A stretch of 64,000 nt of DNA, taken from Mobula hypostoma. Taxonomy: Eukaryota. A program made the position numbers and the translations under genes. This document shows positions 1 to 64,000 of this stretch, one piece after another. The notes beneath the pieces are model-generated. The model ran no database searches and was not told where the DNA came from. It was given only the letters and a program-made list of their open reading frames with translations. Positions within the stretch are counted from its first letter, which is position 1, and each line of letters begins with the position of its first letter. Where the stretch lies: assembly GCF_963921235.1 (NCBI RefSeq), contig NC_086097.1, positions 93,126,001 through 93,190,000 of the forward strand. Direction: 5' to 3'.

Positions 1-399
1 ATCTGGAGAGTTACACTCAAAACACATTACTTTCAAAGTGACCAGCAGTGGCCCTCCTGCTTTGCTTTCCAGTTGGTCAAACGAAGAGAAGTTTCTAAAA
101 GGCCACAGCAGGGGTATAACTAACCCCTGATCAGCAAGGCAGGGGTAATAATTTTCCTGGTGCTGAGCAATGCAGTGGCTTACAGTAGGCGGTGAAGACC
201 ACAGCGAGTGAAGGCCAGCTTGCCTACGCTCAGGGTTCCAGCTGAGTAGCAAAAATGGTATTGACATCCCCTGAGGCAGGAGACCAACCTTTGCGAGGAG
301 CAGAAAACTCAGGAATGGTGCCTGTAATCAGCCCCAAACATGGGACTTTGGACAGACCGCCAGTGCCTATGTTAGGTGCTGCAGTGTGTGAATAAAGAC

Positions 400-550
400 A
401 AGAGATGCTGGCACTCCGGAGTAGAACACACAAAATGCTGGAGGACCTCGGCATCTATGAGCAGAGTAAAGAGTCGATGTTTTGGGCTCTTTATTCCTTG
501 CCATCGATGCTGCCTGACCTGCTGAGTTCCTCCAGCATTTTCTGCATGTG
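400..550. mobile_element. Old non-autonomous Penelope-derived fold-back element
   Basis: CACACAAAATGCTGGAGGA... and ...GATGCTGCCTGACCTGCTGAGTTCCTCCAGCATTTT are inverted copies resembling the PLE terminal sequence at 38030-38070 and 60075-60124. Confidence 0.65.
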
Positions 551-1109
551 AATAAAGTTGCATTTTTATTGGGATGGGACTGGTATCATTTTGTTTCTCT
601 CAAGTATAAAGAACCGGAGTAAAATTCATGTTAAAGGATGTAGGTTGAGCTGCTCAGAAAACTTGGAAGCACACCGGTTCAGACACCGACAGTGCAAGGG
701 ACTCCTTGTTCAATCGCTCGTTCCTCCACGCCTCCAACGGGGAACACTCGGAAGTCAGCTGTTCTGCCAGAAGAGGGCTCTGCAGGCTGCGGACATTGGC
801 GAAGAGTCCTGTGCCCAGCTTCTCCTCACAGCTCAGCCTTGAACTGGCTGAGGGCAAAGCACAGTCAGACACTGACAGCAACAGATAGGAGATGAATCTG
901 TGCAGCCAGATTGGCTTTATCAAATGTTCCTTTGGCTCCTGCTAATAAAAGGAATAAAACACAGACATCCGCAGAAGTTTAGTAATAGAGCAAGTGAGTT
1001 ATGTGTTCATGTGGGTGTCATTGTGTACTGTCTGTGCCTTTTGTAGAAGGAAGATTAAGGGGGATTAGTTGAACTTAAAATGGGAAGAGGAGTGTATAGG
1101 TACAGCATA

Positions 1110-1605
1110 CAACATAGAGAAAAACAGCATAGGAAAGTCCATTTGCCAACCATGATGTCAATCTAAAACAATGCCATTGGTCTATAACACTATCCCCTGC
1201 TTGCTCATGTGTCTGTTTAAATACTTCTTAAATGTTATCTTATCTGCTTCCACCACCATCCCTGGCAGCCTGTTCCAGACACCTCTGCCGCTCTCCATGT
1301 GGGGAAAAAATACTTGCTCCATAAATCTCCTTTAAACTTTCCCCTCTCTCGCCGTAAAACTTGCCCTCTTTTATCTGACATTTCCACACCAGGGAAAGAC
1401 TCTACCTATCCTATCTGTGTCTCATAGTTTTATAAACTTCTCTCAGGTCACCCCTCAGTCTCTGATGCTCCAGAAAAAACTACTGTATCCAAGCCTGTTC
1501 AACCTCTCCTTTTGGCTAATACTCTCTAATCTAGGCAACCTCCTAGTGAACCTTCTGTAAGCCTGCTAGTTCCATCCTGTAGTGCAGCGACCGGAGCTGT
1601 ACACG
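1110..1605 (-). mobile_element. Degenerate CR1 LINE 3' fragment
   Basis: Diverged similarity to CR1 3' ends elsewhere in the window (GTCACCCCTCAGTCTCTGATGCTCCAG, GGCAACCTCCTAGTGAACC). Confidence 0.55.
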
Positions 1606-2505
1606 ATATAAGACATTGCAGCAGAATTAGGCCATTCAGCCCATCGAGTCTGCTGCACCATTTGATCATGGCTGATTCATTTCCCTCTCCATCCCATTCT
1701 GCTGCCTTCTCCCGTAATCTTTCATGCCCTGACTCATCAAGAATTTATCAACCTCTGTTTCAAATACATACAATGACCTGGCCTCCATAGCTGCCTGTGG
1801 CAAGGAATTCCACAGATTCACCACACTCTGCCCAAAGAAATTCCTCCTCATCTCTGTTCTAGATGGATGTCCCTTTATTCTGGTCCTAGATTCCCCCCCC
1901 CCCCACCCACCCCATCAAAGAAAACATCCTCTTCACATCCACTCTATCAAGGCCTTTTAACATTCAATAGGTTTCGACGAAATCACCCCTCATTCTTCTA
2001 AATTCCAGCAAGTAGAGGTCCAGAGACCTCAAGTTCTCCTCTTGTAACAAGCCTTTCAATCCCAGAATCATTTTTGTGAACCTCCTTTGAACACTCTTCA
2101 GTTTCAGCACATTCTTTCTAAGATAACGGGCCCAAAACTGCTCACAATACTCCAAGCGAGGCCTCACTTTATAAAGCCTCAGCATTACACTCTTGCTCTT
2201 ATATTCTATTCCTCTTGAAATGAATGTTAACATTGCATTTGCTCCTCACCACAGACTCAACCTGGAAATTAACCTTTAGGAAATCCTGAACAAGGACTCC
2301 CAAATCCCTTTGTTCCTCAAATTTTGTAATTTTCTCTCCGTTTAGAAAATAGGCAACACTTTTATTTCTTCTAGCAAAGTTCATGACCATACACTTCCTG
2401 ACACAGTATTCCATCTGCCACTTCTATACCCATTCCCCTAATCTGTCTGAGTGCTTCTGTAGTCTCCCTGCTTCCCCAATGCTACCCGGCCCTCCTCCCA
2501 TCTTC
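1606..2505 (-). mobile_element. CR1 LINE 3' fragment (RT C-terminus and 3' UTR)
   Basis: ORF remnants VRPRLEYCEQFW, VQRRFTKMI and NFFGQSVVNLWNSLP; 3' hairpin region GGCCATTCAGCCCATCGAG. Confidence 0.9.
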
Positions 2506-2964
2506 AATTCCAGGTACAGCCAAGTACAGGTAGAGAGAGATAAAAGTTGGGAAATTTAGGCAAACTATTTTCTTTTGTGAGCTGATCCAGAACATAAGGG
2601 CTTGATTTAGAAATCAGAGCCAGCCTCGGATTCAATATACCGACCACGTGGAGCCATACCCCTCAAGTATGGGGGAGCGAAGCTAAGATAATCTGCTGGG
2701 TGGCGGGGGAGGGGGGCGCGAAGGTGTACGGTTACCTGAGGTGAACTATAGTTTAGCTGTAATCAGTGACTGGTGGGTTAGGATTGATGCTGTAGGGCTG
2801 TGCTGTGGCAGCTGGGTAATGACTGAATCAATTGGATGTGCCATCAGTGCTTCGCTAAAAGGCCCTTCCTGCAGATCCTGGACAGCTGGACTCTCAGTCC
2901 CACCATCAGCACTGGCTTGAGGTGGATAAGCCAACCAGGGAGGTTAACAACAAGGAAGGTGATT

Positions 2965-3390
2965 CGGTGTTTCATCCCGAGCAGCTGCACAAAGCTGGAC
3001 TCCGTGCTCACTGGGCCGTTCCCATGGTCACACACTGAGACAAAGTTTAGGTGCTGCTGTAGGGTCATCGCTTGGTGGAAGCTGCTGTGTGGTCTGACTG
3101 AAACGTGTTGCTTTCCCAGTGCAAGGTGATGCCTGTCAGGGAATGTCGCCGACTGGCGCGTTTCTGGGTGCGGACGTAGGCCTTGAGGGAAACACTGAAG
3201 CTCGGTGCAGCCAATGGAGGGGCTGGGTCCTGTGTAACAACCTCACAAACTCAACACTGAAGGAATGTCTGGGACAATAACATTGAAAACATGTCAATAT
3301 TTAAGTAAGTCCCTAGTACATTGATTGAAAACAATGCTATGAAATCTACTAAGTGAATATATATTATGAATGAAGTATACTTTTAAAATA
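2965..3390 (+). mobile_element. Tx1/L1-like LINE 3' fragment
   Basis: Remnant FIPSSCTKLDSVLTGPFPWSHTET...CCC followed by a frameshifted ..LKLGAA, resembling the Tx1 ORF2 C-terminus as I recall it; AT-rich 3' UTR. Confidence 0.6.
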
Positions 3391-3444
3391 GAGGCTATTT
3401 TGCATATAGTTATGGAGTAGTACATATACTCCCATTTACAACAA

Positions 3445-4150
3445 CAGTGCAGAGGTTGAGAGTCTCAACTTCCTAGGCGTGAAAATCACCAATTCTCTGT
3501 CCTGATCCAGCCACGTAGAGATCATGGCCAAGAGAGCTCACACAGCGCCTCTACTTCCTCAGGACACTATAGAAATTTGGCACATTCGCTTTGACTCTCA
3601 CCTGATCTTTATTGATGCACCATGAAGAGCATCCCATCTCAATAGATCATGGCTTGGTGTGGCACATGATCGTAAGAGACTGCAGAGATTTGATGCCACA
3701 GCTCATTACATCACAGAAACGAGCCTCCCCTCCATAGACTGTCTATACTTCTTGCTACCTCAGAAAAGCAGCCAATTTAACCAAAGATCTCACCTGGACA
3801 GACTCTCTTCTCCTCCCTCCAAAGGAAAGCCTTACAGAAGATTAAAAAAGCTTGTCCCACCAAGCTCAAGGACAGCTTCTATCCCACTGTTATAAAAATA
3901 TTGAATGGTTCCCTAGTATACTATAATGGCCCCTTGACCCCACAATGATCTTTTTGTGACCTTGCACCTTCCTGCCCACCTGTACTGCACTCTCCCTGTA
4001 CTGTAACACTTCATTCTGCACTTTGTTACTGTAATTCCCTGTACTACCTCAGTAGATTGGTAATGAACTGATCTCTTTGGACGACGTGGAAGATAAGCTT
4101 TCCACTATCTTGGTGCATGTGACAACAATACACCACTTTACAATTTACCA
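3445..4150 (+). mobile_element. Rex1/Babar LINE 3' fragment
   Basis: Decayed VESLNFLGVKITNSLS*SSH..MAKRAH.RLYFLR, homologous to ORF 31972-32508; tail ACAATACCACTTTACAATTTAC. Confidence 0.8.
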
Positions 4151-4584
4151 CTTTGCTCTCCGCTGCCTCCGGTCTTGTGTGACAGGCTGATCCCAAGCTG
4201 ATACGTTCAGCTACGTTAAGAGCAAGCACTCACACAGAGCTGATCACATCTTAGCATGTCCCAAGGCAATTCACAACCGATCAAGTGGTTCTGAAGAACA
4301 GGCTCAGAGTGAGCTCCCTTGTCCCCAAGTGGCCTGGCAGGAGGCAAACAAATGAGGAAAATAACAGTGTGCCATGACCTCACCTTTTTTCCAAGTTACA
4401 TTCTACCTGTATCATCATTTGATATAGGGGTGGGGTGCGACTGAACAGGATCAAAATAAGCTGCCGGGAGCTGTAAACTCAGTCAGCCCCATCATGGGCA
4501 ATAGCCTCCGTAGTATCCAAGACAGCTTCCATGAGCGGTGCCTCTAAAAGGTGACGCCCATCATTAAGTACAGGTCCTCTCCAG

Positions 4585-4700
4585 GTTCTTCCTCTTCTTC
4601 TCCGTCTTGTTTTACGGCGGTTGGCACCCAGCTTAATGGTGCATTACCGCCACCTTCTGCTCCGGAGTGTGCAATAGACTTGCATTCCAAATCCCTTCAC
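4585..4700 (-). mobile_element. Nimb/I-group LINE 3' end
   Basis: Minus strand reads CACACTCCGGAGCAGAAGGTGGCGGTAATGCACC...GCCAACCGCC...AGAAGAGGAAGAA, matching the fish Nimb 3' terminal motif as I recall it. Confidence 0.55.
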
Positions 4701-4712
4701 CCAGTCAGTCAG

Positions 4713-5032
4713 TCTCTCCTCCCCCACCTTCCTCCCTCTCCCCCCCCTTCCTCCCTCTCCCCCCCCTTCCTCCCTCTCCCCCTCTCCCCCCTCTCCCCCC
4801 TCTCCCCCCTCTCCCCCCTCTCCCCCCCCTCCCCCTCCTCCCCCCTCTCCCCCCTCTCCCCCCCTCCCCCTCCTCCCCCCTCTCCCCCCTCTCCCCCCTC
4901 TCCCCCTCCTCCCCCCTCCTCCCCTTCTCCCCTCCCCCTCCTCCCCCTCTCTCCCCTTCCCCTTCCCCTCTCTCTCTCTCTCTCTCTCCCCTTCCCCCCT
5001 CTCCCTTCCTCTCTGCCTCTCTCCTTCCCTCC
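4713..5032. repeat. C/T-rich low-complexity tract, (CCCCCTCTC)n-like with (CT)n
   Basis: About 320 bp almost purely pyrimidine on the + strand. Confidence 0.95.
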
Positions 5033-7472
5033 ATTCATTTCATGAAAGCTTATGGAACCTTTTAGAGGGCCATTTCTAAAGGTCAATAATGAAGTTGAGC
5101 TGTATTTCTCGGGGGGGGGGGGTTTACACACTCCTCACTGTGAAGTCAATACATAATTCAGATGGATATGAATGACATCATTGTGTGCATAACCCCAGTC
5201 TCCAGCACCACTACTTTATCACTTCCTGTCACAGTCACCTTATGTACTCCTGCTCTAGCGACACTTTATGTATGTGCAGTCTATGTATATAAGCTAATCG
5301 TATGTATATTTATTGTTTTTATATATGGTGTTCTTCATGCATATTGTGCTTTTTCTTTGCTACATCGGGTCCTAAGTAACAATCATTTCATTCTCCTTTA
5401 CACTTGTGCACTGACGAATGGCAATAAGCAATCTTGAAACTCGATTCTTGAATAAGTGAAAACCTGTAATTATAAGATGTTCCTTGACAGATAGAATACA
5501 AACCGAATAGTCAGACTGCAAGGAGTAGTGAGGAACAGGGACCCTGGGGTACATGTCCAAAGATCTCTGAAGGTGGTAAGATGGTGAAGATGTCGTTTAA
5601 AATATAGATGGTAGGTTAGGGAACACTGTGGGTAAGCCAGCCTCAGTCTGTGCTTCGAAGGCAACTGCGCTTCCTCCGCAATAATGCAACTTTCTATAAG
5701 GTGGTGTTTCTGTTGTGTCTGTGCACAACTACATACATAATAAAATAAAAGCACGCACGCGGGAGATGGCTTTAACCGGTGTTCACATTGCAACGAGAGA
5801 GACAAAGAGAACAATGCACATACATAGACGACCGATCAATATGAAGTGCTGGGGGGGGGGGGAATCACTGCTATAAAAGAAATAGATCCATACATTACAC
5901 TGCCTCCCCCTTTAGATTAATGCAACATAAAACTGTGTATGTACAAAACATTCAATTTCCCTTTCGTAAACCCATATTCCAAATAGGCACGCTTTCACAT
6001 TAACAGTCCATCACTAACTTCACAGTTCTAAAGATTCAGTCTTTTGGGTGGCTTTCTGTTTCTTTCGGGATAGCACTTCTGGACCGGTGGAGTGCCATCA
6101 GGTTTGGTAGGTGTCTTGTCTAAGACAACACCTTTGGTTTCCTGTGTCACATTGCTGTCAGTGGCATCATCACTGAGAGGAAAGTCTGGTGACTGTAATG
6201 TGTCCGTCTTGTTAGATGCAGTCGACTCAGCTGTGTTCTTCGGCTGAGCATCCAGTATCTGGTCCACATGACGTCTCCGTGTCTGATCTCCAACATCCAC
6301 TGTGTACATCAGTGGTCTGGTTCTTGTAGCTATCCTACCGGGTATGCACTTGTTTTCTCGGTAATCACGCGGTACGACTTCCTGTTCAATCTCAAAACTC
6401 CAAGCTGCTGAACTGTTTATTCTGCACTTCCCTCTGTAGGTCTGGTTTCAGAAGATCTATACAAGATCTCAGATTCCTGTTCATGAACAGCATTGCAGGT
6501 GTTTGATTTGTCATCGCATGAACAGAGCTCTGATGCACAAAAAGGAAGTTGTCCACCTTGTGCCGTAGAGAAATGCCCTCCTTGTCCATCACTTTAATGG
6601 ACTTGACGGTTTGGATAAACCTTTCTGCTAAGCCATTCATTGCTGGGTGGTGAGGAGCTGACTTGAAATGTTTGATGCCATTTTGCTTCATGAACAGTCA
6701 GAACTCTTCTGATGTATATTGTTGTCCATTGTCACTGACAATTTGTTCTGATACGCCACTTCTGGTGAAGATAGTCCTCAGCGTGGAGACAGTCTTTTCA
6801 GAGGAGGTTGACCATTTGTATGACCTCCGGCCACTTTGAATGAGCATCCACAGCAATCAGAAACGTGGAGTCCAGAATGGCCCAGCGAAGTTAATAATGT
6901 TCTCTTTGCCATGGTGATGACCACTCCCACAGGTGAAACAGTGCCTGTGGAGATGCAGTTTGAACTTTTTGCCATCCCAAACAGCTTTTGGCCAAGTCTT
7001 CGATCTGCTTATCTATTCCTAGCTATCACGCATAGCTCCAGGCAAGACTCTTCATCTTTACTGTACCCAGGTGTCCTTCACACAGATTCTCTAACACTCT
7101 GGTGCACAGTTTAGAGGGAAACACAACAGGAGATTCACACGTCAGCGTTCTCTGACAGTTCTCTCATCTCACTGAGAACTCTGGAAACATAGGGTTACCA
7201 TGAGCTGGTCATTCTTGCATGGTGATGTCATAAACTTTTGACAATGTCGGGTCATTCCTCGTTTCTCTTTGTATTTCCGAATTTGTTACTGGTAAATGGT
7301 CCACCAATGCAGTGTGGAACACTTCTGGGTCACAGTATGAAGACTTTTCTTCTTCAGTTGCCAGTAATGGAAGACCTGACAAGCCATCAGCATTGCTGTG
7401 TTGTCTGGTATCCTTGAACTCTACGTCATAGAGTGGGCTGCTAGGAAAAGTGACCAACATTGTAACTGGGTA

Positions 7473-7720
7473 ACACTTTCAGTACGCTGGATGAACTCAG
7501 TAGGTTGGGCAGCATCAGTTAGAAACGATGAGTGGACGTTTCAGGCCAGAACCCTTCGTCAGGACTAAAGAATGAAAGATGGGGAAGGATTTGAAGAATG
7601 CTTGTAGCTTCAGTTGAAAGACCAGTAATTTGAAAGAAAAAGGGGTGGGGGAGGGGAAGTATTGAGGTCATAGCCCTGAAAACAATGGGTAGTAGAAGAA
7701 GGAGGCGGAACTGGGTAGTA
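7473..7720 (-). mobile_element. PLE terminal-repeat fragment with hammerhead motif, inserted in Gypsy RNase H
   Basis: 14-bp TSD ATTGTAACTGGGTA (7459-7472, 7721-7734); hammerhead core at 7531-7566. Confidence 0.85.
7531..7566 (-). ncRNA. Minimal type-I hammerhead ribozyme motif (stem I mismatch)
   Basis: AGTC-CTGACGA-A-GGGT TCTG GCCT-GAAAC-GTC-CACT. Confidence 0.7.
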
Positions 7721-9071
7721 ATTGTAACTGGGTAGCAGTCATCACTGCAATTCTCTTCCTGGGATTGAAAATGGACTCAAGGGACTGGTGATCTGTCACT
7801 AGTGTAAACTTTTGTCTGTAGAAATAGTGGTGGAACTCCCCATACTAGGCTAGGGGCCTCTTGGTTGATCTGTGCCTAGTTGTGTTCTGCGCTCATCAGT
7901 GATCTTGATGCAAACGCAAATCCAGTTGGATGTTCAAATCTGACTTTCACAACATGTGACAAAATGGCCCCAATGCCACAAGGGATGCATCACATGCCAG
8001 TCTGATGGACAGAGATGGGTCATAACGGGTGCAGAGTTCATCTGATGTTATTAGTCTCTTTGTTTCCTTGAATGTTTTTTCACATCTTTCTGACCATTCC
8101 CACTGTGCTCCTGTCTGTAACAGAGCATTCAATGGATGCAGCAGTGTAGCAATGTTTGAGAAAAACCAGTGGTAGTAGTTTACAGGGCCCAAGTATGACC
8201 TGAGTTGTGCCACATTTTCTGGTTTGGGTGCCTGTAGCACTGCTTCAATCTTCTCTTGTGACTGACGTAAGCCATACTTGTCAATGACATGTCCACAATA
8301 CAGTATGAGATTTCATTCTTGAAAAACTCACACTTCTCTCTCTTTAAGTTAACCAATCCCCTGCTCAAACACCTCCTCATTAGCATTAAGCAGCTGTGAC
8401 AGTCTCTGGTTAGTCCTACCATTTGTGCTGTCTTTGCCTGCTGATGTCACACTGACAGCTTTGATTGAGTGCCAGTCTAGTTAAATTTTTCTCAACCATT
8501 CACATCCAAAAAATGCTGGCCCTCCACTTTTCAACACATAAAGCTCTAACTTCTGTGTTTGACCTCCAAACATCACATTGACTTTCAGTTTGCCTTTGGG
8601 GGACACGTTTTTTTAGCATCACTGAGATTTTCTCCAATAGTAACTTAGAATACAGTCTTTTGTAGTCAGCTTCTGGAATTATGGACAAAGCTGGTCCTGT
8701 ATCCAGCTCCAGGCCCATTGTCAGTTTCACACCAGACACACCTATTGCGATCAGCTTCAGTAATACTATGCAGCTCTAGACATGATAGTTCACCTTTATC
8801 AGACTCTATGTTGTCTGATTCTGTTTTACATTCGGTAACTTTATGCATTTGCTTAGTTTTGTGTTTGAGACTTTTCACTTAGTTGTGCTTTCTGTCTGCC
8901 TTTTACATTCTCTCTATGTAAGCATGCGTTTGTTGGGCCCTATGACGGCCTTCTCAGTACTGTTCAACTCTCGCTGTTTCGTCCCATGATTGTACCATAG
9001 TACAGTCCGTGATATTTTCTGAAATTCAGGTTCTACTCATTACCAATTTGTTGTCTGTGCACAACTACATA

Positions 9072-9240
9072 CAGGGCCTATAAAAAGTATTCACCCCCCC
9101 CCCTTGGAAGTTTTAATATTTGATTGTTTCACAATATTAAATCATAGTGGATTTAATTTGGCTTTTTTGACATTGATCAACAGAAAAAGACTCTTAGAAG
9201 AAAACTTTTAAGGGGGGGTGAAAACTTTTTATAGGCACTG
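9072..9240. mobile_element. Tc1/mariner-type MITE inserted in the Gypsy 5' LTR
   Basis: TIRs CAG(G/T)GCCTATAAAAAGT(A/T)TTCACCCCCCC; TA TSD (9070-9071, 9241-9242); absent from the sister LTR. Confidence 0.92.
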
Positions 9241-9439
9241 TATATATTAAATAAATGCATGCACACACACAGGAGATGGCTTTAACTAGGGTATTGACAT
9301 TGCAGTGAGAGAGAGAGAATGAGAAAAATACACAAGCAGATAACAGAACAATACATCGTGCTAAGGGGGGTCTTTGCTCTAAAAGAAATAGATCTATACA
9401 TTACAGTTTCTTAGGAACATTATTATAGCATAACTGCTG

Positions 9440-9995
9440 GTACTTATCTTCATTGACCAATGCATAGAGTGTAAGAGGGAAGTTATGCTAGAACTTTGTA
9501 GAGCACTACAACAACAGGAGTTAGGCTGCACCGTAAGTACGGACTACGGCTCTGGGTCACCCGGCTGTAGGAAAGATGTGACTGCAAAGGAGAGAGTACA
9601 GAGGAGATTCAGCAACATATTGCCTGGAATGGAGCGCTGTAAGAGGAGATTGCTTAGGCTGCAGTTGTTTTATTTGGAGTAGAGGAGGGTGGGGGGGGGG
9701 GTGTTGCTTATAGAGATGTACAAAAATGTGTCTATAACCAAAAGGCAGAGGTCTGGGGAAAGGTGGAGGAGACTTAGAGGAAGATTCTTTTTTCTCTTGG
9801 TGAAGGTTCAAATCTGGAACAAGCTACCCAAGGGTGGAAGCAGCTGCACTCATAACATTGAAGAAGTACCTAGGAGAGTGCTTGAGGTACCAAGTCACAG
9901 AGGCTACAGAGCCACGTGCTAAGAAATGGGATCGATGGGGATTAGTAAATGATTGACAGACACAGAGGCCTGAAAAACCTGTTTCCACACTGTGT
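9440..9995 (+). mobile_element. Old CR1 3' fragment (upstream part at about 5530-5590)
   Basis: Remnant RKDVTAKERVQRRFSNILPGME. Confidence 0.7.
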
Positions 9996-10089
9996 GGCTC
10001 TGGAAGTGCAAAGTGCACACCCTTGTCGTGAAGGTCCTGTTCCCTGCATATATAATTACAATTGGAACCAATCAGAGCTCCCAACGGAA

Positions 10090-10560
10090 TCACATACACA
10101 AGATGCTGGGAAATCTCAGCAGGTCAGGCAGCACTTACATCAATGTTTCAAGCCAAAACCCTTCATCAGAACTGGAAAGCAAGGGGGCAGAAGTCAGAAT
10201 AAGAAAGTTGGGGGAGGGGGAGGAGCGAGACCAGGTGAGGGGGAATGTGCTTAGGTAGCCGAGGGAGGGGAGGTGATGTCAGAAGCTGTGAGATAATAGG
10301 CAGAGGAGGTAAAGGACTGAAGAAAGAGGAATCTAATAGGAGAGGACAGTGGACCATGGAATAAGGGAAGGAGATGGGAAATTAGAAGGAGGTGATGAAC
10401 CCCTCCACACACCTTGTAATTCCCCCTTCCTTTCCAATCTTAATGAAGGACATTGGCCTGTTTATTCTCCTCCATTGACACTGCCTGACTTGCTGAGTTC
10501 CTCCAGCATTTAGTGTATGTTGCTCAGGATTTCCAGTATCTTCAGAATCTTTTGCGTTCC
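10090..10560. mobile_element. Old PLE-derived fold-back element with degenerate hammerhead
   Basis: Inverted ends GATGCTGGGAAATCTCAGCAGGTCAGGCAG / CTGCCTGACTTGCTGAGTTCCTCCAGCAT; minus-strand CTGATGAAGGGTTTTGGCTTGAAACATT at 10138-10173. Confidence 0.75.
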
Positions 10561-12540
10561 AACACAGTGAATTATCCGTTGCAAGTAGCATTACAGTTAG
10601 AACATAAAAATAGAGGCAGGAGTAAACCACTTGGCCCCTTCTGCCTGCACCTCCGTTCAATAAACTCACGGATGCTCTTTCATTATTCACACCATTTTCT
10701 AGCACAAGTCTATAATTTGAAATATCTGTTACATTCATTGCCATTGATGTTTAGAGCAGTAAATCCCTTCAGAAAGGCAGATAATTCAAGATGCAAACAG
10801 CCTGGAGGTAATGGAATGACAAAGTTTTCTAGAGTGCATTTGATAGCTACGCTTGTTCATCCTCCCAAAATCAACTTAATGATATGTTGCTATAGAGACT
10901 GATGCTGCGGTTTCAGTGATGGTTACTACGAAGGTCCTTTATAAAGCTTGGCTATTGAGTTTTCAGAGTAAGTGCTTAAGCAGGAACAACTTGAAAATTA
11001 TTGGGCGCAAAGATCAAACAGCTTCTGGCTTTTCAATATCGCCGTAGTTTTGTTTAGACAATTTTAATACAAAAAGCAATTTAATATCATACGGCACTAT
11101 TAAATCTGAAAAATAAACTCTTGTAAACTCTACATCAAATTATATAAGCCACAGGGCATTCAGAGTGATTCCTTTTGAAGAACAGCAGATTGCGTATTGC
11201 ACAGAGACGTGGCAAGCAACTCAAATTACAGGAAAAGCCCTCCCTCATAGAGAGGTCCCTGACTTAGGTTGCTTCGTTTGAGGAAGAATTTTGGACAACA
11301 AGGTCTGGTTTGGAGTCTGCGCTCGTCAAGATCTGGGTACATTTACCACCAAGATGTAGGAAAGGTGGCACAGTATGGTCCCACAAGCAACTCAAAGATG
11401 GATCACTTATTTTTAGCAATGATGCATAAGGGGTAATTTTTGTTCTCCCATTCTTCAAAACAGTTTGTCTGAGAGTGAAGGTGGAACTTACACAAAGGAT
11501 CTCTGTACAAGATGGCCAATGATCTGGATCATATCCTTAATTCTCTGAAACAGGACTTGAACCCATGGCCTCCTGAGAGTGTTACTGAAGAAACTAATGA
11601 TCTCAAGCCATTGCACACTTGGTCATTACAGAGGATAACTTGCCCGTGTCCCAGAATTGTTCTGATGATCCATTTATACCCACTGTCTGATGGCCAGGTC
11701 TCAGTCCGTGCATGTATATTAGCCCAACTCCATGTGCTCTAAACCACAGTGTTCATCTGATCCGAAAATCTATTTGCATCATATCCACTGATTCCCTCTT
11801 ATCTGTTCTACTTTCTTAAATGATTCCAGTGGATTTCAGTTTCAGGAATCCATGCTGACCCCACTAAATCCAATTCTTTAAAAGTTCTTCTGTAATTATA
11901 TCCCTAAATATAGATTCCACCTTTTTCCCTAACACTTACATTAGGCTAAGGGTTTCTGGTCCAAGTCGAAGGCGCTAACCCTGTTAAAGCATTCGCTCTG
12001 CTCTCTCTCCACAGATGCCGCCTGACCTGATAAATTCCAGCATTTTCCACGTTTATTCAGGTTTCCAGCAAATGTAGTTGTTTTGATGTTCATCTCTTGC
12101 TCTCCCTCAAGTCATCCATGGGATAATTTCTCTCCATCTAGAAGAAGAATTTAATATTGTTACCAGCACTGCAGCACCATTCCCTCCTCTCCATATACCG
12201 GCCTAGATTCTGGGTGCAGTGTTGTAGATATGCAGACAAGTGCCAGATGATAGAGTGGATCCAATCTTTCTGTTGTTCTCTGAGTAAAATTGAGTCTGCT
12301 TTGAAGTTGGGTCCGATGACGTAAAGGGCAGAACTTGATACAGGGTTTCGACCCAAAATTTCACCAATTCCTCTCCTCCCACTGATGCTGCTCAGTGGTT
12401 CAAAGATTCATTTTATTATTAGTAAAGTACTTATGCAGAATACAACTCTAAAATTTGACTCCTCCAGATAGCCATAGAACTCAACAAGCTGTGTCCTTCT
12501 GGCAGACTGTTTGTTGTTGCAGATCCCTCGGTCTCCATGA

Positions 12541-15274
12541 AGAAACATAGAAAATAGGTGCAGGAGTAGGCCATTCGGCCCTTCGAGCCTGCACCGCCAT
12601 TCAGTATGATCATGGCTGATCATCCAACTCAGAACCCTGTATCTGCCTTCTCTCCATACCCCCTGATCCCTTTTGCCACAAGGGCCATATCTAACTCCCT
12701 CTTAAATATAGCCAATGAACTGGCCTCAACTGTTTCCTGTGGCAGAGAATTCCACAGATTCACCACTCTCTGTGTGAAGAAGTTTTTCCTCATCTCTGTC
12801 CTAAAAGGCTTCCCCTTTATCCTTAAATTGTGACCCCTCGTTCTGGACTTCCCCAATATCGGGAATAATCTTCCTGCATCTAGCCTGTCCAATCCCTTTA
12901 GGATTTTATACGTTTCAATAAGATCCCCCCTCAATCTTCTAAATTCCAGCAAGTATAAGCCCAGTCGATCCAGTCTTTCATCATATGAAAGTCCTGCCAT
13001 CCCAGGAATCAATCTGGTGAACCTTCTTTGTACTCCCTCTATGGCAAGGATGTCTTTCCTCAGATTAGGAGACCAAAACTGCACACAATACTCCAGGTGT
13101 GGTCTCACCAAGGCCTTGTACAACTGCAGTAGTACCTCCCTGCTCCTGTACTCGAATCCTCTTGCTATGAATGCCAGCATACCATTCGCCTTTTTCACCG
13201 CCTGCTGTACCTGCATGCCCATTTTCAATGACTGGTGTATAATGACACCCAGGTCTTGTTGCACCTCCCCTTTTCCTAATCAGCCACCATTCAGATAATA
13301 ATCTATTTTCCTGTTTTTGCCGCCAAGGTAGATAACCTCATATTCATCCACGTTAAATTGCATCTGCCATGAATTTGCCCACTCACCTAACCTATCCAAG
13401 TCACCCTGCATCCTCTTAGCATCCTCCCCACAGCTAACACTGCCGCCCAGCTTCGTGTCATCCGCAAACTTGGAGATGCTGCATTTAATTCCCTCGTCTA
13501 AGTCATTAATATATGTTGTAAACAACTGGGGTCCCTGCACTGAGCCTTGCAGTACCCCACTAGTCACCGCCTGCCATTCTGAAAAGGTCCCATTTATTCC
13601 CACTCTTTGCTTCCTGTCTGCCAATCAATTCTCTATCCACATCAATACCTTACCCCCAATACCGTGTGCTTTAAGTTTGCACACTAATCTCCTGTGTGGG
13701 ACCTTGTCAAAAGCCTTTTGAAAATCCAAATATACCACATCCACTGGTTCTCCCCTATCCACTCTACTAGTTACATCCTCAAAAAATTCTATGAGATTCG
13801 TCAGACATGATTTTCCTTTCACAAATCCATGCTGACTTTGTCCGATGATTTCACCGCTTTCCAAATGTGCTGTTGTCACATCTTTGATAAACGACTCTAG
13901 CATTTTCCCCACCACCAATGTTAGGTGGTCTATAGTTCCCCGGTTTCTCTCTCCCTCCTTTTTTAAAAAGCGGGGTTACATTAGCCACCCTCCAATCCTC
14001 AGGAACTAGTCCAGAATCTAAAGAGTTTTGAAAAATTATCACTAATGCATCCACTATTTCTTGGGCTACTTCCTTAAGTACTCTAGGATGCAGACCATCT
14101 GGCTCCGGGGATTTATCTGCCTTTAATCCCTTCAATTTACCTAACACCACTTCCCTACTAACATGTATTTCCCTCAGTTCCTCCATCTCACTAGACCCTC
14201 GGTCCCCTAATATTTCCAGAAGATTATTTATGTCCTCCTTAGTGAAGACAGAACCAAAGTAATTATTCAATTGGTCTGCCATGTCCTTGTTCCCCATGAT
14301 CAATTCACCTGTTTCTGACTGTAAGGGACCTACATTTGTCTTAACCAATCTTTTTCTTTTCACATATCTATAAAAGCTTTTACAGTCAGTTTTTATGTTC
14401 TCTGCCAGTTTTCTCTCATAATCTTTTTTCCCTTTCCTAATTAAGCCCTTTGTCCTCCTCTGTTGGACTCTGAATTTCTCCCAGTCCTCAAGTGAGTGGC
14501 TTTCTCTGGCTAATTTGTATGTTTCTTCTTTGGAATTGATACTATCCCTAATTTCCCTTGTCAGCCACAGGTGCACTACCTTCCCTGGTTTATTCTTTTG
14601 CCAAACTGGGATGAACAATTGTTGTAGTTCATCCATGCGATCTTTAAATGCTTGCCATTGCATATCCACCGTCAACCCTTTAAGTATCATTTGCCAGTCT
14701 ATCTTAGCTAATTCACGCCTCATACCTTCAAAGTTACCCTTCTTTAAGTTCAGAACCTTTGTTTCTGAATTAACTAAGTCACTCTCCACCTTAATGAAAA
14801 ATTCCACCATATTATGGTCACTCTTACCCAAGGGGCCTCTCACGTCAAGATTGCTAATTAACCCTTCCTCATTGCTCAATACCCAGTCTAGAATGGCCTG
14901 CTGTCTAGTTGGTTCCTCGACATGTTGGTTCAGAAAACCATCCCGCATACATTCCAAGAAATCCTCTTCCTTAGCACCCTTACCAATTTGGTTCACCCAA
15001 TTTATATGTAGATTGAAGTCACCCATTATAACTGCTGTTCCTTTATTGCACACATTTCTAATTTCCTGTTTAATGACATCCCCAACCTCACTACTACTGT
15101 TAGGTGGCCTGTACACAACTCTCACCAGTGTTTTCTGCCCCTTAGTATTATGCAGCTCTATCCATATCGATCCCACATCCTCCCGGCTAACGTCCCTCCT
15201 TTCTATTGCGTTAATCTCCTCTCTAACCAGCAATGCTACCCCACCACCTTTTCTTTCATGTCTATCCCTCCTGA
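12541..15274 (-). mobile_element. 5'-truncated CR1 LINE (ORF2 APE-RT, disrupted), same subfamily as 40548-44507
   Basis: ORFs 13851-15314, 13625-13918, 13280-13624 and 12629-13264 with GDFN, SDH, YLDFQKAFDKV, QGSV and FADD; tail (ATGTTTCT)n. Confidence 0.96.
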
Positions 15275-15344
15275 AGATGGATATTGGTTCCTGTGGCAAA
15301 GCAAATACAGCCAATCAAAAGAAAGGCCCTGCCCGCTTGGATGG

Positions 15345-15515
15345 AGGATGAAGCAGACAGAGTAGCAAACAGTTTGCTGGAGGAACTTAGTAGGTCGAGG
15401 GGTATCTCAATCCAAAACACTGAACTTTCCTTTCACAAGTGCTACTCAACCAGCTGAGTTCATCTGGCAAATTATTTCTTGCTCCGATTCCAGCGTCAAT
15501 AGTCTCTTCTGTCTC
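15345..15515. mobile_element. Highly decayed PLE-derived fold-back remnant (similar remnants near 11950-12090, 12330-12395 and 20925-20975)
   Basis: TGCTGGAGGAACTTAG...GCTGAGTTCATCTGGCA...GATTCCAGC. Confidence 0.5.
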
Positions 15516-16403
15516 CATGAAGTAAACCATTTTTCACAACTGGAGTCTCCTTGAATGGGTTTTGAACACACAACCTTGTGGCTTGAAGCTGAGAGTGCTG
15601 GAACCAGGAACTTACACCAGCCTTATGATGTTGGAAAGGCCTCCTGGACTAAGGACTCTGACTAGAGGAGAGATGACCATTGTGAAGGCCGACAGAAACA
15701 ATGACCTGGGCCTTTCTCAGCCCCTTCTAACTAACCTGATAGCTTTACCGACATCTGGAAGAGGTGCTTACTTGGCTGAATCAAGGAGTCTGTTAAAAGT
15801 AATTGCAAATTGTGCACCAGTATTCAACACAGCACATACCTCAACCAGCCAATGACACAGCCTCATTAAGTCAAATAATTTGTTTGTAATCTCTCTCCTG
15901 TGGCAACATACATTAATATAATGCCAGCAAAGTCTTTTCCAGGAACCGGTTATCTCAGGAACATTGTGTTTATATCCTTGCATCCCTTTTCTGGGTTCTG
16001 TGTGTAGTGTATTTAATATACCAGTAATATTTTGAGTAATATTGCAAATGTACTGTTTGATTAAGCATTCTTTGCTGTTTAAACAATTCATTATGGTTAC
16101 ATGTGCAAAGTACTGTACGTGAATGGCATATGTTATCATGCCACCGTGTCATATATTATGAGTGCCTCGGCTAAAGTGAAAACAAACTAAGACACGTTAT
16201 TCCCAGCTCCGTGTTTTTGCTTTCAATTAATTTTATGGCTTGGAGTTACAAAGCATAGCAGTGGCTATGAGGAAGTTAGAAATGAACCTGAGATGACTGA
16301 CTACCTACCTGCTGAAGCACAATTAGATGTTTGAGTTCAAAAAAATGCAGTGAGAAACAGTCAAGTAAACAAAAACAGTAAAGCACACGTCTCTTCAGAA
16401 ACC

Positions 16404-18300
16404 TAGATTTTTAGAAGGCCTTTGACAAGGTGCCAAACTTCAGGCTGCTTAATAAGTTACGAGCCCATGCCATTACAGGAAAGATACTGGCATGGATGAA
16501 GCATTGGCTGATTGGCAGCAGGCAAAGAGTGGCAATAAAGTGAGTCCTTTTCTAGTTGGCTGCTGGTGACTCGTGGTGTTCTACAGGAATCTGTGTTGGG
16601 ACCACTTCTTTTTACATGTTATCTCTGGTTACGAATTCTACTGTTATACGGTAGGTATTTCATTTTTAGCAGTTTTCTGCAAAAGCTGTGTGTCCTGCTG
16701 GTAGAATGTTTTGGTTTTGGCTAAATATAAGAAGCCCTGTTGCCAACTTAGGAATGTTGTGTCAGCCAATCAGGATGGTGGGATCTGGAGAATGTTCTAG
16801 AGAGAGTGGGGCGGAGAGAGATTTGTGATGGGTAGTAGTCAGTTTTGGGGTCTTTTGGTGGGAGCTATGGAGCAGGACAGAAGGGAAGATGCCACAGAAT
16901 GGAAGGAGGATCCCAGTTGCAAGAAGAGCTTTGCGCACATGAACGGCTCCAAAGAGGAAGGGGAAATACTCCTAAGAGAAAGCCAGTTTGTTTGAGATGG
17001 AATTGGAAAGAAGTTTGGACTGTGGCGGGTGACAGTTATTCCCAGCTTTTGGAAGAGACGAGCTCCAATGGTTATGTGCCCACTTAGACTGATCTAACTG
17101 TAATGGGCCCTTTTATTTTTTTCTTCTTTTAATAACTGTTTGATGAAGCTGAAATCGGTAAATATTCTTTCTTTATAATTTTATGTGGCGTACAATCTGT
17201 TATTTCTTGCCAACAGATAATTGTGTATGGTCAGTATTTACACAGCATTCACTCAAATCAAGCTTTCTTTAATCAGAACATCACAACATTCCTGTTTGAT
17301 TGAAACCCAGACCCTAGACATATACTATTTATGAAAGGTGGCCGTCTCACCTCTGAGTTGCATGCCTGTGAGCAGCATTAGCTAATGAGCCGAGTTTGCA
17401 TGCAAGCCCAGTGACAGGATTACATACATTACATGTCAATGACTTGGATGATGGAATTGATGGCTTTGTGGCCAAGTTTGGAGATGATATGAAGATAGGC
17501 AGAGGGGCAGGTAGTTTTGAGGAAGTAGAGAGACTACAGAAAGACAGATTAGGAAAATGGGCAAAGAATGAGCAGATGGAATATAGTGTCAGGAAGTGTA
17601 TGGTCATGCACATTGATGGAAGAAATGAAAGCATAGACTATTTTATAAATGTAGAGAAAAGTCTAAATTCTGAGGAGCAAAGTGACTTGGAAGTCCTCAT
17701 GCAAGATTCCCTAACAGTTAATTTATAGATTGAATCAGTGGTGAGGAATGCAAATGCAATATTAGCATTAATTCCAAGAGGAGTAGAATATAAAAGCAAG
17801 GATGTAATGTTGAGGCCTCACATTGTGAGCAGTTCTGGGCCCCTTATCTTGGAAAGGATGTGCTGTCATGGAGAGGGTTCAAAAGAAGTTCATGAAATGT
17901 TTCTGGGATTCTTGAGGAGAGTTTGATGGCTTTTGACCTCTACTCACTAGAATTCAGAAGAATGAAGGGTGACCTCATTGAAACCTATTGAATGTTTTGA
18001 TAGAGTGGATGTGAAAGGTATGTTTCCTAAGGTGGGAGAGTCTACGATCAGAGGACAAGGCCTCAGAATAGAGGGGCATCCTTTTAGAATGGAGATCAGG
18101 ACGAATTTCTTTAACCAGAGAGTAGTGAATCTCTGCAATCTGTTGCCACAGGTGGCTGTGGAGGCCAAGTATCTATGTGGATTTAAGGCAGAGGTTGATT
18201 GATTCTTGATTAATCGGGGCTGAGAAGGAAAATGGATCAACCATGATGAAATGGTGGAGCAGACTCAATGGACCAAATGACCAAATTCTGTTCCACCACC
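16404..18300 (+). mobile_element. CR1 RT and 3' end fragment, split by a solo LTR
   Basis: DF*KAFDKVP...; VNDLDDGIDGFVAKFGDD; NFFNQRVVNLCNLLP. Confidence 0.9.
16617..17424. mobile_element. Solo LTR (808 bp)
   Basis: TGTTAT...ATTACA termini; 4-bp TSD TACA; removing it restores CR1 TTTTACATTACATGTCAATG. Confidence 0.75.
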
Positions 18301-18579
18301 TTTTGTAGGATGTTCCATTCGTGTAGGACTTCCCATTCAGAGACACATCTGAGTTGCAGTCAGGAATGAAAGTGAGCATGAACAAACTTGCAACATCTAA
18401 ATAGAAACGGGGCTGGATGAACAAATTGTATTGCTGTTTTGGCAGGGTCTCTCATACACCAGGCTAATGCAGGTTTAAAGGTGGACTGCACCCAGTCAGT
18501 GACTGAGAGCACGGGAAGCAGCAGCAGAATCACCTAGCTCTGTGGTTGAAGATGAAAAAAGACAGGGCTTCACTGCAGA

Positions 18580-20747
18580 TTTTGGAGTTGGATTGTGCCC
18601 AACCAATGAATAGGTTTCATTAGAAAGGACGAATAAAGATAAGGCCGGGGCAAGGGGAGCGGCCATTGTTGGAGTGGGCCAGTATTGGAGTGGCTTCGGC
18701 TCATCAGGCTTGGGTGAGGTAAGTAACTGATAAGTTTCTTCTTCGTCTTTATTCTCATATGGTGAGAATGACTCCAGCGGCTGTGTTTTGTTCTGTGTCT
18801 GAGATGTGGGATTTTGGGGAGACGTCCAGCCTCCCAGATAAACACATCTGCACCGGGTGTACTGAGCTGTAGTTTCTCAGAGAGCATGCTAAGGAGCTAG
18901 AGCTGCAGCTCAATGACCTTCAGCTCATACGGGAGACTGAGGAAGCGATAGATAGGAGCTACGGGGCGGTCGTCATCCTTAGGTTGAAGGAAACAGGTAA
19001 CTGGGTGGCTGTCAGGAGAAGGAAGGGAAATGGGCAGTCAGTGCAGAGTACCCCTGTGGCCGTTCCCCTCAATAATTAGTGTACCACTTTGGATACTGCT
19101 GGAGAGAATGACCTACCGTGGGAAGCCACAGCAACCGGGTCACTGGCACTGAGTCTGACGCTGCGGCTCAGAAGAGAACAGAGATGAAGTGGTGATACGA
19201 GATTCTATTGTTGGAGAAATAGAGACACCCGGATGATCTGTTACCTCCCATTTGCCAGGATCAAAGGTGTCTCGGATTGGGTTCACAGCATTCAAAAGTG
19301 GGGCGAGCAGCCAGAAGTCTTGGTACATATTGGCACCAATGGCCCAGGTAAGAAAGGTGAGGAAGTCTTGAAGGGAGATTATAGGGAGCAAGGTAGAAAG
19401 CAGAATCGCAGAACCTTCCAGGGCAGTCATCTCTGGACTGCTGCCTGTGCCACATGCCAGTGAGGGTAAGAATAGGGTGATTTGGCAGATGAATGTGTGG
19501 CTGAGGAACTGGTGCAGGCACAGGGGCTCAGATTTACCGAGCACTGGGATCTCTTCTGAGGAAGGTACAATCTGTATAAAAGGGATGGGTTATCCTTTCG
19601 GGTAGGTTTGCTACAGCTGTTCAGGAGGGTTTCAACTAATTTGGCAGGAGGGTGGGAACCAGAGTGATAGGGCTGAGGATGGGGCAGTTAGTTTACAAAC
19701 AGAGGCAGTGTGTAGTGAGACTGCTAGCAAGGGAAGGCTGATGAGAGGGCAGAATTACAGTCAACAGGATGTGTTGCAACGTAAGAGGAGGACAAAATCA
19801 AAAAGGGTGATGAATACAAGACTGAAGGTGTTATATTTGAATCCATGCAGTATACTGAATAAGGTAGATGAAGTTGTAGCACAGTTACAGATTGGCATGT
19901 ATGACATTGTGGGCATCATTGAATCATGGCTGGAAGATTATAGCTGAGAACTTAATGTCCAAGGATACAGGTTGTACCAAAAGGACAGGCTGGTAGGCAG
20001 GGTGGGTGGGGAGGCACCGTTGGTAAAAAAAAAATAATAATTTAATGAAATCATGAGAAAGAGTTGACTTAGGATTGGAAGGTGTTGGATTGCTGTGGGT
20101 AGAGCTAAGGAGCTGAAAGGGTGAAAAGACCCTGATAGGAGTTATATACAGACCTCTTAACAGTAGCAAAGATTAAATTAAAGGCATCTGTTAGTCTTGC
20201 AAGACCATGGATCTGCGCCTGGAAAGTCTTCACTCTGCAGGGCGCAGGCCTGGGCAAGGTTGTATGGAAGACCAGCAGTTGCCCATGCTGCAAGTCTCCC
20301 CTCTCCACGACACCAGTGTTGTCCAAGGGAAGGGCATTAGGACCCATACAGTTTGGCACCAGTGTCGTCACAGAGCAATGTGTGATTAAGTGCCCTGCTC
20401 AAGGACACAACACTTTGTCTCGGCTGGGGATCAAACTCACGACCTTCAGGTCGCTAGTCCAATGCCTTAACCACTTGGCCACAGGCCCACAGTAGCAACG
20501 ACATGGTCTACAAATTACACCAGGAGATAGAAAATGCATGTCAAAAGGGCAGTGTTATGCTAGTCATGGGGAATTTCAATATGCAGGTAGATTGGGAAAA
20601 TCAGGTTGATGCTAGATCCCAAGAGGGAGAATTTGTAGATTGCCTACAAGATGGCTGTTTAGAGCAGCTTGTGGATGAGCCCACTAGGGAATCAGCTATT
20701 CTCGATTACATGTTCTGCAATGAACTCTGAATTGATCAGAGAGCTTA
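18580..20747 (+). mobile_element. Decayed CR1 5' portion (ORF1 Cys-finger and SGNH esterase, start of ORF2 APE)
   Basis: Remnants CSVSEMWD..HICTGC, EVLVHIGTNG, LKVLYLN..SILNKVDE and VMGNFN. Confidence 0.88.
20173..20488 (-). mobile_element. tRNA-derived SINE with CORE-like middle
   Basis: A box TGGCCAAGTGG, B-box-like GAGTTTGATCC, GTGTCCTTGAGCAGGGCACTTAA; 13-bp TSD ACAGTAGCAA(A/C)GA (20160-20172, 20489-20501). Confidence 0.9.
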
Positions 20748-21759
20748 ATTATGTTTACTTGTACGAGGTACATGAATGGCGTATGTCATCACCACCACTA
20801 TACAGCATGCGTGTGCCTCGCTGAAAGTAAAAACAAATTAAGATATGTTATTCCCGGCTCCGTTTTTACCTTTAATTAATTCTGTGGTGTAGAGTTGCAA
20901 AGCGTAACACTGTGTATTTTTGTTTCATGGATGCTGCCTGGCCTGCTGAATTTCTTCAGCATTTTGTCTGTGTTGCTATTTTTGTTGCTGTTGTCCAAAG
21001 ACAAGTAGTTGTCTCAGTAAGATGTAAAAAAAAATTGTGCTCCTCCAACTTTGCAGTTTCAAGTTTTCCTGAGAAGGTCACACTGAAGGAATTGAAGAGG
21101 ATACTGACTCACAGACTGAGGTGAAGATTGATACTCAGATATTCACCATTCACCTCTGAAGTACACTGTGGCTTTTTTTGGAATTCCAATTGTCTCTGAT
21201 ATCTCCAACAGGAGAAGGATCAATGTGCATGGAACAGAGTCCATTGTTGAGTTCAGAAAGCTGTGCTCATTTGCTTGGTCGCACTTTGTCCGAAGAACAC
21301 TGGTACAGGCCATTCGGCCCTTTGTTTGCTCTCCTGTTCACTGAGGTCCAGTTTCTCTTTTACCTTGTGTTACAGACTGTTAGATTCCCTGCTCCTTCTC
21401 TTTCTAACCAAGAGAGCCATAGCCCTATGATCCGCTGAAAGAGGACTACCTACCTTCTTTAAGACAATGCCTTCTTGTTTCTGGGCTCTCCTGTCCGTCT
21501 GCACTACCTGCCATTTATGGAAACATTCTACATAAACCAATAGATTGCGAGCATATGCTCCCCCTTACAGACCATAACTGGCAAGTTATCAGCCTCTTCC
21601 TGCTATAATGGGTCCAATAATGCTGGACTAATCCCCTTATAGTTGGGATTTATGCCTAGTAACAGGCTGAGTCACACTGGCTGTGAGCTAAGTCTTAAGA
21701 TGAAATGATTAACAGTAAAGTTCTCCATCACTCTTTGGCCAACTCATACCTTCCCCCCC

Positions 21760-22745
21760 GCCCCCCCCCACTCTTCAATGACTCCTGGACCTATCACCTA
21801 CAACAGAAGGAGGTGTAACACTTGTCCCTTCCCCTCGTCCCTCACCACCATCCAGAGACCTAAACAGTCCTTCCAGGCGAGGCAGCTTATTCACGTGCAC
21901 CAGCTCCAACTTTTTCTGCTGCATGCAGTGCCCCTGGGATGGAAGGAACCTCAACGTGCTCTACATTGGTGAGACAAGCATAGACCAGTGCTCGATTTGC
22001 AGAGCACTTTCACCCTGTCCAGAGAGGACATTCCGATCTCCTAATATGGGCCACATTAAATCCCCTTCCCATTCCCACACTGAGCTGTGTGACCTCAGCT
22101 GTCTCTACTGCCAGGATGAGGTGTAGTGCTGACTAACAGAGCAACATTTCAAGAACTGCCTGAGCTGTCTGAGTCCTCCAAAATCAGGCAACCTTTTCTC
22201 CTGTGTTCCTCTTTTCCTCTCCTTCTGTTCCACCCCACCTCTAATTTTCCCATGTTTGTGCCTTTTGCCATTTCCAGCCCTCACATAACTTGGTTCCATC
22301 TGCCCTTCATCTCTCCCAGGATCACTTCTGCCACTTCTCAGATTCGCACTGGTAGCCTCTGTGTTCCTGCTTATCACTGTCCCGGCCTTTCTCTCCACCT
22401 TCTCCCACATCTTGCTCCATCTGCTTTTTATTTTACCCTTGTCTGCCTCCAACTATCATCCACGTGCCTCTGTCCCCTGGCTCCACACACCCAATGACCA
22501 CCCCCCCCCAACCCAAGCAGGCTCTTTTTGCCTGTCATCACCCTCCCTTTCTCAGTCCACCTTATCTCACCCCTCTGCACTGGCTGTCTTCCCCCTCCCC
22601 TCTCAGGCGACTCAGGGTCTCAACCCGAAACGCCAACAATTCCTCCCCCTCCCCCACCCGTCACAAATGCTGCTTGACCTACTGAGATCTTCCGTCAGAT
22701 TGTGTGTTGCTGCAGATTCCAGCACCTGCAGCCTCTTGCATCTTT
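21760..22745 (+). mobile_element. Old Penelope-like element 3' part (GIY-YIG remnant and terminal repeat)
   Basis: RRRCNTCPFPSSLTTIQRPKQSFQ and LYIGET are homologous to 37290-37460; decayed hammerhead GGGTCTCAACCCGAAACGCC at about 22615-22634. Confidence 0.85.
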
Positions 22746-23289
22746 CTGCTAGTAAATCATCTCACAGGCACATGGCAGCTCGGGTTCTGATGTTGAATTG
22801 ATCCAGAATGCGGAGAGCTTGAGATCAATAGCCGTCATAACATCACAGACACTCTGAAAGGTTAGTCTCATTATCAATATGGAAGAGGGTGCATAATTAT
22901 CATCAAAGGCTTGTGGGGCATCAGTCTGAGTAATACAACAGCGCCTGAGGTAATGATATACAGTATGTGTGTCTCACAGCAAACACATCTAGTCCAGGCT
23001 ATTTGCATTCAAAAGGCACTCAACTTTAATGCTGTCTAAATGACTTTTACAGTGCCAATACACCAAGTAATTACTCACAATTATCTTAATTTGTTTAAAA
23101 TTTCAAAGAAATATAAAAGAAAATTAAAGGAAGGGACACGGGTATTAAACTTTTCATAGTCATTGAGAAATTCAGCACAGAAACAGGCCCTTTCGCATAA
23201 CTCATCCACGTCTAGTCCCATTTGACTGTGGTTCGCCCACATCCCTCTAAGCCTTTCCTGACCATGTACCTGTCCAAATGCTATAAATT

Positions 23290-23560
23290 ACAAAAAGAAA
23301 TACACTAAAACATTAAATTAGTTGTACAAGAAGGGAGCAAAATGGTGAAGTAGAGTTCTTGGGTTGGTTCATTGTTTGATCAGAGGGGATGAAGTTGTTC
23401 CTACAGTGTTGAGTGTGTGTCTTCAGGCTCCCGTACCTCTTCTCTGATTGTAGCAATAGGAAGGGAACAATTCCTGAGTGATAGAGGTCTGTAATGATGG
23501 ATTCCACCTTTATGAGGCATCACCTTTTGAAGATATCCTCAATGCTGGGGAAAATAATAC
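23290..23560 (-). mobile_element. Rex1/Babar 3' remnant
   Basis: ORF remnant LLQSEKRYGSLKTHTQHCRNNFIP. Confidence 0.65.
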
Positions 23561-24109
23561 CCATGGAGGCCATCATGATTTTATAAACCTCTCTAAAGTT
23601 GTCCCTCAGATTCATTCGCTCCTGGAACAATGGTCCAAGTCTCTATTCTTATAAGTCAAGCCCATCAAATGAGTCACTTCTGAAACAGCTTTGCAAGGTG
23701 TTTTTTTAAAACTTCTCAATGTCAATCCCAGCAAACTCAAAGCTCAAACTAACCATGTCATCACCAGAATTATAGAAATCTTGATATTTCCCAATTAAAA
23801 ACTAACGGTATCTGAGCCTCAAGTTTGGGAATCGACAAACCATCATCTCTAAATCTTGAATATAAAACACCACCATTACAAATGAAGGGGAGGTGAAGGT
23901 ATTCCACCACAAGGGGCTCTGGATAGTTCCATCCAATTGGGAAAGAACATTGTGAAGTATTGATCGCAATTCCTGCCAATACAGATTGAGGGTGGGTAGA
24001 AGGAAGAGGCAAGAGATATCATGTCATCAGAGGCATCGAATCGTACAGCACAGAAATAGACTCTTTGGCCCACTGAGTCAGCGTTGACCATCAAAAAAAC
24101 CATTCCTAT

Positions 24110-24300
24110 ACTATTCCTACTTTATTCTCCACGCAGTCCCAGTTTTAACCCTTACCTACACACAAAGAGATAGCCTATAGCAGCCAGTTAACATACCAAC
24201 CTGTACATCTTTGAGATGTGGGAGGGAGCTGGAGCACCCAGGGTGAACCAGCACAGTCACACTCCACACAGACAACACCTGCAGTCAGGACCAAACCTGT
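24110..24300 (-). mobile_element. HE1/V-SINE-like remnant
   Basis: TCTTTGAGATGTGGGAGGGAGCTGGAGCACCCA...CTCCACACAGACA is the reverse complement of the 38540-38820 SINE body. Confidence 0.65.
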
Positions 24301-24309
24301 GAGACAATA

Positions 24310-26090
24310 GTACCCATCAGAATTGTACCCCAGTGTTAGACAGTGACAGACCAGTCCCCACCAGCACTGTTAGTCTAGTGATCTGAAGGTCGCTAGTTTG
24401 AGTCTTGGCTGAGGCAGCGTGTTGTGTCCTTGAGCAAGGCACTTAACCACACATTGCTCTGCGATGACACCGGTGCCAAGCTGTACGGGTCCTAATGCCC
24501 TTCCCTTGGACAACATCAGTGGCGTGGAGAGGGAGACTTGCAGCATGGGCAACTGCTGGTCTTTCATACGACCTTTCCCAGGCCTGCGCCCTGAAAACCT
24601 TCCAAGGCGCAAATCCATGGTCTCATGAGACTAATTGATGCCCATATAGAGTAGCAGACCAGTCCCGAGCAACAATGAAACTGCAGTGTTATGCAGTGAC
24701 GGACCTGGCCCATCAATATTATACTCCAGTATTACAGAGTGCCAGACTCATCCTCACCGGTCCTCTATTCAGCGCTATACAGTGTCAGACCTGTCCCATT
24801 AGTGCCATTATTTAGTGTTAATCAGACTTGTACTCAGCAGTATTCTACTCCAGTGTTAGGAAGTGACAGATGTGGGCCACACTGGTACTGTAGCCCAGCA
24901 TTCCACGGTGCGGACCCGTGCCCACCGATCCTGTAATCTAGAGTTACAAATATCAACCCTCAACAGTTAGCTGCAGAGAGAATCTGTATTTACAGATAAC
25001 CACCATTATTGGCACAGTTCACAAACACGTGAATTTACAAACCGAAGTGTCTGTGTGCACACCCACTAGGTTCCTCCAACCATCCATGAACATTCAACAA
25101 AGAGAAAAGGTAATGCCCGGGAAAAGGAATTTATACTGGCCAGGCGCTCTTCGTGGTCCACAGATGTGATTTCTGATGTGAGGTCATCCACTTCGGCAAT
25201 ATTTGGTCTCCACAGAGCTGTCACCGTCTGTGCTCCCAAAATCCTCCATTCTCATTATTTTCCTTAATAGATCGATCTATGACGTTTCAGTTTTGGTGGC
25301 TCAAGCTCATTTGACTGAACTGTCAGTTCTCAATGGATGTAGCCTGGGGTTTTATAGCTCTTTCATCCAGCCTTGTGCCTTAGGTAATGTCTTTTGTTCT
25401 TTCCAAGTCAAGTTGGTTCAAACCAGTCCAAACATGTCAGCCAAACACTAGACAACCAGATCACAGGCTGCTCCTTCTGCAAGCCTGCCACTTTACATAA
25501 TAAACAGCTTCTTATCTAACAATGGTCTCAGATTTAACAGATCATAAGCAGAAATTCCTTATCTATGTTCAGTTGCCCTGAGCAAGAACCAGTTCACCAG
25601 TTTACAAAATGGCAGCTGCAAGAACACTCACAAAATGGCTGCCTCCATTCCTGCAATCACATGGCAAGAACAAAGACTTTTGTTTTGTCTGTTTCCACAG
25701 CCCTTGCCTCATTCCTGTTCACTGATTTGTGGATTGGAGTTCTTTCTGGCCAACACTAGTCTTACACAAAGAGAGAGATGTCTGCACCATTATTGTATGC
25801 ATCCCATTGTTATACAGTGTCTGGCCTGTTCCCAGCAGTATCATACCCCAATTTAATACAGTGAAAGAACTGTGGCTACCAGTACCATAATCAGTGTTAA
25901 GTGGACCTGTACTCAGCAGAATGTCAGTGTGATACTGTGACAAGTATGTTAGCATCAGTACTGTACCCCAGTGTTACACACTGATAGACCTGCCCCACAT
26001 CCCATACTGTTCCATCGTAGATAGAGTGACATTGTACCCCAGTGTACTGTCAGACCTGTCCCTGTCAGTACCGCTACCCAGTGTTGAACA
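24310..26090 (+). repeat. Degenerate satellite-like units of about 44 bp (24310-24370, 24650-24940, 25850-26090)
   Basis: Recurrent CAGTACTGTACCCCAGTGTTA..CAGTGACAGACCTGTCCC motif. Confidence 0.7.
24371..24648 (+). mobile_element. SINE, same family as 20173-20488 (5'-truncated)
   Basis: Colinear with the reverse complement of 20173-20460. Confidence 0.9.
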
Positions 26091-26204
26091 GATTTGCATT
26101 CAACAGCGCTCTAGCTCATCGGTAGCCAGTGGCAGGTTTGGAAGCTTGGGGAAGGCGTAGTGGAGTTTTATTGTTCATTTATTTTTTGACCCTTTTGTCC
26201 CTTC

Positions 26205-29200
26205 TGTAATACCGATGTGACTCGGACACCGCTGTAGATTGTACAACCATGTTTATTCACCAGACTTCCATTTTTACTTCTCCCCATCCTGACGTCATAC
26301 GCGCTCTGATGCTACGAATACTCACACAATACATTACATCCCTCTTCAAGATTTTTTTTTCTTTTTACAACACTGTGAATTGCCAAAACAATGCCTCTAG
26401 GTATGCCCTTCTTACAGTGCAACAATCATGACATAAACTAAAAAAAATCTTACCTTGTACTGTATTCTGCATTGTATCTTACAATACTAACAGCAGTGTA
26501 TTTTCTTTTACTAACATAGACTAATAAACCTTTTATTTCACACCTTGGAACTTATAGCACGTGAGACTTTGCCTCAAACTGTGTGAGACTGTATGTATGT
26601 CTAGTCTCTGTATCGAGCTGGAAGTTTGACTTGTCTCCCAGACCATGTGTGATACAACTGTGACTGTGCTTGTCCTTCATCCGTGTCAGTCTCTCGAGAG
26701 ACCTCTGTGTCTTTGCCGTCTGCATCACTCTTGGTGTCGTTTGTTTCCATGTCTGTATATGAGGAAATGTCCTGTGCATCTGTGCGTGGAAGCAGAGGCT
26801 CTCTTGGATTGCTGTTTTTGTTTTCATTACAGACAGCACACTGAGACACAATGTCTTCTATCTGAGTTGACATGCCTGGCCAATAGAGAATGTCCCTTGC
26901 TCTTTCTTTACATTTCACTATCCCCAGGGGTGACTCATGAATTCTGCTGAGCATTTCCTGTCTCATTTGGTTTGGTACGATGAGTTTTGCCGTTTTGAAC
27001 AGTAGTCCTGATGCATAGCTGATTTCCTCTTTAAATGTCCAGTATTTCTGCATTTCCTTTGGAACATCTTTTCTTTCTGTTGGCCATCCATTCATTGTAA
27101 TGTCTCTTAGCATTTGCATTTCAGGATCATCTGCAGTCGCTTTCCTGAACATGTTCAACTTCTCCTCAGAGATGGGTAGCTGAGGTGTAACCCAGTTGAC
27201 CTCCAGCTCTCTTCCTAGCAACTCCTCCTTTTGTTCTTTGAGGTAAGCACGGCTCAAAGCATCAGCGATGTACAGTTCTTTTCCTGGCTTATAGGTGACT
27301 GTGAGAGTGTACCTCTGTAGCTTGAGAAGCATCCTTTGCAGCCTCATAGGAGCTTGGTGGAGTGGCCTTTTGAAGATGCTCTCAAGTGGTTTGTGATCAC
27401 TCTCAACCTGGATTTCTTTGCCATATACATATTGGTGGAACTTCTCACACTCGTAAACTATGGCGAGTAATTCCTTCTCGATTTGAGCATATCGGCGTTG
27501 ACAGTCCGTTACTGCTCATGATCCATACGCTACAGGCCTCCCATCCTGCAGTATAACAGCTCCTATTCCCTCTGAACTGGCATCCACAGACATCGTCACC
27601 AGTTTATTGACATCATAGAACTTGAGTGCTGGTGCATTGGTAACCAACTGCTTCAATGTGTCAAAACTTTTCTTTTGTTCGTCTTCCCAATGCCATTCAG
27701 TGTTGCTCTCTAGTAGCTTTCGGAGTGGAGCGCTGACCTCTGTTAAATTGGGAATGAATTTGGCAAGATACTGTATCACGCCCATGAACCTCAATAGTTC
27801 TTGCTTGTCTTCGGGTGGTGGTAGCTATACCACAGCTCTGACCTTTTCATCATCTGGTTTTAGCCCATCAGCGCTCAGTACATGACCTATATATTTGATC
27901 TCTGTAGTTTTGATCTTACATTTATTTTTGTTCAGTTTTAGGTTGTACTCACGTGCTCTCTCCAGGAGCTTCCTCAGTCTCTGATCATGTTCCTCAATTG
28001 TGTCACCCCATATCACGGCCATATTCCACCGAGATACGACACTGGGTGTCATGGGAGGTTGTTCCTGACTGTGGCCATTGAACTTTGTAGCTCCTCCCGT
28101 GGAGGGTCAGACACCCTGAGCCAATAGGCTGGTCCTGGACTTATTTCCATCTGGCATAGTTTGCATATTGTTGTTTGATTGTTTGTGGTTTTTGTATTGC
28201 TATATTTATCCTCTATTCTTGGTTGGTGCAGCTGTAACGAAACCCAATTTCCCTCGGGATCAATAAAGTATATCTATCTATCTATCTATCTATCAGCAAA
28301 TCATCAATGATGTTGACCACCCAGTCCAGGCCTTCAATCATTTGTGCCACGGATCTCTGGAATACCTCTGACGCAGAAGAAATCCCAAAGGGTAGACGCA
28401 GGAAATGATATCTCCCTATAGGCGTGTTGGAAGTGCATAATTTGGAACTTTCTTCATCCAGCTTGATCTGCCAGAAACCTTGATTTGCGTCTAATACTTA
28501 AAAGTATTTTGCATTAGGCATGCGGGAGACAACCTCTTCAACTGTGAGCAGTGGATAGTGCTCTCTTTTAATGGCTTGGTTGAGAGCTTGTGGATCCATG
28601 CAAATCCTCGTCTTTTTATCTGTGACCACTGTCACCATACTATTCACCCAGTCGGTCGGTTCTATTTGTCTTGTTATGACTCCCATCTGTTCCATTTTGA
28701 GTAGCTCCTCCACTACTTGATCCCTGAGAGCTACTGGAATCTTTCTTGGGGCATGCACGACTGGTGCAATAGTTGGATCAATCTGGATATGGTGTTTCCC
28801 TAGTAAACATCCTAATCCAGAAAACAGGTCATCAAAGTCTTTGAGAATGTCTTTTTTTTTTCAACACCATAGATTGGCTTCACCAGGCCTAGCTTTGTGC
28901 ATGTTGCTTTGCCCAGTATTGCTGGAACATGTTGCTGTACTATTTCAAACTTGATCTTGTATTGTTGACCTTTGTACACACAGGTGAGTGCTTTTTTGCC
29001 CAGTGGCGCCTTCTTGTAGCCGAAATATGCAACAAGCTTGCAGATGGATTTTCTCAGTCTTCCTCTGATGTCCAGTGAGTTGAATGTTTCTGCTGACATT
29101 ACATTGCCCTTTGCCCCAGTGTCAAGCTTAAATGTCACATTCCTCCTGTTTATTATCAGATCTTGAGTCCAATCATCTTCATCCTCCATCTCTGCATTGT

Positions 29201-30222
29201 CAGTATTCTTGAGGCAACCCTCCTGTTCCACTTCAACTTTGCCAATGAACATGTCACTGTTGCCCTCACTCTGTTCCACAGCATGCATTTTCCTTGCGTG
29301 CTCCTTCAATTTGCACATCTTTGCAAAGTGATTTCTTTTCTGGCATAACTTGCTTGTCTGACCAAAGGCTGGACGTTTTCTGTATCCATGTTTATAACCA
29401 CATCTGTTGCAGTTAACTTCCTTTTGATCATCCTTTGGAGCTGGCTTTGACCTACTCTTGCCAATTTTCACAGTTTTTATTTTGTGCACTTCAATCCCTT
29501 CATTGAGCACTTTAACCTGACTTGACGTGATCTCGCTGGCACGGCAAACATCAATCGCCTTTTCTAATGTAAGATCCGCCTCTCTCAATAGCCTGCCTCT
29601 CACATGATCATCCCGTATGCCGCATACAATCCTGTCACGTATTAAAGAGTCATGCAGTTGTCCAAACTCACAGTCTTTAATGCCTTGTTCTTCAGATCTG
29701 TTACATAGGCGTCTATGGTCTCTATTGGTCCTTGAGCCCTCGTGAAAAACATATGTCGGATGTATGGTAGGTTTTTTCTCGGTTTGCAGTAATCTTGAAA
29801 CTTTTTCTTCAACTCTTCATTTTTATCTTGCTCATCATCTTGGAAGACAAACGTGTTGCAAACCTTTATTGCCTCTTCCTCCACCATATGCAGAAATATA
29901 GCACATTGCACCTTCTCCGTCTTTTCAGCTGCGCCGGTAGCGGTGCAAAACAGCTCAAACTTCTGGATCCACATTTTCCAGTTCTCAGCAAGATGACCCT
30001 GTAGGTGTAAACTTGACGCTGGCTGTGACTGTGACATCTTTTACGTGTCTTCTCTTCCTTTTTCTTTCGTGATTTCTTCTGACACCATGTAATATTGATG
30101 TGACTCGGACACCGCTGTAGATTGAACAACCACGTTTATTCACCAGGCTTCCATTTTTTACCTCTCTACGTCCTGACATCATACGCACTCTGACGCGACG
30201 AATACTCACACGATACATTATG
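26205..30222 (-). mobile_element. Decayed Gypsy (Mag-like) LTR retrotransposon with short LTRs
   Basis: LTRs 26205-26338 and 30088-30222; TSD CCTTC/TCTTC; PBS TGGTGTCAGAAG (tRNA-Leu type); PPT GAAGAGGGA; gag (ENWKMWIQKF, tandem CCHC remnants), protease FKLDTGA, RT IIDDLL, RNase H VDASSEGIGAV, integrase Zn-binding region; integrase core deleted. Confidence 0.95.
28016..28290 (+). mobile_element. Rex1-type LINE 3' end inserted in the Gypsy RT
   Basis: Remnant GRLFLTVAIELCSSS; 3' end AATTTCCCTCGGGATCAATAAAGTA(TATC)n; TSD TATCA (28011-28015, 28291-28295). Confidence 0.8.
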
Positions 30223-30244
30223 TCTTCAAGCTGCTCCGCCTAGT

Positions 30245-30400
30245 GATCCTCCAGTTTAATCCTGTCTAATCACAGGACAATTTCCAATGACCAAGTGGTA
30301 CATCTCTGGAATGTCGGAGGAAACTCATATGGTCATGGAGAGAACATACAAACTCCTTACAGGCAACACCGGGAAGTTGGAGGAGACAGAGAGGGAACTC
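30245..30400 (-). mobile_element. HE1/V-SINE-like remnant
   Basis: GGAATGTCGGAGGAAAC...GAGAACATACAAACTCCTTACAG. Confidence 0.6.
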
Positions 30401-30438
30401 TAGTGGGTAGAGCTTGGCAACTGCTGACAATCCAGTAC

Positions 30439-31232
30439 CAGACATCCCACCCTGCAAAAACTCATTTCAGGGAGGTAGCACCCCCGCCCCCCGCAACCCC
30501 ATATTCCCCCCCACCCCCGTTGACCCCCAAGGGTGTATGTAATACTTTGTTTAGTGATTTTGTCTAATCTGTAAACCAAGTTGGGTATATGCAGAAAATG
30601 TGACATTAAAATATGTACTTATATTATATTATGTTATCATGTTTATTCTATTACAACCTTAAGCAAGTCTACAGGGAGTTTGGCCTCATCATGTAGGACA
30701 TCAAAAGAGTAGCTCCTTAGCAGCCAGCCAGCTGGTTTAAATAACATTAGCTACGCTAATGAACAAATGACACCTATTAAACTCACCTCAACATGTCTTT
30801 TACAGTCTTAACCCACCATGGACAATAGAAAAGTCACTGTTGCAAACAGTGCAGCGAGCAACACTGTCATTATTTTTGATCCCTATTAGGCAGGGGTACA
30901 CTTTAGTGTAGTCTGGGGTGAACTGCATTTTATATATTTTTTTGAAACACTCTGCCATGGCGGTGCAGGACACGAAACTGAACTGATGGAGAGACAGAGG
31001 TCGACTGTAAAGCCCGCCCGCAGAGAAAACTGATTGGTCTCTCTTCGTGCTAAGTAGACCAATCAGGATGCTCACTCTTGCTCCCGCTCTCGATCTTGCT
31101 CCCGCTCCAGCTCTCGCTCTCCCTCTCAAAAAAAATCAATTTCCGGGATACTGTATATAACTTGTGGGTGTCAGGGAGCTGCCATCAATATTTGGGAGAC
31201 TCCTGGAACTTCCGGAAGAGGTGGGGTGTCTG
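30439..31232 (-). mobile_element. Non-autonomous hAT-like DNA transposon (internal deletion derivative)
   Basis: TIRs CAGACA(T/C)CCCACC; BED-finger-like remnant FTPDYTKVYPCL...ARCTVCNSDFSIVHGG; flanks CAGTAC/CAATAC. Confidence 0.8.
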
Positions 31233-31457
31233 CAATACCCCCACCCCCCACCAACATCCATGGTGGACCATAGGATATCAGAAGGGTGCACTATGGATCA
31301 TCCAGTTAACAAGAAAACACTAAAATGGCCCTACAACTGTTAAAACGATAGACTGCACAGAACACGAGGAAATCTGCAGATGCTGGAATTTCAAGCAACA
31401 CACACAAAAAATGCTGGTGAACACAACAGGCCAGGCAGCATCTCTAGGAAGAGGTAC

Positions 31458-31493
31458 AGTCGATGTTTCAGGCCGAGACCCTTCATCAGGACT
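31458..31493 (-). ncRNA. Minimal hammerhead ribozyme motif (stem III variant)
   Basis: AGTC-CTGATGA-A-GGGT CTCG GCCT-GAAAC-ATC-GACT. Confidence 0.7.
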
Positions 31494-31710
31494 AACTGAA
31501 AGAAGAGACAGTAAGAGATTTGAAAGTGGGAGGGGGAGGGGGAGATCCGAAATGATAGGAGAAGACAGGAGGGGGAGGGATGGAGCTAAGAGCTGGAAAG
31601 TTGATTGGCAAAAGGGATATGAGAGGATTCCTGGCCCCCATCATTTTATTTTCACCATGGATGTCCAGTCCCTATATACTTCCATCCGCCACCAGGAAGG
31701 TCTCAAAGCT

Positions 31711-34700
31711 TACTTTATACTTACTTTATACTTTGTCACCAAACGATTGGTACTAGAACGTACAATCATCACAGCGATATTTGATTCTGCGCTTCCCACT
31801 CCCTGGATTACAAATATTAAATAATAAAAATATTTAAAATAGTTAAAATGAATAAATATTAAAAATTTAAATTATAAATCATAAATAGAAAATAGAAAAA
31901 TGGAAAGTAAGGTAGTACAAAAAAACTGAGAGGCAGGTCCGGATATTTGGAGGGTACAGCCCAGATCCGGGTCAGGATCCGTTCAGCAGTCTTATCACAG
32001 TTGGAAAGAAGCTGTTCCCAAATCTGGCCATATGAGTCTCCAAGCTCCTGAACCTTCTCCCGGAGGGAAGAGGGACAAAAAGTGTGTTGGCTGAGTGGGT
32101 CGTGTCCTTGATTATCCTGGCAGCATTACTTCGACAGCATACGGTATAAAGTGAGTCCACGGACAGAAGATTAGTTTGTGTGATGTGCTGCGCCATGTTC
32201 ACGATCTTCTGCAGCTTCTTCCGGTCTTGGACAGGACAACTTCCATACCAGGTTGTGATGCACCCTAGAAGAATGCTTTCTACGGTGCATCTATAAAAAT
32301 TAGTGAGGGATTTAGGGGACAGGTCAAATTTCTTTAGCTTTCTCAGGAAGTAAAGGTGCTGGTGGGCCTTCTTGGCAGTGAACTCTGCTTGGTTGGACCA
32401 AGTCAGGTCATTTGTGATATTAGACCATAAGACCATAAGACAAAGGAGCAGAAGTAGGCCATTCGGCCCATCGAGTCTGCTCCGCCATTTTATCATGAGC
32501 TGATTCATTTTATCCTATTTAGTCCCGCTGCCCCGCCTTCTCACCATAACCTTTGATGCCCTGGGTACTCAGATACCTATCAATCTCTGCCTTAAATACA
32601 CCCAATGACTTGGCCTCCACTGCTGCCCGTGGCAACAAATTCCATAGATTCACCACCCTCTGACTAAAAAAATTTCTTCGCATTTCTGTTCTGAAAGGGC
32701 GCCCTTCAATCTTGAAGTCATGCCCTCTCGTACTAGACTCCCCCATCATGGGAAACAACCTTGCCACATCCACTCTGTCCATGCCTTTCAACATTCGAAA
32801 TGTTTCTATGAGGTCTCCCCTCATTCTTCTAAACTCCAAGAAATACAGTCCAAGAGCGGACAAATGTTCCTCATATGTTAACCCTCTCATTCCCAGAATC
32901 ATTCTCGTGAATCTTCTCTGTACCCTCTCCAACGTCAGCACATCCTTTCTTAAATAAGGAGACCAAAACTGCCCACAGTACTCCAAGTGAGGTCTCACCA
33001 GCACCTTATAGAGCCTCAACATCACATCCCTGCTCCTATACTCTATTCCTCTAGAAATGAATGCCAACATTGCATTCGCCTTCTTCACTACTGACTCAAC
33101 CTGGAGGTTAACTTTAAGGGAATCCTGTACGAGGACTCCCAAGTCTCGTTGCATCTCAGAACTTTGAATTCTCTCCCCATTGAAATAATAGTCTGCCCGT
33201 TTATTTTTTCTGCCAAAGTGCATAACCATACACTTTCCAACATTGTACTTCATTTGCCACTTCTCTGCCCATTCTTCCAATCTATCCAAGTCTCTCCGTT
33301 TCCTCAGCACTACCGGTCCCTCCACCTATCTTCGTATCATCAGCAAACTTAGCCACAAAGCCATCTATTCCATAATCCAGATCGTTGATGTACAATGTAA
33401 AAAGAAGCGGCCCCAACACTGATCCCTGTGGAACACCACTGGTAACCGGCAGCCAACCAGAATTGGATCCCTTTATTCCCACTCTCTGTTTCCTGACAAT
33501 CAGCCAACGCTCTATCCACGTATGTAACTTTCCCGTAATTCCATGGGCTCTTATCTTGTTAAGTAGCCTCATGTGTGGCACCTTGTCAAAGGCCTTCTGA
33601 AAATCCAAATATACAACATCCACAGCATCTCCCTTGCCTAGCCTACTGGTAATTTCCTCAAAAAATTGTAATAGGTTTGTCAGGCAGGATTTTCCTTTAA
33701 GGAATCCATGCTGAGTTCTGCCTATCTTGTCATATGCCTCCAGGTACTCCATAACCTCATCCTTGACAATCGACTCCAACAACTTCCCAACCACCGACGT
33801 CAAGCTAACAGGTCTATAATTTCCTTTTTGCTTCCTTACCCCCTTCTTAAATCGCCGAGTGACATTTGCAATCTTCCAGTCTTCCGGAACCATGCCAGAA
33901 TCTATCGACTTTTGAAAGATCATCGCTAATGCCTCCGCAATCTCCACAGCTACTTCCTTCAGAACACGAGGGTGCATTCCATCTGGTCCAGAAGATTTAT
34001 CGACCTTTAGCCTATTCAGCTTCCTAAGTACTTTCTCTGTCGTAATTGTGACTGCGCACACTTCTCTACCCTGTCACCCTTGAGTGTCCGGTATCCTGCT
34101 GTCTTCCTCAGTGAAGACTAATGCAAAATACTTGTTCAGTTCCTCTGCCACCTCCTCATCTCCCATTACAATTTCTCCAGTATCATTTTCTATCGGTCCT
34201 ATATCTACTCTCACCTGTCTTTTACTCTTTATATACTTGAAAAAGCTTTTAGTATCCTCTTTGATATTATTTGCTAGTTTCCTTTCATAGTTAATCTTTT
34301 CTCTCTTAATGACCTTCTTGGTTTCCTTTTGTAAGGTTTTAAAAACTTCCCAATCCTCTGTCTTCCCACTAATTTTTGCTTCTTTGTATGCCCTCTCCTT
34401 AGCTTTAACTTTGGCTTTGACTTCTCTTGTCAACCACAGTTGCATCCTTTTTCCACTCGAAAATTTCTTCTGTTTTGGAATATACCTGTCTTGCACATTC
34501 CTCATTTTTTGCATAAACTCCAGCCACTGCTGCTCTGCCGTCTTTCCTGCCAGTGTCTCTTTCCAGTCAACTTTGGCCAGTTCCTCTCTCATGCCACTGT
34601 AGTTTCCTTTACTCCACTGAAACACCGACACATCAGATTTCGGCTTCTCTTTTTCTAATTTCACAGTGAACTCAATCATGTTATGATCACTGCCTCCTAA

Positions 34701-36396
34701 GGGTTCCTTCACCTCAATCTCTCCAATCACCTCCGGTTCATTACACAATACCCAATCCAGTACAGCCAATCCCCTAGTGGGCCTGAGTAACTTAAAGCTT
34801 TTGACCTGTTCCACTTGCGCACCACCGATGTAAATGGGGTCGTGCGGTCTGCTACTAGACCTCCAATCTAGCAAGATCAAGATCAACAACACCCTGGCGA
34901 AGTTACTGACCCAGCTGGAGACCACCGCGCCAGAACTGCTTCTTAAACTACGGACCGCACCTGGACCCAGAAGCTTCTCTGGAGTGACCATCGTAAAGCC
35001 CCGCTGGTGGCCATCCACAGCTGCTGGAAGTGAGGCCTCCGCCGCCGACCTCGGAAATCAAGCCTGAGGCTCGGCTGGAGAAGAGGCCTCCGCAACCGTG
35101 ACTCGGCTTAAGGACTTGTTTCAGCCAGGAGCCCGGCCGTCCGGGATTAAGTGTTGGCTTCAGGGCCCAACCCAATTGACAGCCCGGGCCCCCGGCAGCT
35201 GGAAGTGGCAGTGGAGCCTCCCCCGTTACTCGGCCCAACCCGGAACGCACGACGACGCGACCCGCCGATCAATTCCCACAGGATGTGTCCACCTACCTCA
35301 AAGAGCTGACAACAACACACTGCATCGATGGAAACCTGGAAAGATGCATTATTTACTGAGGAAGCATGGGAAAAGAGCTGGGCTGCTGATCAGATTGAAG
35401 CTGAGGGGCTTCAGGGTCCCTATGCCACCATCCTACTAGCTAATGTGCAAGCCATAGAGAACAAGGTGGATGATCTTAAAGGGAGACTCACCTACTGCAG
35501 GGAGATGCAGAACTGCTGTGTATTCTGTTTCACCGAGACCTGGCTCTCCCCTGCCACCCCCGACTGTGCCATCCGACCGGAGGGATTTTCGATCCATCGG
35601 ATGGACCACACGGCATCTTCGGGCAAGACATGGGGAGGTGGTGTCTGCCTACTGATCAACACTGGGTGGTTCTCGGACACAGTGGCACTGACAAGCTCCT
35701 GCAACCTGGACCTGGAACACCTGTCGGTGAAGTGTCGTCCCTACTATCTGCCACGGGAATTCACCTTGGTCATACTGACAGCGGTCTACACTCCCCCCCA
35801 GGCGGACGTGGAGTGTGCTCTGAACATACTGTATGCCAACATCAGTGAACTTGAGACCAGGTATCTGGAGGCTTTGCTCATTACAGCCGGGGACTTTAAC
35901 CAGACCAACCTCAAAGGTGCTGCCAAAGTTATACCAACATGTCTTCTGCCCTACTAGAGGCCTGAATATACTTAACCACTGCTACACAGCAGTCAAGGAT
36001 GCCTACCGTTCCGTCCCACAACCTCACTTCAGAAAATCAGACCATCAGGCCGTACTCCTCCTCCCGGCTTACAAACAGAAACTGAAGCGGGAGGTCACGG
36101 TGTCAAAAGTGGTGTCGCATTGGATGGAGGAAACGGATGAGGTCCTCCGTGACTGCTTTGAATCGGTGGACTGCTTAGTATTCAAGGACTCGGCAGCTAA
36201 CCTCGATGAGTATGCCTCAGCTGTCATGGACTTTATTTGGAAATGCACGGAGGACAGTGTGTCTCGCAAGACGATCCGGGTATTCCCTAACCGGAAACCT
36301 TGGATGAATTATGAGGTCAAGTCCCTTTTAAAGGCTAGAGCTGCGGCTTTTAGGTCCAGGAATACCAGTCGCTACACGGAATCTAGGCGTGAACTC
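31711..36396 (-). mobile_element. Rex1/Babar LINE with 5' inversion (3' part on minus at 31711-32420 and 34783-about 34860; APE part on plus at about 34860-36396)
   Basis: Minus: HDPIYIGGAQVEQVKSFKLL | NITNDLTWS...KKAHQHLYFLRKL...FFPTVIRLLN with tail AAAGTATAAAGTA; plus: LLANVQAIENK, FTETWL, GGGV, AGDFN, SDH. Confidence 0.9.
32421..34782 (-). mobile_element. 5'-truncated CR1 LINE inserted in Rex1
   Basis: ORFs 34074-, 33282-34061 and 32519-33325 with QGSVLGP and FADD; tail (TATGGTCT)n. Confidence 0.96.
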
Positions 36397-37984
36397 CGCT
36401 TCTTTTTGGATTCCAGACCTAACCAGTTCCCCTCTACCACCACTCTGCTCTGTCTAGCAGAATTAGTCCTTACTCTTAATAATTTCTCCTTTGGCTCCTC
36501 CCACTTCCTCCAAACTAGAGGTGTAGCTATGGGCACCTGTATGGGTCCTAGCTATGCCTGCCTTTTTGTTGGCTTTGTGGAACAATCCATATTCCAAGCC
36601 TATACTGGTATCTGTCCCCCACTTTTCCTTCGCTACATTGACGACTGCATTGGCGCTGCTTCCTGCACGCATGCTGAGTTCGTTGACTTCATTAACTTTG
36701 CCTCCAACTTTCACCCTGCCCTCAGGTTTACCTGGTCCATTTCCAACACCTCCCTCCCCTTTCTTGATCTTTCTGTCTCTATCTCTGGAGACAGCTTATC
36801 TACTGATGTCTACTATAGTCTATGGACTCTCACAGCTACCTGGAGTATTCCTCTTCTCACCTTGTCTCTTGCAAAAATGCCATCCCCTTCTCGCAATTCC
36901 TCCGTCTCTGCCGCATCTGCTCTCAGGATGAGGCTTTTCATTCCAGGATGAAGTTGATGTACTCCTTTTTTAAAGAAAGGGGCTTCCCTTCCTCCACCAT
37001 CATTTCTGCGCTCAAATGCATCACTCCCATTTCACGCACATCTGCCCTCACCCCAGCCTTCCACCACCCCACTAGGAATAGGGTTCCCCTTGTCCTCACC
37101 TACCACCCCACCAGCCTCCTGGTCCAACATATAATTCTCCGTAACTTCTGCTATCTCCAATGGGATCCCACCACTAAGCACATCTTTCCCTCTCCCCCTC
37201 TCTCTTCTTTCCGCAGGGATCGCTCCCTATGCGACTCCCTTGTCCATTCGTCCCCCACATCCCTTCTCACCGATCTCCCTCCCGGCACTTATCCTTGTAA
37301 GCGGAACAAGTGCTACACATGCCCTTACACTTCCTCCCTCACTGCCATTCAGGGCCCCAGGCAGTCCTTCCAGGTGAGGCGACACTTCACCTGTGAGTCG
37401 GCTGGGGTGATATACTGCGTCCGGTGCTCCTGATGTGGCCTTCTATATATTGGCGAGACCTGAAGCAGACTGGGAGATCGTTTTGCTGAACACCTACGCT
37501 CTGTCTGCCAGAGAAAGCAGGATCTCCCAGTGGCCACACATTTTAATTCCATGTCCCATTCACATTCTGATATGTCTATCCACGGCCTCCTCTACTATAA
37601 AGATGAGGCCACACTCAGGTTGGAGGAACAACACCTTATATTTCGTCTGGGTAGCCTCCAACCTGATGGCATGAACATTGACTTCTCAAATTTCCGTTAA
37701 TGCCCCACTTCCCCTTCGTATCCCATCCGTTATTAATTTTTTTTCTCTCTCTCCTTTTTCTCCCTCTGTCTATCTCACTACACTCCTTGCCCATCCTCTG
37801 GGCTTCCCCCCTCCCCCTGTCTTTCTTCCCGGACCTCCTGTCCCATGATCCTCTCGTATCCCCTTTTGCCTATCACCTGTCCAGCTCTTGGCTCCATCCC
37901 TCCCCCTCCTGTCTTCTCCTATCATTTCGGATCTTCCCCCCCCGCCTCCCACTTTCAAATCTCTTACTAGCTCTTCTTTCAGTT

Positions 37985-38020
37985 GGTCCTGCTGAAGGGT
38001 ATCGGCCTGAAACGTCGACT
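37985..38020 (+). ncRNA. Hammerhead motif with core mutation (probably inactive)
   Basis: GGTC-CTGCTGA-A-GGGT ATCG GCCT-GAAAC-GTC-GACT; A6 changed to C. Confidence 0.65.
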
Positions 38021-38539
38021 GTACCTCTTCCTATAGATACTGCCCGGCCTGCTGCGTTCGCCAGCAATTTTTAAGACTGTACTGACGTTGAATTATATAT
38101 TGGTTGATGAACTTTAATAAGCAGCTTGATCCATGTGTCTCCAGGGATCTGAGACAGGTCTAACACTTCACCAGTTTAAGCTTCACGAACTGCAGTACCA
38201 ATTTAATGTTTTCTTCCCATTTGTTTACACTTTAATTACATTAGTCAGGCCGGAGAGGATTTTAATCTAAATGCTTGGCACTTAAGAAGAGATTTTTCAG
38301 AGCAAATGTCCAATATTCTTCCGAGGCCTCGGGAAACCAATCTTCCCAGCCTATGCTTTGGAGTGGGAATGACGCGTAGGTGGACACGGAACACTGAGAA
38401 ACCAGCCAGACACCCTCCTCACTCTCACTCGACCCAGGTTTGTGCTGCCGGGGTGCTGACGCCTAGTCTTTTTCTTCACTTCTTGACATTGTATGTATCC
38501 TGACTGCCCCATGCAAGGCCCTGTTCAGGAGCAGCTAAG

Positions 38540-38820
38540 CAGCTATTAGTGCTGCTGCCTCAGGGCTCGATCCTGACTCCCAGTGCTGTCTGTGCAGAGT
38601 TTGCATGTTCTTCCTGTGACTGCATGGGTTTCCTCAAGGTGCTCTGGTTTCCTCCCACATGCTAAGGCCACGTGGTTTGGTAGGTTAATTGCCCAGTGTA
38701 ACATTGTCCCTGATGTGTAGTTGGGTGGTGCAACCTGGGGGGAGATGATGGGAATGTGGGGGAAAATAAAGTGGGATTGCTGTAACTGGACAGTGGTCTG
38801 AAGGGCCTATTTCCATCTGC
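38540..38820 (+). mobile_element. HE1/V-SINE-like SINE
   Basis: GGGCTCGATCC B box; GAGTTTGCATGTTCTTCC...GGGTTTCC...GTGCTCTGGTTTCCTCCCAC V-domain-like segment; CR1-like tail. Confidence 0.8.
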
Positions 38821-40640
38821 TGGAGAGGGTGCAGAAAGGGTCGACAACAACTTCACCAGAATGGCTAGGTTATATCGTCTAGGACAGCCGAATGCAGCTC
38901 TTCCATTAGCAAAAGACCATGCCCAATGATTCATGTGGCATGAGAAAGGGAGGGTTGCTGCAGAACAGATAGTCCAGCCTTACCATTACACAGTGCAAGG
39001 CGAAAGGAAAAAGCACTTTATTGCCACGTATGTTTACAATGAATTCTCAGTTGAATCACATCTGCCTGGAAATCCATCGGGTTGCGCATCATCAGATGAC
39101 ATTTGGGGAATTTAATCCGGCTTGTTTGCCGCTTCTCCACCTGCTCCCAAGAAATAGCTTTCAACAGGCCTGCTCTCTGTGACGTAAAGGAGCTTGACCC
39201 ATCACAGTGTTGGGAATTTGCCGGAGGTTCGTCCCCTTTGGGTTAATTACGTGCCTGTTTTTCAGAGATGTCTCCTCGCTCTTAACCACCCACAAGTGCT
39301 TGGTTGACCCCCCACTCCACCTCCAGTCCTCCAAAACCACCACCTACTGCCTTCAAATCATCACTCAGCCCTTCAACTCCGATTACCTCTGCAACCCCAT
39401 GCTCCCATCTATCCACGGTCTTGCTTATCATGAACCTCTCTCTCACTGCCTTAAACATATTCAGGCTCTGCTTCCACCTGTAGGTTTTCACAAATAAAAT
39501 GGCACAGGTCTTTTATGTTTCAGAAAACCGTAGCAACTCATTTCTTGAGCACGAAAAGAAAACTGCACGCAGAAGTGCACTATAAACTCTTTACATAATT
39601 ATGTCATCACATCAGACTAACCTCTTAAAATGAAAACCCAACTCTATGTTGGTGGTTGTGAATCATGTACGTTTCACCAGTTACACTACCCTGCAAAGGC
39701 CCCCCCTCAGAATTCCCTAAAACCGGCATGTGAGTCTGTTCGGAGCTCGGATGAGCCGCCCGGCTCCGGTCCTGTGTTCCAAGGGTGGAGGAACAACAGG
39801 TCCCTCTAGAAGTGTGTTGACATGCTCACAGTCGTGTCATGATGGCAGGCGCACTGTAGCGACATCCTCCAAATCTTGGTGTGCCTTTCTACCGAAATCC
39901 ATTCATGTTTACCCTTCTTACCTATGATAAAAGTCTTTACTCCCTGTTCCAAAACACGAAACGGGCCATTGTAAGGGGGCCTAAAGGGATGTTGGTGTGC
40001 GTCATGGCAGACGAAAACAAACGAGGTGGGATGTAGGTCAACAGGTACCCTAGAGTGCTATACACCATAATGGGAGGTTGGAATAGGTGAAAGGGAATTG
40101 AATTTACTGAGGAGGGTGGAACATTGTTCACAGTCAGGGCATCAGGAATAAAATCACCTGGTACTCATAATAGCTATTCACATATAAACCCATCTGCAGA
40201 TGGCTGCAGGTCCTTATTTAGACCTGTTCTGAGCCCCAGCAGGACCCACAGGAGATGATCATGCCAACACTCATCAGTCAGGGAAGCCCTCAGAGCAGCC
40301 TTTAAGGAGCGGTGAAACCACTCACATAGGCCGTTGGGCCGCGGTGATAAACCATAGTGTAATGTAGCCTAACGCAGAGGTTCTGGACCTTTGCAGCCCG
40401 GACATCTGATATGACTGCAGTCAGAGAAAATATCAGATGGGGCATCAAACTGAGTAACCCAGGTGCTGATGAATGCCCAAGCCACGTCTGTAGCCATCAT
40501 CAATGCTAGAGGAACATCCTCTCGTCACCTGGTGTACGGCCCAGGTGAGAAACATAGAAACATAGAAAATAGGTGGAGTAGGCCATTCGGCCCTTCGAGC
40601 CTGCACCGCCATTTATTATGATCATGGCTGATCATCCAAC

Positions 40641-43600
40641 TCAGAACCCCGCCCCAGCCTTCCCTCCATACCCCCTGATCCCCGTAGCCACAAGGGCCAT
40701 ATTTAACTCCCTCTTAAATATAGCCAATGAACTGGCCTCAACTGTTTCCTGTGGCAGAGAATTCCACAGATTCACCACACTTTGTGTGAAGAAGTTTTTC
40801 CTAATCTCAGTCCTAAAAGGCTTCCCCTCTATCCTCAAACTGTGGCCCCTCGTTCTGGACTTCCCCAACATCGGGAACAATCTTCCTGCATCTAGCCTGT
40901 CCAATCCCTTTAGGATCTTATACGTTTCAATCAGATCCCCCCTCAATCTTCTAAATTCCAACGAGTACAAGCCCAGTTCATCCAGTCTTTCTTCATATGA
41001 AAGTCCTGCCATCCCAGGAATCAATCTGGTGAACCTTCTTTGTACTCCCTCTATGGCAAGGATGTCTTTCCTCAGATTAGGGGACCAAAACTGCACACAA
41101 TACTCCAGGTGTGGTCTCACCAAGGCCTTGTACAACTGCAGTAGTACCTCCCTGCTCCTGTACTTGAATCCTCTCGCTATAAATGCCAGCATACCATTCA
41201 CCTTTTTCATTGCCTGCTGTACCTGCATGCCCACTTTCAATGACTGGTGTATAATGACACCCAGGTCTCGTTGCACCTCCCCTTTTCCTAATCGGCTGCC
41301 ATTCAGATAATAATCTGTTTTCCTATTTTTGCCACCAAAGTGGATAACTTCACATTTATCCACATTAAATTGCACCTGCCATGAATTTGCCCACTCACCC
41401 AACCTATCCAAGTCACCCTGCATCCTCTTAGCATCCTCCTCACAGCTAACACTGCCACCCAGCTTCGTGTCATCCACAAACTTGGAGATGCTGCATTTAA
41501 TTCCCTCATCCAAGTCATTAATATATATTGTAAACAACTGGGGTCCCAGCACTGAGCCTTGCGGTACCCCACTAGTCACCGCCTGCCATTCTGAAAAGGT
41601 CCCGTTTATTCCCACTCTTTGCTTCCTGTCTGCTAACCAATTCTCCACTCACACCAATACCTTACCCCCAATACCGTGTGCTTTAAGTTTGCACACTAAT
41701 CTTCTGTGTGGGACCTTGTCAAAAGCCTTTTGAAAATCCAAATATACCACATCCACTGGTTCTCCCCTATCCATTCTACTAGTTACATCCTCAAAAAATT
41801 CTATGAGATTCGTCAGACATGATTTTCCTTTCACAAATCCATGCTGACTTTGTTCGATCATTTCACCGCTTTCCAAATGTGCTGTTATCACATCCTTGAT
41901 AACTGACTCCAGCAGTTTCCCCACCACCGACGATAGGCTAACCGGTCTATAATTCCCCGGTTTCTCTCTCCCTCCTTTTTTAAAAAGTGGAGTTACATTA
42001 GCCACCCTCCAATCCTCAGGAACTAGTCCAGAATCTAATGAGTTTTGAAAAATTATCACTAATGCATCCACTATTTCTTGGGCTACTTCCTTAAGCACTC
42101 TAGGATGCAGACCATCTGGCCCTGGGGATTTATCTGCCTTCAATCCCTTCAGTTTACCTAACACCACTTCCCTACTAACATGTATTTCGCTCAGGTCCTC
42201 CATCTCACTGGACCCTCTGTCCCCTACTATTTCTGGAAGATTATTTATGTCCTCCTTAGTGAAGACAGAACCAAAGTAATTATTCAATTGGTCTGCCATG
42301 TCCTTGCTCCCCATAATCAATTCACCTGTTTCTGTCTGCAGGGGACCTACATTTGTCTTTACCAGTCTTTTCCTTTTTACATATCTATAAAAGCTTTTAC
42401 AGTCCGTTTTTATGTTCCCTGCCAGTTTTCTCTCATAATCTTTTTTCCCCTTCCTAATTAAGCCCTTTGTCCTCCTCTGCTGAACTCTGAATTTCTCCCA
42501 GTCCTCAGGTGAGCCACTTTCTCTGGCTAATTTGTATGTTTCTTCTTTGGAATTGATACTATCCCTAATTTCTCTTGTCAGCCACGGGTGCACTACCTTC
42601 CTTGATTTATTCTTTTGCCAAACTGGGATGAACAATTGTTGTAGTTCATCCATGCAACCTTTAAATACTTGCCATTGCATATCCACCGTCAATCCTTTAA
42701 GTGTCATTTGCCAGTCTATCTTAGCTAATTCACGTCTCATACCTTCAAAGTTACCCCTCTTTAAGTTCAGAACCTTTGTTTCTGAATTAACTATGTCACT
42801 CGCCATCTTAATGAAGAATTCCACCATATTATGGTCACTCTTACCCAAGGGGCCTCTCACGACAAGATCGCTAATTAACCCTTCCTCATTGCTCAAAACC
42901 CAGTCCAGAATAGCCTGCTCTCTAGTTGGTTCCTCGACATGTTGGTTTAAAAAACCATCCCGCATACATTCCAAGAAATCTTCTTCCTCAGCACCTTTAC
43001 CAATTTGGTTCACCCAATCTACATGTAGATTGAAGTCACCCATTATAACTGCTGTTCCTTTATTGCAGACATTTCTAATTTCCTGTTTAATACCATCTCC
43101 GACCTCACTACTACTGTTAGGTGGCCTGTACATAACACCCACCAGCGTCTTCTGCCCCTTAGTGTTACGCAGCTCTACCCATATCGATTCTACATCTTCC
43201 CGGCTTATGTCCTTCCTTTCTATTGCGTTAATCTCTTCTTTAACCAGCAACGCAACCCCACCTCCCCTTCCTTCATGTCTATCCCTCCTGAATATCGAAT
43301 ATCCCTGAACGTTGAGCTCCCATCGCTGGTCACCCTGGAGCCATGTCTCTGTGATCCCAACTATATCATAATCATTAATAACAATCTGCACTTTCAATTC
43401 ATCCACCTTATTACGAATGCTCCTTGCATTGACACACAAAGCCTTCAGGCGCTCTTTTACAACTCTCTTAGCCCTTATACAATTATGTTGAAAAGTGGTC
43501 CTTTTTAATGCTTGCCCTGGATTTGTTGGCCTGCCACTTTTACTTTTCTCCTTAGTACTTTTTGCTTCTACCCTCACTTTACACCCCTCTGTCTCTTTGC

Positions 43601-43694
43601 ACTGGTTCCCATCCCCCTGTTGTGAACTAACCTCCTCACGCCTAGCCTCTTTAATTTGATTCCCACCCCCCAACCATTCTAGTTTAAAGTCACC
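40641..43694 (-). pseudogene. CR1 ORF2p (APE endonuclease plus reverse transcriptase) with a single in-frame stop
   Basis: ORFs 41649-43673 and 40641-41648 are contiguous and in frame, split by TGG>TGA (Trp in the 13.6-kb copy); motifs NARS, ITETW, GDFN, SDH, QGSVLGP and FVDD. Confidence 0.95.
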
Positions 43695-44505
43695 TCAGTA
43701 GCCCCTGCTAATCTCCCTGCCAGGATATTGGTCCCCCTAGGATTCAAGTGTAACCCGTCCTTTTTGTACAGGTCACGCCTGCGCCAAAAGAGGTCCCAAT
43801 GATCCAAAAACTTGAATCCCTGCCCCCTGCTCCAATCCCTCAGCCACGCATTTATCCTCCACCTCATCGCATTCCTACTCTCACTGTCGCGTGGCACAGG
43901 CAGTAATCCCGAGATTACTACCTTTGCGGTCCTTTTTCTCAACTCCCTTCCTAGCTCCCTATATTCTCCTTTCAGGACCTCATCCCTTTTCCTACCTATG
44001 TCATTGGTACCTATATGTACCACGACCTCTGGCTCCCCACCCTCCCACTTCAGGATATCTTGGACACGATCAGAAATATCCCGGACCCTGGCACCAGGGA
44101 GGCAAACTACCATCCGGGTCTCTGGACTGCGTCCACAGAATCGCCTGTCTGACCCCCTTACTATCGAGTCCCCTATCACAACTGCCCTCCTCTTCCTTCC
44201 CCTACCCTTCTGAGCTACAGGGCCGGACTCTGTGCTGGAGGCACGGCCACTGTTGCTTCCCCCGGGTAAGCTGTCCCCCCCAACGGTACTCAAACAGGAG
44301 TACCTATTGTTAAGGGGCACAGCCACCGGGGTACTCCCTATTACCTGACTCTTCCCCTTCCACCTCCTAACCGTGACCCACTTGTCTGCCTCCCGTGGCC
44401 CCGGTGTGACCACCTGCCTGCAACTCTTCTCTATCAACTCCTCACTCTCCCTGACCAGACGAAGGTCATCGAGCTGCAGCTCCAGTTCCGTAACGCGGTC
44501 CCTTA
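43679..44505 (-). CDS. CR1 ORF1p, coiled coil plus SGNH/GDSL esterase domain (N-terminal finger lost)
   Basis: Blocks VIGDSIVRG, CLPGAR, VHIGTND and DGLHLN; open up to the TAG at 43681-43679. Confidence 0.92.
43682..43688 (-). promoter_or_regulatory. Candidate -1 ribosomal frameshift slippery site T_TTA_AAC
   Basis: ORF1 reads ACT TTA AAC TAG; the -1 frame TTT AAA CTA GAA TGG TTG is the ORF2 frame. Confidence 0.65.
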
Positions 44506-47460
44506 GAAGGTGCGTGAAACCACAGGAGGGGAGAAGAGAACCAACACGTTCCACATTGACAAGAAGTGCCAATGGTGCCTGAACACGATGATGAATTTTT
44601 GCCGCTGGCACTCCACACGAGCAGCAGTCCAATCACACACATCCCTTCTGAAGCCCTGCCAAGCAAACTTTAGTGCAACCAGTTTCTGTGAGACCTTCTG
44701 GCCCAGATGCGAGAGGCCATGTATGGAGTCGAAAACAGTCCTTCTCCAGTTTGTGGGCACAATGGAGTGAAGGTGATTGGATGAGACATCACACAGGAGA
44801 GAACCCCAGCTTCCCCAAACTTAATGTCAGCCAACCACAGGCCCATGGCTGCTGTTCGGTAAACCTGGACCTCTGGGTCAGTAGCTTGGTTTGCTGCCAT
44901 GCTGGCATAGTCAACCCCTATGTGTATGGTCTCAACAGCTGGCTGTAAGAGACAATCAGCCACAGCATTACTTTTTCCCTTGATATGTTGTATATCTGTT
45001 GTGAACTTGGATATGTTGGCCAGGTGGTGTTGCTGTCCTGCAGGCCAAGGGTCTGATATTTTGGCCATCACATGCACAGGGGGTTTGTGGTCAATGAATG
45101 CTGTGAAATGGCGACTCTCTAAAATAAAACAAAAATCGTGGACAGCCCAATAGAGACCGAGAAGCTCATGGTCCAACGTGCTGTACTTCCTTTTAGGGAG
45201 ATAGTGCTGAAAATACGAACAGCTCCCACACACCTCTGACCTGTTGTTTGTGCACAGCACCCACAACAGTCTTAAGCATCAGTAATTGGGGAGGGGATGT
45301 GCCACGAAGGTCACGTTAGAAAGAGCTTGTCTGGTGTCATCAAATGCCCTTGTCACGTCCGCTGACCAGTCAAGCACTTAATTCGGGGTATTGCCTTTAA
45401 GCACACTTTACAGGGGAAGCATTAGTTCAGCAGCTCGCGGAATGAAATGGTGATAGAAATTCACCGTGCCTAAAAACTCCTGTCGTTTTTTAGTAGGTGG
45501 GAAATCTATAATAGCAGCTACTTTTGATGGGAGGGCTTTTGCACCTTCTACAGAGATGCAATGGCTGAGAAAGTCAATGGTTGACAACCCAAACTGGCAT
45601 TTAACAGGGTTAATAATCAGCCCGTGTTGGTTTAAGCACTCAAAAAGTGTGCGGAGCTGAGGTACGTCTTCGGATTTGAATGCAATGGTGACAAGTATGT
45701 CAGCTGGGTAAACAAAAAGAAATCGAAGTCTTTCAATACAGAGTCCATTGGCCATTGGAAAGTCTGTGCTGCATTTTTCAGTCTAAACAGCATGCACAGA
45801 AACTGAAAAAGGCCAAACAGGGTTATCACAATTGTTTTGGGAATGTCCTCTAACTAGTTCAACTTTGGAAATTATTAACTTTCTGGCTAAATGTGGGAAA
45901 CATCTTGGATGTGTGGGTCAGGGTCACGATCAGTGGTGGTGGCCTCGGTAGCACATCAGTAATTAACACATGGGCGGCAACTACCATCGGACATAGGGAC
46001 CATGCGGAGGGGTGAAACCCAGTGGCTATTCGACCAGTGTACAATGCCCAGACTTGTCATGTTGGCAAGCTCGGCCTTCACGGCTGCCAGCTTTTCTGGG
46101 TCCAGTCTACACACGCGGGTATGGACTGGCGGGCCAGTTGTGGAAATGTGGTGCTCAATCCCATGAGAACGTAGGCTTGGTGAGGTTTGGGAATTTGCCC
46201 AGCAGTCAAGTAAACTCACATGTGATGGTACATGCGCTTGACAGAGCTGTTGTGGGAAACTGGGGGAGGCAGGGTAACGACACATAGTCTTCCACATCCG
46301 CAAGCCAGCCATTATTAAGATCAACCAACAGTCAGTAGGTACATAGGAAATCTGCACTGAGCAGAGGTCTAATCACTTGAGCCAGATCAAAGTCACCCAG
46401 TGAGGCAGAGTGTCACCCATCATGTCCCGCAAGTCTGGATCCTGCCACTGTTGGCGTCCTCCAGTGAGGTTTTGTCCCTCTTTGCCCTCTGATCAATAGG
46501 TGATACCGGCAGCACACTCACTCGAGTGTCACACAGGAAGCATTGCCCTGAAAGAGTGTCTGTAATGAACAGTAGACAACCAGGGCTGCTGGAACCCACA
46601 GTGTTCACAGACCTCTGATGTCCTGATGCGTTGGCACTGTTAAAACTGCAAGGCAGCGGGCACTTCCCAGCATTCCTCCCAAAATGAGCCTGGTAAAAAC
46701 ACAGGCCTAGCATCATCTGTTTCACAGCTGCGGGCATCCTTATCTTGGAATCCTTGATGACCAGGCTTATTGAGGTAGGGAGAGGAGGAGGGATGACGCA
46801 CTGCCGCCCAGCAGAGTGTAGACTATCAGCCATTTTAGCAAGCTCCCTATAGTCCCACATAGGTGCAATATCTAGAACTTTCCTCAGGCATTTGCTGCAT
46901 GAAGAGTTCTTTATAAACAAAACAAGGATGGTGATTTCTCAGGAGAGATAGCATGCGGTCCATTAGCTCTGAACGCTTAGCATCACCGAAGCCGGGCAAG
47001 GAGAGTAACCGTTTGGCGCACTCAGTCCAAAAGTCTGTAAAAGGTGAGTTTTCAGCGATCAGTATCTGTCGTGTTCAGGCATGTGTTCTAGTAGACTCAC
47101 CCCTCCCTCAGCCGAGCGACACCACCACATAGAAATACTTGGTATTATTGGCAGAGATTTCTCGAAGCGCAGATTGAGCCTCAGCTAGTACGAACCAAGC
47201 GACGGCATTTTACACTCAAAACTCAATTTCAAAGCGACTGCATTGGCCGACATGTTCAATAACTCAGGAACTGTCCGAGAGCAGCAGGGTCACCAACGTG
47301 GGGTTTCACAAATAATATGGCGGAAGTGTTTAATGTTTCAGAAAAATCATAGCAACTCATTTATTGAACACCAAAGAAAATGGAACTCCAAGCGCACTAA
47401 AAATCCTTTATGTAGTTACATCATCATGTCAGACCAGACTCTTAAAGTGAAACCCCAACT

Positions 47461-50400
47461 CAATAGACAATAGACAATAGGTGCAGGAGTAGGCCATTCG
47501 GCCCTTCGAGCCAGCACCACCATTCACTGTGATCATGGCTGATCATCCACAATCAGTATCCAGTTCCTGCCTTATCCCCATAACCTTTGATTCCGCTATC
47601 TTTAAGAGCTCTATCCATCTCTTTTTTGAAAGCATCCAGAGACTTGACCTCCACAGCCTTCTGGGGCAGAGCATTCCATATATCCACCACTCTCTGGGCG
47701 AAAATGTTTTCCCGTTCTGAATGGCCTACCCCTTATTCTTAAACTGTGGCCTCTGGTTCTGGACTCACCCATTAGCAGGAACATACTTCCTGCCTCCAGC
47801 GAGTCCAATCCCTTAATAAACGTATATGTTTCAATAAGATCCCCTCTCAGCCTTCTAAATTCCAGAGTATACAAGCCCAGTCGCTCCAATCTTTCGACAT
47901 ATGACAGTCCCGCCATCCCGGGAATTAACCTTGTGAACCTACGCTGCACTCCCTCAATAGCAAGAATGTCCTTCCTCAAATTTGGAGACCAAAACTGCAC
48001 ACAGTACTCCAGGTGTGGTCTCACCAGGGCCCTGTACAGCTGCAGAAGGACCTCTTTGTTCCTATACTCAATTCCCCTTGTTATGAAGGCCAGCATGCCA
48101 TTAGCTTTCTTCACTGCCTGCTATACTTGCATGCTTGCTTTCAGTGACTGATGTACAAGAACACCTAGATCTCGTTGTGCTTCCCCTTTTCCTAACTTGA
48201 CTCCATTTAGATAATAATCTGCCTTCCCGTTCTTACCACCAAAGTGGATAACCTCACATTTATCCACATTAAACTGCATCTGCCATGCATCTGCCCACTC
48301 ACCCAGCCTGTCCAAGTCACCCTGCATTCTCATAACATCCTCCTCACATTTAACACTACCGCCCAGCTTTGTGTCATTGGCAAATTTGCTAATGTTACTT
48401 TTAATTCCCTCATCTAATCATTAATATATATTGTAAACAGCTGCGGTCCCAGCACTGAACCCTGCGGTACCCCACTGGTCACCGCCTGCTATTCCGAAAG
48501 GGACCCGTTAATCGCTGCTCTTTGTTTTCTGTCAGCTAGCCAATTTTCAATCCATGTCAGTACTCTGCTCCCAATACCATGTGCCCTAATTTTGCCCACT
48601 AATCTCCTATGTGGGACTTTATCAAAGGCTTTCTGAAAGTCCAGGTACATTACATCCACTGGCTCTCCCTTGGCCATTTTCATAGTTACATCCTCAAAAA
48701 ATTCCAGAAGATTAGTCAAGCACGATTTCCCCTTCGTAAATCCATGCTGACTGGGACCAATCCTGTTACTACCATCCAGATGTGTCGTAATTTCATATTT
48801 ATAATTGACTCCAGCATCTTTCCTACCACCGACGTCAGGCTAACCGGTCTATAATTCCCTGTTTTCTCTCTTCCTCCCTTCTTGAAGAGAGGAACAACAT
48901 TAGCCACCCTCCAATCCACAGGAACTGATCCTGAATCTATAGAACATTGGAAAATGATTACCAATGCGTCCACGATTTCTAAAGCCACCTCCTTAAGTAC
49001 CCTGGGATGCAGACCATCAGGTCCCAGGGACTTATCAGCCTTCAGACCCAACAGCCTATCCAACACCATTTCCTGCCAAATATAAATTTCCTTCAATTCA
49101 TCCATTACCCTAGGTCCTTTGGCCACTATTACATCTGGGAGATTGTTTGTGTCTTCCCTAGTGAAGACAGATCCAAAGTACCTGTTCAACTCGTCTGCCA
49201 TTTCCTTGTTCCCCATAATAAATTCACCTGCTTCTGTCTTCAAGGGCCCAATTTTGGTCTTAACTATTTTTTTCCTTTTCACATACCTAAAGAAGCTTTT
49301 ACTATCCTCCTTTATATTCTTGGCTAGTTTACCTTCGTACCTCAATTTTTCTCCGTGTATTGCCTTTTTAGTTACCTTCTGTTGCTCTTTAAAAGTTTCC
49401 CAGTCCTCCGGCTTCCCACTCATCTTTGCTATGTTATACTTCTCTTTTACTTTTATACTGTCCATTACTTCCCTTGTCAGCCACGGCCTCCCCTTACTCC
49501 CCTTAGGATCTTTCTTCCTCTTTGGAATGAACTGATCCTGCGCCTTTCGCGTTATTCCCAGAAACACTTGCCATTGTTATTCCACTGTCATCCCTGCTAG
49601 GGTATTGTTCCATTGAACTTTACCCAGCTCCTCCTTCATAGCACCATAGTTCTCTTTGTTCAACTGTAATACTGACACTTCTGAGTTTCCCTTCTCCGTC
49701 TCAAATTGTAGATTAAAACTTATCATATTATGGTCACTACCTCCTAGTGGCTCCTTTACCTCAAGGTTCCTGATCAAATCCGGTTCATTGCGCAACACTA
49801 AATCTAGAATTGCGTTCTCTCTGGTAGGCTCCAGTACAAGCTGTTCTAAGAATCCATCTCGGAGGGACTCCACAAACTCCCTTTCTTGGGGTCCAGTACC
49901 AATCTGATTCCTCCAGTCTATCTGCATGTTGAAATCCCCCATAACAACTGTGGCATTACCTTTGCGACATGCCAATCTTAACTCTTGATTCAACTTACAC
50001 CCAACATCCAGACTACTGATTGGGGGCCTGTAGATAACTCCCATTAGGGTCTTTCTACCCTTAGAATTTCTCAGTTCTATCCATAGTGACTCCACGTCTC
50101 CTGATTCTATGTCCCCCCTCGCAAGGGACTGAATATCATTCCTCACCAACAGAGCCACCCCAACCCCTCTGCCCATCAGTCTGTCCTTTCGATAGGACGT
50201 ATACCCTTGAATATTCATTTCCCAGGCCCTGTCCACTTGAAGCCATGTCTCTGTTATTCCCACAACATCATACTTACCAATTTCCAACTGAGCCTCAAGC
50301 TCATCCACTTTATTTCTTATACTCCGTGCATTCATATACAATACTTTTAATTCATTACTCCCCTCACCTCCCATATCAATTCCTATTTCACTTGGCCATA

Positions 50401-51654
50401 CTGTACGATCCCTTCTTGAGCTTTCTGCTCTGTTGATTCTGCTGTCTTTCTTAACTTTTCTTATTCTCACTTTCCCTTTATCTCCATCCTTATATTTCCA
50501 GTTTGTCCCCTCCCCCCCACACTACTTAGTTCAAACACACCCGTGTTGCAGAGACAAACCTGCCTGCCAGAATGCTGGTGCCCCGCTTATTAAGGTGCAA
50601 CCCGTCCCTTTTGTACAATTCATCCTTACCCCGAAACATACCCCAGTGGTCCAAGAATGTGAATCCTTGCTTCCTGCACCAGTTCCTCAGCCACACATTC
50701 AGATCCATTATCTCCCTGTTCTTGACCACTCCAGCACGGGGAACTGGAAGCAAACCGGAGATAACCACCCTGGAAGTCCTGCTTTTGAGCCTTCTTCCGA
50801 GTTCTCTGAAGTCACGCTGTAGAATGCCTCTCCTCTTCTTCCCCACGTCATTTGTGCCGACATGCACCACCACTTCCGGATGTTCACCTTTACTCTTGAG
50901 GATTCCCTGCAATCAGTCCGTGACATCCTGGATCCCGGCACCAGCGAGGCAACACACCATCCTTACATCTCGCCTGTTGCCACAGAAACCCCTTTCTGTA
51001 CCCCTCACTATGGAGTCCCCTACAACCACGGCTCTGCCTGACGTCTGTCTCCTCGGCTTTGCCTCAGCGCCAGTTGTTGACTCGCAGACCCGTCCGCCTC
51101 TCAGACTGGTATCATCTTCTGTCCCGACAGCTTCCAAGAGGGTGAACTTTTTTACGAGGGGCACATCTCCCGGGGTCTCCTGTACTTCAAGCATCCTTTC
51201 CTTGCTCATCGTCGTCCTCCTTCTCTCTTCCTGTATCCTGGGTATAATGACCTCACTGTAGGTCCTGTCCAGAAAACTCTCGTTCTCCCAGATGAACCTA
51301 ATGTCATCCAGTTACCTCTCCAGTGCTGCAACACGGTTCTTCAGAAGCTGAATCTGGACACATTGTCCGCAGGTGTAGGATCCAGAGGCACTATCAGTGT
51401 CCCTGACCTCCCACATCATGCATGCAGCACACTGAATCAGCCTAGCGGTCATCTCTTCACCACTTCTCACCCTGTCCATCTGTGGCGTAGTCTCCTCTCT
51501 CAGCCTTCTCGCCGAAGACTCCTGAGCCAAAGACTCGCACTTTTCTCACAAGGCACTTCCCTCAACAAGGCCCCATCCCTAGAGCCAGCCTTGCTTATAT
51601 TAGCTGATAATTTGAGTAATTAGTTTCACCTGCCACGCCTCCTCTCACTGGAAG
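47461..51654 (-). mobile_element. Apparently full-length but disrupted CR1 LINE (second subfamily) inserted in the Gypsy 5' LTR
   Basis: ORF1 Cys finger CAACMMWE...CGQC, then GDSIVRG, GTND and DGLHLN; ORF2 remnants 50470-47611; tail (TCTATTG)n. Confidence 0.95.
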
Positions 51655-52589
51655 GTCTGTTTGTGAGTGTGAATAATGTACATTTCCTCAATTACATGAT
51701 CTACAGGCCTCCCTTTGACAACTTCAAAGATAAAGAGTGATAAAAAAAAAAGTCACCTCATTTTTATATTTTCAAGAAATCCCTTAAAAGGACACATCCA
51801 CTCCACAACTGGCCTGTCAAGACACCTTAATATCTCACATGTTCAATCAAATTCCCACACATTTTTCTAAACTCCAGCAAAATCCTACAGGCCTTTATCT
51901 ACAGCCGACTTGGACCTTGGCCCTGATCTATAATCTAGGCCTGTACACAAGGACAACTTGTGACCTCAGGGCCTGACCTACAACCTCTCATAATCTAAGC
52001 ACCAATATGACAACCTCTGTCAACTACATGTCCCTATCGAGCACTCAGCACTCAGTTAAGCCTGGATGCCAGCCTTCGACCCTCCTTGAGCACTGGACAC
52101 CATCCATTGAGCTGAAGCCAGAGCACTGCTGTATCTTCCTCTGTAAGCACCCCAGTGAACCGACACACACAGCCCTCTGGTGTAGAGCACTCCAGAGATC
52201 CTCTTCTGAAAACCAATTCCTATGCACATTAGTTTTAAATGACAGCTCCCTCATCTATTTCCCAGACACTCCGTCCAATGGAAACATTGCAACACCTCCT
52301 CTGACCCGCCTCTTAAGGACCTTCCCACTTAACATCACTCAGCATCTCCAAAGAATACAGATTGGCAGTTTCAAGTCATTTCTGAAAGGATTCCCTCTCA
52401 TCCTAGGAATTAGCCCAGAGAATTGCTTCATTGCTTGTAAATCCTCTTCTTAAATAAGAAGAGCAAAACTGTATACAGTACTCCAGGAGTTACTGTCTCA
52501 CTGAATATCAAATACTCCCCCTTGCAGGGTAAACCAGACCTTGAGAACTGATAAAAGAACTGCTAACGAAGTCAAGAGAAACTTTTTAG

Positions 52590-53470
52590 AAACGTAGAAA
52601 CAGAAAACCTACAGCACAGTACAGGCCCTTCGGCCCACAAAGCTGTGTCGAACATGTCCTTACCTTAGAACTACCTAGGCTTTACCCATTGCCCTCTATT
52701 TTTCTAAGCTCCATGTACCCATCCAGGAGTCTCTTCAAAGACCCTATCGTATCCGCCTCCACCACCACCGCCACCGGCAGCCCATTCCACGCACTCACCA
52801 CTCTCTGTGTAAAAAAAATCTCTGTACCTACTTCCAAGCACTTAAAGCTATGCCCTCTCGTGCTAGCCATGTCAGCCCTGGGAAAAAGCCTCTGACTATC
52901 CACACGATCAATACCTCTCATTATCTTGGACTCCTATATCAGGTCACCTCTCATCCTCTGTCGCTCCAAGGAGAAAAGGCTGAGTTCACTCAACCCATTC
53001 TCATAAGGCATGCTCCCCAATCCAGGCAACATCCTTGTAAATCTCCTCTGCACACTATCTATGGTCTCCACATCCTTCCTGTAGTGAGGCGACCAGAATT
53101 GAGCACAGTACTCCAAGTGGGGCCTGACCAGGGTCCTATATAGCTACAACATTACCTCTCGGCTCTTAAACTCAATTTCATGGTTGATAAAGGCCAATGC
53201 ACCATATGCCTTCTTAACCACAGAGTCAACCTGCGTAGCAGCTTTAAGTGTCCTATGGACTCGGACCCCAAGATCCCTCTAATCCTTCACACTGCCAAGA
53301 GTCTTATCATTAATGCTATATTCTGTCATCACATTTGAACTATCAAAATGAACCACTTCACACTTATCTGGGTCGAACTCCATCTGCCACTTCTCAGCCC
53401 AGTTTTGCATCCTATCAATGTCCCACTGTAACCTCTGACAGCCCTCCACACTATCCACAACACCCCCAAA
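52590..53470 (-). mobile_element. CR1 3' fragment (another subfamily)
   Basis: WAEKWQMEF, EYCAQFWSPHYRKD, FFTQRVVSAWNGLP. Confidence 0.92.
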
Positions 53471-55074
53471 CAAGGGAAAGGTCAAGTAGCAAAATGGGCA
53501 TGAGGTAATTGGAGATGGAGACACTCAGCGGAACAGAATAGTCAAGAGCCAGACAGCAATAAATATTTATCAGCCACCCACCAAGCAAACAGCACTAATC
53601 AATAAATAGAATTGCAAGAATGAAAGGTCTGCTTCATCTTTCTGTTGTCTGGGCTGTAATTATGCCCTTCAGATTTATTGACAAAGTATGACAGTAGAGA
53701 AACTGCTTCTGGATGAGTTGTGAGTGTTCTCCATTTGTGAGATTTCAATAGTCAATGGAGGCTTCGCAGCAAAATGGTTCTGGTTCACCTCTGAACCAAA
53801 AATCTCTGTCACTCCACCCCTTAGGCAAGTGATTGAAGTTCAAATCTCACCTGTGTGGTCAGAATAAAGATGGCACCGTGGGTGCTTCTTCGAGTTCATC
53901 TGCAGAATCACCTTAAATTCCTCTTTTTAATTTCTCTTTTTTCCTTTTCAAGCTGGCTGGGGTTCTATCAAGGTCCTAGATCTGCAACGCCAGTCAAAAC
54001 TGCACTTTTTCACGGAGGTGAGTTCTTGCTCCTGGAGCTCGCTGGTCGGCCATTTTACGACATTCTCCAGGCACGGCTTGGAAGATGGCGCTTCTGGGTG
54101 TGCCCTGTGGATGATCTGTTCAAGGCTGCTGTTGCGACTGAGGCATTGCCGGAGAAAGAACATCAGGATTTGTGCGGTGGATGTGTGGACGGAGGTCTCT
54201 GTCGTCAAGAGATTGCATTCTCTCTCTCTCATTCTCACAATGGTGAGGAGAATTTGCTGCCAATTCTTGAGTCAGAGAATCTCGGAATAAAAAGCGATGC
54301 AGGAGACTGTAACACTGCAACAGTGACTGTTAACCTCCCCTTTCACTGTGAAATGGGTTTCATCTCTCTGTCCTTCGTTGGTGAGATAGAGAGAGGGAGA
54401 GAGAGCCTGTGGCACATTGAACTGTCAGGGAAACAATAGTTTATGTTGACTGCAGATCATAGTCTCTCTGGGTGCTTTGCTGTTGCTTGTTGGGTGGAGG
54501 GTGCTGAGGCTTTTAGCTGAAATGGGTTAGGGAGGGGAGGGGGAAGTTTGATGTGTTGATGCTTGATGTGGCTTACAGAGGGGGTGGGGGAAGAGGGCAT
54601 TAGGGTTCTAATATTTTCCTGTTGTTCGTTCCTTTGGGGTCCTTCTGTTTTTCAGGATGTCTGTGAAGACTAAATATTTTAGTTTGTATCCTGTATGCAT
54701 TCTCTGATTGTGAACGGAGCCATTTGAATTATTTATGTTGCTGGAGAAGTCAAAGTCAAGTCATTAATTAAATCTGGTATTGTTAAAAAACAGTCCAGCC
54801 TTATCAACAATTGGATTGTTGATACAAACCCATCTCATTGCTATAATCCTTCACAAAGGGACATCTGCCTCGTTACCTGGTCTGTGTGAATTTCCAGACC
54901 CACCAATGTGGTTGGACTCTCACCATCTCCTGAGACCCAGGTCAACTGGGATGGGCAGTAAATCCCAACGTTACATCAATGCCCAATGACACAGTTTGTT
55001 TATGTGGAATCTGAATACAACCTGTATTGTGAACTAAAGTATGTTAAAGATCTGTCAGCGCTCCCCCAGAATCA

Positions 55075-55475
55075 TAAGATCGTGAGATAAAAATATACAG
55101 GAGCAGAAATAGATGATTTTTTTCAACCCTATTTTCCTGCCCTCCCCCCTTAACCCTTAGCAGCCAAGAACCTATTAAACTCTGCCTTAAATACACTGAA
55201 TGACTTGGCCTCCACAGCCATCTGTGGCAAAGATTTCTGCACATCTACCACCTTGTGGTTGAGACAATTCTTCTTCTTCTCAGTTTTAAAGGGACATCCC
55301 TTTATTCTGAGTCTTCCACTCTATCCATGGCTTTCAATATCCAACAGGCTTCTCACCCTTCGAGTACAATCCCAGAGACATCAAATGCTCCTCATAAATT
55401 AAGCCTTTTCATTCCTGGGTTCATCCTTGTGAACCTCCTTTGGACAACATCCTTCTTTGGATATGGGGCCCAAAA
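55075..55475 (-). mobile_element. Decayed CR1 3' fragment
   Basis: TCTGCCTTAAATACAC..TGACTTGGCCTCCACAGCC, shared with other CR1 3' ends. Confidence 0.8.
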
Positions 55476-56179
55476 AAGGCAGTAGCAATTATGAAGTAAG
55501 TGTGACCAAATACAGAAAGAGCTACAGCCCAGCAAGATTGCAAAGATCATCGAAGAGCAGATGGAGCTTTTTGGGGAATACTTGTTAATGCATTGTGAGA
55601 AAATTGGCTGCTATGTTTCATTTATCATAATGATGATTATGCTTCAAAAATAATTGATTTTGAAAGCACGAGAGAATGTCCTGAGGTTGTGAGAGTGCTA
55701 CAGAATATACATGTGTCTTTGTAATCTCATCTTCCCCGTCAAACCCCCCCCTTTCCCCCACTTTCCATTGGATGGCTCTGGTTTCACACTGTGTGAAGCT
55801 GAAGATGCAAAGTGTCAATCCTTTATCTCATTTGGTTAGCTTATTGAATTAGTGAAGCACATGAGAAGGCAAAGGAGGCATAATATACAAAACAATTAAA
55901 GATGATTAATGGCCATTCATAACTGGCTGCTCACTAAGGGAAAGGATAAAGGTAAGAGCGACAGTGTGGTTAGAACTTATAGTTAAAAATCAAACTGACC
56001 TTTACTCTCCTGTTTACCTGTTGAAGCAAATCATAAACATGTCAATATAGAGAGGTCATTTGACCCAGTATACAGTACACTTCGTGTCAACATGTCAATG
56101 CGGGGAGGACACTTGGCCTGGTGTGTGTCTTGCTTCAGCAGGTCAATATAGGGAGGTCCATGTGACTGTGGGTAAGTGA

Positions 56180-57070
56180 GTCAATACAGGGACACAATGT
56201 GACCCCGCATGCCTCGTGAGTGAACAGTCAATACGGGGAAACAACGTGGTCCCGCGTGCCTCGTGAGTGAACAGTCAGTACAGGGAAACAACGTGGTCCC
56301 GCGTGCCTCGTGAGTGAACAGTCAGTACAGGGAAACAACGTGGTCCCGCGTGCCTCGTGAGTGAGCAGTCAGTACAGGGAAACAACGTGGTCCCGCGTGC
56401 CTCATGAGTGAGCAGTCAGTACAGGGAAACAACGTGGTTCCACGTGCCTCGTGAGTGAACAGTCAATACAGGGAAACAACATGGTCCCGCGTGCCTCGTG
56501 AGTAAGCAGTCAATACGGGGAAGCAACGTGGCCCCGCATGCCTCGTGAGTGAACAGTCAATACAGGGAAACAACGTGGTCCCACGTGCCTCGTGAGTGAA
56601 CAGTCAATACGGGGAAACAACATGGTCCCGCGTGCCTCGTGAGTAAGCAGTCAATGCGGGGAAACAACGTGGTCCCGCGTGCCTCGTGAGTGAACAGTCA
56701 ATACGGGGAAGCCACGTGGCCCCGCATGCCTCTCAGGTCAATACAGGGAAACAACATGGTCCCGCGTGCCTCGTGAGTGAACAGTCAATGCGGGGAAACA
56801 ACGTGGTCCCCGTGCCTCGTGAGTGAACAGTCAATACGGGGAAACAACGTGGTCCCGCGTGCCTCGTGAGTGAGCAGTCAATACAGGGAAACAACATGGT
56901 CCCACGTGCCTCATGAGTAAGCAGTCAATACAGGGAAACAACGTGGCCCCACGTGCCTCGTGAGTGAACAGTCAATGCGGGGAAACAACGTGGCCCCGCG
57001 TGCCTCGTGAGTGAACAGTCAATGCGGGGAAACAATGTGGCCCCGCGTGCCTCTCAGATCAATACGGGAA
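56180..57070 (+). repeat. 47-bp minisatellite, about 19 units, CpG-rich
   Basis: Unit GTGCCTCGTGAGTGAACAGTCAATACGGGGAAACAACGTGGTCCCGC (successive starts at 56256 and 56303); diverged units upstream to about 56040. Confidence 0.95.
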
Positions 57071-57089
57071 GCCTGCCCGGCCCCGTGGC

Positions 57090-58942
57090 AGCATTTTGTT
57101 CTGTGTGTGAGATGTGGGAGTTCTAAGAGACCTCCAGCCTCCCGGATAACCACATTTGCCCCAGGTGCATCGACCAGCAGCTCCTCAGAGAATGTGTTAA
57201 GGATCCGGAGCCACAGCACAATGACGTTTGGTTCATTTCGAAAACAGGAGCAACAGGAAGGTGCTCCCCCCTGGTTGCAGGAGACAGATAACGGGGTGAC
57301 TGTCAGGAGAAGGAAGGCAAATGGGCAGCCAGTGCAGAGTACACCTGTGGCTGTTCCCCTCAATAGTAAGTGTACCACTTTGGAATCTGGTGAGGGGACA
57401 ACCTACCAGGGCAGGCTGCAGCAATGGGGTCTCAGGCACTGTGGCTCAGAAGAGAGCAGAGATGGAGAGGACTGCAGTGGTGATAGGAGATTCTATAGTC
57501 AGAGAAATAGAGGTGAGATTCTGTGGACAAGGTAGAGACACTTGGATGGTGTGTTGTCTCCCAGGTGCTAGGGTCAGGAATGTCTCAGATAGGGTCTGCA
57601 GCATTCTAAAGGGTGGGGGGGAGCAGCCAGAAGTCTTGGTACCTATTGGTACTGATGACATAGGGAGGAAAAGTGAGAAGGTCCTGAACGGAGATTTTGT
57701 GGAGTTAGGTGCTAATGCTGATGCTAAAAAGTGAGACCTCCAGGGTAGTAATCTCCAGACTGCTGCCCATGCCATGCGCCAGTGAGGGCAAGAATATGAT
57801 GATTTGGCAGATAAACTGGTGCAGGGAGCAGGGTTTCAGATTTATCGATTATTGGGATCTCATCTGAGGCTGGTACAACCTGTACAAAAGGAACAGGTTA
57901 CATCTGAACCAAAGGGGGACCAATACCCTTGCGGGCAGGTTTGCTAGAGCTGTTCGGGAGGATTTAAAGTAGTTTGGCAAGGGGATGGGAACCAGAATGA
58001 TAGTGCTGAGGATGAGGTAGTTGGTTTACAAACAAAGGCAATGTGTAGCTCGTGATTGAGCTACCCCACTAGGGGATCAGCTATTCTGGATTGGGTGTTG
58101 TGCAATGAACCGGAGTTAATAAGCTCAAAGTAGAACTTTCAGGGGAAGTGATCACAATATGATAGAATTCACCATGCAATTTGAGAAGGAAAAGCTAAAA
58201 GTCAGATATATTGCTATTACAGTGGAGTAAATTGGAATTACAGAGGTATGAGAGAGTTGCTTGCCAATACTGATTTGAAGGGAATGCTAGCTGGGATGGG
58301 CAGAGCAGTGAAGGCTTGGATTTCTGGGAGTTATTCAGAAGATGCAGGATTACATCCTAACTAAGAAGTTGTTTTCTAAAGGCAGGATGATGCAACCATA
58401 AGTGGCAAGAGAATTCAAAGCCAACATAAAAACCAAAGGGAGGGCATATAATAGAGAAAAAATTAGTGGGAAGTTAGAGGATTGGGAAACTTTTAAAAAC
58501 TAACAGAAGGCAACTATAAAAGTCATTAAGAAGGAAAAGACAGAATATGAAAGTAAGCTAGACAATGATATTGAAGAGGCTGATCGGCAGGTGGCAAAGA
58601 GTGGTAATAAGGAGAGCCTTTTCTGCTTGGCTGCTGGTGACCAATGGTGTTCCACAGGGGTCTGTGTTGGGACCGTTTCTTTTTACGTTATGTGTCAATG
58701 ATTTGGACGATGAAACTGATGGCTTTGTGGCCAGGTTTCTGGATGATACAAAGATAGGTGGAGGGGCAGGTAGTTTTGACGAAGCTGAGAGGATACGGAA
58801 GGACTTAGAATGATTAGGAGAGCAGAGAAAGAAGTGGCAGATGAAATAGTGTCCGGAAGTGTATGTTTATGCATTCTACTTTGGTAGAAGAAATATAAGC
58901 ATCAACTATTTTCTAAAAGGAGAGAAAATTTAAAAATCTGAG
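57090..58942 (+). mobile_element. Decayed, internally deleted CR1 (ORF1 plus pieces of ORF2)
   Basis: AVVIGDSIVRE, CLPGARV, IGTDD; GVPQGSVLGP, FLDD. Confidence 0.9.
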
Positions 58943-59540
58943 AAATAAATTCCTCCTCATTTCTGTTCTAAAGTGATGACCTTGTATTCTGAGGTTGTAC
59001 CCTAGACCACCCCACTATAGGAAATATCCTCTCTATCCACTATATCCAGGCCTTTCAATATTCAATAGGTTTCAAAGAGATCGCTCCGCATTCCTCTAAA
59101 CTCCAGTCAAACATTAACACTTTCATTCCCAGAATCATTCTTGTTAACTCAGATAAGGGGCCCAAAACTGTTAATAATACTCCAAGTGCAGCCTGACCAA
59201 TGCCTTATAAATCATCAGCATTACATCCTTGCTTTTATATTCCAGTTCTCTCAAATGATTGAATTTGCCTACTTCACCACTGACTCAGCCTGCAAGTTAA
59301 CCTTTAGGAATCCTGCAAAAGACTCCAAGTCCCTTTGCACCTCTGATTTCTGAATGTGCTCCCCATTTAGAAAATAGTCTATGTCTTTATTCCTTCTACC
59401 AAAGTGTATGACCATACACTTCCCTGCACTGTATTCCATCTCAAACACGAGGAATTCTGCAGATGCTGGAAATTCAAGCAACACGCATCAAAGTTGCTGG
59501 TGAACGCAGCAGGCCAGGCAGCATCTCTAGGAAGAGGTAC

Positions 59541-59576
59541 AGTCGACGTTTCGGGCCGAGATCCTTCATCAGGACT
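59541..59576 (-). ncRNA. Minimal type-I hammerhead ribozyme
   Basis: AGTC-CTGATGA-A-GGAT CTCG GCCC-GAAAC-GTC-GACT; intact core, one stem II mismatch. Confidence 0.8.
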
Positions 59577-60025
59577 AACGGAAGGAAGAGCTAGTAAGAG
59601 ATTTGAAAGTGGGAGGGGGAGGGGGAGATCCAAAATGATAGGAGAAGACAGGAGGGGGAGGGATGGAGCCAAGAGCTGGACAAGACCCCACCTCCCCCTC
59701 GTATCTAACTTCCGCTAATGCCCCACCTCCCCCTTGTACCCCGTCCATTATTTATTTATATACACACATTCTTTCTCTCTCTCTCTCTCTCTCCTTTTTC
59801 TCCCTCTGTCCCTCTCACTATACCCCTTGCCCATCCTCTGGGTTTTCCCTTCCTCCCCCTTTTCTTTCTCCCTAGGCCTCCTGTCCCATGATCCTCTCAT
59901 ATCCCTTTTGCCAATCACCTGCCCAGCTCTTGGCTCCATCCCTCCCCCCTCCTGTCTTCTCCTATCATTTTGGATCCCCCCTCCCCCTTCCACTTTCAAA
60001 TCTCTTACTAGCTCTTCTTTCAGTT

Positions 60026-60061
60026 AGTCCTGACGAAGGGTCTCGGCCCGAAACGTAGACT
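60026..60061 (+). ncRNA. Minimal type-I hammerhead ribozyme
   Basis: AGTC-CTGACGA-A-GGGT CTCG GCCC-GAAAC-GTA-GACT; intact core, palindromic ACGT stem III, predicted cut after 60057. Confidence 0.85.
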
Positions 60062-61664
60062 GTACCTCTTCCTAGAGATGCTGCCTGGCCTGCTGCGTTC
60101 ACCAGCAACTTTGATGTGTGTTGCCTGTATTCAATCTGTCAGCTCTTTATCCGTTCTCTCAACCTGTCCAAGTCCTTCTGCAAATTTCTTGTTTCCTCAA
60201 CACCACCTGTCCTTCCACCTATCATTGTATCATCTGTAAAAATGGCAACAAAGCCATCAATTCCATCATCAAATCTTTGACATATAACATGAAAGGAAAC
60301 GATTCCAACACCGACCCCTGCAGAACACTGACAGCCAACTAGAAAAGGCCCTCTTTATTCCCGCTGTTCACCTCCTGCCAGTCAGTCAATCTTCTATATA
60401 TGGTAGTACCTCTCCCGTAATGCCATGGGCTCATTTTGCTTCCAAGCCCTTTCCCAAGAATAACCAGTGAGATTAATGGGATATCTGATCCCTTGCCTGA
60501 ATTCAGGAAGTCATTCCTCAGCTTAACGTTAGGAACTTCCCAGAAACCTGGGTGCACTCCACAGGAATGAACTAACTGATTTGTGCCTCCATTCCCAACC
60601 CAGGTTTGATAGTGCACATGGAAAGTCCAAATTTGTTATCACTTACAGCAGCTAAATACTGTAATCCAGGGGCTCCCAACCTTTCTTATGCCAAGGACCA
60701 ATACCATTAATCAAGGTATCCATGGATCCCAGATTGGAACCCTTGCTATAGCCAAATGTCCAAATGTCTCATGTCCCATTGCAAAGGCTACACCTCCCAC
60801 AGAGAAGCCCTGGAATATCACCTTATATTTGGTGCTCGTGCCTTCTGAATGACTGTTGTGATCCTCAGTCAGGGAAGTGACTGACTCAGTGTTGACCATT
60901 AGAACTCACACTAAAGCCTTTATTATTTCCATTTCAACTTCATAATTAAAATAGAGAAATCTCAGGGAGAAATAATTTCACCTAGTTATCTATTTATGTC
61001 GTTTCCTTTTATATAAGGACAGTTGAATACCTGTCACAAAGCTGCCAAGAGTTGTCTGCAGGGCTATACAATCATCATATAAAATACACAAGGTCTGTTG
61101 TAATCTTCACATGGACACAGCTGTCTGGTTCCTCTCTCCTGTACATGTAAGTAGCTATAGTCCAAGTTCACCAAGTGAGCCTTTGCCTTACTGAGCTCAT
61201 AATACCTCATGTAAACCAGCTGTGGTCGTCTACGAGATTTTGGTGCACTAGCATTTTTGTCTCAGCTAAGAATCAACACCACCATATTGTGAGCTGGAAG
61301 ATGAAGAAGAGAGAACAGTCAGAGCTCACAGACTGTGAATTGTTTTATCTTCTGCCCACTCCCTCCTCCCCCTAATCAACAGTGCACTTGCAAAGGTATA
61401 AAAATGACCTGCTAAACACCAGAACTGCCCTTTGCAAATGGCAGTTGAGGGCTGGTCCAATGTTGCATCGAAAACAACTACACCTCTGATAAGGTGAGCA
61501 GACAAATTTATGCTCAACTCTCTGGAGTGACCCTTGTGGTCTGTGAGCTCCCTTCAGTCAGTGAGCTAGTATTGAACATTAAAGTTGTTTCCAATATACA
61601 GTAAATGTAATACTAACCATAATGTTATATTTAGTCGGTTGTCATTCAGTCCTGTGCTGACTTT

Positions 61665-62290
61665 CTGAAGGAACTAACCAGGACACACAACACCTCCTCA
61701 CAAGTCAAGAAAGCACAGCAGCGCCTATAATTTCTGAGGAGACTGAGGTGTACAAGGCTCCCCACCTCCATTGTACCAACTTTCTACAGAAGCACCATCA
61801 AGAGTGTCCTGTCTAGCTGCATCATTGTGTGGTACGGAAGCTGCAAGGCATCGGACCGTAAGACCCTACAGAGGGCAGTAAAAACCACCCAGAGGATCAT
61901 CCGGGTTTCTCTCCCCACTGTTTTTGACATTTACCGGGTGCATTGCACACAAAGGGCCTGAGGTATTGCTGAGGATCCCTACCACCCACCCCACAATGTC
62001 TTTAATCCTCTACTGTCACGAGGCATCAGGACTGGGACAGCCACACTGCATAGCAGCTTCTTCCCTCAGGCCGTGAGACTAACGAGTACCCTGTCACCAC
62101 CAAGGTCTCATCACTAGGACAAAGAGTTGTTTACTGTTTACCTATATTTTATTAACTGATTTGTTGTCATATTTTGGTGTATGTGCTGTGTGTGACAGTT
62201 GTTTTGCAAGTGAACAGTGGTCCCGAGGAACGTGGTTTTCTTTGGTTGTATATATGTACAGTCAGATGACAATAATCTTGAACTTGAAGT
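61665..62290 (+). mobile_element. Rex1/Babar 3' fragment
   Basis: KKAQQRL*FLRRLR...TNFYRSTIKSVLSSCIIVWYGSC; tail (CTTGAA)n. Confidence 0.85.
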
Positions 62291-62449
62291 TGAACTATTC
62301 AAGCCAATTGCCTTGTTAATTATCTCGAAGCCTTTATTTCATTTTCATTTAGTTCAACCTCCTGTTAAGTTTGTTACTGAATATGCTTTCCCACCCACTG
62401 GGACCACATCTACCAGATCAATGTGGAATTAGTCCTCCCCAGTGTCCCT

Positions 62450-64000
62450 CTCTGGGGGATCAGCTTTTCTGCATTGGGTGCTGTGCAAAGAACTGTTTAG
62501 GGAGATTAAGTAAAAGAACCCCCAGGGGCTAATGATCATAATATGATCAAATTCACCACAAATTTGAGAAGGAGAAGCTGAAGTCAGATATATCGGTGGA
62601 GTAAAGGGAATTACTTGGGCATGAGAGAGGATTTGGCCAGAATTGATTGGAAAGGAATGTGGCAGGGATGATGCAAAGCAACAATGGCTGGAATTTCTGG
62701 AAGCTGTTCAGAAGGCACAGGATATATACATCCCAAGAAGGAAGAAGTATTCTAAAGGAAATACGACACAACTGTGGCTAATAAGAGAAGTCAAAGCCAA
62801 CCTAAAAGCCAAAGAGAGGGCATATAATAGAGCAAAAATTTGTGGGAAGTTAGAGGATTGGGAACCTTTTAAAAACCAATAGAAGGCAGCTAAAAAAGTT
62901 ATTAAGAAGGTAAAGGTGGAATGCAAAAGTAAGCTAGCTAATAATATTAAAGAGGATACCAAAAGTTCCTTCAGATACATAAAGTGTAAAAGAGAGGTGA
63001 GGGTGGATATCAGAATGCTGGAAAATGATGCTGGAGAGGTAGTAATGGGGGACAAGGAAATGGTGGACATATTTTGCATCAGGCATCACTGTGGAAGACA
63101 CTCGTAGTATTTTGGAAGTTCCAGATGTCAGGGGTCAAGAATTATGTGAAGTTACCATTACAAGAGAGAAGGATCTTGGGAAACTGAAAAGCCTGAAGGT
63201 AGATAAGTCACCTGGACCAGATGGTGTACACCTCAGGGTTCTGAAGGAGGTGGCTGAAGAGGTTGTGGAGGCATTAGTAATGATTTCTCAAGAATCATTA
63301 GATTCTGGAATGGTTCTGGCAGACTGGAAAATTACAAATGTCACTCCACTCTTCAAGAAGGGAGAGAGGCAGAAGAAAGGAAATTATAGGCTGGTTAGTC
63401 TGACCTCAGTAGCTGGAATGATTTTGGAGTCGATTACTAAGGATGAGGTCTCAGGGTACTTGGAGGCACATGATAAAATAGGCCGTAATCAGCATGGTTT
63501 TCTCAAGGAGAAATCTTGCCTGACAAATCCATTTGAATTCTTTGAACAAGCAGGATAGACAAAGGAGAATTGGTTGATGTGGTGTAGTTGGATTTTCAGA
63601 AGGCCTTTGACAAGGTGTCACACATAAGGCTGCTTAACAAGCTATGAGCCCAAGGCATTACAGGAAAGATTCTTGCGTAAATAAAGCAGTGGCCAATTGG
63701 CAGGAGGCAAAGAGTGGGAATAGAAGGAGCCTTTTCTGGTGGTTTTCCACAGGGGTCTGTGTTGGGACCGATTCTTTTTACGTTATATGTCAATGATTTG
63801 GATGATGGAATTGTTGGTTTTGTTGCGAAGTTTGCAGATGATATGAAGATAGGTGGAAGGGTGGGTAGTTCTGAGGAAGTAGGGATGCTACAGAAGGAAT
63901 TGGAGAGATTAGGAGAATGGACAAAGAAATGGCAGATGGAATACAGTGTCAGGAAGTGTTTGGTCATGTACTTTTGCAGAAGAAATAAAAGGGTTGACTA
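62450..64000 (+). mobile_element. Decayed CR1 ORF2, running off the window end
   Basis: DKSPGPDGVH, NYRLVSLTSV, QHGF, QGSVLGP, FADD. Confidence 0.93.

Follow-up and report, generated by a model that had tools for sequence, protein, structure and literature searches.

RESULTS

A CR1 copy with a heptamer at the ORF1-ORF2 junction

The window analyzed comprises 64,000 nucleotides of the genome of Mobula hypostoma (NC_086097.1, positions 93,126,001 to 93,190,000) and contains, on its minus strand, an element with an esterase ORF1, an ORF2 with APE followed by RT, a 3′ tandem-repeat tail and a 5′ truncation (Table 1). These are the features of a CR1 with an esterase ORF1, and from this architecture and the homology of ORF1 to bird, turtle and shark proteins, we take the element to be a CR1. 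The closest named relative of its ORF1 is a ray protein (93%); the focal ORF1 also has 59% identity with an entry labelled Pseudomonas aeruginosa, which probably stems from animal DNA contaminating a bacterial assembly. The copy was inserted within a Gypsy-type pol, of which decayed stretches lie around it (window positions 44670-46938 and beyond 40548; RT RNase H match), and it is flanked by a possible 5-nt target duplication.

An earlier reading, made from the sequence alone, had called this CR1 near-intact. The copy is in fact dead: its 5′ part is missing beyond about 44513, and a premature TGA lies at 41651-41649. The same sequence-only reading was correct about the junction: ORF1 ends with ACT TTA AAC TAG (43690-43679), a TGA (43697-43695) precedes the opening of the ORF2 frame, which shares 16 nt with ORF1, and the TTTAAAC at 43688-43682 fits the X_XXY_YYZ pattern, with ORF2 in the −1 frame. 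X_XXY_YYZ heptamers occur seven times in the 3,960-nt element if all frames are counted (0.0018 per nt), and an in-phase heptamer directly before the ORF1 stop is therefore unlikely by chance; a chance origin is also implausible because the heptamer is conserved across lineages, as described below.

Table 1. Features of the focal CR1 copy and decayed CR1 junctions in the window
Feature	Position	Strand	Evidence or remark
Slippery heptamer T_TTA_AAC (U_UUA_AAC), −1 register	43682..43688	−	43/45 family-A copies = TTTAAACTAG; majority state in all 7 subfamilies
ORF1 stop TAG, directly 3′ of the heptamer	43679..43681	−	TAG or TAA across lineages
ORF1, SGNH/GDSL esterase, 5′-truncated in this copy	43682..44513	−	PF13472, E 5.7e-17
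Linker in the −1 frame, heptamer to APE start, 86 codons, free of stops and AUG	43431..43688	−	
ORF2, APE endonuclease and reverse transcriptase, broken by TGA 41651-41649	40641..43430	−	PF03372, PF14529, PF00078
Candidate stimulator (inferred), G-rich motif, +11 to +20 after the heptamer	43662..43671	−	G conservation across lineages
Second G-rich motif, 54 nt downstream; inferred crossover into a family-F-like ORF2	43608..43617	−	
Out-of-frame ORF of 8 codons, AUG at +5, strong context (A at −3, G at +4)	43651..43677	−	AUG-bearing hexamer in 43/45 copies
3′ terminal short tandem repeat of the element	40548..40565	−	
Decayed junction of a subfamily-B copy, TTTGAAC TAA	50526..50535	−	Family majority TTTAAAC TAA, 25/30
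Decayed junction of a subfamily-C copy, TTTAAAG TAG	57963..57972	+	
Decayed junction of another old CR1 copy, TTTCAAC TAA	19630..19639	+	

Conservation of the junction among CR1 copies of this genome

The best 40 DNA matches of the focal family (family A) in the 3.5-Gb genome are 99 to 100% identical, and 150 of the 150 scored matches of a protein search were listed at 100%; family A is young and abundant. We sorted 151 copies into seven subfamilies (A to G) and placed the junctions by an ORF1 anchor that ends 8 residues before the stop, and therefore, the heptamer itself played no part in placing them. T TTA AAC followed by TAG or TAA was present at the expected place in 43/45 copies of A, 25/30 of B, 17/30 of C, 8/10 of D, 4/5 of E, 23/30 of F and 1/1 of G, counts that are not independent events, since the lineages are related, and that were obtained for B, C and most A copies with queries containing the ORF1 end. 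It is the majority or sole state in all seven subfamilies sampled, and among 15 A copies recovered with a query of 43% identity the junction was kept in 14. The C copies are old and decayed, and the exceptions across subfamilies are single changes or shifted anchors. When contigs of four runs, which drop variants, were compared with the junction, differences were seen at 43689, 43692 and 43695, and none within 43688-43679 among the matches listed, a comparison to which we give no weight. Among family-B copies, the length of the G run that follows the stop is hypervariable, and the run often throws ORF2 out of frame in dead copies.

Constraint on nucleotides at the end of ORF1

Codon usage was compared over the last ~140 codons of ORF1 in 12 lineage copies (23 to 70% identical in ORF1), which share 20 conserved degenerate residues. 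The terminal Leu is the sole residue of these 20 that is written with one codon (TTA, 12/12), and TTA is used in 0/35 cases at the three remaining conserved Leu columns. AAC encodes the terminal Asn in 11/12 copies, the exception being a mutated B copy, and the codon preceding the Leu has T as its third base in 12/12 although the residue itself varies (Thr, Cys, Gly, Ala, Asp or Ser). The third base is invariant in only 5 of 139 gapless columns: the terminal Leu, the codon before it and three columns with G, which we take to be Trp. Conservation at the junction is at the level of nucleotides and goes beyond what the amino acids need. Free synonymous change in the heptamer had been named beforehand as evidence against a frameshift; instead, the synonymous positions are kept in all seven subfamilies and in six bird-type contigs.

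Phase, linker and start codons of ORF2

A variable ORF1-ORF2 phase would likewise have spoken against a frameshift, but the phase is fixed at −1 and the linkers are open, with only their lengths being variable. From the heptamer to the APE domain, the linkers measure 86 or 77 codons in family A, 67, 69, 72, 50, 68 and 54 codons in the other subfamilies of this genome and 53, 90, 39, 39 and 39 codons in bird-type contigs (overall range, 39 to 90), and their phase is −1 in the least decayed copies of every lineage. For family A, −1 was found in 36/45 copies, a shifted phase in 6 and no callable phase in 3. The shorter linker of this family (77 versus 86 codons) marks a sub-lineage in which three copies have a 27-nt in-frame deletion in common. 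In 9 of 13 lineages, the −1 frame extends no more than 5 codons upstream of the heptamer, and hence, the ORF2 frame begins at the heptamer. A search for natural in-frame ORF1-ORF2 fusion proteins gave three long matches and no clean fusion.

The sequence-only reading had located the first in-frame Met at GVMYRPP. This is right for the focal copy (codon 185 from the heptamer) and wrong for the family, which has Val at the site of this private Met. The first in-frame Met of family A is codon 215, deep in the endonuclease (18 of 31 copies with a Met before any stop), and a start there would cost most of the endonuclease. No in-frame AUG lies within 5 codons of the stop in families A (0/45), B (0/28), C (0/25), D (0/10) and E (0/4); in B, D and G, a Met comes later in the linker. 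An AUG upstream of the APE domain had been regarded as an argument against frameshifting, and here the outcome is divided: it is absent in all 45 copies of the focal family and present in family F, where 26/29 copies have an in-frame TAATG (UAAUG) at the junction, and beside the stop (TAG-NN-ATG, in frame) in 4/5 bird-type contigs with readable downstream sequence. Near-cognate codons are found at different positions in each family.

Family A as a recombinant of two lineages

Families A and F are 63 to 70% identical in ORF1. Linker and APE are 91 to 93% identical in 7/8 pairs and 76% in one, and the switch in identity is located at a G-rich motif shared by both families (43617-43608), with an in-frame extra segment of 54 nt. 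The comparison indicates that family A is a chimera of the ORF1 of one lineage and an ORF2 close to that of family F. Family A is without the UAAUG of its ORF2 donor lineage, and Val replaces the second linker Met of F; its AUG at +5 has a strong context and is out of frame. The frameshift model predicts a family like A, which spread without a usable AUG and yet kept the heptamer, but the pattern may also be compatible with AUG-independent reinitiation of the L1 kind.

G-rich motif downstream of the heptamer

G is present at +11 to +13 and at +18 to +20 in 11/11 lineage copies and at +14 and +15 in 10/11. Both Gly codons of this motif are GGG in every family majority, compared to 32/93 Gly codons in the focal ORF2. 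A stable hairpin or pseudoknot stem 3′ of the site was not found at the focal junction (z = 0.14), and local folding of 11 lineages gave a z score below −2 in only one of them, whose hairpin begins far downstream. A two-tier G-quadruplex (G4) is the minimum-energy fold in 4/11 lineages at 60 nt, with four GGG tracts absent, and G4Hunter scores are 1.08 to 1.92 across lineages, which is in the top 0.1 to 3.6% of each locus. G4s are able to stimulate shifting at UUUAAAC, according to an excerpt of PMC3919603. More weakly than for the heptamer itself, these patterns suggest that the stop and the G motif at +11 to +20 may act as the stimulator, and the motif would then probably be a protein-binding site or a small G-quadruplex rather than part of a pseudoknot. 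A C-rich stretch ~645 to 685 nt upstream scored highly in several lineages as a long-range partner of the motif; it was set aside, as it encodes a proline-rich motif, pairs differently from lineage to lineage and is weak in family B.

Conservation beyond this genome

Among 43 metagenome loci, 7 are bird-type CR1s that extend to the end of ORF1, and the remaining 36 end before the junction or are other esterases. Six of the seven read T TTA AAC TAG; the seventh, which is decayed, reads T TTA AAC AAG and thus has the heptamer without the stop. In one of these contigs, the C-terminal 32 residues of ORF1 match a penguin-named protein. At the protein level, a Leu-Asn end was seen in 39/51 ORF1 proteins with the terminal motif near their end (from 88 matches) and, with a profile that included the LN columns, in 102/106 further homologues ending at the expected place (from 109 new matches). 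The latter set includes proteins named from birds, turtles, a lizard, frogs and a teleost.

Distant esterase ORF1s

We then considered the best 150 cluster representatives of esterase ORF1s, 101 of which carry the terminal motif 22 to 45 residues from the end. Their ends fall into LN (42), GN (13), KN (3 terminal and 9 internal), FF/FL/GF (11), other compatible dipeptides (8) and none (15); 62 representatives end in N, among them the 42 LN, 13 GN and 3 terminal KN proteins. A slippery-compatible dipeptide is present in 44/59 non-LN proteins, against an expectation of 13.1 derived from other windows in these proteins, a comparison in which the window was chosen after the ends had been seen and the proteins are related. 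Several switches among end classes occurred in the tree of the representatives. GN, KN and FF ends are what other slippery heptamers would encode, and this protein evidence provides a lead. A search for the DNA of the GN/KN/FF groups gave no match in the animal's own genome at E 1e-33, nothing useful in viral contigs and three MAGs with other LINE types only; genome-contig matches were mostly bacterial esterases or unrelated contigs. Some of the 15 representatives (of 101) without a compatible dipeptide are L2-type, and more distant esterase ORF1s, with neither heptamer nor LN end, were used as the outgroup; presumably, these are fish L2-type.

A LINE-like element of another kind was seen on the minus strand of a MAG contig (likely animal host DNA; stop near 1985). 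It has an esterase ORF1 and an APE-like ORF2 in the same frame, separated by a single TAG followed by CGG, and is known from one copy; the junction may be a readthrough site.

DISCUSSION

In sum, our data point toward a programmed −1 frameshift at the U_UUA_AAC that ends ORF1 of this CR1, with an ORF1-ORF2 fusion as the product, and from the comparative sequence evidence we consider this reading likely. It had been proposed by the sequence-only reading and is supported by the comparisons of heptamer, phase and open linkers, which make slip and fusion probable. In our model, termination at the adjacent UAG would be the usual outcome and would set free the esterase ORF1 protein, and a smaller share of the ribosomes would move back by one base on Leu-Asn and traverse the open linker into APE-RT, giving rise to a gag-pol-like esterase-APE-RT fusion. 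Such slippage would account for the translation of an ORF2 that has no start codon of its own. The sequence-only reading had offered three junction peptides; the established tandem-slippage model predicts the one with LN-LEW, and the FK form is not expected. U_UUA_AAC, like G_GGA_AAC and A_AAA_AAC, is among the shiftiest heptamers on mammalian ribosomes, as stated in PMC5009743.

The main rival is termination-reinitiation at the ORF1 stop in the style of SART1 or L1, in which ORF2 would start at an AUG where there is one and otherwise at a non-AUG codon, while heptamer and G motif hold the posttermination ribosome. It has precedents in the UAAUG with downstream element of SART1 and in the unconventional reinitiation at L1 ORF2, as far as partial texts on these elements go, the TAATG of family F and the TAG-NN-ATG of the bird-type contigs are what it would use, and it requires an open linker just as frameshifting does. 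However, no in-frame AUG is close to the stop in families A to E, near-cognate codons are not at a constant place, and the AUG that is offered in strong context in family A, at +5, is out of frame. Furthermore, reinitiation leaves the exact X_XXY_YYZ pattern and the −1 phase without a reason, and UGGGA lies downstream of the stop here, whereas TURBS motif 1 lies upstream (partial source). Taken together, we regard reinitiation as an unlikely route to ORF2, although both mechanisms could operate in family F and in AUG-bearing bird-type elements.

It is also imaginable that the junction is conserved for reasons other than translation, as a splice acceptor, promoter element, RNA packaging signal or RT template-switch signal, and that ORF2 is made from a processed or separate RNA. 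In some families, CTAG and TTTGGCAG look like the ends of splice acceptors; the G motif is GC-box-like, and the A/F crossover sits on it. Yet, AG is missing where the stop is TAA (families B, C, D, F and G), the later AG is missing in A, a shorter family-A RNA would still be without an AUG before codon 215, and the exact tie to the ORF1 stop and the −1 phase is left unaccounted for, which makes such a function very improbable. Least probable of all is amino acid constraint in both overlapping frames (Leu-Asn-stop and Phe-Lys-Leu) with an ORF2 start upstream of the overlap: neither short peptide varies among the lineages with DNA, but in the −1 frame of family A a stop lies 2 codons ahead of the heptamer and the stretch between them holds no start codon, the C of AAC would be free and yet is the majority state in every family, and the Leu, Gly and Lys preceding the terminal Asn are chemically unlike, and for family A this reading is largely refuted. 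The splice-acceptor, promoter and dual-coding readings were rejected on these grounds.

Coming back to frameshifting, we tentatively extend the model to the clade of LINEs with esterase ORF1s, from rays to birds, and a wider group around it. It is conceivable, if somewhat doubtful, that −1 frameshifting has served this clade for hundreds of millions of years while it swapped heptamers (U_UUA_AAC, G_GGA_AAC, A_AAA_AAC and U_UUU_UUN), that the vertebrate sites are stimulated by the adjacent stop and a protein-bound or G4-forming G motif at the fixed position +11 instead of a pseudoknot, and that the esterase-APE-RT fusion stays unprocessed.

Bird genomes have CR1 as their main repeat (PMC11835228), and translation of LINE ORF2 is described as an open question in PMC3894237. 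The studied LINE cases (L1 and SART1) use reinitiation, and a conserved frameshift in CR1 would be a precise and cheaply testable mechanism. If true, it predicts an esterase-APE-RT fusion, changes the annotation of CR1 ORF2 and the design of retrotransposition constructs, and adds a naturally occurring frameshift signal whose stimulator is unusual and apparently unstructured.

The same combination of esterase ORF1 and APE-RT ORF2 is known from vertebrate CR1 subgroup 7 with its type IVB esterase ORF1 (Metcalfe and Casane 2014, PMC4120745, seen in part), a study in which ORF1 shuffling was proposed for CR1 and in which the word frameshift does not occur. A proposal of frameshifting in CR1 was not found in the full-text literature, including the portions scanned of PMC5972666, PMC4255032 and PMC1965478, a scope outside which the primary CR1 papers and Repbase/Dfam notes lie; neither is CR1 mentioned in the accessible portion of PMC5009743. 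The UAAUG coupling of SART1 is shared with CR1 family F and absent in the focal family and four other tallied subfamilies, and a slippery heptamer is not part of the descriptions of SART1 and L1 in the excerpts at hand.

Coronaviruses (IBV) with their U_UUA_AAC and the gag-pol junctions of retroviruses share with the focal CR1 the heptamer class and, in our model, the logic of an abundant structural protein made alongside a rare enzyme fusion (PMC5009743, in part). In contrast to these sites, the CR1 has no detected hairpin or pseudoknot 5 to 8 nt downstream, the zero-frame stop abuts the heptamer, and the element is a LINE. A closer likeness in this respect is the −1/−2 shift of the arterivirus PRRSV, which is transactivated by a protein and has a conserved motif 11 nt downstream and no discernible RNA structure (excerpt of PMC7939443). 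The G run of the CR1, from +11, is also a short conserved unstructured motif, but the resemblance is positional only, the CR1 motif being G-rich and the PRRSV motif C-rich.

Among LINEs, the Dictyostelium elements TRE5-A and TRE3-A are stated to need a −1 frameshift for ORF2 (PMC5911963, in part), and +1 shifting or readthrough has been suggested for LINEs of Paramecium (PMC5405496, in part). Recoding in LINEs is therefore not new in kind. Like the focal CR1, TRE5-A and TRE3-A are APE-type non-LTR LINEs with two ORFs, and the −1 shift stated for their ORF2 is of the kind proposed here; unlike these elements, which belong to another clade and another host, the element described here is a vertebrate CR1 with a conserved U_UUA_AAC and an adjacent stop.

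Follow-up and report, generated by a model that had tools for sequence, protein, structure and literature searches.

The 683-bp insert at positions 59442-60124 of the window (the whole 64,000-nucleotide stretch of Mobula hypostoma DNA analyzed here) is very probably a dead-on-arrival, 5′-truncated, head-to-head copy of an abundant EN+ Penelope-like element (PLE) in the ray genome. It sits inside a decayed CR1 and is bracketed by a target-site duplication (TSD), and each of its parts was identified as follows.

58943-60434, minus strand: decayed CR1-like LINE, reverse transcriptase (RT) region, the target of the insertion; its flanks align with other CR1 copies in the window at 67-78%
59429-59441, no strand: left TSD, 13 bp, 12 of 13 bases identical to 60125-60137
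59442-59477, minus strand: tail of 36 nt, carried by the inverted copy only and also found in the coding PLE at 31361
59478-59682, minus strand: left arm, an inverted 5′-truncated copy of the PLE end module, 205 nt, 92% to 31361-31597
59541-59576, minus strand: minimal type-I hammerhead motif with a GUC triplet and, at 59562, an A-C mismatch that interrupts stem II
59683-59703, plus strand: inner junction of three unassigned bases and an 18-nt repeat (59686-59703) of 59721-59738
59704-59718, plus strand: last four codons (SNFR) and stop of the PLE RT/GIY-YIG ORF, the same as 37686-37700; protein P0054 ends in DFSNFR
59719-60124, plus strand: whole PLE 3′ UTR (pseudo-LTR), a direct copy without the tail; the right arm is 59920-60124
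60026-60061, plus strand: minimal type-I hammerhead motif with intact stems and a GUA triplet, in which the cut would be after 60057
60125-60137, no strand: right TSD, its junction present in contigs of run X1 (0 differences) and run X5 (2 differences)

The extent of the insert, its position in a CR1 and its 13-bp TSD held as originally predicted. The agreement between the two TSD copies has a chance of about 1.5e-6 at a fixed register. Translation of the CR1 flanks on the minus strand gave broken RT text resembling CR1 ORFs, and, when the insert was removed in silico, five of the five CR1 matches within the window crossed the empty site, with the TSD sequence single in each of them. The contigs carrying the right junction, including that of the second organism (X5), had 22 (X1) and 21 (X5) letters on the insert side against a bridge threshold of 31. 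Among the 32 pieces listed of about 274,000, the right junction alone was found and no contig spanned the whole insert, as might be the case if two unrelated PLE insertions lay side by side, or if one copy had been folded back during assembly. Such an origin is barely conceivable, because both arms lie within a single TSD, other insertions of the window share this layout, and the arms differ at 10 places, unlike those of a fold-back artefact. The assembly fold-back was thus rejected on the differing arms and the TSD.

Other repeats of the window were observed as well. A young CR1 subfamily is represented twice, at 12541-15281 and 40556-43298, with 93% identity over 2.7 kb, and 56086-57070 consists of tandem units of about 94 bp (self-matches at offsets of 94, 188, and 282 nt with 81-89% identity). 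The broken ORFs at 26601-29816 and 44670-46938, both on the minus strand, were read by eye as what we take to be gag, protease, RNase H, and integrase pieces of LTR retrotransposons.

The head-to-head copy of a PLE is recognized mainly from its interior. Positions 59704-60112 aligned to 37686-38071 of the window with 83% identity over 412 columns, which placed the end of the PLE ORF and the 3′ UTR between the inner junction and the right TSD; a novel non-coding interior was accordingly rejected. The original prediction that no RT or endonuclease is encoded stood in the functional sense, as tblastn of 120 relatives gave no match on the insert, but 59704-59718 are codons and the stop of a PLE ORF. 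With no tblastn match on the insert, the start of the ORF could not be placed in the pseudo-LTR. The second of the two origins first proposed, an extremely 5′-truncated PLE insertion, was therefore the one borne out by the interior. The element with which the interior is collinear lies upstream in the window.

31361-38072, plus strand: coding PLE with the same layout, consisting of the tail and inverted arm (31361-31628), the ORF remnant (31624-31710 and 36364-37700), and the 3′ UTR with a hammerhead

This coding PLE is flanked by a 9-bp TSD, 8 of 9 bases of which are identical, and carries the hammerhead motif as well. The insert has its layout cut shorter: 15 nt of the ORF, the whole 3′ UTR, and the inverted last 241 nt with the tail. 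Full-length relatives were collinear by tblastn with 31624-31710, 36364-36816, and 36819-37688, and two of them, P0069 and P0114, carried RVT_1 and GIY-YIG above the Pfam cut-offs. Because it is collinear with these two proteins, 31361-38072 is a PLE. Its frame upstream of 37686 is what remains of an endonuclease. Among seven pieces of the window compared with Pfam, none of the four PLE fragments matched a family, and the domain names are thus those of the relatives. The RT piece at 36394-36819 had 419 protein matches, and the closest named among the 120 listed were from Mobula and Hypanus with 80-88% identity. The insert therefore derives from an element whose single ORF encodes an RT followed by a GIY-YIG endonuclease, as in EN+ PLEs. 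The coding PLE is itself 5′-truncated inside the RT and has nested LINEs in its middle; it is split at about 31720-36390 by an endonuclease-bearing LINE, which is in turn split by a minus-strand CR1.

The ORF at 36819-37433 contains CKRNKCYTC before the endonuclease. A cysteine linker motif of this kind is assigned to Neptune and Nematis by Craig et al. 2021 (PMC8557442). It thus suggests one of these two clades for the ray PLE, and not Poseidon; the PLE is probably of the Neptune type. In addition, three ray or skate proteins (P0004, P0005, and P0012) matched the PLE RT over the whole query. They are named as isoforms of chitinase domain-containing 1, divergent protein kinase domain 1C, and nicotinamide riboside kinase 1, and are probably intronic PLE copies annotated as exons of host genes.

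The inverted arms, predicted to be about 200 bp, proved to be 205 nt each. They lie 237 nt apart and differ by eight substitutions and two one-base indels. Five of the eight substitutions are cases in which one arm departs from the family majority among the rows listed, and the arms have diverged by single mutations since the insertion. The extension of the left arm was, as had been proposed, one-sided and shared with the coding PLE at 31361; its length is 36 nt instead of about 34 nt. At the inner junction, the unassigned bases and the 18-nt repeat seem likely to be the scar of a template switch. The junction type of 59660-59740 was found once within the window (1 of 1) and looks like a one-off scar.

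The abundance of the family was evident from the short-read contigs of the four runs compared with 59100-60500 (179,982 pieces in X1, 111,367 in X5, 59,043 in X9, and 13,015 in X11); X1 may come from the same source as the window. Contigs of X1 departed from the stretch at 59442 (273 contigs), 59443 (169), and 60124 (250) into flanks that were unlike each other and AT-rich (agreement of about 0.4). Both terminus piles were present in X5 and X11, and the 24 of 3,620 rows listed for X9 include the 59442 pile only. The outer ends of the insert are the common termini of the family. At the inner positions, 39 contigs of X1 at 59704 ran on into the ORF and 98 at 59682 into the 3′ UTR. A pattern scan of metagenome contigs for further copies returned none.

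Four head-to-head PLE insertions with different inner junctions, the insert included, were present in the 64 kb. Two of them are stubs of an older subfamily.

398-546: head-to-head PLE stub, 149 bp, with an exact 11-bp TSD (387-397 and 547-557) and a tail-like left extension
10092-10555: head-to-head PLE stub with arms 70-83% complementary, a decayed hammerhead at 10173-10138 (minus strand), and the tail on the right; no TSD was found for this stub

PLE remnants also occurred at 7486-7579, with a hammerhead-bearing end at 7566-7531 on the minus strand, short end pieces at 20926-20977 and 22641-22705, and an older fragment of the endonuclease region at 21742-22177.

The clean TSD and the presence of both family termini could also be expected of a non-autonomous fold-back family, in which the 683-nt unit would be transcribed and re-inserted whole by the PLE protein acting in trans; non-autonomous PLE derivatives such as MRC1 are known (PMC8557442). 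On the stretch, 1,583 joints were counted, the best 15 of which were listed, and some other fold-back joints had a summed depth of 120-360 in X1 compared with 22-24 for single-copy sequence (5-15 times). Since these depths exceed that of single-copy sequence, a few fold-back junctions are common to several loci. For the insert itself such a family is very unlikely: the interior is collinear with the 3′ end of the parent, the inner junction looks like a one-off event, and the X1 contigs at 59704 and 59682 follow the normal element. Moreover, the anole protein needs RNA downstream of its start sites (PMC11167929), which neither strand of the unit supplies.

Two of the deeper joints, 59621>59878 (depth 361) and 59559>60035 (depth 200), were represented by one X1 contig each and are seemingly common to about 9-15 loci. 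Ten of the 13 left-arm-to-right joints among the best 15 of the 1,583 restarted where the hammerhead has its 5′ edge (60026-60035), and none did so at the cut site, 60058. The bases before 60026 form a pyrimidine run with two AG dinucleotides (ending at 60023 and 60027) and resemble a 3′ splice site. According to Cervera and de la Pena 2014 (PMC4209133), an intron of Drosophila virilis Penelope ends at helix I. Because this restart cluster was seen in the best 15 of 1,583 joints, with short sides of 18-30 letters, it is taken as a lead; the insert is not among the short copies with this restart.

A hammerhead had been predicted on each strand, one per arm, and both motifs were found with the triplets described: stem I AGTC/GACT, CUGANGA, an extra A, GAAA, and the palindromic ACGU. 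The exception is stem II of the left motif, with its mismatch at 59562, a position at which most copies have a base that can pair (1.48M of 1.69M depth in X1). The right motif has an A at the cleavage position 60057, where the family reads C or T. No match was found in the window by Rfam at gathering scores, so the hammerheads are called here from their motif. Three of the eight arm substitutions fell within the 36-nt motif, with 1.4 expected; since substitutions were not depleted there, this weak test gave no sign that the motif is protected.

Whichever strand is transcribed, read-through RNA was predicted to form a single long hairpin (-432.7 and -438.1 kcal/mol), in agreement with the hairpin part of the original prediction. 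The accompanying claim that read-through also meets a ribozyme overlooks that the hammerhead is paired to the other arm in this fold, so that the two structures are mutually exclusive. Stems I and II of the sense hammerhead had a probability of 0.0000 in both full read-through transcripts, and forcing them cost 60.3 and 62.2 kcal/mol. The hammerhead was likewise buried in duplex in a transcript stopping at the end of the motif, and with 20-nt flanks the stem probability was at most 0.19 for the right motif and at most 0.001 for the left one. Each transcript contains one sense hammerhead and hence no dimer partner in cis. Free co-folding of two hammerhead copies gave no catalytic dimer fold, energy models being poor for such folds. 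In PMC4209133, a single minimal motif did not cleave and dimers cleaved weakly. A ribozyme cutting read-through RNA in cis thus appears unlikely from these predicted folds, the missing dimer partner, and the mismatch in stem II of the left motif, and such cleavage was rejected as a candidate, the hammerhead being buried in the 205-bp duplex.

The predicted hairpin could supply double-stranded RNA if the locus is transcribed. A functional and possibly maintained locus, in which small RNAs diced from the 205-bp duplex would act on the PLE family or passing transcripts would be cleaved by an active ribozyme, is suggested by the hairpin predicted in both orientations, the right junction in the second organism (X5, 21 letters on the insert side), and the small RNAs from PLEs in rotifers (PMC3846280). 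This explanation is extremely improbable. The hammerhead stems cost 60-62 kcal/mol in the full transcript and occur as one sense copy per transcript, minimal motifs show no monomer cleavage and weak dimer cleavage (PMC4209133), substitutions are not depleted in the motif, and nothing distinguishes this copy from many alike. Among the matches listed, the literature had nothing on point for small RNAs from inverted PLE copies or for PLE structure in sharks and rays, which leaves absence from print unproven in both cases.

According to PMC8557442, PLE insertions are typically 5′-truncated and adjoin an inverted copy that is itself 5′-truncated, and one end often has a tail of 30-40 bp. The cases in PMC3846280 include inverted pseudo-LTRs, a tail of 31 bp, and TSDs of 8-10 bp. 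The insert resembles these EN+ PLE insertions (Arkhipova et al. 2013, PMC3846280; Craig et al. 2021, PMC8557442) in its 5′-truncated direct copy with an inverted 5′-truncated neighbour, its one-end tail within the 30-40-nt range, its TSD, and its pseudo-LTR hammerhead. The differences are of degree: the insert retains 15 nt of the ORF, lacks a partial tandem, and has a TSD of 13 bp, compared with 8-10 bp in the rotifer examples.

The motifs of the insert are like the minimal hammerheads of PMC4209133, with a short helix I, an extra base between 9 and 10.1, the G10.1-C11.1 pair, and the palindromic 15.2-16.2, whereas stem II has 4 bp in the insert and 7-8 bp in the Schistosoma families. The same paper ties most minimal motifs to truncated PLEs and gives a Schistosoma example of minimal hammerheads 100-700 bp apart on opposite strands. 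Rays are unnamed in the excerpts of its main text, and its supplements, or those of the 2026 preprint cited below, may list families of cartilaginous fishes.

A retrozyme-like unit had been the other origin first proposed. Non-LTR retrozymes (Cervera and de la Pena 2020, PMC7229834; Li et al. 2026, bioRxiv 10.64898/2026.07.22.740005) are, like the insert, non-coding, carry a type-I hammerhead, and are derived from or allied to PLE pseudo-LTRs. By these sources they consist of head-to-tail tandem units with same-sense hammerheads and circular RNAs, whereas the insert is one head-to-head pair whose two hammerheads are on opposite strands. A retrozyme has at least two head-to-tail units, each with a hammerhead, and no same-sense tandem units were present in the insert, which removed this proposal. 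All five tandem-repeat rows for 58500-61000 have periods of 9 nt or less.

Mechanistic results are available for the Poseidon element of Anolis carolinensis studied in vitro (Frangieh et al. 2024, PMC11167929). Its protein nicks and extends both strands of an AT-rich target, and its RT initiates internally in the RNA, at two adjacent positions that delimit the tail; hammerhead mutants inserted equally, and the later steps of insertion are left open in that study. The ray PLE is likewise consistent with a pair of internal RT start sites at the two limits of the tail, both lying downstream of the hammerhead, and the AT-rich target is shared with the insert. The ray PLE differs from Poseidon in its cysteine linker motif (Neptune or Nematis).

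By analogy, the protein of an intact copy elsewhere would have cut the two strands of an AT-rich site with a 13-bp stagger, from which the TSD arose, and the RT would have been primed inside the PLE RNA at two neighbouring start sites bounding the tail. One cDNA may have started at the inner site (60124) and halted 15 nt into the ORF, and the other may have started 36 nt further out (59442) and halted after 241 nt; the two truncated 5′ ends would then have been joined head to head, leaving a short template-switch scar. At each outer end of the insert, target DNA adjoins a 3′ end of the element, in keeping with priming from both nicks. The identity of the parts, the TSD, the common termini, and the decay are observed; we infer the priming and the order of events from the structure, and PMC3846280 prefers self-priming on an antisense template. 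Each copy has a hammerhead only as a consequence of the motif's location in the end module, the part that is reverse-transcribed first. Since the insert is the tail end of a PLE in the usual head-to-head pattern, its hammerheads are inherited leftovers and do not mark a new kind of element. The insert is real and is fully explained by a known class, and it is probably inert.

There is a slim chance that the insert and the fold-back joints at 5-15 times depth together represent a PLE-remobilised hairpin family, whose transcripts with a 200-bp duplex would feed small RNAs against the parent in cartilaginous fishes. As a single locus, the insert carries little weight; it illustrates cleanly an insertion pattern already in print and is useful as a data point. 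The PLE family is so abundant that its junctions can be counted by the thousand, which may reveal how head-to-head copies form and where the template RNA begins.
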